Assembly (NCBI GenBank): GCA_964425275.1 | Contig: CAYRLZ010000019.1 | Location: 1-60,629, forward strand | Source of the DNA: an uncultured bacterium | GTDB lineage: Bacteria; Hydrothermota; Tepidihabitantia; Tepidihabitantales; JBDRVQ01 | Length of the DNA stretch: 60,629 bases | Reading direction: 5' to 3' | In this document: positions 1 to 60,629 of the stretch, one piece after another | How positions within the stretch are numbered: position 1 is the stretch's first letter | How the letters are laid out: the number at the start of each line of letters is the position of its first letter | Made by a program: the position numbers and the translations under genes | Notes under the pieces: generated by a model | Told to the model about the DNA's origin: nothing | What the model saw: the letters and a program-made list of their open reading frames with translations, nothing else | The model's database searches: none

Positions 1-202
1 AATGGGGATATGGTAAAAGAAAAGCGCGGTGTTGACCTTTTGAAATCTTTGACTATGATTTTAGGAAAGAAGGGATGAAAGCAACACTTGATTTTTTGAG
101 TTTTATAGTATAATTTAATTAAGTTATGGACTTTGAAAGTAGAAGAAGAAAGAACGGGGAAGCCCCTTATAAAACTTCCCCAAAAAGTGATGTTGAACCA
201 TT

Positions 203-400
203 ATGAACGATAAGTCTTATGATTTTTATGTAAATAATGACCTTTCGGAATATGCCGGAAAATGGGTGGCAATTGTTGGCGAAGAGGTAGTCGCCAGCGG
301 TGATAATGCCAAGGTGGTTTTTGAGGAAGCGAAAAGAAAATTCCCTGACCGACTGCCTTTGTTGGCAAAAGTGCCCAAAGACGAGATTCTTATTTTATAA
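203..400 (+). CDS. DUF5678-like small protein, upstream partner of a two-gene module
   Basis: 65-aa ORF. The segment GKWVAIVGEEVVASGDNAKVVFEEAKRKFP resembles the DUF5678 family as I recall it. Its TAA stop overlaps the next ATG by 1 nt (ATAATGG). Confidence 0.55.
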   Translation: MNDKSYDFYVNNDLSEYAGKWVAIVGEEVVASGDNAKVVFEEAKRKFPDRLPLLAKVPKDEILIL

Positions 401-825
401 TGGTGGTTGAATTTAAATATCGCCCGGCAATAATCCGAGGAGAGATAATCTGGCGGCCAGTCGCGGAAATTACGATAGTTTACCGGGATAAAGAAATTCG
501 GCTTTCACCTTATATTGACAGCGGAGCTGATATTACCTTAATCCCAAAATCAGCAGGTGAAGTATTGGGTTTTGAATTAGAAAAAGGTAAAATCAAAGAA
601 CTTTCCGGCATCGGCGAAGGAAAGGTTGCGGTAATACCGAAGGTGGTAAGAATGACAATTGGCGAAGAGACATTTGGTTGCCGAATTGCCTGGGCGCTGA
701 TTGAAGAAGTTCCGCCGCTTTTGGGGAGAAGGGATATATTTGACCGCTTTGCGGTTTTGTTCCAGGAGTGGAGTAAAAAGATTCTCTTCATACCAAAATC
801 AGAATTCGTTAATTTTAGACCATAA
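400..825 (+). CDS. retropepsin-like (clan AA) aspartic protease
   Basis: 141-aa ORF with the catalytic-type motif IDSGADITLIP (D-S-G-A). Translationally coupled to the preceding small ORF. Confidence 0.65.
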   Translation: MVVEFKYRPAIIRGEIIWRPVAEITIVYRDKEIRLSPYIDSGADITLIPKSAGEVLGFELEKGKIKELSGIGEGKVAVIPKVVRMTIGEETFGCRIAWALIEEVPPLLGRRDIFDRFAVLFQEWSKKILFIPKSEFVNFRP

Positions 826-893
826 CCTAAGTGGCTTTTTGAGTGCGGGCATTTTTGTTGCGGAAGGTTTCTATTTCAATTCCTTAAAAGCCG

Positions 894-934
894 GTGAATT
901 AAAAGCAACGAAGAAGATGGTGAAGATGGAATAG
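894..934 (+). repeat. module-boundary repeat, copy A (GTGAATT..ACGAAGAAGATGGTGAAGATGGA + stop)
   Basis: One of three ~41-nt direct repeats sharing the core ACGAAGAAGATGGT(G/A)AAGATGGA. It ends in an in-frame TAG. Confidence 0.85.
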
Positions 935-963
935 AGAGAGGAGAGAGTTAGAAAAAAGATGAT

Positions 964-991
964 GGACGGGGAGAAGTTCCCGTCCTTTTTT
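964..991 (+). terminator. intrinsic terminator hairpin
   Basis: GGACGGG-gagaagtt-CCCGTCC followed by TTTTTT. Confidence 0.65.
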
Positions 992-993
992 GC

Positions 994-1021
994 TTGACTT
1001 ATTTTCCGATTTGGTTATAAT
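994..1021 (+). promoter_or_regulatory. sigma-70-type promoter, leaderless geometry
   Basis: TTGACT (994-999), 16-nt spacer, TATAAT (1016-1021). The ATG at 1027 lies 5 nt after the -10 element. Confidence 0.55.
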
Positions 1022-1026
1022 AGGTT

Positions 1027-1254
1027 ATGAACTGGCGAGATAGAATTGTAATTGACCCGGAGATTTTAGCCGGGAAACCGGTAATTAAAGGCACGCGCAT
1101 CGCTGTGGAGTTTGTTCTGGAGTTACTCGCTAACGGTTGGACGGAAGCCCAAATCCTTGAAAACTATCCCCAATTAACCCACGAAGATATTTTGGCGGCC
1201 CTCCAATATACTACTGAACTATTAAAAGAAGAAAAGGTTTATATCCTACCTTAG
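1027..1254 (+). CDS. DUF433 domain protein (antitoxin-like)
   Basis: 75-aa ORF. The segment ILAGKPVIKGTRIAVEFVLELLANGWTEAQILENYPQLTHEDILAAL matches the DUF433 pattern. Confidence 0.7.
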   Translation: MNWRDRIVIDPEILAGKPVIKGTRIAVEFVLELLANGWTEAQILENYPQLTHEDILAALQYTTELLKEEKVYILP

Positions 1255-1258
1255 ACTT

Positions 1259-1613
1259 TTGCGGTTTCTGGCTAACGAAAATATCCCCTTAATCGTTGTG
1301 GAACAATTAAAAGACGAAGGTTTTGATATAATATCAGCAAGCCGGGTGTATGGCGGGGTAGGCGATAAAGAGATATTGAGGGAGGGGGGTGAAGGAAAAT
1401 CGGATAATTTTAACTTTTGATAAGGATTATGGTTATCTTATCTTTCGGCAAAAATAAATGCCACCAGGAGTTATCTTTTTACGGATTCCCCCCAAATCAC
1501 CGGGTTACATTTATACCAATCTTGTCAAGATTCTAAAAAGCGGATTACCGTTAGAAGGTTATTTTACTGTCACATCAGAGAAAAAGGTTCGTTCTATTCC
1601 TTTAAGACGGTAA
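1259..1613 (+). pseudogene. disrupted DUF5615 / Mut7-C PIN-like toxin partner of DUF433
   Basis: Hand translation from TTG 1259 gives RFLANENIPLIVVEQLKDEGFDIISASRVYGGVGDKEILREGG. A frame change follows at the G-run near 1381-1390. The next frame reads ENRIILTFDKDYGYLIFRQK, then an in-frame TAA, then MPPGVIFLRIPPKSPGYIYTNLVKIL...RR, with the stop at 1611-1613. Confidence 0.65.
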
Positions 1614-1649
1614 TTCACCACAACGAAGAAGATGGTAAAGATGGAGTGA
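1609..1649 (+). repeat. module-boundary repeat, copy B
   Basis: GGTAATTCACCACAACGAAGAAGATGGTAAAGATGGAGTGA aligns without gaps to copies A and C. It ends in an in-frame TGA. Confidence 0.85.
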
Positions 1650-1717
1650 TTTAACCGTTGACTGTTGAAGAATAAGCGAAAGCGGGGAGAAATCTCCGCC
1701 TATTTATCTTGAAAAGA

Positions 1718-1745
1718 TTGACTTTTCTCTTTTTTTGATTATCAT
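1718..1745 (+). promoter_or_regulatory. sigma-70-type promoter, leaderless geometry
   Basis: TTGACT (1718-1723), 16-nt spacer, TATCAT (1740-1745). The ATG at 1752 lies 6 nt after the -10 element. Confidence 0.55.
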
Positions 1746-1751
1746 TAATCT

Positions 1752-2000
1752 ATGAAGCAGAAATTACCTCTTTATCATACCATCAACGCCATTATTCGAA
1801 AAGGAGAGGAGTTTTATGTTGCAGAGTGTGTTGAAATTGGGGTGGTTACTCAAGGCAAAACGGTTGATGAAACTATCGCTAACCTCAGAGAAGCAGTGGC
1901 ATTACATTTAGAAAATGAAGACCTTACTGAATTGAGACTTGCCCCTAATCCTTCTTTAATAATTACAATGGAATTAGAGCCAATCTCGAGTGCCGTCTAA
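1752..2000 (+). CDS. hicB: HicB-family antitoxin
   Basis: 82-aa ORF. The segment AIIRKGEEFYVAECVEIGVVTQGKTVDETIANLREAVALHLE is typical of HicB/UPF0150. It overlaps the downstream HicA ORF by 11 nt. Confidence 0.7.
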   Translation: MKQKLPLYHTINAIIRKGEEFYVAECVEIGVVTQGKTVDETIANLREAVALHLENEDLTELRLAPNPSLIITMELEPISSAV

Positions 2001-2238
2001 ACTAAAAAGACTTAAAGGCCCGGAGGTCATTAAAATTCTTGTAGGATTTGGATTTAAGGTTCATTCCCAAAAGGGCAGTCATATTAAGTTACAACGGATT
2101 AGTCTCACGGCTAAAAAAGAGACTTTGACTATCGTGACCCACAAAGAACTTGATGTCGGTACTCTTCACGCTATATTTCGACAAGCATGCCGATATATTC
2201 CGGAAGACCAATTACGGAAATATTTCTATACCGAATAA
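1990..2238 (+). CDS. hicA: HicA-family mRNA interferase toxin
   Basis: 82-aa ORF with a GTG start. The segment LKGPEVIKILVGFGFKVHSQKGSHIKLQR matches the HicA/YcfA pattern. Confidence 0.75.
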   Translation: MPSKLKRLKGPEVIKILVGFGFKVHSQKGSHIKLQRISLTAKKETLTIVTHKELDVGTLHAIFRQACRYIPEDQLRKYFYTE

Positions 2239-2304
2239 AGGTATAAGGGTCGTTTCCTAATACCAACTTCCCAAGGGTATCTATTTTTTATCATCTTGAA
2301 GCAA

Positions 2305-2345
2305 GTGAATTCACCGCGACGAAGAAGATGGTGAAGATGGATTAA
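2305..2345 (+). repeat. module-boundary repeat, copy C
   Basis: GTGAATTCACCGCGACGAAGAAGATGGTGAAGATGGATTAA. It ends in an in-frame TAA. Confidence 0.85.
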
Positions 2346-2429
2346 ATCAGTAGGAGGCAAGAAGTAAGAAAAAAAGAGTTAAGGATAGGGAAAATTTTTA
2401 ACCCCTTACTTCGCTATCATTTAGGTCTC

Positions 2430-2457
2430 TTGACAGATTAAAAAATTCTTTTATCAT
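2430..2457 (+). promoter_or_regulatory. sigma-70-type promoter for the tRNA cluster
   Basis: TTGACA (2430-2435), 16-nt spacer, TATCAT (2452-2457). The first tRNA starts at 2470. Confidence 0.5.
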
Positions 2458-2469
2458 ATTATCCTCATT

Positions 2470-2541
2470 GCCGACATAGCTCAGAGGTAGAGCAGGGGTT
2501 TTGTAAACCTCAGGTCGGGGGTTCGAATCCCTCTGTCGGCT
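2470..2541 (+). tRNA. tRNA-Thr (anticodon TGT)
   Basis: Hand-folded cloverleaf. Acceptor stem GCCGACA/TGTCGGC, anticodon loop TTTGTAA, T-loop TTCGAAT. Confidence 0.9.
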
Positions 2542-2591
2542 AAGAATAGCGGTTGGTGAATAGGGTTCAATAATCACTAACCAATAATATT

Positions 2592-2674
2592 GGGCAGGTA
2601 CCCAAGCGGCCAAAGGGGGCAGACTGTAAATCTGCTGGCGTATGCCTTCGGAGGTTCAAATCCTTCCCTGCCCA
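2592..2674 (+). tRNA. tRNA-Tyr (anticodon GTA), long variable arm
   Basis: Acceptor stem GGGCAGG/CCTGCCC, anticodon loop CTGTAAA, T-loop TTCAAAT. Length 83 nt. Confidence 0.9.
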
Positions 2675-2676
2675 TC

Positions 2677-2748
2677 GCGGGTGTAGCGCAACGGTAGCGC
2701 AACAGCCTTCCAAGCTGTGGGTTGCGGGTTCGAATCCCGTCGCCCGCT
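2677..2748 (+). tRNA. tRNA-Gly (anticodon TCC)
   Basis: Acceptor stem GCGGGTG/CGCCCGC, anticodon loop CTTCCAA, T-loop TTCGAAT. Confidence 0.9.
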
Positions 2749-2774
2749 TAGCGTCAGTTGTTAGTAATTAGCCA

Positions 2775-2803
2775 TTGACTTTTCCAGAAAATTTATATAA
2801 TAT
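2775..2803 (+). promoter_or_regulatory. sigma-70-type promoter, upstream copy of a tandem duplicated promoter
   Basis: ATTGACTTTTCCAGAA followed by TATAAT/TAATAT. The 16-nt -35 region is repeated exactly 46 bp downstream. Confidence 0.5.
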
Positions 2804-2820
2804 ATTTAATTGAGTTATAA

Positions 2821-2848
2821 TTGACTTTTCCAGAATTTGTAATATAAT
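2821..2848 (+). promoter_or_regulatory. sigma-70-type promoter for tRNA-Thr(GGT)-tuf
   Basis: TTGACT (2821-2826), 16-nt spacer, TATAAT (2843-2848). The tRNA starts at 2857. Confidence 0.6.
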
Positions 2849-2856
2849 AGTCTTTT

Positions 2857-2929
2857 GCCCATGTAGCTCAGTCGGTAGAGCACATCCTTGGTAAGGATGT
2901 GGTCGCCGGTTCGATTCCGGCCGTGGGCT
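2857..2929 (+). tRNA. tRNA-Thr (anticodon GGT)
   Basis: Acceptor stem GCCCATG/CGTGGGC, anticodon loop TTGGTAA, T-loop TTCGATT. Confidence 0.9.
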
Positions 2930-2950
2930 TAATCGGCCAGTGGCCGATTA
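2930..2950 (+). promoter_or_regulatory. perfect 9-bp-stem hairpin between tRNA-Thr and tuf (possible processing or attenuation signal)
   Basis: TAATCGGCC-agt-GGCCGATTA lies immediately after the tRNA 3' end. The tuf Shine-Dalgarno sequence follows. Confidence 0.45.
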
Positions 2951-2980
2951 AGGAGAAAAAGGAAAAGGGAGGAATGATAT

Positions 2981-4180
2981 ATGGCTAAGGCGAAATTTGA
3001 GAGAAAAAAGCCTCATATAAATATTGGGACAATTGGTCATGTCGACCACGGAAAGACGACCTTGACCGCAGCAATAACGCTCTGTCTGGAGAAAAAGGGG
3101 TTAGCAAAATATACCCCTTATGACCAGATTGATAAGGCACCCGAAGAAAAGGCACGCGGTTTAACCATTCAGTTAGCCCATATTGAATACGAGAGTGAAA
3201 ACCGTCATTACGCTCATATTGACTGCCCGGGTCATGTTGACTACATTAAAAATATGATTACCGGTGCTGCCCAGATGGATGGGGCAATCTTGGTCGTCTC
3301 GGCTCCGGATGGACCAATGCCCCAAACCCGAGAGCATGTGCTTCTGGCCCGACAGGTTAATGTCCCGGCCATCGTCGTATTTCTGAATAAGACCGATATG
3401 ATGTCTGACCCCGAATTGATTGAAGTCGCCGAGTTAGAAGTGCGAGATATTTTGAATAAATACAACTTCCCAGGTGATGAGATTCCTTTCGTTCGGGGAA
3501 GTGCCCTTAAGGCATTAGAATGTGGTTGTGGAAAAGAGGAATGTCAATGGTGCGGACCAATCCTGCAATTAGTTAAGGCGGTTGATGACTACATCCCAAT
3601 ACCGACGCGGGACCTTGATAAACCATTTTTGATGCCGGTAGAAGATGTCTTTTCAATCACCGGTCGTGGAACCGTTGTCACCGGAAAGGTAGAAAGAGGT
3701 CGGATTACCCCGGGCAGTGAGGTAGAACTTATCGGATTTGGAACGCATATTAAGACCGTAGCAACCAGCGTGGAAATGTTCCGCAAGATTTTAGACGAAG
3801 GAGTAGCAGGAGATAATGTCGGAATCCTATTAAGGGGTGTAGAAAAAGACCAGGCGCTACGCGGTATGGTTGTTGCCCAGGTCGGTTCAATTAAACCACA
3901 TAAGAAATTTGAGGCATCGGTCTATGTCTTAAAAAAGGAAGAGGGTGGAAGACACACGCCGTTCTTTAATGGCTATCGCCCCCAATTCTATATCCGAACC
4001 ACTGATGTTACCGGAACCGTTCATCTACCACAGGGGGTAGAGATGGTTATGCCCGGGGATAATGTTACCTTACAGGTTGAACTAATATCCGAAGTGGCAT
4101 TAGAAGAAGGGTCAAGATTTGCCATTCGGGAAGGTGGTAAGACCGTCGGCGCTGGTGTGGTGAGTAAGATTATTGAATAA
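2981..4180 (+). CDS. tuf: elongation factor Tu
   Basis: 399 aa with [15 protein letters not shown] and NKTD GTPase motifs. A strong SD (GGGAGG) lies upstream. Confidence 0.98.
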
Positions 4181-4265
4181 AACAAAAACCCAGGGTGTAA
4201 AGAGAGGCCAATTTCCCCAAGAGGAGAAAATGGAAATTAGTGGCCGAGTCAGATTATAATTACCG

Positions 4266-4412
4266 ATGAGACTTTTTATCCAACTGGCTTGTAATGAATG
4301 CAAAAGAAGGAACTATACCTCCACTAAAAATAAGAGTAAACAGGAAAGATTAGAGGTGAGGAAATATTGTAAATTTTGTCGGAAGCATACGATTCATAAA
4401 GAGGTTAAATAG
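4266..4412 (+). CDS. rpmG: 50S ribosomal protein L33 (Cys4 zinc-ribbon type)
   Basis: Absent from the ORF track because it is under 60 aa. Hand translation gives [48 protein letters not shown]. It occupies the conserved position between tuf and tRNA-Trp/secE. Confidence 0.85.
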
Positions 4413-4484
4413 GCCAGTAGCTCGAACGGTTAGAGCACCGGACTCCAAATCCGGGGGGTGGGGGTTCGAATCCCTCCTGGCCTG
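4411..4484 (+). tRNA. tRNA-Trp (anticodon CCA)
   Basis: Acceptor stem AGGCCAG/CTGGCCT, anticodon loop CTCCAAA, T-loop TTCGAAT. The 5' end overlaps the rpmG stop codon by 2 nt. Confidence 0.9.
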
Positions 4485-4535
4485 TCAAAGACCGGTGTTG
4501 GATTGAAGATATTAGCATCTTCAATTAAGGGTAAA

Positions 4536-4736
4536 ATGAGTATCCCGAAAATTATTAAAGACATCCGAAATTACATCAAAGAAGTTATTGCGGAAATGAA
4601 GAAGGTGACCTGGACCTCGCGGCGCGAATTATTCATCGCTACCCTGATGGTCATCATCCTCTCCGCCATACTCTCTATTTTTATCGGCTTCTGGGACCTA
4701 ATCTTTTCCCGCATTCTTCATCTTCTCTTACGTTAA
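4536..4736 (+). CDS. secE: preprotein translocase subunit SecE
   Basis: 66 aa from the internal ATG 4536, preceded by AAGGG. One C-terminal TM helix and the conserved KEVIAEMKKVTWTSRRE segment. The longer ORF start at 4458 lies inside tRNA-Trp. Confidence 0.85.
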   Translation: MSIPKIIKDIRNYIKEVIAEMKKVTWTSRRELFIATLMVIILSAILSIFIGFWDLIFSRILHLLLR

Positions 4737-4738
4737 TC

Positions 4739-5263
4739 ATGGGTTTTTATATTGTTCATACTTATACCGGAAAGGAGAGAAAGGTAAAAGAAGTCTTGGA
4801 AAAAAAGATTGCCGAATTGGGCTTAGAGAATATTATCAAACGGGTTCTCGTTCCCTCAGAAAGGGTTTTGAAAGTGAAGAAGGCTGACCTTATCGCCCAA
4901 GAACGTAAGTTATATCCCGGCTATATTATTGTGGAGATGGAAGAAGACGAAGAGGCATTCAAACTGGTAAACTCCGTCTATGGCGTTACCCATTTTCTGG
5001 GAACCCGGAATAAACCAATCCCCTTGGATGAAGAAGAGGTGAAAGAGATATTAAACCAGATTGAGTCCAGTCAGCAACGGGTAAAACCGGAAACCCCCTT
5101 TACCAAGGGGGAAGCGGTAAAGGTTATATCCGGACCTTTTAGCGGTTTTACCGGAACTGTGGAGGAAATCTTTCCCGAGCGAAGAAGGGTAAAAGTAACG
5201 GTAACCATATTCGGTCGGCCAACGCCGATTGATTTGGATTTTATTGAGGTGCAGCCAATTTGA
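4739..5263 (+). CDS. nusG: transcription termination/antitermination factor NusG
   Basis: 174 aa with an NGN domain and a C-terminal KOW motif (GEAVKVISGPFSGFTGTVEEI). Conserved synteny after secE. Confidence 0.95.
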   Translation: MGFYIVHTYTGKERKVKEVLEKKIAELGLENIIKRVLVPSERVLKVKKADLIAQERKLYPGYIIVEMEEDEEAFKLVNSVYGVTHFLGTRNKPIPLDEEEVKEILNQIESSQQRVKPETPFTKGEAVKVISGPFSGFTGTVEEIFPERRRVKVTVTIFGRPTPIDLDFIEVQPI

Positions 5264-5291
5264 AACCAAATGATGAAAGATAGGAGTTAAG

Positions 5292-5723
5292 ATGGCTAAG
5301 AAACCGATTGCCTTAGTTAAGTTACAGATTCCCGCGGGACAGGCAACACCCGCGCCACCAGTTGGTCCAGCCCTGGGACAATATGGCGTCAACATCGTAG
5401 AATTCTGTAAGCAATTTAATGCCGCGACGCAGAAAGAAACCCCGGGAATTATTATTCCGGCGGTCGTTACTATTTATCAAGACCGAAGTTTCACCTTTAT
5501 TACCAAAAGTCCACCAGCGTCCGTCCTCTTGAAACAGGCCGCTGGTCTGGCTAAGGGTTCACCGGAACCACACCGAGTAAAGGTCGGAAAGATTACCCGA
5601 ACCCAACTGCGGGAGATTGCAAAAAAGAAGATGGCTGATTTGAATACCGAAGATTTAGAGGCAGCGATGCGGATTATTGAAGGAACCGCCCGCCAGATGG
5701 GAATAACCGTAGAAGAGGAGTAA
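5292..5723 (+). CDS. rplK: 50S ribosomal protein L11
   Basis: 143 aa. The segment [26 protein letters not shown] is the L11 signature. Confidence 0.97.
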
Positions 5724-5725
5724 AG

Positions 5726-6436
5726 ATGAAAAGAAGCAAACGTTATCGGGCATTATTAAGCAAGGTGAAAGAGAAAGATATTTACCCCTTAGCCGAGGCA
5801 ATCAAAAAGGTGAAGGAATTGGCCAATGCCAAATTTAATGAATCAGTAGATGTCGCCATCCGCTTGGGCTGTGACCCAAAGAAACAAGAGCAGATGGTCC
5901 GAGGAACAGTCGCCCTGCCTTACGGCACGGGAAAGGAAGTCAAGGTCTTGGTCTTGACCAAGGGGGAAAAGGAAAAAGAAGCCAAGGAAGCCGGTGCTGA
6001 CTATGTTGGCTTTGAAGAATATATTGAAAAGATAAAGGGCGGTTGGCTGGATTTTGATGTCTTGGTTGCCACGCCGGATGCGATGCCCGAAGTAAGTAAG
6101 ATGGGTAAGATATTAGGACCGAAGGGTTTAATGCCCTCACCCAAAACCGGCACCGTTACCTTTGATGTCGGAGCGGCGGTGAAAAGTTTGAAGGCCGGTA
6201 AGATTCAATTCAAGATGGATAAGACCGGAAATGTCCACGCCCTGATTGGTAAGGTATCTTTTGAACCCGAGAAATTAGAAAAAAATCTTTTAGCCTTGAT
6301 TGCCGAGTTAATAAGACTAAGACCCCCAACGGTAAAAGGTCAGTATATCCGCGCCGGCTATATCGCATCAACGATGGGTCCTTCCTTCCGCTTGGATGTT
6401 AAGGAATTACAGGAACTGGTCCGAAAGGAGTGTTAA
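5726..6436 (+). CDS. rplA: 50S ribosomal protein L1
   Basis: 236 aa. L1-family sequence (FNESVDVAIRLGCDPKK). Conserved synteny. Confidence 0.96.
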   Translation: MKRSKRYRALLSKVKEKDIYPLAEAIKKVKELANAKFNESVDVAIRLGCDPKKQEQMVRGTVALPYGTGKEVKVLVLTKGEKEKEAKEAGADYVGFEEYIEKIKGGWLDFDVLVATPDAMPEVSKMGKILGPKGLMPSPKTGTVTFDVGAAVKSLKAGKIQFKMDKTGNVHALIGKVSFEPEKLEKNLLALIAELIRLRPPTVKGQYIRAGYIASTMGPSFRLDVKELQELVRKEC

Positions 6437-6437
6437 A

Positions 6438-6944
6438 ATGGAAAAGTCCAAGATGGTGACAAAAATAAGGGAGATAATTAAAGACGCCAAGGGAATCTAT
6501 TTCACCAATTTTATTGGGATGCCAACTGCCGAATTGAATGCCGTCCGGAAAAAGATGAAGACCAATGGTCTTCAATTTTTAGTCGTCAAAAATCGGCTGG
6601 CGGCGATTGCCTTCCGGGAATTCGGAATCTTTGATAAAGTGCAGGGATTCTTAAAAGGACCAACTTCGCTCATCATCAGTCAAGAAGATGTTACGGCACC
6701 CGCCCGTCTCCTAAAAGAATTGGCGAAGGATTATCCGATTAAATTTAAGGGGGCATTGGTTGAAGATACCGCTTTTTTATCCCGGGATTTTGACCTTTTA
6801 GCCTCCATCCCACCAAAACCAGAATTGATTGGTCAAATCTTAAATTCCCTTTTGGCACCTTTGACCGAATTTACTTGGCAATTAGAAGGGATACTCAATG
6901 AGTTTCTCTTTACCCTGGAGGCAATAGCTAACAAAAAGCAATAA
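6438..6944 (+). CDS. rplJ: 50S ribosomal protein L10
   Basis: I prefer the start at ATG 6438 (MEKSKMV...), preceded by AAAGGAG at 6425-6431. The ORF-track start at 6396 overlaps rplA. Confidence 0.9.
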   Translation: MEKSKMVTKIREIIKDAKGIYFTNFIGMPTAELNAVRKKMKTNGLQFLVVKNRLAAIAFREFGIFDKVQGFLKGPTSLIISQEDVTAPARLLKELAKDYPIKFKGALVEDTAFLSRDFDLLASIPPKPELIGQILNSLLAPLTEFTWQLEGILNEFLFTLEAIANKKQ

Positions 6945-6998
6945 ATATGCCGCAGGATAAAAAGTGCCAAGGTGATAGACGGAATACAATTTGGGCAC

Positions 6999-7026
6999 TT
7001 GACGGGATGAGTTTTTTCATTATAAT
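6999..7026 (+). promoter_or_regulatory. internal sigma-70-type promoter upstream of rplL-rpoBC
   Basis: TTGACG (6999-7004), 16-nt spacer, TATAAT (7021-7026). An imperfect hairpin AGTGCC..GGCACT spanning about 6963-6999 precedes and abuts the -35 element. Confidence 0.5.
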
Positions 7027-7105
7027 ATACACAATTTCTAAAAATACAGAGAATTAAATGCTTGGAAAAAAAGAAGTATAATTAAAAACTTAAACGGAGG
7101 ATAAA

Positions 7106-7489
7106 ATGCCGACTAAGGTCGAAGAATTAATAAGCATGATTGAGACACTAACCGTAACCGAACTGCATAGTTTGGTGCAGGCGTTAAAAGAAAAATTCGG
7201 TATCAGTGGACCGGTTTTCGCTCCACAAGCCGCCGGACCGGCGACGACCCAAGCGCCAACCGAGGTAAAAGAGGAAAAGACCGAATTTACCGTCTCACTG
7301 GTCGCTATTGGCGATAAGAAGATTCAAGTTTTGAAAGAACTGCGCGCCCTTACCGGTCTTGGCTTAAAGGAGGCGAAAGACCTCATTGATAATGTGCCGA
7401 GTCTTATCAAGCAAGGAGTAACCAAAGAAGAAGCGGAGAAAATCAAGGCGAAATTAGAGGAGGTCGGGGCCAAGGTAGAGATAAAATGA
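7106..7489 (+). CDS. rplL: 50S ribosomal protein L7/L12
   Basis: 127 aa. Ala/Pro-rich hinge and the conserved C-terminal domain (LKEAKDLIDNVP...KIKAKLEEVGAKVEIK). Confidence 0.97.
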   Translation: MPTKVEELISMIETLTVTELHSLVQALKEKFGISGPVFAPQAAGPATTQAPTEVKEEKTEFTVSLVAIGDKKIQVLKELRALTGLGLKEAKDLIDNVPSLIKQGVTKEEAEKIKAKLEEVGAKVEIK

Positions 7490-7558
7490 TTCTCCGCCAC
7501 CGGCGCCGAATATTTAATCTCAGAGACATCCTTGGCTACTTGCCAAAGGGAAAATAAA

Positions 7559-10500
7559 ATGAAAAAATATTTCTCTAAATTGAAACATTCCTGGGAAATC
7601 CCGGCACTCCTTTCCATCCAGTTAGATTCTTATCGCTCGTTTCTTCAGATTGATACACCGCCGGATAAAAGAAAAGAAGAAGGTTTAGAGGCGCTCTTTC
7701 GTGAGGTCTTTCCCATTGAAGATACCCATCGCCATTTCCTTCTGGAATATGTCGCTTACGATTTTGCTGAACCACAATATTCAATTGAGGAGGCAATCGA
7801 AAAGGGGTTAAATTATTCCATCCCCCTCTATGCCACATTCCGCCTGACGAAAAGGGTGCCAACAAAAGAAGAATATAAGATAAAGAATGTGGTGGAGCAA
7901 AGAATTTTCATAATGGACCTCCCCTATATGACTGAGCAGGGCACATTTATTATTAATGGTATTGAGCGGGTCGTGGTTAGCCAGTTGCATCGAGCCCCTG
8001 GGATTTATTTGCAAAGAGAAGGAGCCGAATCTTCCTTACTTCTGGTACCACTCCGGGGGGCCTGGTTTGAGATGCGCGTTGACTCTAAGGATAACCTAAC
8101 CGTTCTTCTCGACCGGCACCGTCACATCCCAATCTTTACTTTCTTTCGGGCGCTTGGCTACTCCCCAAAAGAGATACTGGAAAGTCTATTTCCCATTGAA
8201 GAGAAGGAGATAAAAGTGGGCGATGTCGTTTGCGAAAAGATTATCGGTGAAGACGGAAAGGTCTATTGTGAGATTGGTGAAGAGATTACCCCAGGAATTT
8301 ACGATTTTCTTATTTCCAAGGGGATCAAAAAGACCAGGTGCATCAAAGAAGGAACCCCTGGTCTTTCGCTCATTATCCAGAGTTTAAAAAATGACCCGAC
8401 GACCTCCAAAGAGGAGGCGGTGAAAAAAATCTTCCAGCGACTGCGTGGGGTTGCTGCCCATTCTGTTGAAGTCGCCGAGACCACCATTATGGGCATCCTC
8501 TTTGACCGGCGGCGATTTGAACTCGGTCTTTGTGGTCGCTACCGATTGAACCGAATCTTTGAAGAAAAAATCCCCCTTTCTGAGGTTGGTCTCTTAAAAG
8601 AGGATATCTTAAAAATGACCAAACGGCTTATCGCCTTTCACCTCCGCAGTCTACCGCCCGATGATGTTGACCACCTGATGGCGCGTCGGGTGCGCGCCGT
8701 GGGCGAACTCTTGGCCAATCACTTCCGGATGGCTCTTATGCAATTAGTCCAGAATATTAGAGAACGCGCCGCCTTAGTTGAGGATAGCCGCTTAACCCCT
8801 AACGAATTAATCAACACCCGAGCGGTCGCGACGATGGTTATGAAGTTTTTCACCCAAAGCCCGCTCTGTCAGTTTATGGAACAGACCAACCCCTTGGCCA
8901 GTCTTATCCACAAACGAAGAATCTCCGCCCTGGGTCCGGGTGGCTTAACCAAAGAGACCGCCGGATTTGAAATAAGGGATGTCCATTACTCTCATTACGG
9001 AAGAATCTGTCCGATTGAGACTCCAGAGGGACCAAACATTGGTTTAATAAACACCATCGCCACCTATGCCAATGTTGACGAATACGGGTTTATCACCACT
9101 CCCTACTGGCGGGTAAAAAACGGCGTGGTCACCAAAGAGGTTGTGTATGTGAGTCCGGATGAAGAAGAGAATTTGACAATCGCCCAACCCGATACCCCAA
9201 TTGATGAAGAGCGACGGATTATTGCCCGCGAGGTTATTGTCCGAAGAAGAGGCGATGTGATAACGGTCCCGCCCGAAGAGGTTACCCATATGGACATCTC
9301 ACCGAAGCAGTTATTCTCTCCCTCTACAATTCTCATACCATTTTTAGAGCACGATGATGCCGACCGGGCCCTGATGGGTGCCAATATGCAGCGTCAAGCC
9401 GTTCCCATCCTCCAGCCGGAAAGACCACTGGTGGCTACGGGCATAGAAAAGAAATGGGCGGAAGAATCAGGCGCCTGCCTTCTGGCCCAAGAGGAGGGCG
9501 AGGTCGTAAAAGTTGACTCTTCCCGTATTATATTACGAACCGCCCAAGGTCTTTTGGAATACCGCCTGCAGAAATTCTTTAAGAGCAATCAATATACCTG
9601 CCACAACCAAAAACCGGTGGTTAAGGAAGGGGTGGTGGTGAAAAAAAACGGACTTTTAGCTGATGGACCAAACACCGATCAAGGAGAACTGGCTCTGGGG
9701 CGAAATGTCTTGGTTGCCTTTTTACCCTGGCGCGGTTATAACTATGAAGACGCCATTCTTATTTCCGAAAATCTCTTAAAGGAAGACGCCTTTACCTCAA
9801 TTCAGATTTTGGAGTTTGAAATCCAGGCCCGAATGACAAAATTAGGACCAGAAGAGATTACTCGTGATATCCCTGGGGCCCGGGAAGAGGAGTTAGCGAA
9901 TCTGGATGCCTTCGGTATTATTCGGATTGGCGCCGAGGTTGCTCCGGGCGATATCTTAGTCGGGCGGATTACCCCCAAAGGGGAGACGGAATTTACGCCG
10001 GAGGAACGGTTGCTGCGCGCCATATTTGGCGAAAAGGCAGAAAATGTTCGCGACACCTCTCTTCGGGTAGAAGCCGGTGTCTATGGAACGGTGATTGATG
10101 TGAAGATAATTACCCGCTGGGATGGAAGTGATTTGGCAAAAGATGTCTTCCGAAGGCGGGAGTCAATGATTACCAAAAAATATGAAGAACGGAAACTCTT
10201 TGCCCAACAGAGAAGAGATGACCGATTGCGAAATCTGCTTCTCGGGGAAAAGGCGAGAAAGACTATTCGGGACAGTAAAGGTCATATTTTAATCAAAGAG
10301 GGTGAGAGGCTTGACGAAGAATTTTTCACCAGCGGCAAAATCGGTAAGGTCAAAGATTTTGAAGGTCTGGTTGACTCGGAAAGGAAATTAGCCGCCATTC
10401 AAGAAATCTTAAAAGACTATGAAAAGGAACGAAATTTATGTGAGACTGAGTATAAAGGGAATATGGAAAAATTGAATCGGGGAGATGAAATTCCCCATGG

Positions 10501-11275
10501 TGTCTTAAAATGGATTCGGGTCTATATCGCCCAGAAACGACGATTGTCGGTTGGTGATAAATTAGCCGGTCGGCACGGCAGTAAAGGGGTGGTCGGTAAG
10601 ATACTACCGGTGGAAGATATGCCGTTTCTTGCTGATGGCACACCAGTGGATATGGTCTTAAATCCCATCGGCATCCCCTCCCGGATGAATATCGGACAGA
10701 TCTTAGAGACCCTTTTGGGTTGGGCGGCCAAAAAACTTGGCTATCAAGCAATCTCACCGCCTTTTGAAGGTCCGAGCGTAGAAGAGATAAAAGATGAACT
10801 GGAAAAAGCCGGATTACCCCGGGATGGTAAAGTGACTCTCTATGACGGAAGGACCGGCCTACCATTTAAGGATAAGGTGGTAGTTGGTTATATCTATATG
10901 ATGAAACTTAATCATATGGTTGATGATAAAATCCATGCCCGGGCGGTTGGTCGTTATTCATTAATTACCCAACAGCCCCTCGGGGGAAAGGCGCAATTCG
11001 GTGGCCAGAGGTTTGGCGAGATGGAGGTCTGGGCATTAGAGGCTTACGGTGCCGCCTATACACTACAAGAGATGTTAACCATAAAATCTGATGATGTGGA
11101 AGGAAGAAGTGAACTATTTGAATCGCTTTTCAAAGGGAAATTGCCTCCCGAACCCCGCATCCCGGCTTCTTTCTCGGTATTAACTAAGGAATTGCGCGGC
11201 TTGTGTCTGGATTTAATCCCGGAAAAGACTGGGAAAAAAGATAAAAAAAATGACCGAATGAAACCACAATCTTAA
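7559..11275 (+). CDS. rpoB: DNA-directed RNA polymerase subunit beta
   Basis: Beta-subunit motifs are present (FMEQTNPL, GRHGSKGV, NPLGIPSRMN-like). I prefer ATG 7559 (MKKYFSKL...) over the TTG at 7532 given by the ORF track. Confidence 0.97.
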   Translation: MKKYFSKLKHSWEIPALLSIQLDSYRSFLQIDTPPDKRKEEGLEALFREVFPIEDTHRHFLLEYVAYDFAEPQYSIEEAIEKGLNYSIPLYATFRLTKRVPTKEEYKIKNVVEQRIFIMDLPYMTEQGTFIINGIERVVVSQLHRAPGIYLQREGAESSLLLVPLRGAWFEMRVDSKDNLTVLLDRHRHIPIFTFFRALGYSPKEILESLFPIEEKEIKVGDVVCEKIIGEDGKVYCEIGEEITPGIYDFLISKGIKKTRCIKEGTPGLSLIIQSLKNDPTTSKEEAVKKIFQRLRGVAAHSVEVAETTIMGILFDRRRFELGLCGRYRLNRIFEEKIPLSEVGLLKEDILKMTKRLIAFHLRSLPPDDVDHLMARRVRAVGELLANHFRMALMQLVQNIRERAALVEDSRLTPNELINTRAVATMVMKFFTQSPLCQFMEQTNPLASLIHKRRISALGPGGLTKETAGFEIRDVHYSHYGRICPIETPEGPNIGLINTIATYANVDEYGFITTPYWRVKNGVVTKEVVYVSPDEEENLTIAQPDTPIDEERRIIAREVIVRRRGDVITVPPEEVTHMDISPKQLFSPSTILIPFLEHDDADRALMGANMQRQAVPILQPERPLVATGIEKKWAEESGACLLAQEEGEVVKVDSSRIILRTAQGLLEYRLQKFFKSNQYTCHNQKPVVKEGVVVKKNGLLADGPNTDQGELALGRNVLVAFLPWRGYNYEDAILISENLLKEDAFTSIQILEFEIQARMTKLGPEEITRDIPGAREEELANLDAFGIIRIGAEVAPGDILVGRITPKGETEFTPEERLLRAIFGEKAENVRDTSLRVEAGVYGTVIDVKIITRWDGSDLAKDVFRRRESMITKKYEERKLFAQQRRDDRLRNLLLGEKARKTIRDSKGHILIKEGERLDEEFFTSGKIGKVKDFEGLVDSERKLAAIQEILKDYEKERNLCETEYKGNMEKLNRGDEIPHGVLKWIRVYIAQKRRLSVGDKLAGRHGSKGVVGKILPVEDMPFLADGTPVDMVLNPIGIPSRMNIGQILETLLGWAAKKLGYQAISPPFEGPSVEEIKDELEKAGLPRDGKVTLYDGRTGLPFKDKVVVGYIYMMKLNHMVDDKIHARAVGRYSLITQQPLGGKAQFGGQRFGEMEVWALEAYGAAYTLQEMLTIKSDDVEGRSELFESLFKGKLPPEPRIPASFSVLTKELRGLCLDLIPEKTGKKDKKNDRMKPQS

Positions 11276-11288
11276 AGGAGATTTAACG

Positions 11289-14200
11289 ATGATGATGGAA
11301 GAGAAATCTAAGGAATTTGAGATATTTAAGGATTTTGATGCATTAAGAATCACTCTGGTCTCACCCGAGATAATCCAAAAGTCAGTCAAAGAAGGAGGCT
11401 GGTCCTGGGGTGAAGTGACCCGAGCCGAGACCATCAATTACCGAACCCAAAAGCCGGAACGAGACGGATTGTTCTGCGAAAAGATTTTTGGTCCGGTGCG
11501 CGACTATGAATGTAACTGTGGCAAATATAAGAAAATAAGATATAAGGGAATCGTCTGTGACCGTTGTGGTGTTGAAGTAACTCTTTCCAAAGTGCGGAGA
11601 GAAAGAATGGGACACATCAAACTCGTGGTTCCCGTCGCCCATATCTTATTCTATCAAGTTCCTCCTTCCAAGATTGGACTGCTTTTGGATTTAACAATCA
11701 ACGAACTGGAAAGTATATTGAATTACGAGACCTATATTATTTTGGATCCGGGTTCTTCACCTTATAATCGGGGAGAACTCTTAAGCGAGGAGGATTATTT
11801 AGCAATCAAAAATAAATACGAGAAGTTTGTCGCCGATACCGGAGCCCCAGCCTTAAAATACCTCCTGGCGAAATTAGACCTGGAGGATTTAGCCGCCGAG
11901 TTGAAGGTGAAGATAAAAAGGGAGACCTCGGAAAGATTTTCCTTGCTCCGGCGCTTAAAGGTTGTTGAGGCATTTCGTGCCTCTGGGGTAAAACCAGAAT
12001 GGATGATCTTAGAGGCGATTCCGGTTATTCCCCCTGATTTAAGACCGCTAGTTCCATTAGAAGGTGGGAGATTTGCTACCTCCGATTTAAATGACCTCTA
12101 TAAAAGGGTAATCGTCCGCAATAATCGCCTGAAGCATCTTCTCAGTATTAAGACACCGGACATCATTTTGAAAAATGAAAAGCGGATGTTACAGGATGCG
12201 GTCGATGCCCTATTTAGCAATGAGACGCGCCCGAAGCCAGCGCGCGGCGTTGGCAACCGCATTCTCAAATCCCTCTGCGAGACCCTGCGCGGCAAACAGG
12301 GCCGCTTCCGCCGCAACCTTTTAGGGAAAAGGGTGGATTATTCCGGGCGGTCGGTTATTGTCGTTGACCCAACACTCCGATTACACCAGTGCGCCCTACC
12401 TAAGGAAATTGCCTATGAACTATTCAAACCGTTTATTATGCAAAAGTTTGAAGAGAAGAAATTGACCGAAGGGGAGACCGCGGCAAAACTACTCCACAAG
12501 AAGTGCCCACCCGAGGTCTGGGAGATATTAGAGGAGATTACCAAAAGTCATCCGGTTCTCTTAAATCGCGCCCCGACTTTGCATCGCCTTTCCATTGAGG
12601 CCTTCTTTCCGGTTCTGGTGGAACACCGCGCGATTGGTATTCACCCTTGTGTCTGCCCACCCTTTAATGCCGACTTTGATGGTGATACGATGGCCGTCCA
12701 CCTACCACTAATACCCGAGGCAATATTAGAATCAATCTCATTAATCCTCGCCCCATTCAATATCCTTTCCCCGGCTCACGGCAAACCACTTATGGTTCCA
12801 ACCCAAGACATTGTGGCCGGTATCTACTATCTAACAAAAGTTAACCCATCGGCGAAAAAAATTAATCGGGTTTATGACGATTTCCGTGAGATTCATTCCG
12901 CTTATCAATTGAGAGAAATGAGTCTCCACGATATGATAAAATTTCGGTATAAAGGCACTACCTATGAGACAACCGTTGGTCGGGTTATTTTTAATGAGAT
13001 ATTGCCTGATTCGTTAAGATTTGCTAACGATGAATTCACTAAGGAGAAACTGGTAGCCCTTCTTGACTACTGCCATCGCAAATTGGGCAGTAACCAGACC
13101 GCAAACCTTTTGGATGCGATAAAAGACCTCGGTTTTGAAATTGCCACCATGGCTGGTTTATCAATCGGCTTAGATGACATTGTTGTTCCCAAGGAGAAAC
13201 CGAAGATCCTAAAAGAGAGCGAAGATGAATTACGAAGGCATTACACCAATTATCAGCGCGGGTTGATTTCAGAAAGCGAAAAATATAATTTTGTTGTCAC
13301 CACTTGGACGCAAGCCGCGGCCAAGGTTGAAGAGGCCCTAATGAAGGCCTTGGAGAAAGACCAGGATGGTTTTAATCCCCTATTTTTACTTCTCGACTCC
13401 GGGGCCCGGGGTTCTAAGAGTCAAGCCGTCCAGATTGGTGGGATGCGTGGTCTAATGTCTAAGCCCCAGCGGCGGATGGTGAGCGAAGAAATTATTGAGA
13501 CACCGATTAAAAGTTCCTTCAAGGAGGGACTTTCGGTCTGGGAATATTTCATATCGACCCACGGCGCCCGCAAGGGACTGACTGATACCGCCCTGAAGAC
13601 CGCGGAGGCGGGTTATCTTACCCGAAGATTGGTTGATGTTGCTCAGGATGTCGTCATCACAATGGACGACTGTGGCACGATCTTAGGTCAGGAGGTCTCC
13701 GCCTTACGAGAGGGTGGAGATATTATTGAACCTCTCGCTGAACGGATTGTTGGTAGAATTCCGGTAGAAGATATTATAAATCCAATTACCGGGGAAGTAA
13801 TTGTCAAGGCCGATGAAGAGATTACCGAAGAATTAGCCGAGGAGATAGAAAATTCCGGCATTGAAAAGGTAAAGGTCCGTTCCGTCTTAACCTGTGAGGC
13901 ACCCAACGGATTATGTGTGAAATGCTATGGCCGAAATCCGGCTACGGGCAAATTGGTTGAGGTGGGTGAGGCGGTTGGCATTATTGCCGCCCAATCAATC
14001 GGTGAGCCAGGCACGCAACTTACCCTAAAGACCTTCCATCTGGGAGGTGCGACCACCGGTATCTCCGAAGAGAATAAGGCGTTGGCAAAATTTGACGGTG
14101 AGGTCCATCTGGAAAATCTACCGGTCGCCCGCCGTTCCGATAATGAAATGGTCGCTATGGCCCAAGGTCGCCTTCTCATCTCTTCCGACCATCGGGTCAT

Positions 14201-15335
14201 TCCTTACAATGTTCCAGAGGGGGCAATCTTAAAAGTGACCGATAAGGAAAAAGTGAAAGAGGGAGATATTCTCTTTGAATGGGAACCATATTCTGTGCTG
14301 ATTATTGCCAAACGGTCGGGTAGAGTAAGATATGTTGACATTGAACCCGACATCACCTTACGCGAGGATGTTGACGAAAGAACCGACCGGCGGGTAAAGA
14401 TTATCACCGAAGACCGGGAGAAGAAAAGGCACCCCCAAATTGAAATCGTCGGCGACCACAATAATATCTTAGAGCGACTTCACCTCCCGAGCGGTGCCTA
14501 TCTGATTGTGGAAGATGGACAAAGAGTCTTAGCTGGTGATACCATCGCCCGTTTTTTAAAGGAAGTGGCTAAGATTAAAGATATAACCGGTGGTCTGCCA
14601 AAGGTGGCGGAACTCTTTGAGGCAAAAAGAGTTAAAGACCCGGCGGTCATCTCCGAGATTGATGGAACGGTGGAGGTAGAAGAGCCTCATCTGGGTATGA
14701 GGACGATAAAGGTAATCTCGGATGAAGGTAGCGAAAAGGTCTATCGTATCCCTTATGGTAAATACCTCTTGGTCCGTCGGGGCGATAAAGTGAAGGCGGG
14801 TGATAAACTCTGCGAGGGTGAGGTTGACCCTCATGATGTCCTGAAAGTTAAGGGCTGGCTCGTCGTTCAAGAATTTCTTACCAACCAGATATTAGCCGTC
14901 TATCGCATTCAAAATGTGAAGATTGATGATAAGCACATCTCAATAATTGTTCGGCAGATGCTGCGGAAGGTGAAGATTGAAGACCCGGGCGATTCTAATT
15001 TCCTGGAGGGTGAGATTGTTGAACGGAAAAGGGTCTTGGATGAAAACCGACAATTAATCAAAGAGGCGCGAAGACCGATAAGCCATCGACCAATCCTTCT
15101 GGGTATTACCCGGGCCGCTCTCTTAACCGAGAGTTTCCTTTCCGCGGCTTCCTTCCAGGAGACAACCCGGATTCTTTCGGATGCGGCAATTAGCCAGCGG
15201 GTTGATTATCTCCACGGCTTAAAGGAAAATGTGATTGTTGGGCGGTTGATTCCCGCCGGCACTGGATTCCGTGAATTCCTAACAAAAGAAGCCAAGGAAA
15301 GAGAAGAAGATGAGAGAAAACGAGAGGCAGGTTAA
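11289..15335 (+). CDS. rpoC: DNA-directed RNA polymerase subunit beta'
   Basis: 1348 aa. Zinc-binding CNCGKYK...CDRCGVEV and the catalytic NADFDGD motif. SD AAGGAG upstream. Confidence 0.98.
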
Positions 15336-15338
15336 TTT

Positions 15339-15719
15339 ATGCCAACCTTAAATCAATTAGTAAGAAAGAGAAGAGAGAAGGTAAAAAAACGTTCTAAGAC
15401 ACCGGCTCTATCCTCCTGTCCGCAGCGCCGGGGGGTTTGCACCCGGGTCTATACCACTACTCCCAAAAAACCGAATTCGGCACTCCGCAAGGTCTGCAAA
15501 GTTAGATTGACAAGTGGCTATGAGGTAATTGCCTATATCCCAGGAGAAGGACACAATCTTCAGGAACACTCAATCGTTCTATGCCGGGGAGGAAGAGTGA
15601 AAGACCTCCCTGGTGTCCGTTATCATGTGGTAAGAGGTATTTACGATTGTGCCGGTGTGGAAGGAAGAAGAAGGGGTCGCTCGCTCTATGGTGCCAAGAG
15701 ACCAAAAGAGACAAAATGA
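15339..15719 (+). CDS. rpsL: 30S ribosomal protein S12
   Basis: 126 aa with PTLNQL..., [10 protein letters not shown]. Confidence 0.97.
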
Positions 15720-15767
15720 AGAGAGGAGCGAGAAATCAATGTTTAATTAACCAGAAGGAGCGATAAT

Positions 15768-16238
15768 ATGTCAAGGAGAAAAAGAGCAGCGGTGAGGAGT
15801 ATCCCCCCGGATCCAATTTATAACTCAACATTAGTGGCTAAATTTATTAATAACCTGATGTGGGAAGGAAAACGAACCGTGGCCCAGAAGATTTTCTACT
15901 CAGCACTGAAGTTAATTGAAAAGAAGACAAAAGAAGATGGTTTTGCCGTCTTTCAGAAGGCGATTAACAATGTGAAGCCGTTATTAGAGGTTAGACCGCG
16001 CCGGGTAGGTGGTGCTACCTACCAGATTCCCGTAGAGGTTCCGGCACGACGGAAGGAGTCTTTAGCGATAAAATGGCTAATCCAGGCGGCGCGGTCGCGT
16101 AGTGAACATCGGATGATAGAAAAATTATGTAATGAACTGATTGATGCGGCAAAAGGTCAAGGGATAGCGGTTAAAAAACGGGAGGATACCCATAAGATGG
16201 CTGAGGCAAACCGTGCCTTTGCCCACTTCCGTTGGTAA
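15768..16238 (+). CDS. rpsG: 30S ribosomal protein S7
   Basis: 156 aa S7-family sequence ending in ...ANRAFAHFRW. Confidence 0.97.
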   Translation: MSRRKRAAVRSIPPDPIYNSTLVAKFINNLMWEGKRTVAQKIFYSALKLIEKKTKEDGFAVFQKAINNVKPLLEVRPRRVGGATYQIPVEVPARRKESLAIKWLIQAARSRSEHRMIEKLCNELIDAAKGQGIAVKKREDTHKMAEANRAFAHFRW

Positions 16239-16350
16239 TTTAATATCTAATTGACTGAGGCTTTTTAACCCTCTCAGGAGAGAAAAGTAGAAAAAAATCT
16301 TTTTTATCTTTTCCTTTGGTTTAGCGGATAGTGAGGGCGGTGCTTATACC

Positions 16351-16667
16351 CTGGATATATCTCTATAACCTTCGCTACGATGAGGCATAGAGCCAATAAT
16401 AAGATTCCCAATAGGGCTCTTTATAGAAAAGAGAATAGCATCCCGAATAGCACTCTGAATAGGGCGGAGAATAGAACCCCCAATAGGATAGGGAATAGAA
16501 CTCTCAATAGAAAAGAGAATAGGATTACCGATAGGCAAGAGAATAGAATACCGAATAGGATAGAGATTAGAGCCGAGAATAGGTAGAATAATAGGGCATT
16601 TAATACCATACCTAATAGCACCCCCTGTAGCACTCCCCCCTTAAAAAAGAAAAATCCCCTTCCGTGC
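16351..16667. repeat. AATAG-core 12-nt phased repeat array, copy 1 (21 units at 16381-16632, plus conserved flanks)
   Basis: Cutting 16381-16632 by hand into 12-mers puts (A/T)ATAG at positions 6-10 of nearly every unit with no phase slip. Both flanks are shared with 47647-47956. Confidence 0.9.
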
Positions 16668-16698
16668 GAATTAGTAAATACGCTTTACGGTTTACGCT

Positions 16699-16761
16699 CT
16701 TAATAAAATTAGCCTTTTTCTCATATCTAAATATAGAGTAAAAATCCGCTCAAAGTGTTTC
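16699..16761. repeat. 63-nt conserved block, copy 1
   Basis: CTTAATAAAATTAGCCTTTTTCTCATATCTAAATATAGAGTAAAAATCCGCTCAAAGTGTTTC is identical to 48064-48126 in my hand comparison. Confidence 0.9.
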
Positions 16762-16842
16762 TCTAAATTTAAGAATTTATCTCACTCAACTCCCTGGGCT
16801 AAATTTTGCTTTTTCGGGAAAATGCTCAGAAAGGCTTGTCGG

Positions 16843-18153
16843 TTATTTCTGAGCGAAGTTAATCTTTAATGGCTTTAAAAACTGGTAGTATTGATAACCA
16901 ATATCCCGGATAACTTTTGTCTCACTCTCCCGACTAAGGTCAGGGAATTGACGAGAGACTCTTTTCAAATGTCTCTTGGCCAGTCGGTAAAAGGGGTTCA
17001 GTTCTAAGGCAATCTCTAAGAATAATTTACCAGCCGCCAATTCACCCCGAACCAGGTGACAGACTGCCTTATTGGCATAAACCCGAAAGATTTCCGGATA
17101 GGTAATTCTATTCTCCAAAAGGTAAGCAAAAAACCGGTTTATTTTCTTTAAGGCACGGTCAAAATCTCTTTCGTTCAGAGATTCAACTACCTGATGATAT
17201 TTTTCATACATCGTGGGAATCGGGTTTCCGGAGACGCTCATCTTTATATCAGGCAAGAGCCCTTTTTCACTTGCCTCCCGTGCCTTCTCGGAGGGGGATT
17301 TACCACCTAATCTCTTTTGCGGGCAGAGATTGTAAAATTGAATAAGGCTTTCGGTTATCTCCACCCAGGCGTCATTATAATCCTTTCGTTTTAGGGGTAT
17401 TAAACTGAGTAACAGATGCAATGAAGTAGAGAGTTCACCAACCAATTCGTTATCAATCCATTCTTTAATCGTTGCGCTATCAACAAATTTATTAAGACCA
17501 AATTTTGTTAGGACATTTTGTAGGTTCTCTTCGGCATCTTTTAGGGTAGAGAATTTCTTGGGAGGAATTGTCTCTCTTTCCTCTCGGAAAAAATAATCCC
17601 ATATCACCTTGGGATTCCAATCTTCTTTGGACCGACGGTAGGTTCTTTCCAGTGATTGGCTCATTTTGATTGGCAATAATGGCGGGTTAGCACTAACCAA
17701 TTCGTAATGCCCGCCGACTTTGGCCACCCGACCCGGGAATACCTGTTCCGCGGAAACCGAAAAGGTAAGGAGGCATTCTTTAACCCAATAGACCCGGCCC
17801 GTTTGGAGGTTTTCCAGTAAGAGCCCTTCGCCCAATCTCACTTCTTTAACTTTATAGAAACCATAGCAGTTATCTTGGAGGTCTTTATAAACCTGAAGTC
17901 GGGTAGCGTCTAAATTATCCGGATTGGTTAAATAAAAGTCCCCAAGGGGGGTCCGCCCATTGCTCAACTTAAAGTCATAGACAAACCATTCGTTAAATAA
18001 TCCGGTCTCTTCTGCCAAATCAATTTTGCTTTCATCAATTTTTGATTGAGGGGCTAAATCAAAAAACTCGCTTAAGGCGCGCTTGATATCCTTTTGAAAC
18101 TGGGGCTGAGAAAAATAATAATCCAAAAGTCTCCTTATGGTTCCTCGTTCCAT
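16843..18153 (-). CDS. hypothetical cytoplasmic protein with a TPR-like C-terminus
   Basis: 436-aa ORF with no signal peptide. The C-terminal segment (AVCHLVRGELAAGKLFLEIALELNPFYRLAKRHLKRV) looks TPR-like. I do not recognise a family. Confidence 0.6.
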   Translation of the reverse strand: MERGTIRRLLDYYFSQPQFQKDIKRALSEFFDLAPQSKIDESKIDLAEETGLFNEWFVYDFKLSNGRTPLGDFYLTNPDNLDATRLQVYKDLQDNCYGFYKVKEVRLGEGLLLENLQTGRVYWVKECLLTFSVSAEQVFPGRVAKVGGHYELVSANPPLLPIKMSQSLERTYRRSKEDWNPKVIWDYFFREERETIPPKKFSTLKDAEENLQNVLTKFGLNKFVDSATIKEWIDNELVGELSTSLHLLLSLIPLKRKDYNDAWVEITESLIQFYNLCPQKRLGGKSPSEKAREASEKGLLPDIKMSVSGNPIPTMYEKYHQVVESLNERDFDRALKKINRFFAYLLENRITYPEIFRVYANKAVCHLVRGELAAGKLFLEIALELNPFYRLAKRHLKRVSRQFPDLSRESETKVIRDIGYQYYQFLKPLKINFAQK

Positions 18154-18214
18154 AATTTAAGTTTAGCCAATTTTCCCCAAAAATCAATAGTTTGTTTATT
18201 CTTTTGCGTGGCTG

Positions 18215-18242
18215 TTGACTTATTGTCGGATAAGTTTATAAT
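18215..18242 (+). promoter_or_regulatory. sigma-70-type promoter, near-leaderless geometry
   Basis: TTGACT (18215-18220), 16-nt spacer, TATAAT (18237-18242). The ATG at 18250 lies 7 nt after the -10 element. Confidence 0.55.
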
Positions 18243-18249
18243 AAAAGAG

Positions 18250-19245
18250 ATGAGAAGGTTTGTGATTATGTGTATCTTATGGCTTATTACCTGTTCCCCA
18301 GAAAGGGATAATCCCTATGACCCAAATTCTCCTTCTTATCAAGGTAAGACTTTCCTGCAAGGAACCTGTCGGAACCGGATTTTGGTCTTACTTCCTTCGG
18401 CCAAGATTTCATTGCGTTCCTTAAAGGGTAGCACTCACCTCTTCACCTTTACCGATGAGCAGGGGAGATATGAATTGAGAAATTGCCCGGTGGAGAGTGT
18501 TCGGGTAATTGCCGAAAAAGAGGGCTTTGCCGCTGAATCAACCGATTTGTTCCTATTGGCCTATAAGGCGGAAACTCTGGATTTCGTCTTAGAAGGGTTG
18601 CCTAAATTTTTGTCCGCCGCGGTCTTTTCTTATTATGGCCAGCGCCATATCCCTTATGACTCTATAGCCCTCTCCTTGGAATGTAAAATAAAAGATGAGG
18701 AAGGACCGGGTGATATAAGTGATGTCTTTGGGATAATTGAAGGGCTTTCTGATACCCTGCCCTTATTTTTTAAGTCCGGCTTTTCTTATGAGAACACATT
18801 TCCCGAGGAGAGTTTATCAAAAGGACTTGATGAGATTACTGGGCGGGATATTCACATCGTAGCCCAGGACAGGTTTGGTAATGAAGTGAAGTCTTCGGCT
18901 TTACGGCTGGTTCGGGTGATAAGACAGCCACCGGAGCCGGTCGCGCCGGTTGGTGGGAGTAATGTCTCACCGCCGGTCGTTCTTGTCTGGCGTTCACCGC
19001 CATATCTCTTTTCTCATTCTCTCTTCTGTGAGGTTTATCGTATCTCACCTAATTTACCACCGATTCTTTTTCGCCGCTATGAAAATATCTTGGCCGGGGA
19101 TACCTCTCTTACCCTCTCCGTTCCACTGGATACTGGTTTTTATTACTGGCAGATTGGGGTGAGGGATGATTATCATAATTGCGCAAAATCAGCGGAGGCG
19201 GTTTTCAAGGTAGCGGCAAAAACCGCATCCCGGCCAATCCAATGA
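18250..19245 (+). CDS. lipoprotein with a carboxypeptidase-regulatory-like domain
   Basis: I prefer the start at ATG 18250 (MRRFVIMCILWLITCSPE, lipobox-like LITC). The segment FTFTDEQGRYELRNCPVESVRVIAEKEGF resembles a CarboxypepD_reg fold. Confidence 0.65.
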   Translation: MRRFVIMCILWLITCSPERDNPYDPNSPSYQGKTFLQGTCRNRILVLLPSAKISLRSLKGSTHLFTFTDEQGRYELRNCPVESVRVIAEKEGFAAESTDLFLLAYKAETLDFVLEGLPKFLSAAVFSYYGQRHIPYDSIALSLECKIKDEEGPGDISDVFGIIEGLSDTLPLFFKSGFSYENTFPEESLSKGLDEITGRDIHIVAQDRFGNEVKSSALRLVRVIRQPPEPVAPVGGSNVSPPVVLVWRSPPYLFSHSLFCEVYRISPNLPPILFRRYENILAGDTSLTLSVPLDTGFYYWQIGVRDDYHNCAKSAEAVFKVAAKTASRPIQ

Positions 19246-20762
19246 ACGGAGAAGAGAAGGTTTCACTTACGCCCGAGCGTTTGAAAATTTTGCATCAGAT
19301 AAGCGTCGTCATAAATTCTATTCTGAATTATAAGGAACTTTTGGAGAAGATAATGGACATCGGTTTGGAGACCTTAAAGGCGGAAAGGGGGGTAATTGTC
19401 CTTAAGGAGAGAGAAGATTTTATTCCGGTTACCGAGCGAGACCTCCGTCCCCGGGCGGATAGCCAAGAGGAGGTGAAGAGGATTTCTCGGAGTGTGATTG
19501 AGGAGGTGATAAGAACCAAAAAACCAATACTCCTGCACAGTGCGATAGACCAATCACCTTTTTCCGCCCAAGAGAGTATAATAATCTCTCAGATTAAGTC
19601 GGTTTTAGCCTGTCCCCTTTTCAGTCGGGGGAATTTAATCGGGGCGATTTATTGCGATTCCCTATCAGAAAAGGGGGTCTTTACCGAGGAGGATGCCAAT
19701 TTTCTTGTTGCCTTCTCCCATCTGGCGGCCATCGCTATTGAGAATGCCCGTTTGCGCGAGATGTTGATTGACGAAAATATCTATCTCAAAAAGGTGGTCG
19801 GGGAAATTCCAAAGAAAGACCTCCAAAGTTTTGCCAATATTATCGGTCAAAGTGAAAAGATGTTAGAACTCTTTTCCCTCTTAAAAAAGGTAAGCAATAC
19901 CGATGTCAATATCTTAATCCAAGGGGAATCCGGAACCGGCAAAGAACTGATTGCCAAGGCGATTCATTATCAGAGCAGAAGGCGCGAGAAAAAGATTGTC
20001 CCAATATATTGTGGTTCGCTTCCCGAGACGCTTTTGGAATCGGAACTCTTTGGTTATAAGAAAGGGAGTTTTACCGGGGCGCTTTATGATAAGAAGGGAT
20101 TGATTGAGGAGGCGGATGGGGGAACGCTTTTCTTAGACGAAGTGGTGGACATCTCACTGGCCATTCAGGCAAAACTCCTGCGGTTTTTGCAGGAGGGGGA
20201 GATAAGGAGGGTTGGTGAGACTGAGCCCAGGAAGGTTGATGTCCGGGTAATTGCCGCGACGAATCGGAACTTAAAGGATGAGGTGAAGAAGGGAAATTTT
20301 CGGGAAGACCTCTATTATCGGTTAAATGTCTTGGAGATTAATCTACCGCCATTACGGGAGAGAGAAGATGATGCGGTTCTTTTAGCAAAATATTTTCTGG
20401 ATAAATTTTCCCAGAAATACAATAAAGAGATAAAGGGATTTACTCCGGCGGCGGTGAGACTTATTCGCACTTATCCCTGGCCCGGTAATGTGCGGGAATT
20501 GGAGAATTCAGTTGCCCGGGCGGTCTCTTTGGCTGAGGGGAAGTTCATTACTCCCGAAGACCTCGGTCTCGTCGGGGTAGGTCTGGAATTGAGCCCGCAA
20601 TCTTTAAAAAAGAGTGTGAAAAAATTAGAGAGAGATAAGATTATCTCCGCCTTGAAACACTGTGGGGGGAATAAAACCGAGGCGGCAAAACTCTTAGGAA
20701 TTTCCCGCCGCAGTTTATATTATAAGATGAAAGAGTTAGGAATTGAAAGCGATGCTACCTGA
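19242..20762 (+). CDS. sigma-54-dependent transcriptional activator (GAF - AAA+ - Fis-type HTH)
   Basis: Walker A GESGTGKE, sigma-54 contact loop GSFTGA, and a C-terminal HTH (NKTEAAKLLGISRRSLYYKMKE). ATG 19242 overlaps the preceding stop (ATGA). Confidence 0.9.
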   Translation: MNGEEKVSLTPERLKILHQISVVINSILNYKELLEKIMDIGLETLKAERGVIVLKEREDFIPVTERDLRPRADSQEEVKRISRSVIEEVIRTKKPILLHSAIDQSPFSAQESIIISQIKSVLACPLFSRGNLIGAIYCDSLSEKGVFTEEDANFLVAFSHLAAIAIENARLREMLIDENIYLKKVVGEIPKKDLQSFANIIGQSEKMLELFSLLKKVSNTDVNILIQGESGTGKELIAKAIHYQSRRREKKIVPIYCGSLPETLLESELFGYKKGSFTGALYDKKGLIEEADGGTLFLDEVVDISLAIQAKLLRFLQEGEIRRVGETEPRKVDVRVIAATNRNLKDEVKKGNFREDLYYRLNVLEINLPPLREREDDAVLLAKYFLDKFSQKYNKEIKGFTPAAVRLIRTYPWPGNVRELENSVARAVSLAEGKFITPEDLGLVGVGLELSPQSLKKSVKKLERDKIISALKHCGGNKTEAAKLLGISRRSLYYKMKELGIESDAT

Positions 20763-22278
20763 GATCCTTGGACCGAAATATGAGGTATTAAACTTGCTTG
20801 CCCGTTCCCATTTTTCTACGGTCTATTTGGGAATTCAGAGGCCATTAGGGAGAAAGGTTTTGATAAAAATCCTTGCCCCGCACATTGCCGAGAATGAAAC
20901 CTTACGGCGGCGCTTTGAAAGGGAAGCAAAAATCCTCGCCGCCCTTGATGACCCAGGTGTGGTTAAGGTTTATGACTTCGGTCAGGAAAAAGGGACGGCA
21001 TTTATTATCTCCGAATTTATTGAGGGGAAGACCTTAAAGGAGGTCTTGACCGAACGAAAAAGATTAGAGATAAACGAGGCTTTAAGGATTATCAAAGAGG
21101 TCGCGGAGATTATATCCCGAATCCACAGAAAAGGGGTTTTGCATCGGGATATAAAACCTTCTAATATTATATTAAAAGAAGATGGGAGATTAAAACTGAC
21201 CGATTTCGGACTGGCCCAGACCGTTGCCCTTGACCGTTTAACAATTGATGGCGAGATAATTGGGACACCGGCTTATATGTCACCGGAACAGATTTCCGGA
21301 AGACCGATTGATCAACGGAGTGATATATTCTCCTTAGGGGTAGTGGCCTATGAACTTTTGACCGGAGAAAATCCCTTTGTCGCGGAGACCTTTACTGGGG
21401 TTTTGCATAAGGTTCTCAACCAGAAGCCAGAAAAGATTAAAGACCTTCCGCCAGCCGTAGCGAAACTCTTAGAAAAGATGTTAGCAAAAAATCCCAAGGG
21501 ACGTTTCCAATCCGGGGAGGAGATAAGTGTTTATATCGGGCAAATCTTTTTGGGAAGCGAAGAAGTAGTGGGGAAAAAGAGGGCTTCTTTGAAACCACTT
21601 ATTTTTCTCTTTGGTTTTATCCTTATCTTTCTATTTATTTTCATCTTTCGGGAGAAGGTTATTCCCCATAAGCAAAAGATTACCCTTTCCCAAGAGGAGA
21701 TGATGACCAGTAAAGAGACAACTGGCTTTCTTAGACAGGAATCCCTTGCCAATAAAGTGAGAAGTGAAATTGGGGAGAAAGGTAAGATAGAAGTGAGGGG
21801 TAAAGAAATTCCGCTCAGGAGATTAGAATCTATCCCCCCTTTGTTAGTTGAGAGCGGATATTTAAGGGTAAAGGTAGAGCCCTGGGCCGATGTATATGCT
21901 GGGGAAGGGGGGAATATGAGGTATATTGGGCAGACCCCAATTGCCAAGCCGATAAGGCTAAAATCCGGGGCAATCAATATAAGATTCCGCCACCCGGTTA
22001 TCGGGATAGCCGAGACCACAATCGCAATTGCCCCGAAAGAGACCACAGAAATCTCTTTTTACCTCCGGAGGTGTTTTTCTGGCTTAAAAGTCTTTGCCGA
22101 ACCTTGGGCCGAGGTATATATTGATGGCGAATATAAGGGGATGACTCCGATGGGCGTTATCTATCTTTCACCGGGTCGGCATGAGTTAAGCTTTAAAAAT
22201 CCCAAATTTTCGCCATTGGTGGAGACGGTTGAATTTAAGCCCGGGGAGACGAAAGAGCGATATGTTAAGTGGCGATGA
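20752..22278 (+). CDS. Hanks-type Ser/Thr protein kinase with a TM segment and PEGA-like extracytoplasmic domains
   Basis: HRDIKPSNIIL, DFGLA, GTPAYMSPEQ, then a TM helix (LIFLFGFILIFLFIFIF). The C-terminal YLRVKVEPWADVY and LKVFAEPWAEVYIDGEYKG look PEGA-like. The start overlaps the end of the activator gene. Confidence 0.88.
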   Translation: MLPEILGPKYEVLNLLARSHFSTVYLGIQRPLGRKVLIKILAPHIAENETLRRRFEREAKILAALDDPGVVKVYDFGQEKGTAFIISEFIEGKTLKEVLTERKRLEINEALRIIKEVAEIISRIHRKGVLHRDIKPSNIILKEDGRLKLTDFGLAQTVALDRLTIDGEIIGTPAYMSPEQISGRPIDQRSDIFSLGVVAYELLTGENPFVAETFTGVLHKVLNQKPEKIKDLPPAVAKLLEKMLAKNPKGRFQSGEEISVYIGQIFLGSEEVVGKKRASLKPLIFLFGFILIFLFIFIFREKVIPHKQKITLSQEEMMTSKETTGFLRQESLANKVRSEIGEKGKIEVRGKEIPLRRLESIPPLLVESGYLRVKVEPWADVYAGEGGNMRYIGQTPIAKPIRLKSGAINIRFRHPVIGIAETTIAIAPKETTEISFYLRRCFSGLKVFAEPWAEVYIDGEYKGMTPMGVIYLSPGRHELSFKNPKFSPLVETVEFKPGETKERYVKWR

Positions 22279-22292
22279 TAAAATTAGCACTT

Positions 22293-22308
22293 TGGCACGG
22301 ATTTTGCT
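22293..22308 (+). promoter_or_regulatory. sigma-54 (-24/-12) promoter
   Basis: TGGCACGGATTTTGCT matches TGGCACG-N4-TTGCW exactly in the GG/GC spacing. It lies 16 nt upstream of ATG 22324. Confidence 0.75.
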
Positions 22309-22323
22309 TTCATTTATTGAGAG

Positions 22324-23475
22324 ATGAAAACAAAATATAGAGAATTATTCTTTTTAGTTATCCCTTTAATTTTCTTTGCCTTTAATTCTCTTTGGGCCGA
22401 GCATTGGGTCTCTTGTCGGTCATTAAATGTGCCGCGGGCTGGTCTTGTCTGTGAGGCGGTTAACGGTAAGATATATGCGATTGGTGGCCGAGATGAGAGG
22501 CGGGTTCTTGGGGTCTGTGAGGAATATAACCCACAGCAGGATACCTGGGTGATTAAAAGACCGATGCCCACTCCCCGCTACGGGGCGGTTTCGGCTGTCT
22601 GGGAGAATAAGATTTATGTGATTGGTGGTGATACCAGTATCTCCTCACCCTCTCCGGTTAATATTATAGAGATATATGACCCGGGGCGCGACACCTGGAT
22701 GAGGGCGAACACTTTTCTACCCACCCCTCGTTCCGGGGCCGGGGGCAGTCGCCTTGCTCATTTAATTTTTGTGATTGGCGGTTGCCAAAGGAGAGGAAAC
22801 ATTACTGATACGGTTGAGGTCTATGATGTGAGGGAAAATCGCTGGCTAATAAAGAGGTCAATGATTACCCCTCGTTCCAATTTTTCGGTGGTAGCAACTT
22901 CATCCCGAATTTATGCCCTGGGCGGGCTTTATTATGGACCGATTGCCCAATGTGAAGTATTTAATGAAAGCACGAATAACTGGCGGGCAATAAGACCACT
23001 ACCTTCGGCTCGCCATTCCACGGCGGCCTGTGCCTATGGCGAGATTGTTTTCGTAATTGGCGGAAGCGGGATGCATCCCAACGAAATTAGAAAAAGGGTT
23101 GATTATTATATACCGGAACGGGATACCTGGCAGAGATACCCCAATCTTAATTATGGAAGGCATTCGCTTGGTGCTTGCCTCCTTAGAGACGAGCTCTATG
23201 CCATCGGTGGCGTAGATAGCGCCGGGCGGTGTGTTAAACGGGTAGAAAAGAGTCAGGTTTTAGGTGTGGGGATTAAAAGGGAGGAGAGGAGCGAAAAAAT
23301 CAGAGGCAAAGAGTTTCCGACTTATTTCCGAGCCGAAAAAAGACTTATGATTAATGAGCCTCATTCAATATTTGACGCCCTGGGGAATAAGATTAACTCC
23401 GGAAATTTAAGAAGCGGACTATACTTTATCCACTTAAAAAGAGAAAATCGGGTGAAGAAGTTAATCGTCTACTAG
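22324..23475 (+). CDS. secreted Kelch-repeat protein with a T9SS-type C-terminal sorting domain
   Basis: Signal peptide. Repeated IYAIGG/IYVIGG/IFVIGG/IYALGG Kelch blades. The C-terminal ...GNLRSGLYFIHLKRENRVKKLIVY resembles a T9SS type A CTD. Confidence 0.75.
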   Translation: MKTKYRELFFLVIPLIFFAFNSLWAEHWVSCRSLNVPRAGLVCEAVNGKIYAIGGRDERRVLGVCEEYNPQQDTWVIKRPMPTPRYGAVSAVWENKIYVIGGDTSISSPSPVNIIEIYDPGRDTWMRANTFLPTPRSGAGGSRLAHLIFVIGGCQRRGNITDTVEVYDVRENRWLIKRSMITPRSNFSVVATSSRIYALGGLYYGPIAQCEVFNESTNNWRAIRPLPSARHSTAACAYGEIVFVIGGSGMHPNEIRKRVDYYIPERDTWQRYPNLNYGRHSLGACLLRDELYAIGGVDSAGRCVKRVEKSQVLGVGIKREERSEKIRGKEFPTYFRAEKRLMINEPHSIFDALGNKINSGNLRSGLYFIHLKRENRVKKLIVY

Positions 23476-23482
23476 TTGCCTT

Positions 23483-24202
23483 GTGACGACCAGTAAATCG
23501 CGATTAAGAGTTATTTTACCGGATTTACGTTTTGCCTTAGGTAGCGCGCTCTATTTTTGGCTAATAATTTTTTTAAATTCACCAGCAAAAGGTGAAGAAC
23601 GAAGCCCGGTCCCTTACTTAGATTCCCTCTATAAAATCGGCGACTACGAGCGTATCATTAGGGAGGGAGAAGAACTTCTGGCTCAGGAGACAAAAAGAGA
23701 GGCGAAGGTTGAGATTTTAAGACTCCTGGCCTTTTCCTCGGTGGCCCTTACCCGGCGCGAAGAGGCCGAGAGTTATTTCTTACATCTCCTTTATCTTTCG
23801 CCAAAATTCTCTCTTGACCCGCTGAATACCTCACCAAAGATTATGGAGGTATTTCTGGCGGCGCGGAGTGGATTTGAGAAGGGAAAGAAAGAGAAATTGG
23901 CGGTCGGTTTTCATCCTTTAATCTACTTCTATCCCGGTCTTTCCCAGTTAAAAAATGGCGATAGATTTAAGGGATATTTCTTAACCTCCCTAACCACGGT
24001 CTCAGCGATTGGTTTTTTCACCACCGCGGTTCTCACACCAATTTATCACAAGAGATATTTAGATAAGAGAGTTCCCGCGGAGATTGAATCGGCCTATAAT
24101 CGGTATAAACTGATATATATTACAAGGCAGGTATTCGGGATTGGCTTAGCGTTCTCTTATGGGCTACATATTTTAGACCTTAAATTCGCCGGGCCCCGTT
24201 AA
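23483..24202 (+). CDS. membrane protein, TPR-like N-terminal part and DUF5683-like C-terminal part
   Basis: 239 aa with a GTG start (uncertain). The segment YPGLSQLKNGDRFKGYFLTSL followed by TM helices resembles DUF5683 (PGLGQ-type). Confidence 0.5.
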   Translation: MTTSKSRLRVILPDLRFALGSALYFWLIIFLNSPAKGEERSPVPYLDSLYKIGDYERIIREGEELLAQETKREAKVEILRLLAFSSVALTRREEAESYFLHLLYLSPKFSLDPLNTSPKIMEVFLAARSGFEKGKKEKLAVGFHPLIYFYPGLSQLKNGDRFKGYFLTSLTTVSAIGFFTTAVLTPIYHKRYLDKRVPAEIESAYNRYKLIYITRQVFGIGLAFSYGLHILDLKFAGPR

Positions 24203-24268
24203 AGGATATTGGCGAGTTGACCAATGGGAATTTATATTTATAAGTTATAATTAGACAAGGAGGTGAAT

Positions 24269-25312
24269 ATGAACGACTTTATTTTTAAGAAGGCAAGGCA
24301 GGCATTCTGTGGGATATTGCTTATCTGGGTCGTGGTGGCGGCTGGTCCGGTCGGGCGGTATCTCGGCTTTAAGGTAGGCAAGACCGTTACCGACACCGGC
24401 TTCGGTCGGGATTCAATCCATTTCTACTTACCAACCCCTTCCGATTCAATAATTTATCGCAATTTCACCGACACGACGACAGTCCTTGCCGAAATTGTTC
24501 GCCAGGGTGCCCCAGCCTACCTGCTTCGGGCGGTGATGGCGGACACCGGGCGGTACGAGATGATTGACACTGTATGCGAATCGGGCGAGACCCTGATGCG
24601 TCAACGGATGAACTATGGCGGCATTACCCTTTGGTTAAACCTCTATCGCGTGCCGTTCTGGGTTGGCTCTTGGTGGCGCACCGGTGCGGAGGGTACCTAT
24701 TACATAGATATAAACGGCGACAGTTTGATTGATACTTTAACTGTCTGGGGTGATACCGTTCGGGTTTTAAGCACTGAGGATGTGACTGTTCCCTACGGCA
24801 CGGTCCGCAACTGTTACAAATTACTACTCGTGCTCCGCCAGGCGCTCCGTATGACCTACCAGGGGATGCCGGTGCGGGAGACAGGCTATGTCCGTCACTA
24901 CGAGTGGTATAAAGATTCGCTCTGGCGGGTCAAGGATTCAACCATAGTCACTGCCCGAGCCTATGCCCGTATGCTTATCTGGATGCGCCTTGCCGATATC
25001 TTCAGTTATAACCTGATTCAGATGACCGGAATGCAGCAGGTGGCATTGCAGGAACCAACCGGTTCGGTTCGGTCCGTTATCACCGTGCAACCCAATCCAT
25101 TCTGCAACCAGTTATCTATCCGCTTATCTGAGATTAGCCCAGCAGATAAACCGGAGATTTCGGTCTATGATGTCACCGGTCGTTGCGTCCGCTGTCTAAT
25201 AGGACCAGAGGCAGTCTGGGACGGTCGGGACCAGAAAGGCTTGGAGATGGCACCGGGAGTCTATTTCATCCGGGTGAAAGATATCTCCTGTTTGGTGAGA
25301 AAGATTAAATAA
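24269..25312 (+). CDS. secreted protein with a T9SS-type C-terminal sorting domain
   Basis: I prefer ATG 24269 (SD AAGGAGG at 24257-24263). The C-terminal VQPNPFCNQLSIRL...VYDVTGRCV...GLEMAPGVYFIRV is T9SS-CTD-like. Confidence 0.7.
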   Translation: MNDFIFKKARQAFCGILLIWVVVAAGPVGRYLGFKVGKTVTDTGFGRDSIHFYLPTPSDSIIYRNFTDTTTVLAEIVRQGAPAYLLRAVMADTGRYEMIDTVCESGETLMRQRMNYGGITLWLNLYRVPFWVGSWWRTGAEGTYYIDINGDSLIDTLTVWGDTVRVLSTEDVTVPYGTVRNCYKLLLVLRQALRMTYQGMPVRETGYVRHYEWYKDSLWRVKDSTIVTARAYARMLIWMRLADIFSYNLIQMTGMQQVALQEPTGSVRSVITVQPNPFCNQLSIRLSEISPADKPEISVYDVTGRCVRCLIGPEAVWDGRDQKGLEMAPGVYFIRVKDISCLVRKIK

Positions 25313-25523
25313 GCCGATGCCTAAGTCAGAATTTTTGCGCTGGGCAATCTTTTTCTTTTCTTGCAACAATTTGCACACCGGGAGATTAAAAATTGGGGTT
25401 AGAGTGACTTCATATATATAAGCCTTTTATGACGAATTTATTAGGACTGATTAACTCTCTAGGTCCAGAGGCATTGGGTTTAGATTACCTTGGGAAAGAA
25501 TTTTTAAGCGCTCTTAATCAAAT

Positions 25524-25539
25524 TGGCATAGTTTATGCT
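25524..25539 (+). promoter_or_regulatory. sigma-54 (-24/-12) promoter
   Basis: TGGCATAGTTTATGCT has its GG and GC dinucleotides at the consensus 12-nt offset. It lies 40 nt upstream of ATG 25579. Confidence 0.6.
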
Positions 25540-25578
25540 CTATATATTGATGATGAAAAAGAGAATTGGAGGTGAGTT

Positions 25579-26559
25579 ATGAAATACATTCTAACTTTCA
25601 TCCTTGGTTTAGGCTTGACAATAGCCTTTGCCCAAGAGTGTGGAGGGGCTATCGCTGGTGTTGTTACTGATTCCGTTACCGGAAAGCCGATTGCCGGTGC
25701 CTGTGTCCATGCGATGTCAAGAAACCAGTGTGGCGGAAGGGCGGTGACTAACCAAAATGGTGAATATATAATTGAAAACCTAAGACCCGGGTATTACGAA
25801 GTCAAGGCCTCCGCTATGAATTATCTTCCGAAACCCTATTCGGAACCGGTGCCGGTGCAATGCGGTCAGACGACTCCGAATATCAACTTTGCCCTTGTTC
25901 CTTGTTCTCCACCACCGCCACCACCCCAAGGAGGAGGAATTTCTGGCGTGGTGACCGATTCGATTACCGGAAAGCCAATCGCCGGTGCGGAAGTTCATGC
26001 CTGCGGACCAACCTGTGGCAAAGCGATAACCAATCCGAATGGTGAGTATCTGATTCAAAATCTGGCTCCGGGTGAGTATCGTGTCGGCGCCTGTGCCCGA
26101 GGCTATCGGGGCAAACCTTATCCGGAATTAGTTTTTGTGAAAGCCAATCTGATAACCCCGAATATCAACTTCGCCCTTGCTCCTTCTTGCCCTCCACCGC
26201 CGCCACCGACGAGAGGTTCTATTTCCGGAAAGGTAATTGATAAGACGACCAACAAACCAATCGTCGGAGCAATGGTTACCGCGATGGGAATGAGGAGAAG
26301 AGGTGGATTTGGTCGGGCATTAACCGGACCAGATGGAACCTATAAGATTGAGAATCTTTTACCTGGCGGATACCGGGTAGTCGCCGGTGCCCGTGGTTAT
26401 AAGCCCGAGCCTTATCCTGAGTTAGTGATTGTGCGAGAAGCTCAGAATACACCGGATATTGACTTTGCCTTGATACCAAGAGGCGAAGAAGAACTTAAGG
26501 TAAAGAATATTGAAGAAAACCATAACCGGGAAGAAATCAGAGTGAAGGAAGTTAAATAA
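25579..26559 (+). CDS. secreted protein with three carboxypeptidase-regulatory-like repeats joined by poly-Pro linkers
   Basis: Signal peptide. Three copies of G(V/K)V(T/I)D..TGKPIAGA.VHA...NGEY.I.NL.PG.Y.V, separated by PPPPPP linkers. Strong SD GGAGGTG. Confidence 0.75.
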   Translation: MKYILTFILGLGLTIAFAQECGGAIAGVVTDSVTGKPIAGACVHAMSRNQCGGRAVTNQNGEYIIENLRPGYYEVKASAMNYLPKPYSEPVPVQCGQTTPNINFALVPCSPPPPPPQGGGISGVVTDSITGKPIAGAEVHACGPTCGKAITNPNGEYLIQNLAPGEYRVGACARGYRGKPYPELVFVKANLITPNINFALAPSCPPPPPPTRGSISGKVIDKTTNKPIVGAMVTAMGMRRRGGFGRALTGPDGTYKIENLLPGGYRVVAGARGYKPEPYPELVIVREAQNTPDIDFALIPRGEEELKVKNIEENHNREEIRVKEVK

Positions 26560-26588
26560 CACCATACCCCTGCCCAACCCATCAGGAG

Positions 26589-26627
26589 AGAGGAGCCCCT
26601 TTTAAGGGGCTCCTCTAATTTTTTATT
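26589..26627 (+). terminator. strong intrinsic terminator
   Basis: An 11-bp stem AGAGGAGCCCC-ttttaa-GGGGCTCCTCT followed by a T-rich run. Confidence 0.85.
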
Positions 26628-26676
26628 TTCTTAAAAAGATTTTAGTAGCGACTATTTATTTTTGATTCAAATGAGT

Positions 26677-26702
26677 AAAGTTTAGTAATACTAAACTTTT
26701 TT
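26677..26702 (+). terminator. second, orphan terminator-like hairpin
   Basis: AAAGTTTAG-taata-CTAAACTTT followed by TTT. There is no ORF between it and the preceding terminator. Confidence 0.4.
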
Positions 26703-26778
26703 AATACACTATTTTAACCCTAACATCTTGATTTTACAGGACTTATCGGATTTTTGCTTGATTTTAGGGTATCGCTCC

Positions 26779-26982
26779 CCCTATGCCTTACCCTACCTCT
26801 TACTTAATGCCTTACTGGGTCTTTTAGTCTGTCCTTTACTCTATCCCTTACCTAACCCCTCTCCCTACCTCCTTCTCTTACCCTTTCTCTCCTCTTCTCT
26901 ATCTCCTTCTGATACGCTCCCTGATAGGCTCTCTAATCCCTTCCCTGTGCCTCCTTCTCTCTCTTTCTCTGAACCTCCCCCT
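26779..26982. repeat. pyrimidine-rich 12-nt phased array (about 17 units), degenerate
   Basis: Hand segmentation gives CCCTATGCCTTA / CCCTACCTCTTA / CTTAATGCCTTA / CTGGGTCTTTTA / GTCTGTCCTTTA / CTCTATCCCTTA / ... / CTCTCTTTCTCT / GAACCTCCCCCT. The + strand is C/T-dominated. Confidence 0.6.
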
Positions 26983-27009
26983 TCGTCTCATTTTGATTTG
27001 TGTGTTCAA

Positions 27010-27038
27010 TTGACAAAATTAGATTGTTAAATTATAGT
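27010..27038 (+). promoter_or_regulatory. sigma-70-type promoter, leaderless geometry
   Basis: TTGACA (27010-27015), 17-nt spacer, TATAGT (27033-27038). The ATG at 27046 lies 7 nt after the -10 element, with no SD. Confidence 0.6.
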
Positions 27039-27045
27039 CTATCCT

Positions 27046-28521
27046 ATGAAGGTCATCCTGGCTGGTTTTAATGTGGATACAGCGCACTTATTGAGTCTAA
27101 CGAGGAAAAAGAAGATAGCCCTCACCCCAGAGACGATTGCCGCGGCTTATGCCCGAATCAGTAGAAGTAACTTGTCAGTAACCGAATTAAGAAAAAAGGC
27201 ACGGGAGGAAGTAGAAAAGGCCAGGAAATCGGCGAAGAGGATAATCTTTGATATGGGGCACCATTCAATTGCTGAACATGCGGTATTTAATTTTGACATT
27301 ATCGGTATCTCGCGTTTGGCGGTAGAAGAAGTTGAGCGATTTCGTTTAGGTTCTTATACAGAAAAATCGCAGAGGTATGTTATCTTTGAAAAAGGCTATT
27401 TCATCCCGCCGGAGATTAGGTCAACTTCTTATGAAAAGAACTATTCAGCACTCATTGCCGAGCAATTTGAATTTTATCACTACCTGATTGAAAAAATAAA
27501 GGCGTATATTTTGCAGGAAAATAAGGGGATTAAAGAGAAGGACGCGGAAAACCGGGCAAAAGAAGATGCCCGCTACTGCCTCCCTTTGGCCACAACCACT
27601 CAATTAGGGATGACAATCAACGCCCGAAATTTAGAATATCTTTTAAGAAACTCAGCCGCCGCACCTTTGAGAGAAATAAGAGAGTTGGGGAAAAGACTCT
27701 TCTCCGCGGTAAAGGAAATCGCCCCTTCCCTCTTACTTTTCTATCAATCAACGGCCTATGAAGAAAAGAGAGGTGAGGATTTAAGGGAATTAATCCAGAA
27801 AAATCTTGGCCAAAATATAAGTAAGGCGACGCCAGGCACAGTTAACAGCACTTCGGAAGGAGATGTTAGGCTTATCTACTATAACCCAGATTCCGAGCCT
27901 TTAATCGCCGCGGCCCTTCTTTATCCTTATGCCTCTTTACCCTTTGGGGAACTAAAGAAAATTGTCTTGGGGAAAGAGAGGGAGATTCTAAAAACCGCCT
28001 GTCGCTATTTAGAGTTTTACGATGCCCTTCCCCGAGAATTTGAACTCGCTCATTTTATATTTGAGATTACCCTTTCCGCCTCGGCCTTTGCTCAATTGAA
28101 ACGGCATCGGATGGCAACTCTAATCAAGAGACCTTATTCACCCGAACTCGGTTTTGTCCTTCCACCATCAATCGCAAAAATTGGGGAGGGTGAGAGATTT
28201 AAGGACCTCATTGCGAAGACAAATCAATTTTTTTACTCCTTAGAAAAGTCTCATCCGGCGATAAAAGAATATATCCTCACCAATGCCCATAAGCGAAGGG
28301 TTCTTTTGGGCTTGAATGCTCGGGAATTATATCATCTCAGCCGTTTGCGTTCGGATGCCACCGCTCAGTGGGAAATCAGGAAGATTTCCGATGCGATTGT
28401 TAAAATCGTTCAAAGAGACCTGCCCCTCCTTTTCTTTTTATTATCCGGAAAGGATAAATATCATGAGGTCTATAAGGATGTATATGGTTGCCAGCCGAAA
28501 TTCCGGCCACCAAAGATATAA
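27046..28521 (+). CDS. thyX: tandem (fused double-domain) FAD-dependent thymidylate synthase ThyX-like protein
   Basis: 491 aa, about twice the usual ThyX length. The N-terminal half has HHSIAEH and RFRLGSYTEKSQRY (ThyX motif with H replaced by F). The C-terminal half has QLKRHRMATL and LSRLRSD. Confidence 0.7.
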   Translation: MKVILAGFNVDTAHLLSLTRKKKIALTPETIAAAYARISRSNLSVTELRKKAREEVEKARKSAKRIIFDMGHHSIAEHAVFNFDIIGISRLAVEEVERFRLGSYTEKSQRYVIFEKGYFIPPEIRSTSYEKNYSALIAEQFEFYHYLIEKIKAYILQENKGIKEKDAENRAKEDARYCLPLATTTQLGMTINARNLEYLLRNSAAAPLREIRELGKRLFSAVKEIAPSLLLFYQSTAYEEKRGEDLRELIQKNLGQNISKATPGTVNSTSEGDVRLIYYNPDSEPLIAAALLYPYASLPFGELKKIVLGKEREILKTACRYLEFYDALPREFELAHFIFEITLSASAFAQLKRHRMATLIKRPYSPELGFVLPPSIAKIGEGERFKDLIAKTNQFFYSLEKSHPAIKEYILTNAHKRRVLLGLNARELYHLSRLRSDATAQWEIRKISDAIVKIVQRDLPLLFFLLSGKDKYHEVYKDVYGCQPKFRPPKI

Positions 28522-28533
28522 GGCACAATCGGC

Positions 28534-29604
28534 TTAAAATTCTTGGGTCTGGGAACGGAAAGGAGGGTTTTCTAAATTGGTCTTTACTGAATCTAAGGGG
28601 GAATCAATTGGATAATAGGTCCTTAATAGATAAGAGGGGAGATGAAATGGTTCGTCTTCCAGGTAGGATTTTGCCTTTTCTTCACTTTCAAAGATGAAGT
28701 GGGCAATCTGTTTTTTTATCTCTGGATAAACGGGTAGATAACAGGATAAAACCTCCTGATAACGATGGAGATAAACCGGTGCGGCAAAACCGATTAAGGT
28801 GGCCATTTGGAGAGAAGAGGGCTTGAAACCATTTTGTTTTAGGTGGCTTAGGATATACATAATATCGTCAAAGGTTAAATCGGTATCTTTCCCAATGATT
28901 TTCATTACCCCTTTTACTAAATTTGCCCGAAAGATTGGCTTAGATAATAGACCCCATAAATTCTCCGTGGCGAGTTTAATAAAAATCAAGGAGTTTCTTC
29001 CCCGGTCAATATCATCCCTTTTCCAAATCTTTCGGCTCCGAAGGAGATACCGGGCCTCCTGAGCATTTCTTATCGGTCGGTTGCGGAGGGTGAGGTTTTT
29101 GAGATAAGGCAAAAGAAAGGAAAATATCTCTTGGAAAGAGGACAGGTTGATTGTTAGGTAGCGATGGATTGGAATATTGAAATTCCGTTGAAGGACAGCG
29201 ATTAAGAGTTTTTCTTGACCAAAGAAATAACTGTGATTTATTTTATCCATATGGCAAAAATCGGTATCACTTTCCGCCTTGGTGTAGCCCGGGATATGGA
29301 CGAGCATATCCCGGGGGATATTTATTAAGTTGACAATTCCTTTTTTTAGGTTGATATGGGCAATATTAATGATATCACTCCTTCCCCTCGGTTCTAATTC
29401 TTTGACAACTCTTCCATCCGGTAATTTTTTAAAAAGCAGTCGGGCATCATTGCCAATGATTAGTATGTTAAAGACCTCCCCTAAATCACTCTGATAATCA
29501 GTTTCTTGTGGTTCACGGCGAAAAGGGCGGGTGTTTTTTATAAGAAAAATCGCAACCAGAAGAAGCGAGGAGGAAAGGAAAATTAAGGCAATTAACCGGC
29601 GCAT
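28534..29604 (-). CDS. LytR-CpsA-Psr (LCP) family protein
   Basis: N-terminal TM anchor. The segment NILIIGNDAR...RGRSDIINIAHIN is typical of LCP phosphotransferases. Confidence 0.75.
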   Translation of the reverse strand: MRRLIALIFLSSSLLLVAIFLIKNTRPFRREPQETDYQSDLGEVFNILIIGNDARLLFKKLPDGRVVKELEPRGRSDIINIAHINLKKGIVNLINIPRDMLVHIPGYTKAESDTDFCHMDKINHSYFFGQEKLLIAVLQRNFNIPIHRYLTINLSSFQEIFSFLLPYLKNLTLRNRPIRNAQEARYLLRSRKIWKRDDIDRGRNSLIFIKLATENLWGLLSKPIFRANLVKGVMKIIGKDTDLTFDDIMYILSHLKQNGFKPSSLQMATLIGFAAPVYLHRYQEVLSCYLPVYPEIKKQIAHFIFESEEKAKSYLEDEPFHLPSYLLRTYYPIDSPLDSVKTNLENPPFRSQTQEF

Positions 29605-29688
29605 AACGACGGTATTTAATCAACCAGCGAACTTATTTCTAATAGGATAAGGTAGATTACTAAAAAGTCAACCGACAGGGTGGTCGTC

Positions 29689-29717
29689 TTGACTAATTGG
29701 GGAGAATTTAGTAAAAT
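29689..29717 (+). promoter_or_regulatory. sigma-70-type promoter
   Basis: TTGACT (29689-29694), 17-nt spacer, TAAAAT (29712-29717). The GTG start at 29723 lies 5 nt downstream. Confidence 0.45.
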
Positions 29718-29722
29718 TTATC

Positions 29723-30685
29723 GTGAGAAAGATTTGCGTTTGTGCGATTGGTGGAAACTCCTTAATCCAAAGCCCAAATAGTTTTTCCTTTTATGACCAG
29801 TATGAAACAGTTAAGGAGACCTGTCGCCATTTGCTTCCGATAATTAAAGAAGGTTACGAATTGGTTATCACCCACGGTAACGGACCTCAGATTGGGTTTC
29901 TTCTTCTCCGCTCCCATTTCTCTCGGAATCTCCTTCCGGAAATTCCCTTAGAAGGAGGGAATGCGATGACCCAAGGAGAAATCGGCTATATGATTAGCGA
30001 GACCCTCACTAATATTTTAAGGGAGAAGAATATAGAAAAGGAGGCAGTGGCCGTTCTCACCCGGGTCCTGGTCTCCCCTTTTGACCCCTCTTTCAAAAGA
30101 CCGACAAAACCAATTGGTCCTTTCTATTCCCGGGCCGAGGCGGCGGAACTACAAAAAAAATATCAGTGGGTAATGAAGGAAGATGCCGGGAGAGGTTTTC
30201 GTCGGATTGTTCCGTCTCCAAAACCACTTGATATCTTGGAAAAAGAGGCGATAAAAGACCTCTTAGATAAAGGCTCGGTTGTTATCGCCTGCGGCGGTGG
30301 CGGAATCCCAGTCGTCAGAGAAGATGGCGTGCCAACTGAAAGAAAAGCCATTACTTATCGGGGGGTGGCCAGTGTTGTTGATAAAGATTTAGCCTCAAGT
30401 CTTTTGGCGACCCTTATCCAGGCATCACTCTTTATTATCTCGACCGCGGTGGATCGGGTCTATTTGAATTATGGGCAAGCAAACCAGCGGCCACTTTTCG
30501 TCTTGACCACAAAAGAGGCTAAGCGATACTTAAAGGAAGGACAATTTCCCGAAGGGAGTATGGGGCCGAAGATAAAATCGGCGATAAGGTTTTTGGAAAG
30601 TGGCGGGGAAGAGGTAATTATCACATCCCCGGAGAAGATTGGGATGGCATTAAAGGGAAAGGCCGGGACAAGGGTTATCCGATGA
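29723..30685 (+). CDS. arcC: carbamate kinase
   Basis: 320 aa with AIGGNSL, THGNGPQIG, DAGRGFRRIVPSPKP, GGGGIPV, VVDKDLAS and FPEGSMGPKI, all carbamate kinase signatures. Confidence 0.88.
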   Translation: MRKICVCAIGGNSLIQSPNSFSFYDQYETVKETCRHLLPIIKEGYELVITHGNGPQIGFLLLRSHFSRNLLPEIPLEGGNAMTQGEIGYMISETLTNILREKNIEKEAVAVLTRVLVSPFDPSFKRPTKPIGPFYSRAEAAELQKKYQWVMKEDAGRGFRRIVPSPKPLDILEKEAIKDLLDKGSVVIACGGGGIPVVREDGVPTERKAITYRGVASVVDKDLASSLLATLIQASLFIISTAVDRVYLNYGQANQRPLFVLTTKEAKRYLKEGQFPEGSMGPKIKSAIRFLESGGEEVIITSPEKIGMALKGKAGTRVIR

Positions 30686-31953
30686 AGAGTAATCAAGAAA
30701 AATTTCTGATTTTTAATCTAATTCTTTTAGGAATCATAGCAAGTGCGGTCAGTTCTGGGGAGCGGCTTTTAATCCCGATGGATTTCAAACAGACCGACCA
30801 CCTTAGGGCTTATGGGGTTGCTTATCGTGCCTTACAGAAGGGGATAAAGGTTGAGTGGTTACTTAACTATCGCGGCGGTTCCTTTATGATGGCCCGCACC
30901 GATTGGGGAGAAAGGGAGTGCCGACTGAAAGGCGTCTCCTACGAAATTATACCCGCTTGGGAAGAGGCGGAGATAAGAAAGACAATTGTTAATAATAATA
31001 TGGAGGCTATTCTCTTAGAGAAGGCACCAAAGGTTGCGGTTTATGTGCCGCCCAATGCTGAACCCTGGGACGATGCCGTCCGTTTGGCATTGGAATATGC
31101 TGAGATTCCCTATACCGCGTTATGGGATAAAGAGGTTTTGGCCGGGAAGATCTTCCATTACGACTGGCTTCATCTTCATCATGAAGATTTTACCGGGCAG
31201 TATGGAAAGTTTTATGGCAGTTATGCCAACGAAGCCTGGTATAAAGAAGAAGTGAAGACGAACGAATTGATGGCCAAGACCTTAGGGTTTAATAAGGTTT
31301 CAAAGTTAAAACTGGCAGTAATTAAGGAGATTAAACGGTATATTGAGGGAGGGGGGATGGTCTTTGCGATGTGTTCCTCAACCGATACCCCGGATATTGC
31401 CCTGGCCGCTGAGGCAACGGATATTTGCCCGAAGGAATTTGATGGTGACGGGATTGACCCCAATTACCGGGCGAAGTTGGATTATAGTAATTGCCTGGCT
31501 TTTGAAAACTTCAATCTAATCACCGACCCTTATCTTTATGAACATTCGGATATTGATGTCTATAATGAGGCACAGGCTCGGGGACCGGATGTCTATTTTT
31601 CCCTCTTTGACTTTTCCGCCAAATATGACCCGGTTCCCTGTATGTTAGTGCAAAACCATGTTTCATTAGTGAAAGAATTTTTGGGACAGAACTGTGGTTT
31701 CCGAAGGGATAAGATAAAAAAGCGGGTTTTAATTTTAGGCGAGGTTGTTGGGACGGAAGAGGTAAAATATATTCACGGAAATTTTGGCAAAGGGACCTTT
31801 ACCTTTTTAGGAGGACATGACCCAGAAGATTATGCCCACCGCATTGGCGACCCACCAACTAATTTGGCATTGCATAAAAATTCTCCGGGCTACCGTTTAA
31901 TCCTTAATAATGTCCTCTTTCCGGCCGCGGAGAAGAAACCATTAAAGACTTAA
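30682..31953 (+). CDS. conserved exported or membrane-anchored protein (a family I recall being auto-annotated as asparagine synthetase B in Bacteroidetes)
   Basis: 423 aa with an N-terminal hydrophobic anchor. The segment MDFKQTDHLRAYGVAYRALQKGIKVEWLLNYRGGSFMM resembles that family. The start overlaps the arcC stop (ATGA). Confidence 0.5.
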   Translation: MKSNQEKFLIFNLILLGIIASAVSSGERLLIPMDFKQTDHLRAYGVAYRALQKGIKVEWLLNYRGGSFMMARTDWGERECRLKGVSYEIIPAWEEAEIRKTIVNNNMEAILLEKAPKVAVYVPPNAEPWDDAVRLALEYAEIPYTALWDKEVLAGKIFHYDWLHLHHEDFTGQYGKFYGSYANEAWYKEEVKTNELMAKTLGFNKVSKLKLAVIKEIKRYIEGGGMVFAMCSSTDTPDIALAAEATDICPKEFDGDGIDPNYRAKLDYSNCLAFENFNLITDPYLYEHSDIDVYNEAQARGPDVYFSLFDFSAKYDPVPCMLVQNHVSLVKEFLGQNCGFRRDKIKKRVLILGEVVGTEEVKYIHGNFGKGTFTFLGGHDPEDYAHRIGDPPTNLALHKNSPGYRLILNNVLFPAAEKKPLKT

Positions 31954-31963
31954 AAAGAATAAA

Positions 31964-32824
31964 ATGGAATCGGAAGCCCTCTGTATTCCTTGTGTGGTCA
32001 AGCAGTGCCAAAGGATTGCCCAAAGGGTATCGTCGGAAGCGGCGGTTTTTTATGAGGTGACCAAATTGGCAATGGAATTAGTAAGTCAGTTTTCACTAAA
32101 AGAACCCCCCAGTCTTTTTACATCCCAGATAATTAGAGAGGTCTATAAACTCCTCAATTCACCCGACCCCTTTATTGACCTAAAGCGAGAGATGCAGGAA
32201 TTGGGGAAAAAGACAGCGGCGAAGATAAAAAGGATAATTGATGCTTCAAGAGACCCGATTCATACCGCGATAAAATTCGCTGGTGCCGGCAATATTATTG
32301 ATATTGGACCACAAGACAATTTTGATTTAGAGAGGACATTAACTGATATTACCTTTGCTTGGGACGACTACAAAATCTTTAAGAATAAATTGAAAGGTAG
32401 TGAAAAATTGCTATATATCTTAGATAATGCCGGGGAGATCTACTTTGATGAACTACTAATTGAAAGGCTATTAAGATTGGCAGACTTGAAGGTGATAATG
32501 GTCGTAAAAGAGAGACCAATCTTAAATGATGCCACATTAAAAGAGGTGAAAGAGACCAGATTGTTTGATTTGGGCGAGGTGATAACAACTGGCTCTGGAT
32601 TCTTGGGGATAAATTTCCAAGAGGCAAGTGAAAGGTTTTTGTCGGAATACGAGACCGCGGATATGGTAATTGCCAAGGGTCATGCCAATTTTGAATCCCT
32701 AATTGATTGTGAGCGGGACGGGTTTTTTATCTTAAAGGCAAAGTGCCCAGTGGTCGCTAATCGCTTGGGGGTTAAAGTTGGGGACTTGGTTTTCTACTAT
32801 TCTCCAATCAAGACCAAAGAGTAG
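31964..32824 (+). CDS. DUF89 / ARMT1-like damage-control phosphatase family protein
   Basis: 286 aa. LYILDNAGEIYFD and AKGHANFESL are DUF89 hallmarks. Confidence 0.75.
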   Translation: MESEALCIPCVVKQCQRIAQRVSSEAAVFYEVTKLAMELVSQFSLKEPPSLFTSQIIREVYKLLNSPDPFIDLKREMQELGKKTAAKIKRIIDASRDPIHTAIKFAGAGNIIDIGPQDNFDLERTLTDITFAWDDYKIFKNKLKGSEKLLYILDNAGEIYFDELLIERLLRLADLKVIMVVKERPILNDATLKEVKETRLFDLGEVITTGSGFLGINFQEASERFLSEYETADMVIAKGHANFESLIDCERDGFFILKAKCPVVANRLGVKVGDLVFYYSPIKTKE

Positions 32825-32828
32825 AAAT

Positions 32829-35690
32829 TCAAGAAGTCAATACAGGTTTCAGAAACTTTCCGGTGTAAGACCTTTCACACTTAATAATTGTCTCCGGTGG
32901 ACCTTCAGCCACAATGTAACCACCAGCCGCACCGCCCTCGGGTCCTAAATCAATAATCCAGTCAGCACACTTTATCACCTCCATATTATGTTCAATCACC
33001 ACAACCGTATTCCCGCTATCAACTAATCGGTTCAATACCGCTAAGAGTAGTCTTACATCCTCAAAGTGTAAACCGGTTGTCGGTTCGTCTAAGAGATAAA
33101 GGGTTCTACCGGTGGCGACCTTTGACAACTCCTTTGCCAATTTTATCCTTTGTGCCTCACCGCCGGATAATGTCGTTGCTGGCTGTCCGAGTTTTATATA
33201 ACCCAGGCCAACATTTCTCAGGAGGGAGAGCTTTCGCCTAATCGGAGGGATGTTTTGAAAAAATACCAACGCCTCATCAACCGACATCTCCAAGACCTCA
33301 TAGATATTCTTTCCTTTATATCTCACCTCTAAGGTCTCCCGATTATAACGTTTCCCTTTGCAGACTTCACAGGGGACATAAACATCCGGTAAGAAGTGCA
33401 TCTCGATTTTCTTTATTCCGTCACCGGCACAGGCTTCACATCTCCCGCCCCGAACATTAAAGGAAAAACGGCCTGGTTTATAGCCTCGCATCCTTGCCTC
33501 TTTTGTCTGGGCGAAAAGTTCCCGAATTGGGGTGAAGGTGTTGGTATAAGTCGCCGGATTGGAACGGGGAGTTCGGCCAATCGGTGATTGGTCAATATTT
33601 ATCACTTTATCAATCTTATCAATGTGTAAAATTGTCTTATGGCTTCCTGGTTTTTCCTTGGAATTATAAAAGAATGAGGCTAATGCCTTATATAAGATAT
33701 CAAAGATTAAGGTGCTCTTTCCCGAGCCCGAAACACCGGTGACACAGACCAAGACTCCTAAGGGAATGGTGACATTAATCCCTTTGAGATTATTTTCTCT
33801 TGCCCCAATGATTTTAATTGCCGCATCTTTGGGGAGTCGTCGTTTTTGCGGAATGGGGATTTTTTTTTCTCCGGAGAGATAGGCACCAGTCAAAGAGGCC
33901 GGGTTTTTCATAATTTCCGACGGTGTTCCGGTGGCCACTAAATGACCTCCCTGTTCCCCGGCCCCTGGTCCTAAATCGATCACATAGTCGGCCGCGAGAA
34001 TCATATCACGGTCGTGTTCCACGACAATCACTGTATTCCCTAAGTCGCGTAGTTTACCCAGGGTGTCAATTAACTTTCGATTATCTCTAACATGAAGTCC
34101 AATACTTGGTTCATCTAAGATATAAGTGACACCAACCAATCCGGACCCAATTTGGGTCGCTAATCTTACCCTCTGCTCTTCGCCACCCCCTAAGGTATCG
34201 GTCCTTCGGTCCAGGGTTAAATAATCGACGCCGACCGCGATTAAAAAATTAAGTCGTTTCTTTATCTCTTTTATTATCTCGCCGGCAATCAAAATTTCTG
34301 TGGTCGAAAGCATCGGTTGCCCGGTATCTGGAAGAATGTTTTCAAAAAACTGATAGAGCTCTTGAATTGAAAGGCTTGTGAGGTCAGATATTGATTTGCC
34401 CTGAATCTTTACCGATAGACTCTCCTTTCGCAGTCGGGCATTATTACACACCGGACAGGGTAGGATTGACATATATCGCTCAACCCATTCTCGGGTTGCG
34501 TCCGAATCGGTCTCCTGGTAAATTCGCATTAGGTGGGGAACTAACCCTTCAAACTTTTCATAATTACGATATTTTGTTCCATCCCATCTCTCGTATTCAA
34601 TTAGCATCTCTTCTTTGGTGCCATAGAGGATAACCGCTTTTGCCTTCTCGGGGATTTCTCGCCAGGGCTTATTAAGACTAAAACCATAATATTTGGCAAG
34701 GGCCTTCAGGTTGGCTGTGAACCACGAACCTTTCGGTTGACCCCAGGGTTCAATCGCTCCCTCCATTATGCTCAATTCGGGACTCGTAATTAATCTTTCC
34801 GGGTCAATCTCCATCTTTGTCCCTAAACCATGACAGGCTGGACAGGCACCATAAGGGGAATTGAAGGAAAAGAGACGGGGAGAGATTTCTTCGTAACTGA
34901 AACCACAGTTGACACAAGCCAATTCTGAGGAGAAGATATTTTCTTTTCCCTCAGTTAAAACAATACATAATCCCTGCCCCTCTTTCAACGCCAGTTCCAA
35001 AGAGTCAGCCAGCCTTTTTCTTATTTCGGGTTTTAAGATAAGGCGGTCAATAACGATTTCAATATTATGCCTTTGATATTTATGGAGTTCGGGGGCTTTT
35101 TCGACTTCAAATACTTCACCGTTTATCCTCACTCGGATAAATCCTCGTTTTTTAATCTTTGCCAATAAATCCTTATATTCTCCCTTTCTTCCCCGAACCA
35201 CCGGCGCTAGGATTTCAATTTTAGTCCCCGGTTTCCAGTTCATTACGAGGTCAACAATCTGGTCGGTCGTCTGGCGGGTAATCTCCTTTTGACAATTGGG
35301 GCAGAATGGTTTACCAATCCGGGCAAAGAGAACTCGTAAATAATCGTAAATTTCGGTAACTGTGCCAACAATCGAGCGGGGGTTTTTGGCCGCGGTTCGC
35401 TGTTCAATCGCAATTGCCGGTGATAATCCTTCAATGTAATCAACATTTGGTTTTTCAATCATCCCCAGAAACTGCCGGGCATAAGCGGAAAGTGATTCAA
35501 TGTATCGCCTTTTCCCTTCGGCATAAATTGTATCAAAGGCCAAGGATGATTTTCCTGAACCGGAAATTCCCGTGATGACTACTAAGCGGTTGCGGGGAAT
35601 CTTGACATCAATATTTTTTAGATTATGCTCCCGCGCCCCTTTCACAAAGATATATTGGACTTCGTCCCGGCTACGCAGTGCGTCTTTCAT
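32829..35690 (-). CDS. uvrA: excinuclease ABC subunit A
   Basis: 953 aa. Two ABC ATPase modules ([20 protein letters not shown]; LSGGEAQR), zinc fingers, and the N-terminal [13 protein letters not shown]. Confidence 0.98.
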
Positions 35691-35751
35691 CTAATGGTAT
35701 GAATAAAAAAACTTATTGGTTTATGGACGGTGTCGCCCGCTTTGCGTGGGG

Positions 35752-36915
35752 TTAGTAAACTTGTAGGATAAAACATCGCAGGTATTCCGATTCCGGCATA
35801 CTCAAGATTATTGGGTGGTCTGGTCCCTGGGTAGTTCGTCCGATAATCTTGAAATCCCTTTCCGCATCTTCGGCGGCACTCACTAAACACTCCAGAAAAT
35901 CTTGCCAGAAGAAGTAATGGGAGCAGGTAGAGGTAACTAAGATGCCATTTCTTTTTAAGAGCCGCATCGCCTGGAGATTTATATCCCGATACCCCCGCCA
36001 ACCACTTTCTTTTTCCTTCAATCTTTTGATAAATGGTGGCGGGTCAAGGACAATCAAGTCAAAGACCTTTCTTTGGTAATAAAGTTCCCTTAATACCTGA
36101 AAGGCATTCCCAATGAGAAATTGGCAGCGGTCGCCAACATTATTCAATACAGCATTTCGTTTCGCCAGTTCAATCGCCGACGCTGAGCCATCAATACCTA
36201 ACACCTTTTTCGCCCCACCCAGGGCGGCATTTATGGCAAAACTTCCGGTGTAGGTGAAGACATCCAAGACATCTTTCCCTTCGCTCATCTCGCGCACCTT
36301 GCGTCGGGTAATCCGTTGGTCAAAATAATAGCCGGTCTTCTGACCTTCTTTGATATTGACATAAAACTTGGCGCCATTCTCACTGATGATTACCTCTTCT
36401 GGTTTGCCGTATAGAACCCCTTCCTTTCTTTCCAACCCTTCCAGACTACGGGCAGGAAAGTCATTCTTCTCAAAGATACATTTTACCGGAAAAAGGGCAA
36501 GGAGTGCCTCAATTATCTTATCTTTTCTCAGATCCGCCCCATAAGAATAGGTCTGTAAGGCAAAGTGGTCCTGATATTTATCAATCACGACCCCGGTCAA
36601 GTTATCGCTTTCGCCATAAATCAGGCGAAAGTCCTCTTCCTCGGGTAAGAGTTTTTTCCGATAGTGATAGGCATCTGCAATTCTCTTTTTTATTAAGGGG
36701 CAATCAAAGTCTTCGTCTTCGGAGGAAAAGATTCTTATCCGGACATTAGATTTTGAATTATAAAAACCACGACCAATAAATTTCCCTCCTTCATAAACTT
36801 TTACAATATCACCCTGAAGCAAATGGCCATTGATTTGGACAATCTCATCTTTAAAGACCCAGATGTGTCTTTTCTTTGAGCGCTTCCTTTGAATGTGAAC
36901 CGACTTCTCGGTCAT
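35752..36915 (-). CDS. rlmI: class I SAM-dependent rRNA methyltransferase, RlmI-like (PUA + MTase)
   Basis: 387 aa. N-terminal PUA-like region, VLDVFTYTGSFAINAA, and DLIVLDPPPF. Confidence 0.75.
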   Translation of the reverse strand: MTEKSVHIQRKRSKKRHIWVFKDEIVQINGHLLQGDIVKVYEGGKFIGRGFYNSKSNVRIRIFSSEDEDFDCPLIKKRIADAYHYRKKLLPEEEDFRLIYGESDNLTGVVIDKYQDHFALQTYSYGADLRKDKIIEALLALFPVKCIFEKNDFPARSLEGLERKEGVLYGKPEEVIISENGAKFYVNIKEGQKTGYYFDQRITRRKVREMSEGKDVLDVFTYTGSFAINAALGGAKKVLGIDGSASAIELAKRNAVLNNVGDRCQFLIGNAFQVLRELYYQRKVFDLIVLDPPPFIKRLKEKESGWRGYRDINLQAMRLLKRNGILVTSTCSHYFFWQDFLECLVSAAEDAERDFKIIGRTTQGPDHPIILSMPESEYLRCFILQVY

Positions 36916-38486
36916 TCAACTTTCTCAACCTCTTTAATCCAGACTTTCTCTTGATACACGGTATAAATGATATTATATTTACCGCTGGTGTGAATCTTCC
37001 CGGTTTCATCAAAAACCGATACCTCTTTTCCTTCTATGTTGTGCGGAAGAAGTTTATCCCCAAGATTAAAGGTAGTATTTGGTGAGAGGAAGAGTGGTAA
37101 GGGGTTTCCTTCGCCAAAAGGGGGCAAGAGGAATACCTCCTTGGGGATTTCCGAGATGGGCAGAACGGCATCCAGATATAAAATTGCTTCCCCTTTATTT
37201 ATCTTTGGTCGAAACTCTCTCTCGCCATATTCTTTTGCCTTTTTAATAAACTCTTCTAAGTTTTTTTCCTCAATAGAAAATCCGCAGGCCTTTTTGTGTC
37301 CCCCCCAATCGATCAAAAGGTGAGAGAATTCTTTTAGCATCGCTAAGAGATTAACCTCATCAATACCCCGACATTCCGCCACCCAGATACTATTTTTCTT
37401 CCCGAAGACAATTACCGGTCGCTGATATTTCTCTTTGAACCGATTGGCGATATAACTCAGTGAGCGTAAGGAGAGGAAGATATTTTTTACCACGACAATT
37501 CCCGGAGATAGGTCTTTTACTGTTTCGGCCAGGGAGTAAGACTCATCGAACTCCCGCCGGAGGCTCTCATAATTTAGGAGCATTTTGTCAAATAGCGATT
37601 TTGCCTCTTTCTCATCGCCAGTCAAAAGAAACCTTACCCCTTCGGTGCCGGCAATCGCCCCGAAGAGAGAAAAGAGGGTAGAGATTTCTTCAAAATTACT
37701 AATCAGTGCTACCCCAGGTCGTTTTGACTCTTTAAATCTCTTTAACCCCTCTTTGACGATTATCCGATTTTCTACCAAGAGCGGCACCCGGTCGGAGATC
37801 GTCCCCAGGGCACTAAAAATTACCAGTTCGGGTTTTAGGTTGACAAATTCGGCTAATTCAATTCCCAGGAGGTCTTTAATTAGGGCACCAGTAAATTTAA
37901 AGGCAACCCCGGCCGCGGCCAGTTCGGGAAAGGGATAATTGCTTTCGGGTAGTTTTGGATTAACAATTGCTACGGCCGGTGGCAATCTCTGAATTACCTC
38001 ATGGTGGTCAATGATTAAAGTATCTATCCCCTTCTCTTTTAACTCCGCCACCTCGGTAAAATTTGTCGTCCCACAGTCAACCGCAACCAATAAATTTATC
38101 CCGGGATATTCTAAGACCTTTGGTGGATACACTCCGTGCTTGAATTCATGCTTTTTGGGGATATAGTGAAAGACCTCACCCCGCAGGTCGCTAATGACCT
38201 CTTTTAAGATGGCGGTAGCGGTAATACCATCCATATCATCGTGTCCCCAGATAAGAATCTTTTCTTTCTGCTTTATCGCTAATTTAATCCTTTCTAAGGC
38301 CAGTTCTGTTTGGGGAAGGCGATTCGTTGGAAAAAGATTTTTTAAGTTAGGGTATAAGAAAACACCAATCGCCGCTTCATCCTCGGCGCCCCTTAAAAGA
38401 AGGGTTCGGAGGATGGCTTCGTTTAATTGGGTGGTCTTCTTTAATTCGGACAATTTTTCTTCATTAACTTCTTTTAACTTCCACAT
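36912..38486 (-). CDS. recJ: single-stranded-DNA-specific exonuclease RecJ (DHH/DHHA1)
   Basis: 524 aa with HDDMDGITA, VDCGT, IIDHH and GGHKKACGF. The stop overlaps the rlmI-like start. Confidence 0.85.
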   Translation of the reverse strand: MWKLKEVNEEKLSELKKTTQLNEAILRTLLLRGAEDEAAIGVFLYPNLKNLFPTNRLPQTELALERIKLAIKQKEKILIWGHDDMDGITATAILKEVISDLRGEVFHYIPKKHEFKHGVYPPKVLEYPGINLLVAVDCGTTNFTEVAELKEKGIDTLIIDHHEVIQRLPPAVAIVNPKLPESNYPFPELAAAGVAFKFTGALIKDLLGIELAEFVNLKPELVIFSALGTISDRVPLLVENRIIVKEGLKRFKESKRPGVALISNFEEISTLFSLFGAIAGTEGVRFLLTGDEKEAKSLFDKMLLNYESLRREFDESYSLAETVKDLSPGIVVVKNIFLSLRSLSYIANRFKEKYQRPVIVFGKKNSIWVAECRGIDEVNLLAMLKEFSHLLIDWGGHKKACGFSIEEKNLEEFIKKAKEYGEREFRPKINKGEAILYLDAVLPISEIPKEVFLLPPFGEGNPLPLFLSPNTTFNLGDKLLPHNIEGKEVSVFDETGKIHTSGKYNIIYTVYQEKVWIKEVEKVE

Positions 38487-38573
38487 AAACTATATATTAA
38501 ATCAAATTAGCCCAAAAATCAAGCAGGCGCAACCTCTAAATTTCAAAACAGTATCGCCCAATGGATAGTTGAG

Positions 38574-38701
38574 CCTGTTAGAAATCCCGATGCCTTGGAG
38601 TAAGGTCTTGGACTTAGTTCCTGCTTCGCGGTAAGGCGTGAGCCTTTGGAATTAATTCATAAGATTTTTATACGAATTAACTCCTGGCCATTTCTAACAG
38701 G
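38574..38701. other. 128-nt element bounded by perfect 12-bp inverted repeats (candidate structured RNA or MITE)
   Basis: CCTGTTAGAAAT (38574-38585) pairs with ATTTCTAACAGG (38690-38701). Internal hairpins are AAGGC-GTGA-GCCTT (GNRA loop) and GGAATTAATTC...GAATTAACTCC. Confidence 0.5.
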
Positions 38702-38702
38702 G

Positions 38703-38730
38703 TTGACTTTTTATACTTTTCTGGGATAAT
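38703..38730 (+). promoter_or_regulatory. sigma-70-type promoter, leaderless geometry
   Basis: TTGACT (38703-38708), 16-nt spacer, GATAAT (38725-38730). The ATG at 38737 lies 6 nt after the -10 element. Confidence 0.55.
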
Positions 38731-38736
38731 ATACCG

Positions 38737-39933
38737 ATGGAAACACTTTTACATTATCTGGCTGTTATTTTTAAGTGGCGGCGATTGATTGTTTCTCTCA
38801 CTTTTATCAGCACCATCGTCGCATTAATCATCAGTCTCCTTTTGCCGGTTCGTTATACCGCTACCGCCCAAATCCTACCACCAACTGAGGAGACTGACCT
38901 ATTGAGTTTCGCTTCGCCTCTCTATAATATCCAGGCAAGGACATTAAGTCGGACGCGTCTCCTCTTTTCTCAATCCACACCTTCGGACCTTATTGGGGCG
39001 ATGTTTAAAAGCCGCACCGTGATGGAGGGGGTAATTAGGGAGTGTGATTTAATGAAGGTCTTTAAATTAAAGAAGCCGAGTATGGAGAAGGCGACTCGGT
39101 TCTTAAAAAAGATGACCGATGTCTCGGTATCGGATGAAGGGATAATAAGGGTTAGTGTTGAGGCACGAACACCTCAGTTAGCCGCGGCGATTACTAACCA
39201 ATACATAAAGGAGGTGGATAGATTTTTAAGGGAGTCGGTAATGAGTCGCGGAAAGAATATGCGATTTTTTATTGAGGGCCGGCTTGCCGAAGCGGAAAGG
39301 GAATTGAAGGTTGCCCAGGAATCGCTTCTGGTATTTCAGAAACGACATAATGTTGGTGTGTTGGATGAAGAGACGAAATCGGTAGTTGAAGCGTATGCGA
39401 AGTTAAAGTCACAACTGATTGTTAAAGAAGCCACCTTAGGAGTAATCCGGAATTTTTCCGAAGGGGGAAATCCACTATTAGAGAATACCCAGCGGGATGT
39501 TACGGAATTAAAAAAGAAGTTGCAGGAGATGGAAACCGGATATAGCGGAGGATATGGACTCGGTTTTGCGGTTCCGTTTAAGCGACTACCAGAACTTATG
39601 GCAGAATATACCCGACGCTACTTAGAGTGTAAGATTAAACAAGAGGTCTATGCCCTTCTTTCCCAGCAGTATGAGCAGGCCAAGATTACCGAGGCCCGAG
39701 ATACACCGGCAATTACGGTCTTAGATTATGCCCGCCTCCCCGAGAAAAAATCTTACCCGAAGCGGGCTTTAATTGTGCTCGGTAGTTTTATTATTTCCCT
39801 TACAGTGAGCATAGTTATTGCTTTTATTCAGGAATATCTCCAAACCAAAGCAGATGATAATATAAAAGGGAAGTTGATCAATCTAAGAGAGGCGATTGTC
39901 TCGGATTGGCATAGGATTTTTAAGAGGAAATAG
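38737..39933 (+). CDS. polysaccharide chain-length determinant (Wzz/GumC-like) protein
   Basis: 398 aa with N- and C-terminal TM helices flanking a coiled-coil periplasmic domain. It is the first gene of the polysaccharide locus. Confidence 0.7.
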   Translation: METLLHYLAVIFKWRRLIVSLTFISTIVALIISLLLPVRYTATAQILPPTEETDLLSFASPLYNIQARTLSRTRLLFSQSTPSDLIGAMFKSRTVMEGVIRECDLMKVFKLKKPSMEKATRFLKKMTDVSVSDEGIIRVSVEARTPQLAAAITNQYIKEVDRFLRESVMSRGKNMRFFIEGRLAEAERELKVAQESLLVFQKRHNVGVLDEETKSVVEAYAKLKSQLIVKEATLGVIRNFSEGGNPLLENTQRDVTELKKKLQEMETGYSGGYGLGFAVPFKRLPELMAEYTRRYLECKIKQEVYALLSQQYEQAKITEARDTPAITVLDYARLPEKKSYPKRALIVLGSFIISLTVSIVIAFIQEYLQTKADDNIKGKLINLREAIVSDWHRIFKRK

Positions 39934-39940
39934 TGGCGGG

Positions 39941-40894
39941 ATGTGGTCTTTAAAAACTCAAAACTGGCCTCTGATTACTATTGGGATATTGACCTATAAT
40001 CGGAAGGAAGAATTAGAGAAGACCCTTAGAATAATCTTGGAGAGCAACTACCCTTTTAAGGAGGTTATTGTTGTAGATAACGGTTCGGCGGATGGGACCG
40101 GGGAGTTTATCCAAAACAAATTCCCGGTGGTTAAGGTAGTGAGGTTAGAAGAGAATATTGGGGTGGCGGCGCGGAATATATTCCTTTTTAGCGGCCGGGG
40201 GAAATATATCTTCCAATACGACGATGATTCTCAACCCTACGATAAAAATACTATTTGGAAAATTGTTCGCTTCTTAGAGAGACGAAGGGATATTGATGTC
40301 TTATGCACAAATGTGATAAATTCCTATACCGCGGTATCGGAGACAGAAGATTGGCGAATCTTCGCTTGGGGCGGAAATTCTCAGGATGGATATTTAGGGC
40401 ACTTTGTTCACGGCTCGGGACTGGTCATCCGACAATCGGTCTTAGAAGGGATTTCTGGTTATCCCAAAAACTTCTTTTGGGGATTTGAAGAAGCGGATAT
40501 TACTTTGCAATTTCTCTCAAAGAAAGCAAGGATTGTCTATAAACCGGACCTAATCACTCTCCATCGCAAAAAGAGTCGTTATTTTGAGAGCGGTCAAGAG
40601 ACATTCTATTATGTGAGGAATGGGATTTGGCTCTTCTGGAAATATTTTCCTACTTTTATCGCCTTTCCTCTAATTTTGATGTGGATATTCAAAAAAGGTC
40701 TTAGAAAGCCTAACCATATTAGAGAATGGGCAAAAGGAGTGCGGGACGGCTTGAAGGGGATCCCGGAATTAGAGAGAAACATTACCTTTGGATTCATTGC
40801 AAAAAGAGGATTAATCAAGTGGGCTCTCCACACATTATTTCCCCTGCCCCTTTTGAAAATCTTTAAAAACTCAAAACTCAAAACTCAAAACTAA
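39941..40894 (+). CDS. family 2 glycosyltransferase
   Basis: I prefer ATG 39941. The segment ITIGILTYNRKEELEKTL...VIVVDNGSADGT is the GT2 signature. Confidence 0.8.
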   Translation: MWSLKTQNWPLITIGILTYNRKEELEKTLRIILESNYPFKEVIVVDNGSADGTGEFIQNKFPVVKVVRLEENIGVAARNIFLFSGRGKYIFQYDDDSQPYDKNTIWKIVRFLERRRDIDVLCTNVINSYTAVSETEDWRIFAWGGNSQDGYLGHFVHGSGLVIRQSVLEGISGYPKNFFWGFEEADITLQFLSKKARIVYKPDLITLHRKKSRYFESGQETFYYVRNGIWLFWKYFPTFIAFPLILMWIFKKGLRKPNHIREWAKGVRDGLKGIPELERNITFGFIAKRGLIKWALHTLFPLPLLKIFKNSKLKTQN

Positions 40895-40899
40895 CTTAG

Positions 40900-42015
40900 A
40901 TGAAAGTTCTCTTTGCCTTTGGCACAAGACCGGAGGCGATAAAACTTGCCCCGGTGATAAAGGAGATGGAAAAGTATAAAAAAGAGTTTGAGGTGGAGAT
41001 ATGTATTACTGGTCAACACCGCAAAATGCTTGATGAGGTCCTAGCAATATTTTCGCTTAAACCAACCTACGACTTAAATATTATGCGGGAAGACCAGACC
41101 CTTTTTGATATTAATACTCGGGTATTAAGGGGATTTGAAGATATCTTAGAGAGGAGTAAACCTCGCTACCTTATCGTCCAGGGTGACACAACAACCGCCT
41201 TCGCCTCGGCACTGGCTGCCTTCTACAAAAAGATAAAGGTTGCCCATATTGAAGCCGGTTTAAGAACTTATGATAAATATACCCCTTTTCCCGAAGAGAT
41301 GAACCGGAGGTTTATTAGCCTTATCGCCGACCTCCACTTTGCTCCTACCGCTGGCGCCAAGAGAAACCTCTTACAGGAGGGGATAGCCGAAGATAAAATT
41401 TTTGTTACGGGAAACACAGTAATTGACGCCTTATTTATGATAAAAGAAAAAACGAGTATTTTAACTGCCCGGCAATTAAAAGTGTGGAATAAAATCCAGT
41501 CCGGTAAAATCATCGTCGTCACTTTTCACCGAAGAGAAAATTTCGGAAAACCGGTTTTGGCAATCTGTCGGATAATAAAAGAAATCGTGAGAAGATATAA
41601 GGATGTTTGGGTCTTTTTCCCGGTCCACCCTAACCCTAATATCAAAAGACCGATTTATCAAAGACTTAAAGGCAAGCCTCGGGTCTTTTTAAGTCCACCG
41701 CTGGATTATGCCTCTTTTATCGGACTCTTAGAAAAGGCCTCACTCATTCTGACCGACTCCGGTGGCATTCAAGAAGAGGCGACCGCTTTGGGTAAACCCG
41801 TGCTTGTCTTGCGCGAAAAGACCGAGAGACCGGAGGCGATAGAATATGGCATAGGTAAGTTGGTTAAAGGAAATTGGGAGCGAGCCTTCCCGGATATTGA
41901 TAAAATGCTTGTAAAAAAACACAGACTAAAAACACCTATGAGGTGTCCATTTGGTGATGGGCAGGCGGCAAAAAGGATTGTGGCGGTATTTCGCTCTGCT
42001 CGCGAAAGACTTTGA
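40900..42015 (+). CDS. wecB: UDP-N-acetylglucosamine 2-epimerase (non-hydrolysing)
   Basis: 371 aa with FGTRPEAIKLAPV, VQGDTTT, HIEAGLRT and DSGGIQEEA. Confidence 0.92.
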   Translation: MKVLFAFGTRPEAIKLAPVIKEMEKYKKEFEVEICITGQHRKMLDEVLAIFSLKPTYDLNIMREDQTLFDINTRVLRGFEDILERSKPRYLIVQGDTTTAFASALAAFYKKIKVAHIEAGLRTYDKYTPFPEEMNRRFISLIADLHFAPTAGAKRNLLQEGIAEDKIFVTGNTVIDALFMIKEKTSILTARQLKVWNKIQSGKIIVVTFHRRENFGKPVLAICRIIKEIVRRYKDVWVFFPVHPNPNIKRPIYQRLKGKPRVFLSPPLDYASFIGLLEKASLILTDSGGIQEEATALGKPVLVLREKTERPEAIEYGIGKLVKGNWERAFPDIDKMLVKKHRLKTPMRCPFGDGQAAKRIVAVFRSARERL

Positions 42016-42021
42016 GTTATC

Positions 42022-43497
42022 TTGAATAAAGACCAACACCCAATTTTAGTGAAAGAAGAAGTTGCCGGGAAAATTGGGAAGAATACATCTCTCTTAGCCC
42101 TCTCCGATATTTTCGGTAAATTTTTCTTCTTCCTCTATTTCGCCTTAGCGGCCAGAAGTTTGGGGGTGGAGAGATTCGGTAGTATCTCTTTTGCCACCGG
42201 CTTAGTTAATTTTTGCCTAATATTTATTGACTTAGGTGCATGCTTTTTTATCGTTAGAGAAGTAGCCCGAGATTTCAAACAAATCAAGGAGAACGTTAGA
42301 GAGTTTTTTGGGTTACGTATCCTTTTAGCCTTTCTTACCATAATTATGATTGCGATATTAATAAGACTTTTCAACCGGCCAAGCGAGGATGTGAAGATTA
42401 TAATTATTGTCTCTTCGACACTGCTCTTTAATGCTAATTTGCTATTGTTGAACTCCCTATTCCAGGCGTTGGAAAAAATGGAATATATCGCCTTATCAAG
42501 AATTTTATTGGGGGCAATGCTGGCGATTGGTGCCTTTCTTTGTTATAAGGTCTTTAGGGCGGGGACTTCTTTTGCTTTTGTTTATACCCTCTCCTTTTTT
42601 CTTGCCTTTTGTTTTAATTATATTATCCTTGCTAAAAATTATACCCGCCTGACGCCGGTTTTTAACCTAAAGGCTTTCGTCCAAATTCTAAGAAAGATTT
42701 TGCCCTTTACCCTTACTACAATCTTTGCCACCTCCTATTATTGGTTTGGTATTATTCTTTTATCATTGTATCAAGACAATACCGCTATCGGCTATTACAA
42801 TGCCCCTTTTCGTTTGGCACTGGGTTTAACCTTTGTGCCGGTAGCTTTTGCCGGTGCCCTCTATCCGTTATTATCAAGATATTTTAAGGAAGGCCAAATT
42901 GACGAGATGAAAAAAATCCTCTTCAATAGTATAAGGTTTATCTTTTTTGTGGGATTTTTGGTGGCAATTTTTGTTACCCTCTTTGCCCAAAAGATAATTT
43001 TAATATTGTACGGCTCAAACTTTCAGCCTTCGGTGCCCGTATTCCAGATAATAATCTGGTGGGTCTTTTTTATTTACCTCAATACGGTTTTAGTCCACTT
43101 TCTTTATTCAATCAACTCCCAAATTGTCGTTACTAAACAGGCCGGGATAGCGGTTTTAATCAACCTTTTAGCCAACTTCTTTTTGATTCCCCTTCTTTCA
43201 AGTAAGGGGGTAGCGGTTGCTCTTATTTTGGGTGAGGCCGCGAGTTTCCTTTACCTTTTTATCAATCTCTTCCGGAGAGGATTTATTTATAAATTCCGGG
43301 ATTATCTCTTTATCTTAATAAAGGTCCTCCCTTTCGGGATTATTATCTACCTCGTTTTTGCGTTCCGCTTGCCTTTTTTTGCCCAAATCTCTTCGCTTTT
43401 TATTATCTATCTCCTTTGGGCTTATTTTTGCCGGTTAATCACCAAGGGTGATTATGAGATGCTTCGGGGAATGTTCAAGACGAAGAGATGCAGTTAA
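42022..43497 (+). CDS. wzx: polysaccharide flippase (Wzx-like, MOP superfamily)
   Basis: 491 aa polytopic membrane protein with a TTG start. Position is typical for the locus. Confidence 0.7.
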   Translation: MNKDQHPILVKEEVAGKIGKNTSLLALSDIFGKFFFFLYFALAARSLGVERFGSISFATGLVNFCLIFIDLGACFFIVREVARDFKQIKENVREFFGLRILLAFLTIIMIAILIRLFNRPSEDVKIIIIVSSTLLFNANLLLLNSLFQALEKMEYIALSRILLGAMLAIGAFLCYKVFRAGTSFAFVYTLSFFLAFCFNYIILAKNYTRLTPVFNLKAFVQILRKILPFTLTTIFATSYYWFGIILLSLYQDNTAIGYYNAPFRLALGLTFVPVAFAGALYPLLSRYFKEGQIDEMKKILFNSIRFIFFVGFLVAIFVTLFAQKIILILYGSNFQPSVPVFQIIIWWVFFIYLNTVLVHFLYSINSQIVVTKQAGIAVLINLLANFFLIPLLSSKGVAVALILGEAASFLYLFINLFRRGFIYKFRDYLFILIKVLPFGIIIYLVFAFRLPFFAQISSLFIIYLLWAYFCRLITKGDYEMLRGMFKTKRCS

Positions 43498-44846
43498 AGA
43501 AAGCTCACCTATTCGTTATCATATTACTATTAGTTAATCTAATCTATTTTCTAACAATACTTTTTCTTAAAGATATTTTAGCGGCAACTCTTTTTGTCTT
43601 TTCCTTATTCTTTTTACTTTCCCTTCCTTTCGTCTTTACCCCAATTCGTCTAACTATTTATTTTTCTCTCCTTCTCCCGATTGCCGGTATCGGGTTTTTA
43701 CCCCCGGCTTTCCGTGAGGTATTCCTTTATCTTTTATTCGCTACCTCGGGCATTTTCTTTTTCCTCTCAGGCGCCCTCGTGTCCGACAAAGATTTCACCC
43801 ATCCCCTTAAACCTTTTCTCTTCATAATCTTTCTATCACTTCTCGTCTCATTTTTTTATGCCTTACTAAGAGAGTGGACTTATCCTTATCTCTTTAAGGG
43901 GACACTCTGGACGATAGAGTTCCTTTTAATTATTTACTTTCTGCCCCGGTACTTAAATAATTCAAGACAACTGAAAAAGGTCTTATCCTTTTTTCTTTTG
44001 GGCCTTTTTCTTTCTACCATCTTATTTATCCCGGCCGCCTTTCGGACTACGGGCAAGGGGTTAGTGAGCATCGCCGGGATAGTGTATAATCTTAATGCCA
44101 TCGGTATGTTTCTCGCTCCCTTATCAATCTTCACCTTAACCCTCATCCCCCAAGTGAGCGGGGGCAAGAGGATATTTTATAGCTTACTCGTCTGCCTTCT
44201 AATAATTGCTTTGGTCTTGACCAAATCGCGCGGTGCCTGGATTGGCTTTTTGGTTGGGTTGTTTTATTTAATTATTGTGACTAAATCCTTTCGCATTCTC
44301 CCTTATCTTGTAATCATCGCCTTTGCGATTAGCATCTATGGCTTAAAAGATATCGTGGCGGCCCGGACCTTGCAGACTAATCCTTATGACCCTTCACTGC
44401 TTATGAGGCTCTACTTATGGCAAACCACCCTAAGAGTAATTGCCGATAACTTCTTCACCGGTATCGGGTTTAATAACTTCAATATCCTCAAATACTCCTA
44501 TGGGTTTTTCCGGACCTTTGACCCACTTAAAGTCTTTAACACACATAATCTCTTTTTAGAGATACTGGTCACCTTTGGTCTTCTTGGGTTCATTGGATTC
44601 TTTGGGGCAATCTTTGCGACGATTAGAAAGATGAGCATCCTTTTCAAAAAAAAGAGAGAGACATCCTATATTGCCTTAGCGACCGCTAATGCCTTAATCG
44701 CTATTTTGGTGCATGGTTTATGGGACGCCTGTCTTTGGTTTAGTCCGGTTTTTCTCCTTCTCGGTTTTCTCTTAGGATTGGGTGCTACCCTTTCCGTTGA
44801 CCGGCAACCAATACCGGATTCCGGGGAAGGGGCTACGGGCTTGTGA
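43488..44846 (+). CDS. O-antigen ligase/polymerase family (Wzy-like) membrane protein
   Basis: 452 aa polytopic protein. The segment LTKSRGAWIGFLVG is typical of the Wzy_C/O-antigen ligase domain. Confidence 0.7.
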   Translation: MQLKKAHLFVIILLLVNLIYFLTILFLKDILAATLFVFSLFFLLSLPFVFTPIRLTIYFSLLLPIAGIGFLPPAFREVFLYLLFATSGIFFFLSGALVSDKDFTHPLKPFLFIIFLSLLVSFFYALLREWTYPYLFKGTLWTIEFLLIIYFLPRYLNNSRQLKKVLSFFLLGLFLSTILFIPAAFRTTGKGLVSIAGIVYNLNAIGMFLAPLSIFTLTLIPQVSGGKRIFYSLLVCLLIIALVLTKSRGAWIGFLVGLFYLIIVTKSFRILPYLVIIAFAISIYGLKDIVAARTLQTNPYDPSLLMRLYLWQTTLRVIADNFFTGIGFNNFNILKYSYGFFRTFDPLKVFNTHNLFLEILVTFGLLGFIGFFGAIFATIRKMSILFKKKRETSYIALATANALIAILVHGLWDACLWFSPVFLLLGFLLGLGATLSVDRQPIPDSGEGATGL

Positions 44847-45921
44847 GGGTCTCTTGGATAAAATCAAATATCTCGGCGGCGGTCTTTTCCCAGGTAAATA
44901 ATTTCGCCCGAAAAGAAGATTTCTCTTTTAATTCCTCCCTTAATTTTTTATCAAAAATAGCCCTTAAAAGAGAGGTGGTTAACTCATCCAAAGAATTGGG
45001 ATTAAAGTAAATAACCGCATCTCCCCCAATCTCCACCAAACTGGGGAGATTGCTACATATCACCACCGCGCGGGAAGCCAAGGCCTCCAAGACCGGTAAG
45101 CCAAATCCTTCGTAAAGAGAAGGGAAGACAAAGCAGGCACAATTTGAGTAAAGCCAATGGAGTTCTTTCTCTGGTAATTCTTGAAAGATAAAAACCCTTT
45201 CTTTTAGATGTTGTGAGGATATGAAGGAACTAATATCTTGAATCTGCTTTGGTGTGCCCCAACCAACTAAGAGTAATCGGTGGGGGAGTTCTTCCCGAAG
45301 TTTGCTGTAAGCCAAAAGAAGGGTCTTAATATTCTTATAAGGGGCAAACCCACCAACATAGAGGATATAAGGAATGTATTCCTCATACTTTAAGATGCGT
45401 GGGAAACTTTTGGCAACCTCCACACCGGGATAGATAACCTTTATTCTTTTAATTCCCGTAAATATTTTCAGTTCTTTTAGGTTATTTAGCGTGTGATGCG
45501 AATCGGTTATTACCCCCTTTGCTCTCTTTAAGGTCTGAAGGGTAGAAAAGAAGAACAACTTATATTCAGGAGAATGGTACTTAGACATCATCAGAGGAAT
45601 TAAATCGTGCACCACCGCAACCACCGGGATATCCACGAATATTGGAACTTCCGGGAGGGGCATAAAGAGGAGATTAATCTTATCCTCTTTTGTCAACCAG
45701 GGGAGAGAAAACTGTTCCCAGGAAAACCTTTTAAGATGGGTATCAATCTTTGAAGGATGGATTTTCCTTATTTCCACCCCTAATTGCCTAAAATCTTCAT
45801 CCACTGATGTGTAGACGACAAGCGGGGTTAGTCTTGATAGATATTTTATAACCTTCCGGGTATAAGTTTGGATGCCGGTGCTCGTCTTTCTGGGGAATGG
45901 GTCTACTATCCCGATTTTCAT
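44833..45921 (-). CDS. family 4 (GT-B) glycosyltransferase
   Basis: 362 aa with PSLYEGFGLPVLEALA (E-x7-E region). Confidence 0.85.
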   Translation of the reverse strand: MKIGIVDPFPRKTSTGIQTYTRKVIKYLSRLTPLVVYTSVDEDFRQLGVEIRKIHPSKIDTHLKRFSWEQFSLPWLTKEDKINLLFMPLPEVPIFVDIPVVAVVHDLIPLMMSKYHSPEYKLFFFSTLQTLKRAKGVITDSHHTLNNLKELKIFTGIKRIKVIYPGVEVAKSFPRILKYEEYIPYILYVGGFAPYKNIKTLLLAYSKLREELPHRLLLVGWGTPKQIQDISSFISSQHLKERVFIFQELPEKELHWLYSNCACFVFPSLYEGFGLPVLEALASRAVVICSNLPSLVEIGGDAVIYFNPNSLDELTTSLLRAIFDKKLREELKEKSSFRAKLFTWEKTAAEIFDFIQETLTSP

Positions 45922-45928
45922 AGGGTTC

Positions 45929-47008
45929 TTATAATTTAATTCTTATCTCCCCCCTTTTTCCTAATTCCCCGACTAAATCAATACTTATATCCAAGAATTT
46001 TTTAATCGTCCAGATATTGGTGATGAGGTGATTGGTAATCCGGCTGGTGGTAAAAGAAATCTCGTTTTCTTTTTTCTTTCCAACAGAGAGCGCCAGAAAT
46101 AGTAAAATCTGGTCGGCGAGGTGCGGGTCAAATACCGCATCACTCTCATAGTAGGATAAGAACTCCTTGACCGCTTCCTCGGCTACTTTCTCCGCTGGTT
46201 TCCCTCGCTCGCCGAGTGAAGAGAAGCCAGCAATTATATTAGAAAACTCTGCCTTAATGAATAGATAAGTCCCCGGACAATTTGCCGATACCCGATCTAC
46301 GATTTTTTCGGTTCGCAGAGAGGGAGAGTTTGCCGAGAGGTCTTTTAAAAGTTCTTCGGTCCGACGCATCTGTCTTTCGGCAATACTTAGGGGAAGATTC
46401 GCCACTCGGGAGACAATTTTTAGAACCCGTGCCTCGCCTCGTTTAAGAGATTTGTTTATGGGAAACGGAGATTGATTCCGAATTGGGGCGGAAGATTTAA
46501 TAATTATCTCACCGCCACCAACCGGATAAAACCCATACCTTCTTATTAGGGCCTCGGCATCATAACCCAAATTTCTAATTACGGGTAAGAGGACTTCATT
46601 TAGGTAATCAAATATTGGGCTTTTGGGGACATGGGTGCCACCGCTTAATCGGACAGTTGATTTGCCCTTGCCAAAAAAGAGAATCGGTAGAATAGATTGG
46701 GCGACTAATGTGGTCGCCCCGGCACTTCCCCTTTCTTCTGCCACATTAAATTCGTAATCCCCAGAGGAAATTTCCCCAGGAGAAAAGGTAAGGACTAAAG
46801 AATTAAATTTATCACCCTCCACTTGGGCATTAGTTATTTTGGCTACCGCCTTGACACCGGTTAGATGTTGGGCTAACAAGCCGGGTTTCTTTCTCCCTTT
46901 ACGGATATTATAAATCTTAAAGGGTCTCTTTAAAATCGCCGAGAGGGCCAGGGCGGTTCTTAAAATCTGCCCGCCGCCTTCACCAAAAGAACCGTCAATC
47001 TCAATCAA
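45929..47008 (-). CDS. rtcA: RNA 3'-terminal phosphate cyclase
   Basis: 359 aa with [22 protein letters not shown] and GGTHV, the RtcA signature. Confidence 0.9.
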
Positions 47009-47034
47009 AGTAAAAAGGGTTAAAAACTAAGCGC

Positions 47035-47538
47035 TTATTTTTTAACGACCAATTCTATTTCCATCTCCTTCACAATATTTAAGAGATGATTTCTCAAGAG
47101 TTTAAGAAACCGGGGGAGATATTTCTCTAAGAAACCGAAGAGATGGGGATGAAAATAGATAAAACCTACCTTATTTAAGGAAAATATACCGGAATAGTAG
47201 TTAAATGTCTCTTCGGTAAAAAACCGATGATGAGTTGGATCCTTAAAGGCGAGATAAGAGGAGTAATAAGGAACCCGGATATGAACTTGGGCGCCACTCT
47301 TACCGATTCGCCATATCTCATTCATAACCTTCCCTGTGTCCGAGATATGCTCAAGGCAATGGATGGCAATTACCTTATCAAACGAACTGTCCGGAAAAGG
47401 ATAGGGAGTTTTTTCTAAATCCCAAACAACCTCTACATCTGGGAAGGGAGATTTATCTAAATGGCAGACCTCTTCTCCTTCTTTTCCCGGATAGGGTTTT
47501 AAGCCACTCCCTAGTTCAAGAATTTTTACTTTCGCCAT
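47035..47538 (-). CDS. small class I SAM-dependent methyltransferase
   Basis: 167 aa with ILELGSG (motif I) and VIAIHCLEHI. Confidence 0.7.
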   Translation of the reverse strand: MAKVKILELGSGLKPYPGKEGEEVCHLDKSPFPDVEVVWDLEKTPYPFPDSSFDKVIAIHCLEHISDTGKVMNEIWRIGKSGAQVHIRVPYYSSYLAFKDPTHHRFFTEETFNYYSGIFSLNKVGFIYFHPHLFGFLEKYLPRFLKLLRNHLLNIVKEMEIELVVKK

Positions 47539-47582
47539 CCCTTAAAGGTAAGAGAAATTCACTAAATGTCAACTGCTTTTGG

Positions 47583-47621
47583 GATTAAAATTTAGGGGAA
47601 CCTGATAAAAAGGTTTCCCCC
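47583..47621 (-). terminator. minus-strand terminator-like hairpin downstream of array 2
   Basis: On the minus strand: GGGGAAACCT-tttatc-AGGTTCCCC followed by TAAATTTTAAT. There is no T-run on the + strand. Confidence 0.5.
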
Positions 47622-47646
47622 AGGAAACTTCTATCCATTAGAATCA

Positions 47647-47956
47647 CTGGATATTAACCTTTGCTACGATGAGGCATAGAGCCAATAATAGCACTCTGAA
47701 TAGAACAGTTTATAGGAAGGAGAATAGCATCACCAATAGCATCTCCAATAGGAGAGAGAATAGATTTCTGTATAGGAAGGAGAATAGACCTCTCAATAGA
47801 AAAGAGAATAGGATTATCAATAGGAAAGAGAATAGGGTAGGAAATAGAATTCCGAATAGGCAGGAGAATAGGGTATAGAATAGGGCATTTAATACCATCC
47901 TAAATAGCACCCCCTGTAGCACTCCCCCCTTCAAAAAGAAAAATCCCCTTCGGTGC
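47647..47956. repeat. AATAG-core 12-nt phased repeat array, copy 2 (21 units at 47670-47921, plus conserved flanks)
   Basis: Same flanks, unit count and phase as 16351-16667, with diverged inter-core positions. Confidence 0.9.
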
Positions 47957-48063
47957 TGGGTGGCTTAGTCGCAGATAAAAGGAGTTAGGTCTTTTTAATT
48001 AGTTATTATCTTATCTCATTTTTACCTCCCCAGTATAAAATATAAGTTATTGATTTAACTTCA

Positions 48064-48126
48064 CTTAATAAAATTAGCCTTTTTCTCATATCTAAATATA
48101 GAGTAAAAATCCGCTCAAAGTGTTTC
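48064..48126. repeat. 63-nt conserved block, copy 2
   Basis: Identical to 16699-16761. Confidence 0.9.
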
Positions 48127-48194
48127 ATGGAATTTTAATTTTCAAAAGAGAGAAATATCATTTCGGAATGAGTTGAGAAGGGTTTGGAATGAGT

Positions 48195-49778
48195 TTAAAA
48201 TAACTTTCGGCTATAGGATAGACTTATCTTCTCCGAAGAAAAACTCTTCTCCTTTGCCGAAGAGAAGATACTGAAATCGCCATTGAGATTTAAGATGTCC
48301 TGTTTCGTCAGAGAATAATTAAGACCCGAACGGAAAGAAGTGTTTTTGCCTAAAGCGGAAGGTTGATAGGAAAGGGTGAGATTACCTTTCAACCGACCTT
48401 TTAATAAAGGGGGTGGACTTGCGGTCAAATTATAACTCTGGTAGTTCGGTTTCGGTTGGGTATCAGAAGGTGAAAGATTGAATACCCGACTGAAAGAAGT
48501 AGAGAAGGTAATCGGGATTTTTAAGCTGAGGGAATAATTTAATCCTGTGGTTAAAGTTCGGCGGGAAGGCGAGGAAGAGATTGGAATTTTATTCTTATAA
48601 TCCTGATAGGTCAAAATCAAATTGAGATTCTGATCGAAGCCAAAAGCCGAATAGCGAAAGTTTGGTGTGAGATTTAAGTTTTGGATTAAAGTATTAACCT
48701 TAAAACTATCGCTTATCCCCTCTCTTTCTTTTAATGTCGCCTTCCCATTATAATTGAGATTTATATTTACCACTTTTAGTGGTGTGGTGCGGAGAGAAAA
48801 ACCTAAGCCCCGATTTTGGGTGGTCGCTAATTTATCGTTGATTAAGTTATCCTCCTCTCTTTCCCAACTTACCCCCATCTCAGTTTTCGGAATGATTTTC
48901 ATTGTAATCCCAATCTTAAATCTTCGGGAATCGTTTTTCCGATAAGAAAGCCCCAGAGAGGTAAAACCAGGACCAATTTGCCCTAAGGAGAAATCAAGGG
49001 TGAAGAGTTTATGATTAAACTTCAATCCACCCCGGAAGGCGTAATCAACTCGGGAGGAATAACGGGGCTGGTAGAAAGAATAGGCAAAGCGCGGAACCTC
49101 TTTCAAGTAGATGGTATCGCTTCTTAAATCCCGGGTATGGACACTACCGGTAACCTCAAAGTCAAAGAAAAGATAACGGAAGAGAGAGAAATTGGAACCA
49201 AAACCGAGAACTAAATTCTCCTGGGGGGCTAAGGGTAGGGTATCTTTCATCTTGATTGAACTCGTATCGTCCTTCGCCTTCAGGATGGTCAAAGATAGAA
49301 AATCCGCGCCCAATTTCAAACCATAGAGATAACGATTATACGACCATTCACTCGTATCCGCCCTTTTTGCCCGACCGCCAACCAGAGAGAAGCGAAACCT
49401 TTTCGGAAATAGTTCAATCCCGGCCCCATAGAGCGAGACATTAGATAAGGTATATTCGGAAAAGGCCGGCGAGAAATCACCGAGATATATCCTCCCCCAT
49501 CCCCAGGATGGGTTGAGATTAAACTGATGCACCCTTTGCGCCGTGAATCTGTCCTCGGAGGTGTAAAATAGACCAAACCCAACACTAAATAAAGGGAAAC
49601 CAAACGCCGAGTTCAGGGAGAGATGGTAAGATGATGAAGGCTTTCGCTTCTTAGTTGTGTCCGAATTGTGATAAAAATCAAAACCCGAGGAGAACTCACC
49701 CGTAAGGGTTGGCTTCGGTATCCTTATCGCCCAAAGCCAAGAAAAGAAAAAGAGGAAGAGGAAAATAATCCGAGTCAT
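48195..49778 (-). CDS. outer-membrane beta-barrel protein (family unknown)
   Basis: 527 aa with a signal peptide. Alternating-hydrophobicity strands throughout. The C-terminal ...LSYSRKLF ends in an aromatic residue typical of OMPs. Confidence 0.65.
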   Translation of the reverse strand: MTRIIFLFLFFFSWLWAIRIPKPTLTGEFSSGFDFYHNSDTTKKRKPSSSYHLSLNSAFGFPLFSVGFGLFYTSEDRFTAQRVHQFNLNPSWGWGRIYLGDFSPAFSEYTLSNVSLYGAGIELFPKRFRFSLVGGRAKRADTSEWSYNRYLYGLKLGADFLSLTILKAKDDTSSIKMKDTLPLAPQENLVLGFGSNFSLFRYLFFDFEVTGSVHTRDLRSDTIYLKEVPRFAYSFYQPRYSSRVDYAFRGGLKFNHKLFTLDFSLGQIGPGFTSLGLSYRKNDSRRFKIGITMKIIPKTEMGVSWEREEDNLINDKLATTQNRGLGFSLRTTPLKVVNINLNYNGKATLKEREGISDSFKVNTLIQNLNLTPNFRYSAFGFDQNLNLILTYQDYKNKIPISSSPSRRTLTTGLNYSLSLKIPITFSTSFSRVFNLSPSDTQPKPNYQSYNLTASPPPLLKGRLKGNLTLSYQPSALGKNTSFRSGLNYSLTKQDILNLNGDFSIFSSAKEKSFSSEKISLSYSRKLF

Positions 49779-51769
49779 CTTTCCGGTCGCAAAACCTCGG
49801 ACCGCTCACTCTCATTCCCCGAGGTATCAAAGACCGTAACCCAGTAGTAGTAGTTCTCATTACCCGTAGGGTCAGAGAATCGATTCTCTTTTAGTATCGC
49901 CTTATTCAATCTCTCCGGAATCCCGGTTGGCAGATTAGCCCGATAGACATTATAACCCAAAAGGTCATCAATCCTCACCTCCTCCCAGGTCAAAAGGACT
50001 GTCCCTTCTTTATAAATAACCTTTAATTCTTTCACTGGTGGTGGTGGAGATATATCCCTCGGTATTATCTCAAAACTCTTCTTCTCGCTCTCATTACCAA
50101 CGCTATCAACCGCGGAGACATAGTAAAAGTATCTCTTCCCTTTTGCCACTTCTTTATCCAGGTAATTATTAGTATCCCGCGGAACTTCTTTCCGGAGTAA
50201 AACCTCTTGCCCTTCTTCCTGACGATAGACCCGATACTTTGCCAAATCCGGTGTCAGACTCACCGGCCAGATAACCTCCACACTGCCATCATCATTATTT
50301 TTACAATAGATTGAAGGTGGCGGACTGGGCGGCTCATCATCCGGAATCTTCACTTCTACTAACTCCCTCGGACTTTCATTCAGGGCAACATCAACCTGAG
50401 AGACATAATAGTAATAGGTCCGACCCGGATACAACCCTCTTTTGGCAAAGCCGGAGTCAACAAAACTGGTAATCTCCTTTTTTATTGGCGGTCCAACCAG
50501 ACGAAATGGGTTATCCTTCTCTTCGGCCCGATAGACATAATAACCATCCAAATCCGGTGTCATCTGTGGTTGCCAATTCAATTCGACGATGTGCTTCTCT
50601 ACCTTGGCTTGGAGATTGGTTACGGGTGGTGGCGGTGTTGTATCCTTGGGCAGACCAAAGGCAGCGGTTGACTGCCTTCCCTCTAAGCCATCGTCATCAA
50701 TTGCCGCTACCCGATAGACATACAACATTCCGGTCGCGCTCACATCCCGGTCAACAAATCTCCGCTCCTCCTTTGGTATCGGTTTTGGGTTAATCTTCTT
50801 AAACTCACCGTGGATTGACCAACTCCGATAGATATTATAACCGATAACATCTTCATCCGGGGAAGGCTCCCATTCTAAAACAATCGCCCCTTCTTCCGAA
50901 GTAGCATTGACGACCGGTGGGGGTGCGGGTGGGGTTATATCCTTTAACTTGACCAGAACAATCTCTGATTTCAAACCCTCTGCGCCCACGAGGTCAACCG
51001 GAGTTATGTAATACTGGTAAGTCTTCCCTTCCAAAACATTCTTATCAATATAGAAGAGTTTCTCTCCGGTTCTCAGATAAGGAAAGGGCAAGACCTTCTT
51101 AAAATCCTTCTCATCTTCGCTCTTCTTATAGATATTAAAGCCGACCACCAGGTCTCTTTTATCACCCGTCCATTTGGGATATTCCCAGTTAAGTCGCAGC
51201 TGGTCCTTGCCAACCGTAAAAGTAATCTTCTCTACCCTTTTATCCGGTGGTCGGTGTTTCTGCACCAAAGCCTTCTCTTCACCCTTAAAGAACTCTTCTC
51301 CTTTGTAATTCAAGAAGGCGATGCGGTAGGTATATTCTTCGCCCGGATTTACCATTGAATCAATATAAATCTTTCCCAAGACTAATGCTACTTTTCGACT
51401 GACTAATGATAATGCGCCGCCGATACCCGGGTCTTTCAGTTTTCTCAGAAGGGAGAATTCGTCTTCGGTCTTTAAGGCATTACTGAGCCATTGATACTCC
51501 TCTTCACCCAAGATATCCCGGGCAAGAAATGGCTCATTTATTGGCGTTATCGGCTCCGGGGTTAAAAGCAAAAACTCTCTTTCGCCGCTCTTTTGGCGAT
51601 AGACATTAAATCCGACCATCTCCTTTGGTGGGGAGGCGAGGATTAAATAGACCTTGACTTCATCAGGAATTAGGAAAAATGGCGGGGCCTTGGTTTGCGC
51701 CCAAGTGAAAAAGAATAAGCCGCTGAGCGCAAAAAGGCTTAAGATATTCTTTGCCGACCTTTTCATCAT
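49775..51769 (-). CDS. secreted protein with multiple fibronectin type III-like domains
   Basis: 664 aa with a signal peptide. At least six repeats with D(I/T)(T/S)PP(P)P linkers and (G)Y(N/Y/R)(I/V)YR motifs. The stop overlaps the downstream start (ATGA). Confidence 0.75.
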   Translation of the reverse strand: MMKRSAKNILSLFALSGLFFFTWAQTKAPPFFLIPDEVKVYLILASPPKEMVGFNVYRQKSGEREFLLLTPEPITPINEPFLARDILGEEEYQWLSNALKTEDEFSLLRKLKDPGIGGALSLVSRKVALVLGKIYIDSMVNPGEEYTYRIAFLNYKGEEFFKGEEKALVQKHRPPDKRVEKITFTVGKDQLRLNWEYPKWTGDKRDLVVGFNIYKKSEDEKDFKKVLPFPYLRTGEKLFYIDKNVLEGKTYQYYITPVDLVGAEGLKSEIVLVKLKDITPPAPPPVVNATSEEGAIVLEWEPSPDEDVIGYNIYRSWSIHGEFKKINPKPIPKEERRFVDRDVSATGMLYVYRVAAIDDDGLEGRQSTAAFGLPKDTTPPPPVTNLQAKVEKHIVELNWQPQMTPDLDGYYVYRAEEKDNPFRLVGPPIKKEITSFVDSGFAKRGLYPGRTYYYYVSQVDVALNESPRELVEVKIPDDEPPSPPPSIYCKNNDDGSVEVIWPVSLTPDLAKYRVYRQEEGQEVLLRKEVPRDTNNYLDKEVAKGKRYFYYVSAVDSVGNESEKKSFEIIPRDISPPPPVKELKVIYKEGTVLLTWEEVRIDDLLGYNVYRANLPTGIPERLNKAILKENRFSDPTGNENYYYWVTVFDTSGNESERSEVLRPER

Positions 51770-51776
51770 CTCCTCC

Positions 51777-54700
51777 CTAATAACTAAATCGCACCGAAGA
51801 GAATGTGCTTAATCCCGCGCCATTGATCGCGGAAACCTTAAAGATATAAAACCTCCCGCTGGCTATCCCAATCGTGCGGAGTTGACTGGGGGTGAAGGCG
51901 ATACTTCTCATCCCAGTGGGCGCATCGGTCCAGTTGGTAATTGGGTCGCCGTTTTCCGCTTCAAAACGGAAACGATAGGCATAGATACCCGACTCTCGGT
52001 CATAGGTGCTATCCCAGGCAAAGGTGTAATATAAATTCTTTGTGTAACGGACACCAAAAGAAGGTGGTGGTGTCTGATCCGAAAATTGAACAATCAAGGA
52101 GGCGGTATCCATACTCTCTAAGGTCATCGGCTCAATTGTTGGCAACCTTGAATGATTAAAAGCCCGAACCGTCAAAAATAATGTATCCCCATTTTTCAAA
52201 GGAGAGGAGGGAAGCGCATAGAAATAGGCAAAGGTCGGAGAAAGCCTCGTGGTATCAACAACATCAGTCCCAAACGGTCTCTTGCCAATGGAATAGACAT
52301 AGCGCCAAATCCCTGATTCTCGGTCCTCTGACCTCTGCCAGCGGGCAAATAGGGTCTGGGGTCCGCGATAAAGGGTCTGCAAGAATTCAAGGATTTGAGG
52401 TTTAGTTGGCGGCGAGGTATCAATTTTTATTACCTTCTCTCCTTCCGCACCCCACAAACCAACTCCATTCTTTGCCTTCACCCCTAATTTATAGGTTTCG
52501 CCCGAAGCAAGACGCAGATTTCGGATATTCACCTCGGTCCGGCCACCAGAAGATGTCCAGTCTAAAACCGGATTATAAACATACCGCCTCAAAACTGGAC
52601 TATAGAAATAACTACCCAATCGGTATTGATACTCCTCAATCCCGGACTCACCATCAAAGGCGGACCATTGAGCATAAATCTGACCGGAACTGGCAATAAG
52701 CGTGTCCGTAGTTATTGCTGGTCTTGTTGGCGGCGTGGTATCAAGCGAACTCATCCGGTTTCGCTGCGGTGGGACATCCGGACCATAATAATCGACCCGA
52801 ACTACCCCTTTTCTGGTTATCGGATAGCCACCCGCACCCCTGGCGCGTAAGAATATGCCGTAGTCACCTGGCTCAGTGATTTTTGATATGAATGGTAGCC
52901 AGAGGCTTCGGGCTAATCCCAAGGTCTTGGGAGAGGGGAGTATTCTAAACCTTTCCCCTTCCTTTCTCAACCAGAAACTATAGTCAACAACCCTTACCGG
53001 ATGGGTTGCCGACCAAGAGAGGTTAAGCCGACCAAAGCCACTGGGCATTGTCGCATCGGAGATGTATTCGCCCGGAAAAGATGTGATTCTTGGCGGCGTC
53101 AAAAGTCGTGCCAATTCCGACTTTCTCCTTGATGCCGGACTAAAGTTTAATGTTCGGGCAATCATCGGATAGGTCCTTCCTCTAATCGTTACTGTCCTTC
53201 TCGGAACCGGTGTTGGCACATCACCAGAAAGTTCAATCTGGTCATAAAGGTCATAGAGCAATTCATAAAATTCGCTCTTCCGAGCATAGACCCGGTCCAA
53301 GGAATTTGTCCAGTTCGCCCAGGAACGGGAAAAATTACCCGTGCTCCTCTGATAAACCGCAATCACTGTATCCCTCCTTTCCGGCGCTCGCCTTAAAATC
53401 TCCTGATAGCCGGCCTTGGGGATATTATACCAGATCTCCATTCCGAAACTCACCCACATATTCCGCAGACCTTCAAGGTCCGAAGGAATCGGTGGCCAAT
53501 TCTCAACCGGTTCCTGAAGCAAGACACGATAAATGATCTCTCGCCGGCTGTTGGTCCAAATCACCAATGGCAATGAGTCGATCCGGTTAACCGCACTCCA
53601 CAAAAATCTAAGAAGGGCGGTGCTACAGGGCAAATTCCCCCGCCAGACAACTCTCCCCCCAACGGTGTCCTCCCGATAAATCTGGCGGTTAAAGAAGAAA
53701 TTAATCTTGCGCGCGGCATTATTCTGGTTCTTATCCAGATATTGACCAAAGAGCCAGTAGTAGTCAATCACCTTCTGGTAACCCTGATAATAAAGACTGC
53801 AAAGAGTAGACATATCATTTCTCTGATACCGGGTGCTAATATATAAGAGGCTATCTAATTTTAATAGTTTCTCATCAATCACCCCAGCAATCCTTAAAAG
53901 TTCCTGGCGGTATTGCTCATTATCGCTCTTGGCATTATTTATTGCTCCCTTCTGCTCATCGGCCTGAGTATAATCAATATCATAACCGACCTGGGCGGTA
54001 ACAGTAAACCCTGTATCTGTGCCTTGGACCGTAATTGTTTGGGAATTTTTCCCTCTCAGTGGTGAGCCTAACAACCCAACCTCCCTTACCGTTGGCAACC
54101 TTTCTTCTAAGATTGCCCGATAACCCTCAAGCCTTCGGTTAACCCTTGCCTGGGTGCTATCAATCTCACTCCGGAGGAAATAACCAGTCAACCTCTCTTT
54201 CTCATTTAAGGTATCCCTCATCCTTTTCAACTCCGCGGAGACCGGGTCAAAGATTCCCGAATCCCTCTGGGAGGCAAAAATCGCCGGCAGTGTTCCAAAA
54301 ATCATTAGCCAACGATTCACTTCTATGTCATACCAACTGCGATAGTTTTCATATTGCCAGCCACTCACCTCAACCAATGCCATCCCGGCCCTTTGCCTCT
54401 GTTCCTCGCTCAAGGCGAACATTGTCATCTTCGCCTCATCCATTGCCTCCTTCACCCGCTCCTTTTCCGCCTCCATCTCATTCGCCATATTCCTCGCATC
54501 CGCAATCAACTGGTCATACCTTGAATTTCTCCCGGTTCCGCCATCAAAACCATTCTTGCCCATTGCGACCCAGATGCTACCATTAAATACCTCAACCCAT
54601 AACGCCTCAACCCGTAAGCTACCAACGCAATAGATTAGATATTCCGGCTCACCAATCAAAGCCCCTTCTAAACCAAAACTAACACCAGCCAATCCCCATA

Positions 54701-57700
54701 AGATCTCCCCCTCCGCCCGGACACCGGCATAACCACCCCAGGACCTCGGGTCAATCTTTTTATACCAGACCATACCATCAAAATCGATACTCCCGCTCAG
54801 GATGTAAATATCAATCCCGAAACCAAATGAGACCTCAAGTAAAAATCCCGGATTACCAATAAAGAAATCGGTTTCCGCATCAACGATCCTGATGACCGAA
54901 AGTTCTGCCCCACCCATAATCCCCCAGGCATCCGGAGAATAGACATAAAATTCAAAATAACCATTTCCGGTGATCAATTCAACGACATCAACATCAATCT
55001 CAACCCGGCCTTCGGCATAAGCCGGATTCCAGCCAACCGAAAGATAAAGCATCCCTTTCGCATCAATCCCCGGCTCCGCAATCTTTAAGACCCTTGCCTC
55101 CGCATCCAGGTCAAACCTTCGGGTCGATAGCGTGAGAAGCGCCTTTCCGGTCACTAAGGCATCGCTTCCCAAGAATTCGACCGCTCCGTAAAGAAGTAAG
55201 GCAAAGGCACCCGGGTCACTGGCGCTCGGCCTCTTCGCTTGAAACTTATTTTCCATCGCCGGTCGGGTGAAACCGCAGTGCGTCCGAACCGTAGCTATAT
55301 CAATCTCCTCCGGATACCAGAAGAAACCACCACCCAAATCAGTCAAGGTAATACCCGGACCAACCGGAACCTGAAGCCCCCGCACCGCCACGAATAGACC
55401 AAATGATGGGTGTCCGTCCCGATTCCCAATCTTACCAACACAGGTAACCCCCATCCCCGAAGTGATATTCAGTGTTCCGGCAAACCTCAGATTTCCGGTG
55501 GGATTAGAATAATCATAATCCGCCAGAAGTTGCATTCCGGCAATCGAGAGGTCCGCACCGGTTAAAGTGACCTTTTTGGAACCACCACTGGTCGGCTTAT
55601 AGACTAAAAGTCGGTCAAAGCCACCGGAGGCAATACTACCACCACTCCCGATATTTATCGCCGCATCCTCCATTAAGAAAAAGCCACGACAACTAATGCT
55701 CTGCGTCCCACTCTGAAAGTTCCTCCTTTCCCCTTCACCGGTCGTCTGGTCAGAATTGAAAGAAAGGGTCGTATCCTTATCACTCCATCGGATTAAACCG
55801 ATACTGATATTAAAAACCTCCAAGATCTTAAAGCCTCCACCCCGAACTGTTGGATATTCAATATCACCATTGGTTCTAATCTTCAAACCCTCAATCCTTG
55901 CCCCACCACCAACCCCATAGACATTAATCCCTAATGAGCAATTGAAGACAAAGGCAAAGGGCAGTGGCTCAATCGCCATCGTTTCCAACTTAAATCGGAT
56001 GACATCACCCAAATTGAGCCTTTTATCCCGAATTACCGGTATGGATGGCGGTAAGTTCCAGTTCAGATTGCCGTTGAAATCAATCGTAATCGCGCCTTCT
56101 AACTGACCTAAGCGATTTAATTCGCCAATCGCCAATCGCCTCTGCTCAACGGGCAGAAGTCGATCCGCATCATCCTTGAACGGAAAGTAGATATCCATCG
56201 CCATCTCAATCTTTGACTGGTTCAATTTCAAGTCGTTATTAACGATGGTTAAGGTTATGCCTAAGTAGGTTAAATCCAGGGTGCAGTCAACTACCGGAAT
56301 CCGAAACTCCGAAAGGTCATTATTTGTTCCCCTCCGGTCCGGAGATAATTCATTCAAAGGCACAATCTTACCAACCGTATTGCCATCCCTGTCAATTAAA
56401 AAACTGAAACGGGTCCGGGGTAAAATCGTATCAATCGGTTTTGGTAGACTCTCAATCTTACCGGTAAACCTCAGATAGTATTGGTTCAAACTGTCATAGA
56501 AATTTATCGTATCTAATTTCAGATAGGGGTTATTGGGGATAAACCGAAATGGGTCGGCGAAGGCAAAACGACCGGTGATTTTACCCTGATGGGTAACCTT
56601 GAAATTGGTAAATTGCGTCAAAACGGTTTGCGTCCCCTGCCGGGAAAGTTTTATATCGCCACAAAACTCCGCCCATAAGGTATCACCGGTCTTACCAACC
56701 GTAATCGCCCGATTAGGACTGATATCGTGCAAGGAAAAGGTAACACCCCATTTGCTAAATTCTTGGGTGGTGGAAAACCCCTTTCCCTCAATCCCGGTCC
56801 TTCTAACGATTAAATCGTTCAACTCGTATAAAGTGACATTGATTACCGGGATATTCAACTTGGCATTCACCGAGATAAAATCAACCGTTCCTCCCCGCTT
56901 CTCAAATCTTAACTTGGTCACTTTCAAAAAGTTATTCTTATAGCCAAAGAAACTGGTATCCGCTCCTGCGCTCCTCTGCACAACACCAGTATCAATCGTT
57001 GAGCGGAATCGGTCCGAAGGATTTAAGACAATCTTGAAATTGGACAAGGTGCAGGATGAAACCGAATTGTTATCGAGAGAGAGCAACTTCATCGTTGCCA
57101 CTGTCCCATCCGGAAAACGATAACGATTGCTTCCCGGTGGACCATCCGGTATTAAGGGATTGCTAATCTCTTTAATTAAGGCAACGCCATCAACCAAAAG
57201 CAATGAGTCAACCCTCAATCCGGTATCGCGAACCACCTCGTAATTGACACTATCTTTTAATTCATTAGGCTCAGTAATCTCAATCTTCAACTTATGAGAG
57301 CCGATGTTTCCCTCACCAGTTGGCAAAGAGATTGAAAAGAAGGAATCGGGTAAGCCATAGGTATGTTGACTGAAAACCCGCCAAGGTGAGTTATCAATCA
57401 AGAACCTTCCCCGGACATCGCCACTCCCCCTTCCCCAAAACTTCACCTTGGCCTGAACCGTCGCATTTACTGGAATCTGTCGGGCAAGGAACAATCGGAC
57501 CGAATCAAGAGAGAACTCCGGTTCTCTTGTCGTCTTATAAGTAAATTGCCAGATCTCACTCTTCCCTTCGTTATCACCAATCGGCACATCATTTCGGTCC
57601 TTGGCTTGAACCTGCCAGCAATAACTCTTATTCTCCTCTAAGGCTTGGGCGGAATTGGGATAGGTGAAACTTATTCGGTCAACAATCACCTCGCTGTGAT

Positions 57701-58337
57701 GCGGGATATTATTAATCGCCACCTCCGGTGTCTGACCCGCTCTAATCTCACAAATCTTTAAGTGGTAACGAACAACAAAACCGGGATGAGATGTCGCCGG
57801 TGTCCACTGGAAGGTCGGGAATTGAATCCGGACCGTATCAAAATTCGCCGGCGCAACCAGCGAAGGCGGATTAAAACTCAGGATATAAAATACCGCTTCC
57901 CTCTCCGCCAAAACCCCACCGGTTCCCACTCGGACCAATTGGACATAAAGGGTATAAGTTCCTTCCAAAAGCCTTCCGGTGCGGACGATCTGATCCCGAT
58001 AATCCGGATTATAAGTGATATTTCGGTAGTTCAAAAAATCCCGGTTATCCCGATAGATTGTCTGGGGAGAGGTAAAGATAATATTGTCCGATTGGCCGGT
58101 GGCAATCTCACCCCGTTCCGCGGATACGACCCTTGACACCAAACGCACGGACTCCGGAGTTGAGCCGGAATAATTGATTGTGATATTAACAATTCCGGGG
58201 TTATTTTCCCAATCTGAGACAAAAGGGCTCGGATAAGATTGGCAGGAAAGATTAAGCGAGAAATCCTGGGCGAAAAGATAAAAATTAAAAATAAAAAAAA
58301 TTGGCAAAAAAAACTTAATTTTGTTTAAGGGGCTCAT
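51777..58337 (-). CDS. giant secreted multidomain protein (2186 aa) with C-terminal FN3-like repeats
   Basis: Signal peptide (FFLPIFFIFNFYLFAQ). A long beta-rich body, a short Glu/Lys/Ala-rich segment near EMEAEKERVKEAMDEAK, and three C-terminal modules (DTTPPTRP / DTSPPTKP / DQTPPPS ... ESGI..Y.Y). SD AAGGAGAGG. Confidence 0.8.
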   Translation of the reverse strand: MSPLNKIKFFLPIFFIFNFYLFAQDFSLNLSCQSYPSPFVSDWENNPGIVNITINYSGSTPESVRLVSRVVSAERGEIATGQSDNIIFTSPQTIYRDNRDFLNYRNITYNPDYRDQIVRTGRLLEGTYTLYVQLVRVGTGGVLAEREAVFYILSFNPPSLVAPANFDTVRIQFPTFQWTPATSHPGFVVRYHLKICEIRAGQTPEVAINNIPHHSEVIVDRISFTYPNSAQALEENKSYCWQVQAKDRNDVPIGDNEGKSEIWQFTYKTTREPEFSLDSVRLFLARQIPVNATVQAKVKFWGRGSGDVRGRFLIDNSPWRVFSQHTYGLPDSFFSISLPTGEGNIGSHKLKIEITEPNELKDSVNYEVVRDTGLRVDSLLLVDGVALIKEISNPLIPDGPPGSNRYRFPDGTVATMKLLSLDNNSVSSCTLSNFKIVLNPSDRFRSTIDTGVVQRSAGADTSFFGYKNNFLKVTKLRFEKRGGTVDFISVNAKLNIPVINVTLYELNDLIVRRTGIEGKGFSTTQEFSKWGVTFSLHDISPNRAITVGKTGDTLWAEFCGDIKLSRQGTQTVLTQFTNFKVTHQGKITGRFAFADPFRFIPNNPYLKLDTINFYDSLNQYYLRFTGKIESLPKPIDTILPRTRFSFLIDRDGNTVGKIVPLNELSPDRRGTNNDLSEFRIPVVDCTLDLTYLGITLTIVNNDLKLNQSKIEMAMDIYFPFKDDADRLLPVEQRRLAIGELNRLGQLEGAITIDFNGNLNWNLPPSIPVIRDKRLNLGDVIRFKLETMAIEPLPFAFVFNCSLGINVYGVGGGARIEGLKIRTNGDIEYPTVRGGGFKILEVFNISIGLIRWSDKDTTLSFNSDQTTGEGERRNFQSGTQSISCRGFFLMEDAAINIGSGGSIASGGFDRLLVYKPTSGGSKKVTLTGADLSIAGMQLLADYDYSNPTGNLRFAGTLNITSGMGVTCVGKIGNRDGHPSFGLFVAVRGLQVPVGPGITLTDLGGGFFWYPEEIDIATVRTHCGFTRPAMENKFQAKRPSASDPGAFALLLYGAVEFLGSDALVTGKALLTLSTRRFDLDAEARVLKIAEPGIDAKGMLYLSVGWNPAYAEGRVEIDVDVVELITGNGYFEFYVYSPDAWGIMGGAELSVIRIVDAETDFFIGNPGFLLEVSFGFGIDIYILSGSIDFDGMVWYKKIDPRSWGGYAGVRAEGEILWGLAGVSFGLEGALIGEPEYLIYCVGSLRVEALWVEVFNGSIWVAMGKNGFDGGTGRNSRYDQLIADARNMANEMEAEKERVKEAMDEAKMTMFALSEEQRQRAGMALVEVSGWQYENYRSWYDIEVNRWLMIFGTLPAIFASQRDSGIFDPVSAELKRMRDTLNEKERLTGYFLRSEIDSTQARVNRRLEGYRAILEERLPTVREVGLLGSPLRGKNSQTITVQGTDTGFTVTAQVGYDIDYTQADEQKGAINNAKSDNEQYRQELLRIAGVIDEKLLKLDSLLYISTRYQRNDMSTLCSLYYQGYQKVIDYYWLFGQYLDKNQNNAARKINFFFNRQIYREDTVGGRVVWRGNLPCSTALLRFLWSAVNRIDSLPLVIWTNSRREIIYRVLLQEPVENWPPIPSDLEGLRNMWVSFGMEIWYNIPKAGYQEILRRAPERRDTVIAVYQRSTGNFSRSWANWTNSLDRVYARKSEFYELLYDLYDQIELSGDVPTPVPRRTVTIRGRTYPMIARTLNFSPASRRKSELARLLTPPRITSFPGEYISDATMPSGFGRLNLSWSATHPVRVVDYSFWLRKEGERFRILPSPKTLGLARSLWLPFISKITEPGDYGIFLRARGAGGYPITRKGVVRVDYYGPDVPPQRNRMSSLDTTPPTRPAITTDTLIASSGQIYAQWSAFDGESGIEEYQYRLGSYFYSPVLRRYVYNPVLDWTSSGGRTEVNIRNLRLASGETYKLGVKAKNGVGLWGAEGEKVIKIDTSPPTKPQILEFLQTLYRGPQTLFARWQRSEDRESGIWRYVYSIGKRPFGTDVVDTTRLSPTFAYFYALPSSPLKNGDTLFLTVRAFNHSRLPTIEPMTLESMDTASLIVQFSDQTPPPSFGVRYTKNLYYTFAWDSTYDRESGIYAYRFRFEAENGDPITNWTDAPTGMRSIAFTPSQLRTIGIASGRFYIFKVSAINGAGLSTFSSVRFSY

Positions 58338-58371
58338 AAATCCTCTCCTTGACTTATAACCTACTATTAAT

Positions 58372-58399
58372 ATTATACAGGATTTTTTAGTTTTGTCAA
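58372..58399 (-). promoter_or_regulatory. consensus sigma-70 promoter of the giant-protein operon
   Basis: On the minus strand: TTGACA, 16-nt spacer, TATAAT. The SD and ATG at 58337 follow. Confidence 0.7.
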
Positions 58400-58456
58400 T
58401 ATGAGAAGAGAGAGGAAACGTATATAGGCTAAAACGTATAGCGTATTTTATTCTGT

Positions 58457-58867
58457 CTAGTCTTCAATTTTTTTCAGTAAATCTAAAACCCGTTCCTTTA
58501 TCATCTCCCTGACCCGGCGGAACTCCTCAATACCCTTGCCCTTGGGGTCGGGTATCTGCCATTCAATTCGCCTGGCTCCAGGGAGAAACGGACATTCAAC
58601 CTCACAGCCCATTGTTACGAGATAGTCAAATTTTAAATCCGGCAGGTCATTAAACCCTTTGGGTCTGGCATTGGTTATATCAATGCCCACCTCCTTCATC
58701 ACCGCAATCGCCTCCGGTGATACCGCGTTTTCGGGATGAGAACCAGCGGAGGCACATTCAATATCTTTACTGAAATGCCGACAAAATGCCTCCGCCATCT
58801 GACTCCGGCAGGAATTACCAGCACAGGCAAACAAAATCCGCTTCATCTTTTTATACTCCTCGTGCAA
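58457..58867 (-). CDS. arsC: LMW-PTP-type arsenate reductase (ArsC-like)
   Basis: 136 aa with ILFACAGNSCRSQMAEA (CX5R P-loop) and a downstream Cys pair (GCEVEC). Confidence 0.75.
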   Translation of the reverse strand: MHEEYKKMKRILFACAGNSCRSQMAEAFCRHFSKDIECASAGSHPENAVSPEAIAVMKEVGIDITNARPKGFNDLPDLKFDYLVTMGCEVECPFLPGARRIEWQIPDPKGKGIEEFRRVREMIKERVLDLLKKIED

Positions 58868-58951
58868 CAGACCCAGAGTAGTATCTCCGCCCTTTCGTTA
58901 TCTTAAAAAGGCAAAAAGATATTCTCCACCTTTTATCTGAGGCAGGTGTTT

Positions 58952-59251
58952 TTATATTTTCTCCTCGTCCTCTTTCTTTTTCCGTTCCTTTTCTAACTCC
59001 TCAATGCGCCTCTCCAATTCTGCTTTCTCCTCTTTTAGAGCCGCAAGTTCCGTCTTTAAATCCTCTTCGGTAAATACCGTTGGAACTCCCCAGCGGTAAA
59101 GTTGCCAAGCATGCACAATCCTGCCACTTGGTGTTTGGTAAAACGCATGAGGACCTGTTCCGCATCGACAAGGTCCAATATAGGTATAGCCCTTTGGCGC
59201 TATTACTGGCGGTTGCCCGCCTATCCATCTCATATGCCTTCTTCCATACAT
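58952..59251 (-). CDS. DUF5320-like protein with a C-terminal coiled coil
   Basis: 99 aa. N-terminal Gly/Pro/Cys-rich part and C-terminal LKTELAALKEEKAELERRIEELEKERKKK. Often found next to Mrp/NifX-like genes in anaerobes, as I recall. Confidence 0.5.
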   Translation of the reverse strand: MYGRRHMRWIGGQPPVIAPKGYTYIGPCRCGTGPHAFYQTPSGRIVHAWQLYRWGVPTVFTEEDLKTELAALKEEKAELERRIEELEKERKKKEDEEKI

Positions 59252-59253
59252 AA

Positions 59254-59439
59254 CTAATCACCTCCTAATCTTTTTTTAATTTGTTGGTGATGGTAAGAAC
59301 CTTCTCTTACCATTTTTGTTCCACATCTGGGACATTTCTCTTCCCGGCAAGGTATCCCGGCAACATGGGGTTTTCTGTAGCCACATTTTGGGCAGATACA
59401 AGATCCGCCCGGACCTATACCTTCCTTTTTTTCTATCAT
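59254..59439 (-). CDS. small zinc-ribbon protein
   Basis: 61 aa with two CxxC pairs (CPKCG ... CPRCG). Confidence 0.55.
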   Translation of the reverse strand: MIEKKEGIGPGGSCICPKCGYRKPHVAGIPCREEKCPRCGTKMVREGSYHHQQIKKRLGGD

Positions 59440-59536
59440 TGAAGACCTCCTTTAAGATATCTCTTTTCTGCCCAAACCAGCAGTATTCTATTCATTTTCT
59501 CCTCCCTTTTATCGCAACTGAAAGATAAAATTTGCT

Positions 59537-60352
59537 TTATCTCTTTTTACCCTCCTCATCCAAGAGGCACTGAACTATGTGCTGAAATTTGAGTGCGAGC
59601 GGACCTTCCGGTTGGGAAAGAACCACTGCCTGACCCTGGTCCGCATCCGCTGCTGCCTTGGGTATAAATGGCAACCGGGCTAAAATCGGCACGGCCAGTT
59701 CCTGTGCCATCCTGATTGCACCGCCAAGAGGGAAAAGCGAACTGGCTTTGCCGCAGTGCGGGCAGACAAATTCACTCATATTTTCAACAATCCCGATTAC
59801 CCGCAGGTTGACCATTCGGGCAAATTCCAGTGCGCGCCGGGCATCAAGCGCCGAAACCTCCTCCGGTGTGGTTACGATAATGGCGATGGTTGCCCTGACC
59901 AGTTGGGCAATGGAAAGCGGCTCATCACCGGTTCCGGGCGGCGAATCAATCACCAGCCAGTCCAGTTCCCCCCAGCTGACATTACCGAGAAACTCCATTA
60001 TCGCCTTCGCCTTCAGGGGACCACGCCAGATGATGGGTCCATTTTTCACCAGTAGCGCCATTGACATTACCTTCGTCCCGAGTGGGCCGGTAAACGGCAG
60101 AAATCCGCCATCGGGTGTAATGGTCGGTTCGCCTCCCTGAATCCCCAGCATCAATGGCACATTTGGGCCGTGAATGTCGGCATCTAAAATCCCGACTCGG
60201 CGTCCAGCCTGTCTCAAGAATAAGGCAATGTTTACCGCCACCGTGGTCTTACCCACCCCACCTTTACCACTTAACACAATCAGCCGGTTGCCAATCTGGG
60301 CAAGGTTTTCATCAATCTTTTTTGTCAGTTCATCCGTTCCGGATTGACTCAT
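59537..60352 (-). CDS. apbC: Mrp/NBP35 (ApbC) family ATP-binding Fe-S cluster carrier
   Basis: 271 aa with the deviant Walker A SGKGGVGKTT and the cluster-binding CPHCG motif. Confidence 0.88.
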   Translation of the reverse strand: MSQSGTDELTKKIDENLAQIGNRLIVLSGKGGVGKTTVAVNIALFLRQAGRRVGILDADIHGPNVPLMLGIQGGEPTITPDGGFLPFTGPLGTKVMSMALLVKNGPIIWRGPLKAKAIMEFLGNVSWGELDWLVIDSPPGTGDEPLSIAQLVRATIAIIVTTPEEVSALDARRALEFARMVNLRVIGIVENMSEFVCPHCGKASSLFPLGGAIRMAQELAVPILARLPFIPKAAADADQGQAVVLSQPEGPLALKFQHIVQCLLDEEGKKR

Positions 60353-60355
60353 AAG

Positions 60356-60629
60356 TTAATCCTGATGTCCCGGGCAAATTCCGGCAGCATCACTTAACCG
60401 GCCCGCAATGTAATCCTCAACCGCACCATTCACATCGGTTTCTCTAATAATAAAAAGTGGTTTGATGCCTGCCTGGTTTAGGTCAAGTAGGGCGCGCCGA
60501 CCCATTCCCCGACAGATAACCGCATCGCAGTCCTTCAGTGCCTCAACTATCGCACTATGGTGATGATGAGTGGGCAAAGAATCTCCGCATTCTCCCTTGC
60601 TGTGCCCAGTAAACTCATTTGCCCGCACC
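60356..60629 (-). CDS. NifB/NifX-family (dinitrogenase FeMo-cofactor-binding fold) protein, 5'-truncated by the window edge
   Basis: The C-terminal part ...IVEALKDCDAVICRGMGRRALLDLNQAGIKP... is typical of the family. The ORF runs off the window. Confidence 0.6.
   Translation of the reverse strand, partial: VRANEFTGHSKGECGDSLPTHHHHSAIVEALKDCDAVICRGMGRRALLDLNQAGIKPLFIIRETDVNGAVEDYIAGRLSDAAGICPGHQD

Follow-up and report, generated by a model that had tools for sequence, protein, structure and literature searches.

A dispersed intergenic repeat element with AATAG motifs phased at 12 bases in an uncultured WOR-3 bacterium

An uncultured candidate-division WOR-3 bacterium carries dozens of copies of an intergenic element of about 0.55 kb (about 570 nt) that is built around roughly 20 AATAG motifs spaced exactly 12 bases apart, with freely drifting bases between them. 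We identified two copies in the analysed window (the whole 60,629-nt stretch of contig CAYRLZ010000019.1) and at least 42 distinct arrays, comprising 831 units, in metagenomes holding the same organism (source samples JGI 3300022548 and the Ga0209102 and Ga0129301 samples). The element fits a docking lattice for a protein that has not been identified better than it fits a protein gene or any described RNA.

The array that prompted this analysis is real, and the pattern is stronger than first described. Cutting positions 16381-16632 into 12-mers reproduces the counts of the initial annotation exactly: 14 of 21 units have AATAG at positions 6-10 and 19 of 21 have TAG at positions 8-10. Three AATAG motifs at 12-nt spacing (up to 1 mismatch) occur 34 times in the window against 0.02 expected and AATAG-N7-AATAG occurs 21 times against 0.13 expected, with all hits inside the two arrays. 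The second copy (47655-47954) aligns to the first without a gap over 300 nt at 80% identity, and the differences are concentrated in the spacers. As the annotation stated, the first array lies between rpsG (+ strand, ending at 16238) and a minus-strand 436-aa ORF ending at 16843; the wider context, rpoC-rpsL-rpsG, is chromosomal. The described alternation of pyrimidine-rich and purine-rich spacers is also real and gives a 24-nt superperiod. By contrast, the statement that none of the repeat ORFs has a Shine-Dalgarno sequence requires correction, as the minus-strand xLFx ORF has an SD-like GGGGGGAG 11 nt upstream of its in-frame GTG.

We next asked whether the two copies belong to a larger family. 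Over the 831 units, TAG is in phase in 92% and AATAG in 77%. The array proved to be the core of a dispersed element with other conserved modules, which in minus-strand order comprise a 5' block, linker, head, array, tail and, in some copies, a terminal hairpin (Table 1). Any "sense" features of the element lie on the minus strand. All arrays come from one population, so the copies are not independent, and because the collection scans covered only part of the matching rows the family size is a minimum. A scan of genome contigs for four AATAG at 12-nt spacing returned, among the rows obtained, only ordinary homogeneous tandem repeats from unrelated taxa and was uninformative, while a scan of viral contigs found only simple repeats of giant viruses. 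The element shows no similarity to plasmid, phage or viral sequences.

Table 1. Coordinates of the repeat arrays and associated modules within the window.
Position	Strand	Feature	Supporting observation
16381..16632	.	Array copy 1: 21 units of 12 nt, core AATAG on + (CTATT on -)	Homologous unit by unit to 41 other arrays
16351..16380	.	Conserved "tail" flank of copy 1 (CTGGATAT..TAACCTTCGCTACGA)	Shared with copy 2 and with 17 of 42 family members
16633..16667	.	Conserved "head" flank of copy 1; + strand CTCCCCCCTTAAAAAAGAAAAATCCCCTTCCGTGC, - strand GCAC..GGGGATTTTTCTTTTTTAAGGGGGGAG	Nearly invariant in the family; a related head precedes the type-3 arrays
16421..16633	-	Open frame xLFx (70 codons, GTG start), which may or may not be translated	Open in about 37 of 42 copies; sequence absent from a collection of about 15 billion predicted proteins
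16679..16698	.	Short heptad repeats (TACGCTT on +, CGTAAAG-type on -) in the linker of class-b copies	
16699..16770	-	Conserved 5' block of the element; - strand GAAACACTTTGAGCGGATTTTTACTCTATATTTAGATATGAGAAAAAGGCTAATTTTATTAAG	22 distinct copies with an invariant core
47600..48169	-	Full-length element, copy 2	blastn against 20 paralogous loci at 72-87% identity over 440-580 nt
47670..47921	.	Array copy 2: 21 units	
47604..47628	-	Terminator-like hairpin GTTTCCTGGGGGAAAC followed by CTTTTTATCA	Present in only 10 of 37 copies with enough flank
48010..48031	-	Conserved GGGGAGGTAAAAATGAGA: strong SD plus ATG opening a mini-ORF of 2-6 codons	
48006..48089	-	Small ORF MRKRLILLSEVKSITYILYWGGKNEIR, starting at the ATG of the 5' block; status not established	ORF of 26-37 aa kept in 19 of 22 copies; no family match
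26720..26990	+	"Type-3" relative: 12-nt phased array with core CTTAC (TTA in phase) and a homologous head, directly upstream of the promoter of the ThyX-like gene	At least 6 copies in the same organism, several in tandem with AATAG elements

Comparison of the copies indicates that selection acts on the nucleic acid rather than on a protein, as the initial annotation had argued. Across 38-42 paralogous arrays, mean column entropy by unit position is 1.12, 1.26, 1.06, 1.02, 0.82, 0.27, 0.16, 0.04, 0.00, 0.01, 0.83 and 0.94, a smooth bell around TAG with no codon (3-nt) periodicity. The seven spacer bases are near saturation, with pS of about 0.45 and pN/pS of 0.85-1.19 in all six frames. The possibility that the arrays are too young to have acquired synonymous changes is thus ruled out, with TCT/TCC exchanges being frequent. 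The annotation had specified core drift at synonymous positions under a retained amino-acid repeat as an observation that would count against its view; among these copies the would-be synonymous sites of the core are instead frozen, and against genome codon usage, since CTA accounts for 8% of Leu codons and TTC for 31% of Phe codons. Every gap in a MAFFT alignment of 26 arrays is exactly 12 nt.

The annotation further proposed that neighbouring spacers pair into short hairpins presenting the core in loops, as in CsrB or RsmZ. Some neighbouring spacers are complementary (for example, CTCTT/AAGAG at 16417-16433), but the folding model is not supported and we consider it very unlikely. Both strands fold less well than dinucleotide shuffles (mean z of +1.13 and +0.65 over 40 arrays). 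The annotation had suggested testing for compensatory changes, and RNAalifold on 26 arrays finds only 5 pairs and -0.46 kcal/mol. Proposed partner positions do not covary; for instance, position 2 of the pyrimidine-rich unit (rank 8) has an entropy of 1.9, whereas its proposed partner has 0.6. A closing helix between GCTAC in the tail and GTAGC in the head was likewise rejected because, by inspection, the variants ACTAC and TATAC are not compensated. The annotation did not recognise the array as any described RNA family, and this is supported, as Rfam 15 searched at gathering thresholds, and at E<=10 with both copies, returned nothing relevant.

We also searched for evidence of a protein product. 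No gene caller reports an ORF at the array. A profile of 12 xLFx peptides found no relatives among 5.8 billion clusters, its one hit being an unrelated TARA satellite-like repeat, and an exact look-up of all six window ORFs found none in the protein collection. Pfam and NCBIfam gave no match, and PADLOC gave none for the three proteins tested (the small 5' ORF, the xLFx ORF and the 436-aa upstream neighbour of copy 1); downstream neighbours were not scanned. The plus-strand xxNR ORF starting MRHR was rejected, since its ATG is lost or frame-shifted in most copies (variant ATGAGGATGAAACC) and this frame carries more stops than the shuffle expectation.

The interpretation offered in the initial annotation is thus partly supported: its nucleic-acid argument stands, its alternative of a phased DNA-binding array remains fully viable, its hairpins and with them the specific CsrB/RsmZ analogy do not, and its two-copy view was incomplete. 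Our preferred reading, to which we assign a probability of roughly 0.55, is that the array is a lattice of about 20 equally spaced recognition sites (core AATAG/CTATT, with TAG/CTA essentially invariant) coated cooperatively by one sequence-specific protein as a filament or superhelix, within a lineage-specific element that has been copied to dozens of unrelated intergenic sites. On duplex DNA, sites 12 bp apart rotate by about 50 degrees per step. The periodicity, the dispersed multicopy nature, the nucleotide-level purifying selection on core and spacing, the neutral spacers and the lack of conserved RNA secondary structure follow directly from the sequence comparisons, whereas the involvement of a protein, and its cooperativity, are inferences, as no binding was assayed. 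Our data do not separate reading on duplex DNA from reading on a transcript, nor do they indicate which strand matters. We lean tentatively to DNA, with RNA only somewhat less likely, because spacing never varies by anything except whole units, which is typical of box or iteron arrays such as ParG on parH and unlike known RNA sponges, and because we found no sigma70-type promoter of the kind this organism uses at bona fide genes. What the coating would achieve is not known, though silencing or insulation of the element, its propagation, or titration of the protein are possibilities.

Related arrays with a different core but the same 12-nt step are what co-evolving protein and site pairs would give. 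These include the type-3 family and an ATTAG array in another WOR-3 genome (relative L246), though nhmmer with the element profile finds no homology to the latter, so only the architecture is shared. Several observations sit less comfortably with a DNA lattice. No binding protein has been identified and nothing adjacent is shared between copies, whereas known box and iteron arrays sit next to the genes of their binding proteins on plasmids or phages rather than at 40 or more chromosomal sites. The element also carries strand-specific features that a pure DNA lattice does not need, namely an SD plus ATG, retained small ORFs and, in some copies, a terminator-like hairpin, and the downstream gene is co-oriented with the minus strand in 26 of 36 cases.

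These features leave possible an RNA version of the lattice, in which the element is a gene family for an unstructured RNA of about 0.5 kb, transcribed from the minus strand, whose 3' half displays about 20 CUAUU(C) sites (or AAUAG, if the plus strand is the transcript) that titrate or scaffold an RNA-binding protein, a sponge or scaffold in the functional sense of CsrB or CrcZ but with single-stranded, strictly phased sites. The conserved 5' block begins at a sharp homology boundary preceded by a TAAAAT -10-like hexamer, a U-tract follows the hairpin, and terminator-like sites score 14 of 36 on the minus-sense strand against 5 of 36 on the other. The low structure of both strands is as expected for a single-stranded platform, and RNAalifold of the 5' part proposes a helix (GGAAAAAGGC with GCTTTTATCC) with a few double changes. 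However, no -35 element is conserved, because homology ends at the -10-like hexamer, while the organism's real promoters are textbook TTGACA-17-TATAGT; within the 5' block, TTGAGC and TATATT are only 12 nt apart and other combinations are poor. No transcript has been shown and there are no expression data, and the promoter and terminator evidence is weak and partial, the hairpin being absent from most copies. Known RNA-protein arrays tolerate variable spacing, which is never seen here, and the array strand that would be RNA is 35% purine, below the coding strand of every long ORF in the window (0.386-0.586).

Two further readings appear unlikely. The xLFx ORF survives in most copies and remains a rival; it could be translated into a family of very hydrophobic peptides of about 65-80 aa, (xLFx)n, possibly together with the 27-37-aa ORF of the 5' block, as a type I toxin-like or LDR-like locus in which the periodic CUA-UUC reflects constraint on codons rather than residues. 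Multicopy repeats of about 0.5 kb encoding small hydrophobic toxins exist, for example the E. coli LDR/ldr-rdl loci, the xLFx frame ends at a conserved CTATAA in 30 of 42 copies, and the in-phase triplet is a Leu codon in all three array families (CTA, CTA and TTA). Openness alone leaves the coding question undecided, as a second frame ([PSA]Ixx) is open in about 32 of 42 copies and openness follows largely from composition; a stop-codon depletion test by position-wise shuffling was confounded by the purine and pyrimidine blocks of the spacers and favoured neither side. Against translation, CTA is the rarest Leu codon yet is used in about 92% of units with its third position as frozen as the first two, pN/pS for this frame is 0.85, much like the other five, indels of 3, 6 or 9 nt never occur, and a 4.0-residue period presumably fits no common protein fold. 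Copies with a broken frame but intact core and spacing would weigh against translation, and 5 of 42 copies are of this kind. Alternatively, the element could be a selfish BOX, REP or MITE-like repeat without host function, its core and phasing kept only because a mobilising transposase, recombinase or replication protein binds subterminal 12-bp repeats, with recently moved copies dominating the population. Copies lie at unrelated intergenic sites with functionally unrelated neighbours, several are near-identical to one another, composition is modular and mosaic (including tandem AATAG plus type-3 units), the element is absent from the same locus in relatives, and it breaks assemblies. However, no inverted repeats of 30 nt or more occur in the window and only weak, short, non-terminal ones in the element, one end is ragged, a single IS256-like neighbour is the only associated transposase, and the array is central rather than subterminal at both ends. 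This reading is really a special case of the DNA lattice, since a protein still has to read the sites.

A comparison with characterized systems identifies the closest architectural precedent in plasmid TP228, where 20 degenerate ACTC boxes separated regularly by 4-bp spacers are coated cooperatively by ParG dimers (PMC3130281). Both arrays consist of about 20 short, degenerate, mostly direct repeats at a fixed step with unconstrained or weakly constrained spacers and information concentrated in a 4-5-bp core, but the parH/OF step is 8 bp, its spacers are AT-rich and it is a single plasmid locus next to parFG that acts as centromere and operator, whereas the element described here has no partition genes nearby. 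The c-st prophage tubC has 5-bp iterons bound by TubR, which also spreads along the DNA to form a higher-order ring or filament (PMC6009700); these iterons are not strictly phased, are far fewer and lie adjacent to tubRZ on a plasmid or prophage. A 12-bp register is reported for one such system, the tubC of pBtoxis having 12-bp repeats.

Among RNA systems, CsrB/RsmZ (GGA motifs) and CrcZ (A-rich motifs) likewise carry many copies of a conserved short motif on one non-coding molecule, but at irregular spacing or in hairpin loops and from one to a few gene copies; in our arrays GGA at positions 10-12 is not conserved. TRAP and HutP read 6-11 regularly spaced UAG or GAG triplets as ring-shaped oligomers, with spacers of 2-3 nt (TRAP) or 4 nt (HutP), in the leader of the regulated operon, overlapping a terminator or antiterminator, whereas here the spacers between triplets are 9 nt, there are about 20 sites and the downstream genes are unrelated to each other. 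Pneumococcal BOX, REP/BIME and S. aureus STAR repeats are also lineage-specific, multicopy, intergenic and modular with an internally repeated middle module and mostly unknown function, but their internal repeats are conserved over the whole unit or are palindromic, and none shows a frozen 5-nt core, saturated spacers and a fixed 12-nt register over about 20 units. Type I toxin-antitoxin loci resemble the element in size, copy number and small hydrophobic ORFs but have no phased array; type III ToxI repeats are near-identical units of about 36 nt followed by a terminator and an endoribonuclease toxin gene, whereas the unit here is 12 nt with divergent spacers, and we found no common downstream gene. 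CRISPR arrays have repeats of 23 nt or more with unique spacers of similar length, unlike the 5-nt core and 7-nt spacers seen here.

If a protein does read the lattice, the element offers a highly specific recognition code (a 5-nt core and a 12-nt step), about 800 natural site variants from which binding specificity could be inferred, and sister families with different cores in which co-evolution could be studied. It would extend the box-array principle known from plasmid centromeres to a dispersed chromosomal element in an uncultured phylum or, alternatively, define a new type of unstructured scaffold RNA. A more speculative possibility is that these modules are a previously undescribed kind of bacterial genetic element, each nucleating a protein filament on DNA or on an unstructured RNA, with sub-families (cores AATAG, CTTAC-type and ATTAG) each paired with their own reader; if so, they would form a genome-wide organising, silencing or packaging system in WOR-3 with no counterpart among known nucleoid, partition or sRNA systems. 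As the arrays break metagenome assemblies of this lineage and are invisible to gene callers, Rfam and Pfam, similar core-plus-spacer lattices may be overlooked elsewhere.

Genes downstream of the copies are unrelated and do not form a common regulon; by our reading of their sequences (not scanned against a family library), they include rplF, lysS, accA, a sigma factor and mraZ. Recoding of the in-phase TAG was also considered and rejected, as the window contains no suppressor tRNA and TAG is used as a stop in 5 of its 29 long ORFs.

We first asked whether the 12-nt phasing described in the initial annotation could be reproduced. Cutting copy 1 of the array into 12-mers returns exactly the counts given there, with AATAG at positions 6-10 in 14 of 21 units and TAG at positions 8-10 in 19 of 21, and the observation thus holds. 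The pattern is far beyond chance: three AATAG motifs at 12-nt spacing (up to 1 mismatch) occur 34 times in the window against 0.02 expected, the pair AATAG-N7-AATAG occurs 21 times against 0.13 expected, and every hit lies in one of two arrays. Copy 2 aligns to copy 1 over 300 nt without a single gap at 80% identity, and positions 8-10 are identical in 16 of 16 unit pairs, whereas spacer positions match in only 7-11 of 16. Tandem Repeats Finder detects only weak 12, 24 and 36-nt periods because the units share little beyond the core. As the annotation stated, copy 1 lies between the converging ends of rpsG and a minus-strand gene, here a 436-aa ORF.

Coordinates of the arrays and of associated features. 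Positions refer to the window unless another sequence is named.
Feature	Positions	Strand	Description
Array copy 1	16381-16632		21 units of 12 nt
Array copy 2	47655-47954		region aligned to copy 1
Element around copy 2	47600-48169		only part of the window matched by blastn against the fetched loci
Segment shared with a JGI metagenome contig	47698-57621		99.8% identity
Type 3 array	26720-26990	+	12-nt phased array, core CTTAC with TTA in phase
Promoter of the ThyX-like gene, TTGACA	27010-27015		followed by a 17-nt spacer
Promoter of the ThyX-like gene, TATAGT	27033-27038		7 nt before the ATG
Start codon of the ThyX-like gene	27046		ATG of a 491-aa ORF; leaderless mRNA implied
Heptad repeats	16679-16698		CGTAAAG type, in the linker between the 5' block and the head
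Small ORF of the 5' block	48006-48089	-	begins at the ATG of the conserved 5' block; compared with 21 other loci, kept in 19 of 22 copies
Complementary ends	47603-47613 and 48078-48088		two ends of the putative minus-strand transcript
rpsL-rpsG	15339-16238		not followed by fusA
46-nt segments	888-933, 1603-1648, 2299-2344		three copies upstream of the tRNA cluster
ATTAG array, locus L246	18741-18852 of L246 (GCA_039802085.1, JBDRVU010000004.1)		10 units at a 12-nt step, between a tRNA gene and a divergent ORF

We next asked whether the arrays are confined to the window. A pattern scan of JGI metagenome contigs returned many loci from two metagenomes, Ga0209102 and Ga0129301, and after ordinary homogeneous tandem repeats were filtered out, at least 44 arrays were left, of which 42 are distinct. 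These have mostly 18-21 units, all in one phase and with distinct spacers. One of the contigs is nearly identical to about 10 kb of the window, and the window's rpsG region is also present in JGI 3300022548 and in a Logan assembly. The arrays are therefore paralogues within one organism or population, which uS7 homologues place in candidate division WOR-3, and there are at least a few dozen per genome. Because all of them come from one population and are related by descent, counts of copies overstate the independent evidence. Many of the arrays sit at contig ends, and contigs frequently end inside or next to them (among them L122, the end of a Logan contig from SRR5216256, and many Ga0209102 and Ga0129301 loci); the element therefore breaks short-read assemblies, and its copy number is a lower bound. 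Over 831 units, TAG is in phase in 92% and AATAG in 77%, and the commonest variants (TATAG, AATAC and TGTAG) each occur at fixed units near the array ends.

The array forms the middle of an element of about 570 nt. A blastn comparison of the window with the fetched loci gave matches at 72-87% identity over 440-580 nt, confined to the element around copy 2. An alignment of 15 copies, read on the window's minus strand, shows a sharply bounded 5' block (ATTAAAATT..GAAACACTTTGAGCGGATTTTTACTCTATATTTAGATATGGGAAAAAGGCTAATTTTATTAAGTATAGTTAAATCAATAACTTATATTT), a variable linker containing an invariant GGGAGGTAAAAATGAGAGG, a 'head' (GCAC..GGGGATTTTTCTTTTTGAAGGGGGGAGTGCTACAGGGGGTGCTATT..ATGGTATTAAATGCC), the array, a 'tail' (..CTATTATTGGTTTCATCCTCATCGTAGTAAAGGTTAATATCCAG) and, in some copies, a hairpin GTTTCCTGTGGGGAAAC followed by CTTTTTATC. 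Copy 1 of the window lacks the middle of the linker. Short heptad repeats, 3-6 units long, lie in the linker near copy 1 and in the class-b copies of four other loci (L170, L219, L223 and L238). The A-rich start of the 5' block (TGAGAAAAAGG on the minus strand) is complementary at 10 of 11 positions to the CCTTTTTATCA that follows the hairpin, which could be a 5'-3' pairing or a chance match of A/T runs. A second family, 'type 3', has a head homologous to that of the AATAG element and a 12-nt array with a different core. It has at least 6 copies in the same organism and often lies in tandem with AATAG elements, several copies being directly downstream of them.

We then considered whether the constraint acts on nucleotides or on a protein. 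Units were aligned by rank from the conserved right end in 39 copies, and mean column entropy by unit position is 1.12, 1.26, 1.06, 1.02, 0.82, 0.27, 0.16, 0.04, 0.00, 0.01, 0.83 and 0.94, a smooth bell centred on TAG with no 3-nt periodicity. Nei-Gojobori counts on the spacer codons give pN/pS of 0.85-1.19 in all six frames, with pS of about 0.41-0.49, which is near saturation. Rank-based alignment can misalign copies that differ by unit indels, which inflates pS somewhat, but the contrast between core and spacers does not depend on it. Drift of the core at synonymous positions had been put forward in advance as an observation that would count against selection on the nucleic acid; the copies are old enough for synonymous change, yet the would-be third position of the Leu codon never changes. 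The frozen triplets would also be disfavoured codons in this genome, where CTA is 8% of Leu, TTC 31% of Phe, ATT 49% of Ile, AAT 70% of Asn and AGR 38% of Arg. TAG is a normal stop codon here, and no suppressor tRNA is present in the window. No frame matches Pfam or NCBIfam, and a profile of 12 xLFx peptides finds no relatives among 5.8 billion clusters, the single hit being an unrelated satellite. None of the window's ORFs exists in a collection of about 15 billion predicted proteins that includes this very contig. This confirms, with far more data, the central argument of the initial annotation that selection acts on the nucleic acid.

A reading frame is nevertheless retained. On the minus strand the xLFx frame is open in about 37 of 42 copies, is preceded by GGGGGGAG and in-frame GTG, GTG and ATG codons, and ends at a conserved CTATAA in 30 of 42 copies. 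As evidence of coding this is weakened by three points: a second minus frame ([PSA]Ixx) is open in about 32 of 42 copies but has no start codon, the purine and pyrimidine block structure of the spacers explains much of the shortage of stops, and 3-, 6- and 9-nt indels, which would be harmless to a frame, never occur. The plus-strand xxNR frame is not conserved, its ATG being lost or shifted in most copies and stops being enriched. A separate small ORF of 26-37 aa, M(G/R)KRLILLS(I/E)VKSITYI.., starts in the 5' block and stays open through linkers of different length in 19 of 22 copies; its shape is type I toxin-like, and it has no family match.

The initial annotation had further proposed that neighbouring spacers pair into short hairpins presenting the core in the loop, and this model fails. 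Copy 1 folds no better than shuffles (z of +1.71 on the plus strand and +0.90 on the minus strand), the mean z over 40 arrays is +1.13 (plus) and +0.65 (minus), and RNAalifold on 26 arrays predicts 5 base pairs in 204 columns with a total of -0.46 kcal/mol. Compensatory changes had been named beforehand as a test of the proposed structure, and the proposed partner positions do not covary. The alternation of pyrimidine-rich and purine-rich spacers is real and gives a 24-nt superperiod, but it does not translate into conserved helices. The earlier interpretation is thus only partly supported, with nucleotide-level selection upheld and the hairpins not.

The spacing of the sites is rigid. In a MAFFT alignment of 26 arrays every gap is exactly one 12-nt unit, and array lengths differ only by whole units. 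Known RNA-protein arrays such as CsrB, CrcZ and TRAP sites tolerate variable spacing, whereas fixed registers are typical of DNA box or iteron arrays. The closest architectural precedent that we could document is on plasmid TP228, where 20 degenerate ACTC boxes separated regularly by 4-bp spacers are coated cooperatively by ParG dimers (PMC3130281). In a second example, the 5-bp iterons of tubC are bound by TubR, which also spreads along the DNA (PMC6009700).

Strand and transcription remain unresolved. In favour of the minus strand, a terminator-like hairpin plus U-tract follows copy 2, although it is present in only 10 of 37 copies, and terminator-like sites score 14 of 36 on that strand against 5 of 36 on the other. 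The SD plus ATG motifs lie on this strand, and the downstream gene is co-oriented in 26 of 36 cases, against 19 of 34 for the upstream gene. Against this, no sigma70-type promoter is conserved, the homology ending at a TAAAAT hexamer, whereas real genes in this window have textbook promoters, exemplified by that of the ThyX-like gene. The array's minus strand is also only 35% purine, outside the range of the coding strands of the window's long ORFs. The downstream genes, judged from their sequences without a scan against a family library, are functionally unrelated (rplF, lysS, accA, a sigma factor, mraZ, peptidases and others), so the element is not the leader of a regulon. Among about 40 loci the only transposase-like neighbour is a 357-aa ORF about 280 nt downstream of the array in locus L238, which resembles an IS256/mutator-family transposase by eye from motifs such as HWRHIKTTNPIES.

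These analyses show a dispersed, multicopy element whose array is under strong purifying selection for a 5-nt core and an exact 12-nt register, with neutral spacers, no conserved RNA structure and no coding signature. What reads the array is our inference: the simplest mechanism that needs exactly these properties is cooperative coating by one sequence-specific protein, in which each protomer, or dimer per 24 nt, would read one core. The three core types (AATAG, CTTAC-type and ATTAG), which have the same step, look like co-evolving reader and site pairs. We assign this lattice reading a probability of roughly 0.55. Considered as alternatives, duplex DNA is slightly preferred over RNA as the form that is read, though both assignments are tentative. 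A translated hydrophobic peptide, type I toxin-like, is kept as a rival on account of the retained xLFx frame but seems unlikely as the primary function; it cannot explain the frozen core or the rigid spacing. A purely selfish element is also unlikely, and this possibility overlaps the DNA reading because its mobilising protein would be the reader. The element belongs to no described family; architecturally it differs from previously known phased protein-binding box arrays in its unprecedented context, being chromosomal and present at 40 or more loci, with a 12-nt step and about 20 sites. The pattern is striking, reproducible and testable, but it is lineage-restricted and its mechanism has not been identified.

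Conservation outside this genome had also been named in advance as a criterion, and we examined it in relatives of the organism. Relatives with 76-84% uS7 identity have no array after rpsG, and none was found in the windows of roughly 20 kb that were retrieved from them, with one exception. In a different WOR-3 genome (GCA_039802085.1, 81% uS7 identity), a 10-unit ATTAG array with a 12-nt step lies upstream of a tRNA gene, and it is not detectably homologous by nhmmer. The element has no similarity to plasmid or phage records, viral contigs hold only simple repeats, and Rfam gives nothing even at E<=10. The two large collection scans were not exhaustive, so absence elsewhere is not established by them. 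Elsewhere in the window, three copies of a 46-nt segment, which were not examined, are spaced about 700 nt apart at 70-85% identity. The rpsL-rpsG pair lacks a following fusA in this organism and in each of the WOR-3 relatives examined (loci L242-L263), and what follows rpsG differs between lineages.

Follow-up and report, generated by a model that had tools for sequence, protein, structure and literature searches.

A lineage-restricted family of non-coding WOR-3 arrays with a W-T-A-G-centred pentamer at an exact 12-nt period

The 60,629-nt stretch of DNA analyzed here (the window) carries members of a lineage-restricted family of non-coding WOR-3 arrays in which a W-T-A-G-centred pentamer recurs with an exact period of 12 nt. 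Two paralogous arrays, A1 and A2, each consist of 21 such units (252 nt) with the core AATAG in identical phase, and an array of a sister type, B1, lies between them (Table 1). A four-unit pattern with at most one mismatch gave 29 matches in the window, compared to 0.01 in shuffles. Selection maintains the letters of the core, the spacing and the copy number of the units, while the linkers are free. We tentatively favor, although we would not call it probable, the reading that each array is a fixed-geometry multivalent platform, acting through one strand, probably as RNA, and read by an oligomeric protein encoded elsewhere.

Table 1. Positions of the arrays and associated features in the window
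Feature	Position	Strand	Description
Array A2	47675..47926	.	Copy 2; 21 x 12-nt units, unit 1 at 47675; core AATAG on + (CTATT on -); 7-nt variable linkers
Array A1	16386..16637	.	Copy 1, paralogue of A2; 21 units, same phase, unit 1 at 16386; between convergent rpsG (+) and 436-aa gene (-)
Array B1	26745..26990	-	Sister type; 12-nt period, degenerate GTAAG / ATAG core
A2 left flank	47647..47674	.	Conserved (CTGGATAT-TAACCTTTGCTACGATGAGG); common to A1 and A4, replaced in A3
A2 right flank	47927..47956	.	Conserved (CCCTTCAAAAAGAAAAATCCCCTTCGGTGC); homologous to right flank of B-type arrays
A1 left flank	16351..16385	.	7 extra nt (ATCTCTA) relative to A2
A1 right flank	16638..16667	.	
A2 distal block	48064..48135	.	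66-72 nt in common with 16699-16770, 94-100% identical
Distal block copy at A1 locus	16699..16770	.	
Candidate sigma-70-like promoter	47661..47689	+	TTGCTA-N17-AATAAT (9/12); reads into A2 on the AATAG strand
Intrinsic terminator	47583..47628	-	Two overlapping G+C-rich hairpins followed by U-runs; for minus-strand transcripts past the array
Canonical -35 element	47568-47573		TTGACA; beyond the terminator; serves the methyltransferase-rtcA genes

Pairwise alignment of 47655-47956 with 16366-16667 is gapless over 302 nt, in agreement with the initial annotation, which had described two 21-unit arrays in the same phase and without indels. Differences between A1 and A2 fall at 4 of the 105 core positions and 52 of the 147 linker positions (Fisher p = 2e-10), exactly the counts that had been approximated by hand. 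By unit position, from 1 to 12, the mismatches number 2, 1, 0, 0, 1, 6, 8, 7, 10, 6, 8, and 7. The left and right flanks that had been described as common to both copies are real, as are the extra nucleotides of the copy 1 left flank. Of the five units listed as identical (1, 11, 12, 19, and 21), 1, 11, and 21 are free of any difference; unit 12 has one mismatch and unit 19 has three, and the other identical units are 18 and 20. In A2, linkers of a purine type (GAAAGAG-like) tend to alternate with linkers of a pyrimidine type (AACCTCY-like).

The proposed search for further copies yielded two more 21-unit paralogues, A3 and A4. All four arrays have the same unit number and none contains an indel, even though their linkers have diverged by ~25-37%; indels of 7 to 73 nt are present in the flanks and in the sister B arrays. 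Across the four arrays, the variable columns at unit positions 1-12 number 2, 1, 0, 0, 2, 9, 9, 9, 13, 7, 8, and 7 (of 19-20), and the contrast between core and linker recurs in all six pairs. The initial inference, that a periodic motif of strictly conserved length and phase is under purifying selection and does not reflect a recent duplication or neutral low complexity, is thereby supported and strengthened. Within each array, 18-20 of the 20-21 linkers are distinct (in A3, 19 among the 20 units covered), and transitions and transversions are about equally frequent (119 to 122). DGR-type adenine-specific mutagenesis was considered and dropped, as the three core adenines never vary and the substitutions are not A-specific. 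Recombination between the arrays keeps the register, with A3 matching A1 in units 2-9 and A2 in units 13-17. B1, which has a right flank of common origin with that of the A arrays, is 78% purine on its - strand and represents the most strand-skewed 250 nt of the window.

JGI and ENA contigs that were assembled separately agree at every base of A1 and of the 26.8-kb array, and one and the same A4 sequence was recovered from three JGI samples and one ENA sample. Since independent assemblies yield identical sequence, the arrays are not artefacts, a concern that had been raised at the outset. Breaks inside the arrays do occur in short-read assemblies (Logan and some JGI contigs), as is usual for multi-copy repeats. 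A3 and A4 very probably belong to the genome of A1 and A2, which would thus contain several orphan copies.

A different WOR-3 metagenome-assembled genome (L367) carries an independent 11-unit array of ATTAG with the same 12-nt period. In a column-information scan it reaches 7.0 bits, the background being 2.5 +/- 0.66, and only period 12 gives this signal. The denominator shared by the arrays is thus W-T-A-G every 12 nt. Five-unit scans of metagenomes and viruses, filtered for unit chains with diverse linkers, returned two true relatives (L130 and L167) among the matches listed, the remaining listed matches being Asn/Ser-type coding repeats or a eukaryote-like satellite (L139). Matches listed in a four-unit AATAG-N7 scan of the genome contigs were chance singles and coding repeats, and an nhmmer profile of the four arrays found no additional relative in more than 380 fetched loci. 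No array follows rpsG in the rpsG loci of WOR-3 relatives (76-84% S7 identity; +/-10 kb, as far as the contigs reach), among which one array with a different core, that of L367, came to light, and homologues of the methyltransferase adjacent to A4 occur in other contexts, with no arrays. Rfam returned only tRNAs, for the whole window at gathering thresholds and for 47500-48200 at E <= 10. No similarity to phages or plasmids was found by blastn, and arrays of this kind were not described in the literature searched for AAUAG repeats and for pentamers phased at 12 nt.

The setting of the arrays is chromosomal and housekeeping, beside rpoBC-rpsLG, and their neighbors are rpsG, a methyltransferase gene, thyX, and an OMP-like gene. 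Pfam searches on ~30 proteins of the window gave no RNA-binding, Nop, Cas, or reverse-transcriptase candidate. No toxin gene was found in the 60-kb window, and no Nop, Cas, or toxin gene was called in the 12-kb A4 locus; the lone ParA-like match is a Mrp/NUBPL-type P-loop protein ~12 kb away. Past the right flank comes a linker, 108 nt long at A2 and 35 nt long at A1 and without homology between the two, and then the distal block, which could form a long A/U-rich hairpin. The flank motif AAAAATCC was dropped as a signal, with 18 occurrences compared to 11.4 expected.

Signals bearing on transcription point in opposite directions. The weak + strand promoter of the left flank is found in three of the four arrays (at the same place in A4, weaker as TCGCTA in A1, and absent from A3), and sigma-70 scans of both strands detected no strong promoter. 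Minus-strand terminators follow two of the four: the hairpin and U-run oriented for the minus strand, noticed initially, is present past A2, and a homologous hairpin with a different loop follows A4, making these the arrays with a terminator on the CUAUU strand. This strand is also the sense strand in all three loci with co-oriented neighbors (p = 0.125, a weak statistic). The proposal that the CUAUU strand may be the transcript is compatible with the data; the terminators and the sense orientation speak for it, and the partly conserved left-flank promoter speaks against it. As to placement, B1 ends ~20 nt before the thyX -35 element, between two terminators and the thyX promoter, and A3 lies ~75 nt before TTGACT-N17-TAAATT, the L367 array ~55 nt before a tRNA-Ile promoter, and A2 ~100 nt before TTGACA. 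A1, B1, and the L367 array each lie past a terminator or have a terminator on one side and a promoter on the other, so that read-in transcription from neighboring genes is not expected.

The arrays are non-coding and essentially unstructured. Neither strand folds in excess of shuffles (z = +1.68 and +0.56, the latter for the minus strand), and for the four arrays together RNAalifold reached just -12.9 kcal/mol across 241 nt (covariation term, -0.94). A conserved RNA fold was rejected on these grounds, and the caution with which pairing had first been called only suggestive was well placed. A protein-coding repeat was likewise rejected for want of a third-position excess and of homologues, and for its constrained wobble positions and rare CTA codon. 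Linker mismatches show no 3-nt periodicity; the invariant unit positions 3 and 4 are the wobble in five of the six frames, and in the sixth the wobble is unit position 2, with one A1/A2 difference. CTA is the rarest leucine codon, at 8.1% of the Leu codons in window genes. Gene callers left A1 and A2 uncalled in every assembly, and at A4 a 93-aa ORF on the + strand was called in one of three JGI assemblies (L377). Neither of the two array ORFs, of either strand, is in a collection of 15 billion predicted proteins, and phmmer with the minus-strand ORF returned no match. We therefore consider a small and very hydrophobic 62-aa product of the minus strand (MVLNALFYTLFS...LFSFL, with an L-[F/L]-x-x repeat) highly improbable, even though its frame is open, the ATG in unit 19 and the TAA supplied by the TATAG form of unit 4 are present in all of A1 to A4, and a terminator lies downstream at A2 and A4. 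The avoidance of A at second codon positions, a consequence of the scarcity of T at unit positions 7 and 10, would also fit a hydrophobic product. However, each repeat-leading leucine is CTA, with a wobble base that is invariant across the four arrays, whereas the other codons vary at all three positions. The ATG has no usable Shine-Dalgarno spacing, the repeats extend past both ends of the ORF (units 1-3 and 20-21), and the ORF is uncalled over any complete array. Moreover, the pyrimidine-rich strand is open by composition alone, and the open frame of the L367 array lacks a start codon. Attenuation by a Leu/Phe-rich leader peptide was dropped as well, the downstream genes being mutually unrelated and A1 being without a downstream gene.

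In the favored platform reading, for which five arrays in two genomes form the evidence base, each pentamer would bind a single protomer of a sequence-specific protein that acts cooperatively or as an oligomer and is putatively encoded elsewhere in the genome, and the 7-nt linkers would be mere spacers of obligatory length. The platform would be read single-stranded, as RNA, like the UAG/GAG tracks around TRAP or HutP, or in a CsrB-type titration. TRAP binds 11 (G/U)AG repeats, HutP binds UAG repeats, and CsrB contains about 20 GGA sites, and this precedent counts in favor of the platform. On the other hand, the 12-nt period is far longer than that of TRAP (5) or HutP (7), and linkers that vary by +/-1 nt should be tolerable on a flexible single strand. 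Double-stranded DNA or a rigid protein lattice would better match the absolute rigidity of the spacing. We infer the protein reader, the RNA readout, and the choice of the transcribed strand. A bolder form of the platform reading, which is possible but which we hold with considerable doubt, takes the arrays to be the nucleic-acid half of a new WOR-3 system of dispersed "molecular rulers" of 21 phased W-U/T-A-G sites. Such sites would nucleate a nucleoprotein assembly of defined size, a ring stack or a helical filament, with 12 nt per protomer, and the protein that reads them would have diverged paralogues for the sisters with shifted cores (the B type, and the ATTAG type of another genus).

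Both a double-stranded DNA array and a Rho-loading site are live rivals to the platform. The former, which we regard as rather unlikely, would be a head-to-tail row of 21 sites along which a DNA-binding protein coats or wraps the duplex, or else an upstream nucleoprotein element adjacent to a promoter; plasmid and phage centromeres made of short direct repeats, such as tubC (12-bp repeats bound by TubR), parC, and stbDR, resemble such a row. It accounts for the absolute rigidity of linker length, as helical phasing demands, and by simple arithmetic the 21 x 12 = 252 bp amount to 24.0 turns at 10.5 bp per turn, a site returning to the same face of the helix every seven units. Four arrays (B1, A3, that of L367, and A2) lie just upstream of canonical promoters, and the order of terminator and array varies by locus, so that transcription from neighboring genes seems non-essential. 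The linkers of the A arrays are also nearly strand-balanced in composition. However, the 78% purine content of the B sister arrays on one strand points to a single-strand function, and A1, between convergent genes, has no promoter to serve. Nor is there any par-like, plasmid, or phage context or similarity, and several copies per chromosome would be unusual for a centromere. The other live rival holds that the CUAUU strand may form rut-like tracks that load or titrate Rho and insulate neighboring transcription units, which is quite unlikely. The exact recurrence of C every 12 nt would suit the ~12-13 nt per protomer of the Rho hexamer, and the base 5' of this invariant C is a pyrimidine in 16 of the 21 units and never A, giving the YC dinucleotide that the primary site of Rho prefers. 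The C/G ratio of the minus strand over the 252 nt is 1.17 in A1 and 1.42 in A2, and reaches 4.0 on the pyrimidine-rich strand of B1 (the window + strand). The lack of structure in the minus-strand RNA, the position of the arrays at transcription-unit boundaries, and the sense orientation of CUAUU in three loci would also agree with this role. Yet the primary site reads only YC, which leaves over the invariant UAUU, the fixed 21 units, and the conserved flanks, and the C/G ratio of the A arrays is barely above 1. In addition, intrinsic terminators already stand beside several arrays, which would make Rho redundant, the L367 array is A/T-rich, and the orientation statistic (3/3 loci) is weak.

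Highly improbable, too, are arrays of guide or antitoxin RNAs (CRISPR, TIGR, and ToxI kin) that would be processed to unit-length RNAs. Their likeness, a conserved repeat with variable spacers, shared leader-like flanks, and a terminator after A2 and A4, is superficial, although TIGR arrays have very short repeats and spacers as well (PMC12045711). Spacers of 7 nt are too short to specify a target, and the paralogues share them by descent and always number 21 units, which indicates no acquisition dynamics. The single 5-nt repeat also differs from two alternating 8-12-nt repeats with UG...CCA boxes, the units are unlike the near-identical 34-45-mers of ToxI, and the window and the A4 locus gave no Nop, Cas, or toxin gene, as described above.

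If the platform reading is true, the arrays are a clean natural case of selection on geometry (period, phase, and copy number) together with a five-letter word, and the footprint of a multi-subunit reader not described before. To our knowledge, the WOR-3 phylum lacks a cultured model, and global RNA-binding regulators are not known from it. The reader, once found, would add a protein-nucleic-acid recognition module with a 12-nt register and would reveal a novel type of either regulatory RNA or chromosomal organizing site. If the ruler form holds, the arrays would constitute a new class, that of multivalent scaffolds of RNA or DNA whose specificity co-evolves, and would not be reducible to CsrB, TRAP, centromeres, or guide arrays. 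In practical terms, the arrays break short-read assemblies of these genomes, and a simple period-12 information scan can detect them, which makes the question accessible in existing metagenomes and metatranscriptomes.

Among known systems, the TRAP and HutP tracks of the Bacillus trp and hut leaders resemble the arrays in their UAG motif, its direct repetition at a regular interval in unstructured RNA, their free spacers, and a repeat number set by the protein oligomer. Their targets consist of (G/U)AG triplets 2-3 nt apart (11 times) or UAG triplets 4 nt apart (three, twice) in a 5' leader that overlaps an antiterminator or terminator. Here, UAG triplets lie 9 nt apart, with a period of 12 nt rather than 5 (TRAP) or 7 (HutP), and are repeated 21 times instead of 11 or 6. 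Moreover, the arrays are orphan, multi-copy, and outside a terminator-governing 5' leader, with no TRAP or HutP gene in view. The protein-titrating sRNAs CsrB/CsrC, RsmX/Y/Z, and CrcZ likewise carry ~5-22 short motifs in a fast-evolving RNA with several unlinked paralogues. They differ in that their motif is GGA, presented in hairpin loops in CsrB and RsmZ, or an A-rich CA motif, whereas the arrays have the core AAUAG/CUAUU, no presenting hairpins, strictly fixed spacing and copy number, and no Rfam match even at E <= 10. Discrete sRNAs of the CsrB/RsmZ type are bounded by a promoter of their own and an intrinsic terminator; at the arrays, the left-flank promoter and the terminators are on opposite strands. 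The centromeres tubC (of TubZRC, with 12-bp repeats), parC, and stbDR share with the arrays head-to-tail repeats of fixed period, a conserved core, and a variable spacer, and a protein is thought to coat or wrap their repeats. Tandem direct repeats at a fixed helical period are indeed what the four arrays contain (12 bp, no indel). However, the arrays are multi-copy and reside in a chromosomal housekeeping setting devoid of plasmid or phage similarity and of adjacent partition genes, with 21 rather than 7-10 repeats and with extreme strand skew in the B arrays.

CRISPR arrays have repeats of ~23-50 nt, unique spacers of similar size, a variable number of units, and cas genes or a leader; the arrays described here have 12-nt units, always 21 of them, and spacers that the paralogues inherited from a common ancestor, and the window yielded no cas gene. 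ToxI, CptI, and TenpI place 2-6 tandem repeats, each 34-45 nt long and nearly identical, immediately before a toxin gene, in contrast to 12-nt units with 18-20 distinct linkers per array next to rpsG, methyltransferase, thyX, and OMP-like genes. TIGR arrays are similar in their unusually short repeats and spacers, a frequent intrinsic terminator, and repeats common to the arrays of one locus type (PMC12045711). They are built of two alternating 8-12-nt repeats (edge and loop) and 9-nt spacers in a 36-nt unit, with UG (box D) and CCA (box C) motifs and an adjacent Tas gene encoding a Nop domain (PMC12045711). In contrast, the present arrays have a single 5-nt core per 12 nt with 7-nt linkers and read AATAG/CTATT, without a UG...CCA frame on either strand, and no Nop domain appeared in the Pfam results for ~30 window proteins or in the Pfam lists of A4 and L367. 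The RUT consensus is a 78-nt stretch with C > G and a C every 11-13 nt (PMC6407284), and the minus strand of A1 and A2 has this pattern over 252 nt, in unstructured RNA between transcription units, with its C every 12 nt. Natural rut sites are unlike the arrays in having no conserved pentamer, fixed length, or conserved flanks. Finally, intergenic TAACTGA heptamer repeats occur in Beggiatoaceae, Cyanobacteria, and Bacteroidetes, where a post-transcriptional regulator has been proposed (PMC4679880). Like the arrays, they are short, direct, intergenic motifs of particular lineages whose binder is not established; they are, however, contiguous heptamers of period 7 in 2-43 copies, usually just before start codons, whereas the WOR-3 arrays set a pentamer in a 12-nt unit of fixed count.

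Formal alignment of the two A arrays of the window, A1 and A2, agreed with the initial annotation of 47647-47956 in most respects, and the sequence of this region, read directly, matched its description. Anchored on TAACCTT, 302 nt (16366-16667 versus 47655-47956) were aligned without a gap, with MAFFT concurring inside the arrays, and placing unit 1 at offset 20 of this alignment gave 21 units of 12 nt, each composed of an AATAG core (unit positions 1 to 5; CTATT on the minus strand) and a 7-nt linker (positions 6 to 12). Mismatches numbered 2, 1, 0, 0, and 1 at successive core positions and 6, 8, 7, 10, 6, 8, and 7 at successive linker positions; the proposed counts of 4/105 in the core versus 52/147 in the linkers were thus exact (Fisher p = 2e-10). 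The 7-nt insertion ATCTCTA in the left flank of A1 was genuine, and five units were indeed identical between the arrays, but these are units 1, 11, 18, 20, and 21 rather than 1, 11, 12, 19, and 21. Divergence per unit was widely spread, with no linker differences in five units and 4 to 5 in eight. Outside the annotated region, both loci share a further block; the unrelated linkers between it and the arrays span 35 nt (A1) and 108 nt (A2). A four-unit pattern with one mismatch allowed occurred 29 times in the window versus 0.01 times in shuffles, and Tandem Repeats Finder reported both loci along with a third, distinct array.

Coordinates of arrays and other features (window positions unless a fetched locus, L, is named)
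Feature	Coordinates	Strand	Details
A1	16386-16637		21 units
A2	47675-47926		21 units
B1, purine-rich array	26745-26990	purine strand, minus	12-nt period; looser core GTAAG, ATAG, TAGG
Collapsed A array ahead of B2	L376 6944-7029 = L167 5107-5192		units 1-2 joined to 18-20; fused to B2 start
Array in MAG GCA_039802085.1	L367 18740-18871		11 units
Tandem Repeats Finder arrays	16423-16582; 47723-47888		periods 12, 24, 36
Third Tandem Repeats Finder array	26781-26931		period 12
Block common to A1 and A2 loci	16699-16770; 48064-48135		66-72 nt
Intrinsic terminator after A2	47583-47628	minus	
Hairpin at 436-aa gene	16826-16856	minus	9 bp (GCUCAGAAA...UUUCUGAGC), then AUUUUCC
thyX promoter and start codon	27010-27048		TTGACA-N17-TATAGT; ATG at 27046
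Toxin-antitoxin-like genes	1-2470		
46-nt direct repeat	888-933; 1603-1648; 2299-2344		spacing ~700 nt
Segments 80% identical	88-214; L167 2902-3025		
2186-aa ORF	51777-58337	minus	no Pfam match at E <= 1e-4
Nextera transposase adapter	L121 1-36		CTGTCTCTTATACACATCT

The arrays are not assembly artefacts, a possibility that the initial annotation had raised, since independent assemblies of the same organism from several samples reproduce them. For 13268-18738, which carries A1, an ENA contig matched the window exactly, whereas one from JGI differed by a single base outside the array; for 24546-31021, which carries B1, the ENA and JGI contigs were both identical to it, and A2 was found again at 99.7 to 99.9% identity in other assemblies. 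Logan contigs and some JGI contigs end inside the arrays, as expected of a multicopy repeat. The adapter lying beyond the array at the end of one public contig (ENA ERZ27245602 k141_148286) is an assembly-end artefact of that contig and is absent from the window.

After filtering, the true relatives among the metagenome matches listed for a five-unit pattern were L130 and L167, which carry the paralogues A3 and A4, respectively. All four A arrays have 21 units in one shared register with zero indels, and variable columns number 2, 1, 0, 0, 2, 9, 9, 9, 13, 7, 8, and 7 of 19 to 20 along the unit. T never occurs at position 6, A or G predominates at position 7, and G or C at position 12. Linkers of a purine type (GAAAGAG-like) roughly alternate with linkers of a pyrimidine type (AACCTCY-like), which accounts for the 24-nt super-period, and each array has 18 to 20 distinct linkers among its 20 to 21 (for A3, 19 among 20 units). 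A3 is a mosaic whose units 2-9 match A1 and units 13-17 match A2, so the paralogues exchange segments in register. Indels of 7 nt and 73 nt occur in the flanks, and B1 and B2 differ by indels of 12 to 14 nt; that the A arrays have none hence reflects selection on the length of the linkers and of the array as a whole. Purifying selection on a periodic motif, as initially proposed, therefore extends to the pentamer, the exact 12-nt register, and the 21 copies in all four arrays, with the linkers free.

B2, the counterpart of B1 adjoining A4, has the same period and looser core. The B arrays are 78% purine on the minus strand, forming the most strand-skewed 250 nt of the window, and on the right they carry a flank (…ATACCC-TAAAA…AAAAATCC…) homologous to the right flank of the A arrays. 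Together with the collapsed A array ahead of B2, this homology indicates that B is a diverged sister of A rather than an unrelated repeat; the collapsed copy also shows that whole blocks of units can disappear under relaxed selection.

By its S7 protein, the window belongs to candidate division WOR-3, and its content is that of an ordinary chromosome (a tRNA cluster, tufA, secE-nusG-rplKAJL-rpoBC-rpsLG, uvrA, thyX, polysaccharide genes, and T9SS-sorted surface proteins). The A4 locus has one and the same sequence in three samples from JGI and one from ENA, among them those that contain the window contig, so A4 is very probably part of the same genome, which would then hold at least A1, A2, A4, and two B-type arrays, and probably A3. 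The 436-aa gene has a hairpin overlapping its stop codon, so its transcription probably ends ahead of the block common to the A1 and A2 loci, and ahead of A1. The thyX promoter ends 7 nt before the ATG, so thyX looks leaderless, and its 491-aa ORF contains two Thy1 stretches, which suggests a tandem fusion. The first genes of the window are small and, by eye, DUF433-, PIN-, and HicA/HicB-like, with a single Pfam match (an aspartyl-protease-like domain). The direct repeat lies between them, and after each of its first two copies come a terminator hairpin and a promoter, TTGACT-N17 with TATAAT at the first copy and TATCAT at the second, a cassette-like layout. The 2186-aa ORF adjoins a 664-aa protein that contains fn3 and an OMP-like protein of 527 aa, the latter also lacking a Pfam match.

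In relatives at 76 to 84% S7 identity, no array follows rpsG in the loci around this gene. In this lineage rpsG is not followed by fusA (window 16239-16842; relatives L363-L368 and L384-L388), and the next gene differs in each relative, marking the end of the rpoBC-rpsLG cluster as a rearrangement hotspot. A period-12 information scan revealed an array in one such relative, with core ATTAG (exact in seven units, alongside CTTAG, CTCAG, and ACTAC) and 7.0 bits of information versus a background of 2.5 +/- 0.66, the signal appearing only at period 12. The nhmmer model built from the A arrays does not detect it. Its left flank reads CCTTACTACCCATCC, similar to CCTTTGCTACGATGAGG in the left flank of the A arrays, and W-T-A-G every 12 nt is common to all arrays. 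It lies ~55 nt upstream of the -35 element of a tRNA-Ile(GAT) promoter, and to its right are a B-like stretch rich in purines and two hairpins resembling minus-strand terminators.

The minus-strand hairpin and U-run noted initially near 47583-47621 is present, and canonical intrinsic terminators for the CTATT strand directly follow both A2 and A4, with homologous stems and differing loops. CTATT is also the sense strand in all three loci with co-oriented neighbors (A2, B1, and A4/B2), at p = 0.125 only. The proposed CUAUU transcript is supported to this extent, but a promoter-like flank favors the AATAG strand: TTGCTA-N17-AATAAT occupies the same place of the conserved left flank in A2 and A4, is weaker in A1, and is absent from A3, with TTACTA-N17-CAAATT at the equivalent place in L367. 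Terminators of upstream genes precede A1, B1, and the L367 array, and canonical promoters lie just downstream of B1, A3, and the L367 array, which is evidence against dependence on neighboring transcription.

Each strand of the arrays has an open frame (N-R/S-x-x on plus, L-F/L-x-x on minus), and in the 62-aa minus-strand ORF the units that supply the ATG and the TAA do not differ among the four arrays. Coding was rejected, since linker substitutions have no 3-nt periodicity; positions 3 and 4 of the unit never vary and one of them is the wobble in five of six frames (in the sixth, wobble is position 2, with one difference between A1 and A2); CTA, the least used Leu codon of the window genes (8.1%), would encode the Leu at the head of every repeat; and the repeats extend past both ORF ends. 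The array ORFs were not found in the protein collection, gene callers left A1 and A2 uncalled in every assembly, and a 93-aa plus-strand ORF was called at A4 in 1/3 JGI assemblies (L377); a peptide function is hardly credible. A structured RNA was likewise rejected: the plus strand folds worse than 95/100 shuffles (z = +1.68; minus z = +0.56), and RNAalifold, a check suggested at the outset, gave -12.9 kcal/mol for the four arrays (241 nt; covariation term, -0.94), hence no folding signal. Neither Rfam nor blastn against phages and plasmids matched the arrays to a known RNA family or mobile-element sequence. TIGR, CRISPR, and ToxI arrays were rejected because their defining repeat and spacer sizes are absent, as are box motifs, acquisition dynamics, and linked genes in the loci examined, and a guide-array function is equally hard to credit.

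The A array thus occurs as several recombining orphan copies with neither a coding nor a folding signal. The simplest reader would be a protein binding one pentamer per protomer and assembling cooperatively at a fixed step, with the arrays read as RNA; we offer this full statement tentatively, at somewhat less than even confidence. RNA readout is favored by the extreme strand asymmetry of the sister B arrays, by the depletion of self-pairing, and by precedent, as UAG/GAG repeat tracks are bound by TRAP and HutP and multi-site sponge sRNAs exist. Action as double-stranded DNA would suit the absolutely rigid spacing, the 252-bp length of exactly 24 helical turns, and the proximity to promoters, and we rate this rival only somewhat lower than the RNA reading. 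The minus strand might instead serve as a RUT-like Rho site, given that it conforms to the published criterion of C > G with C every 11 to 13 nt (PMC6407284), but this would not account for the conserved UAUU, the number of copies, or the flanks and seems improbable. No described family with this architecture was found in the literature or Rfam. The A array is categorically new as a sequence feature, its putative function being read from pattern alone in five arrays and two genomes, and its likeness to the closest known systems is functional, not homologous.
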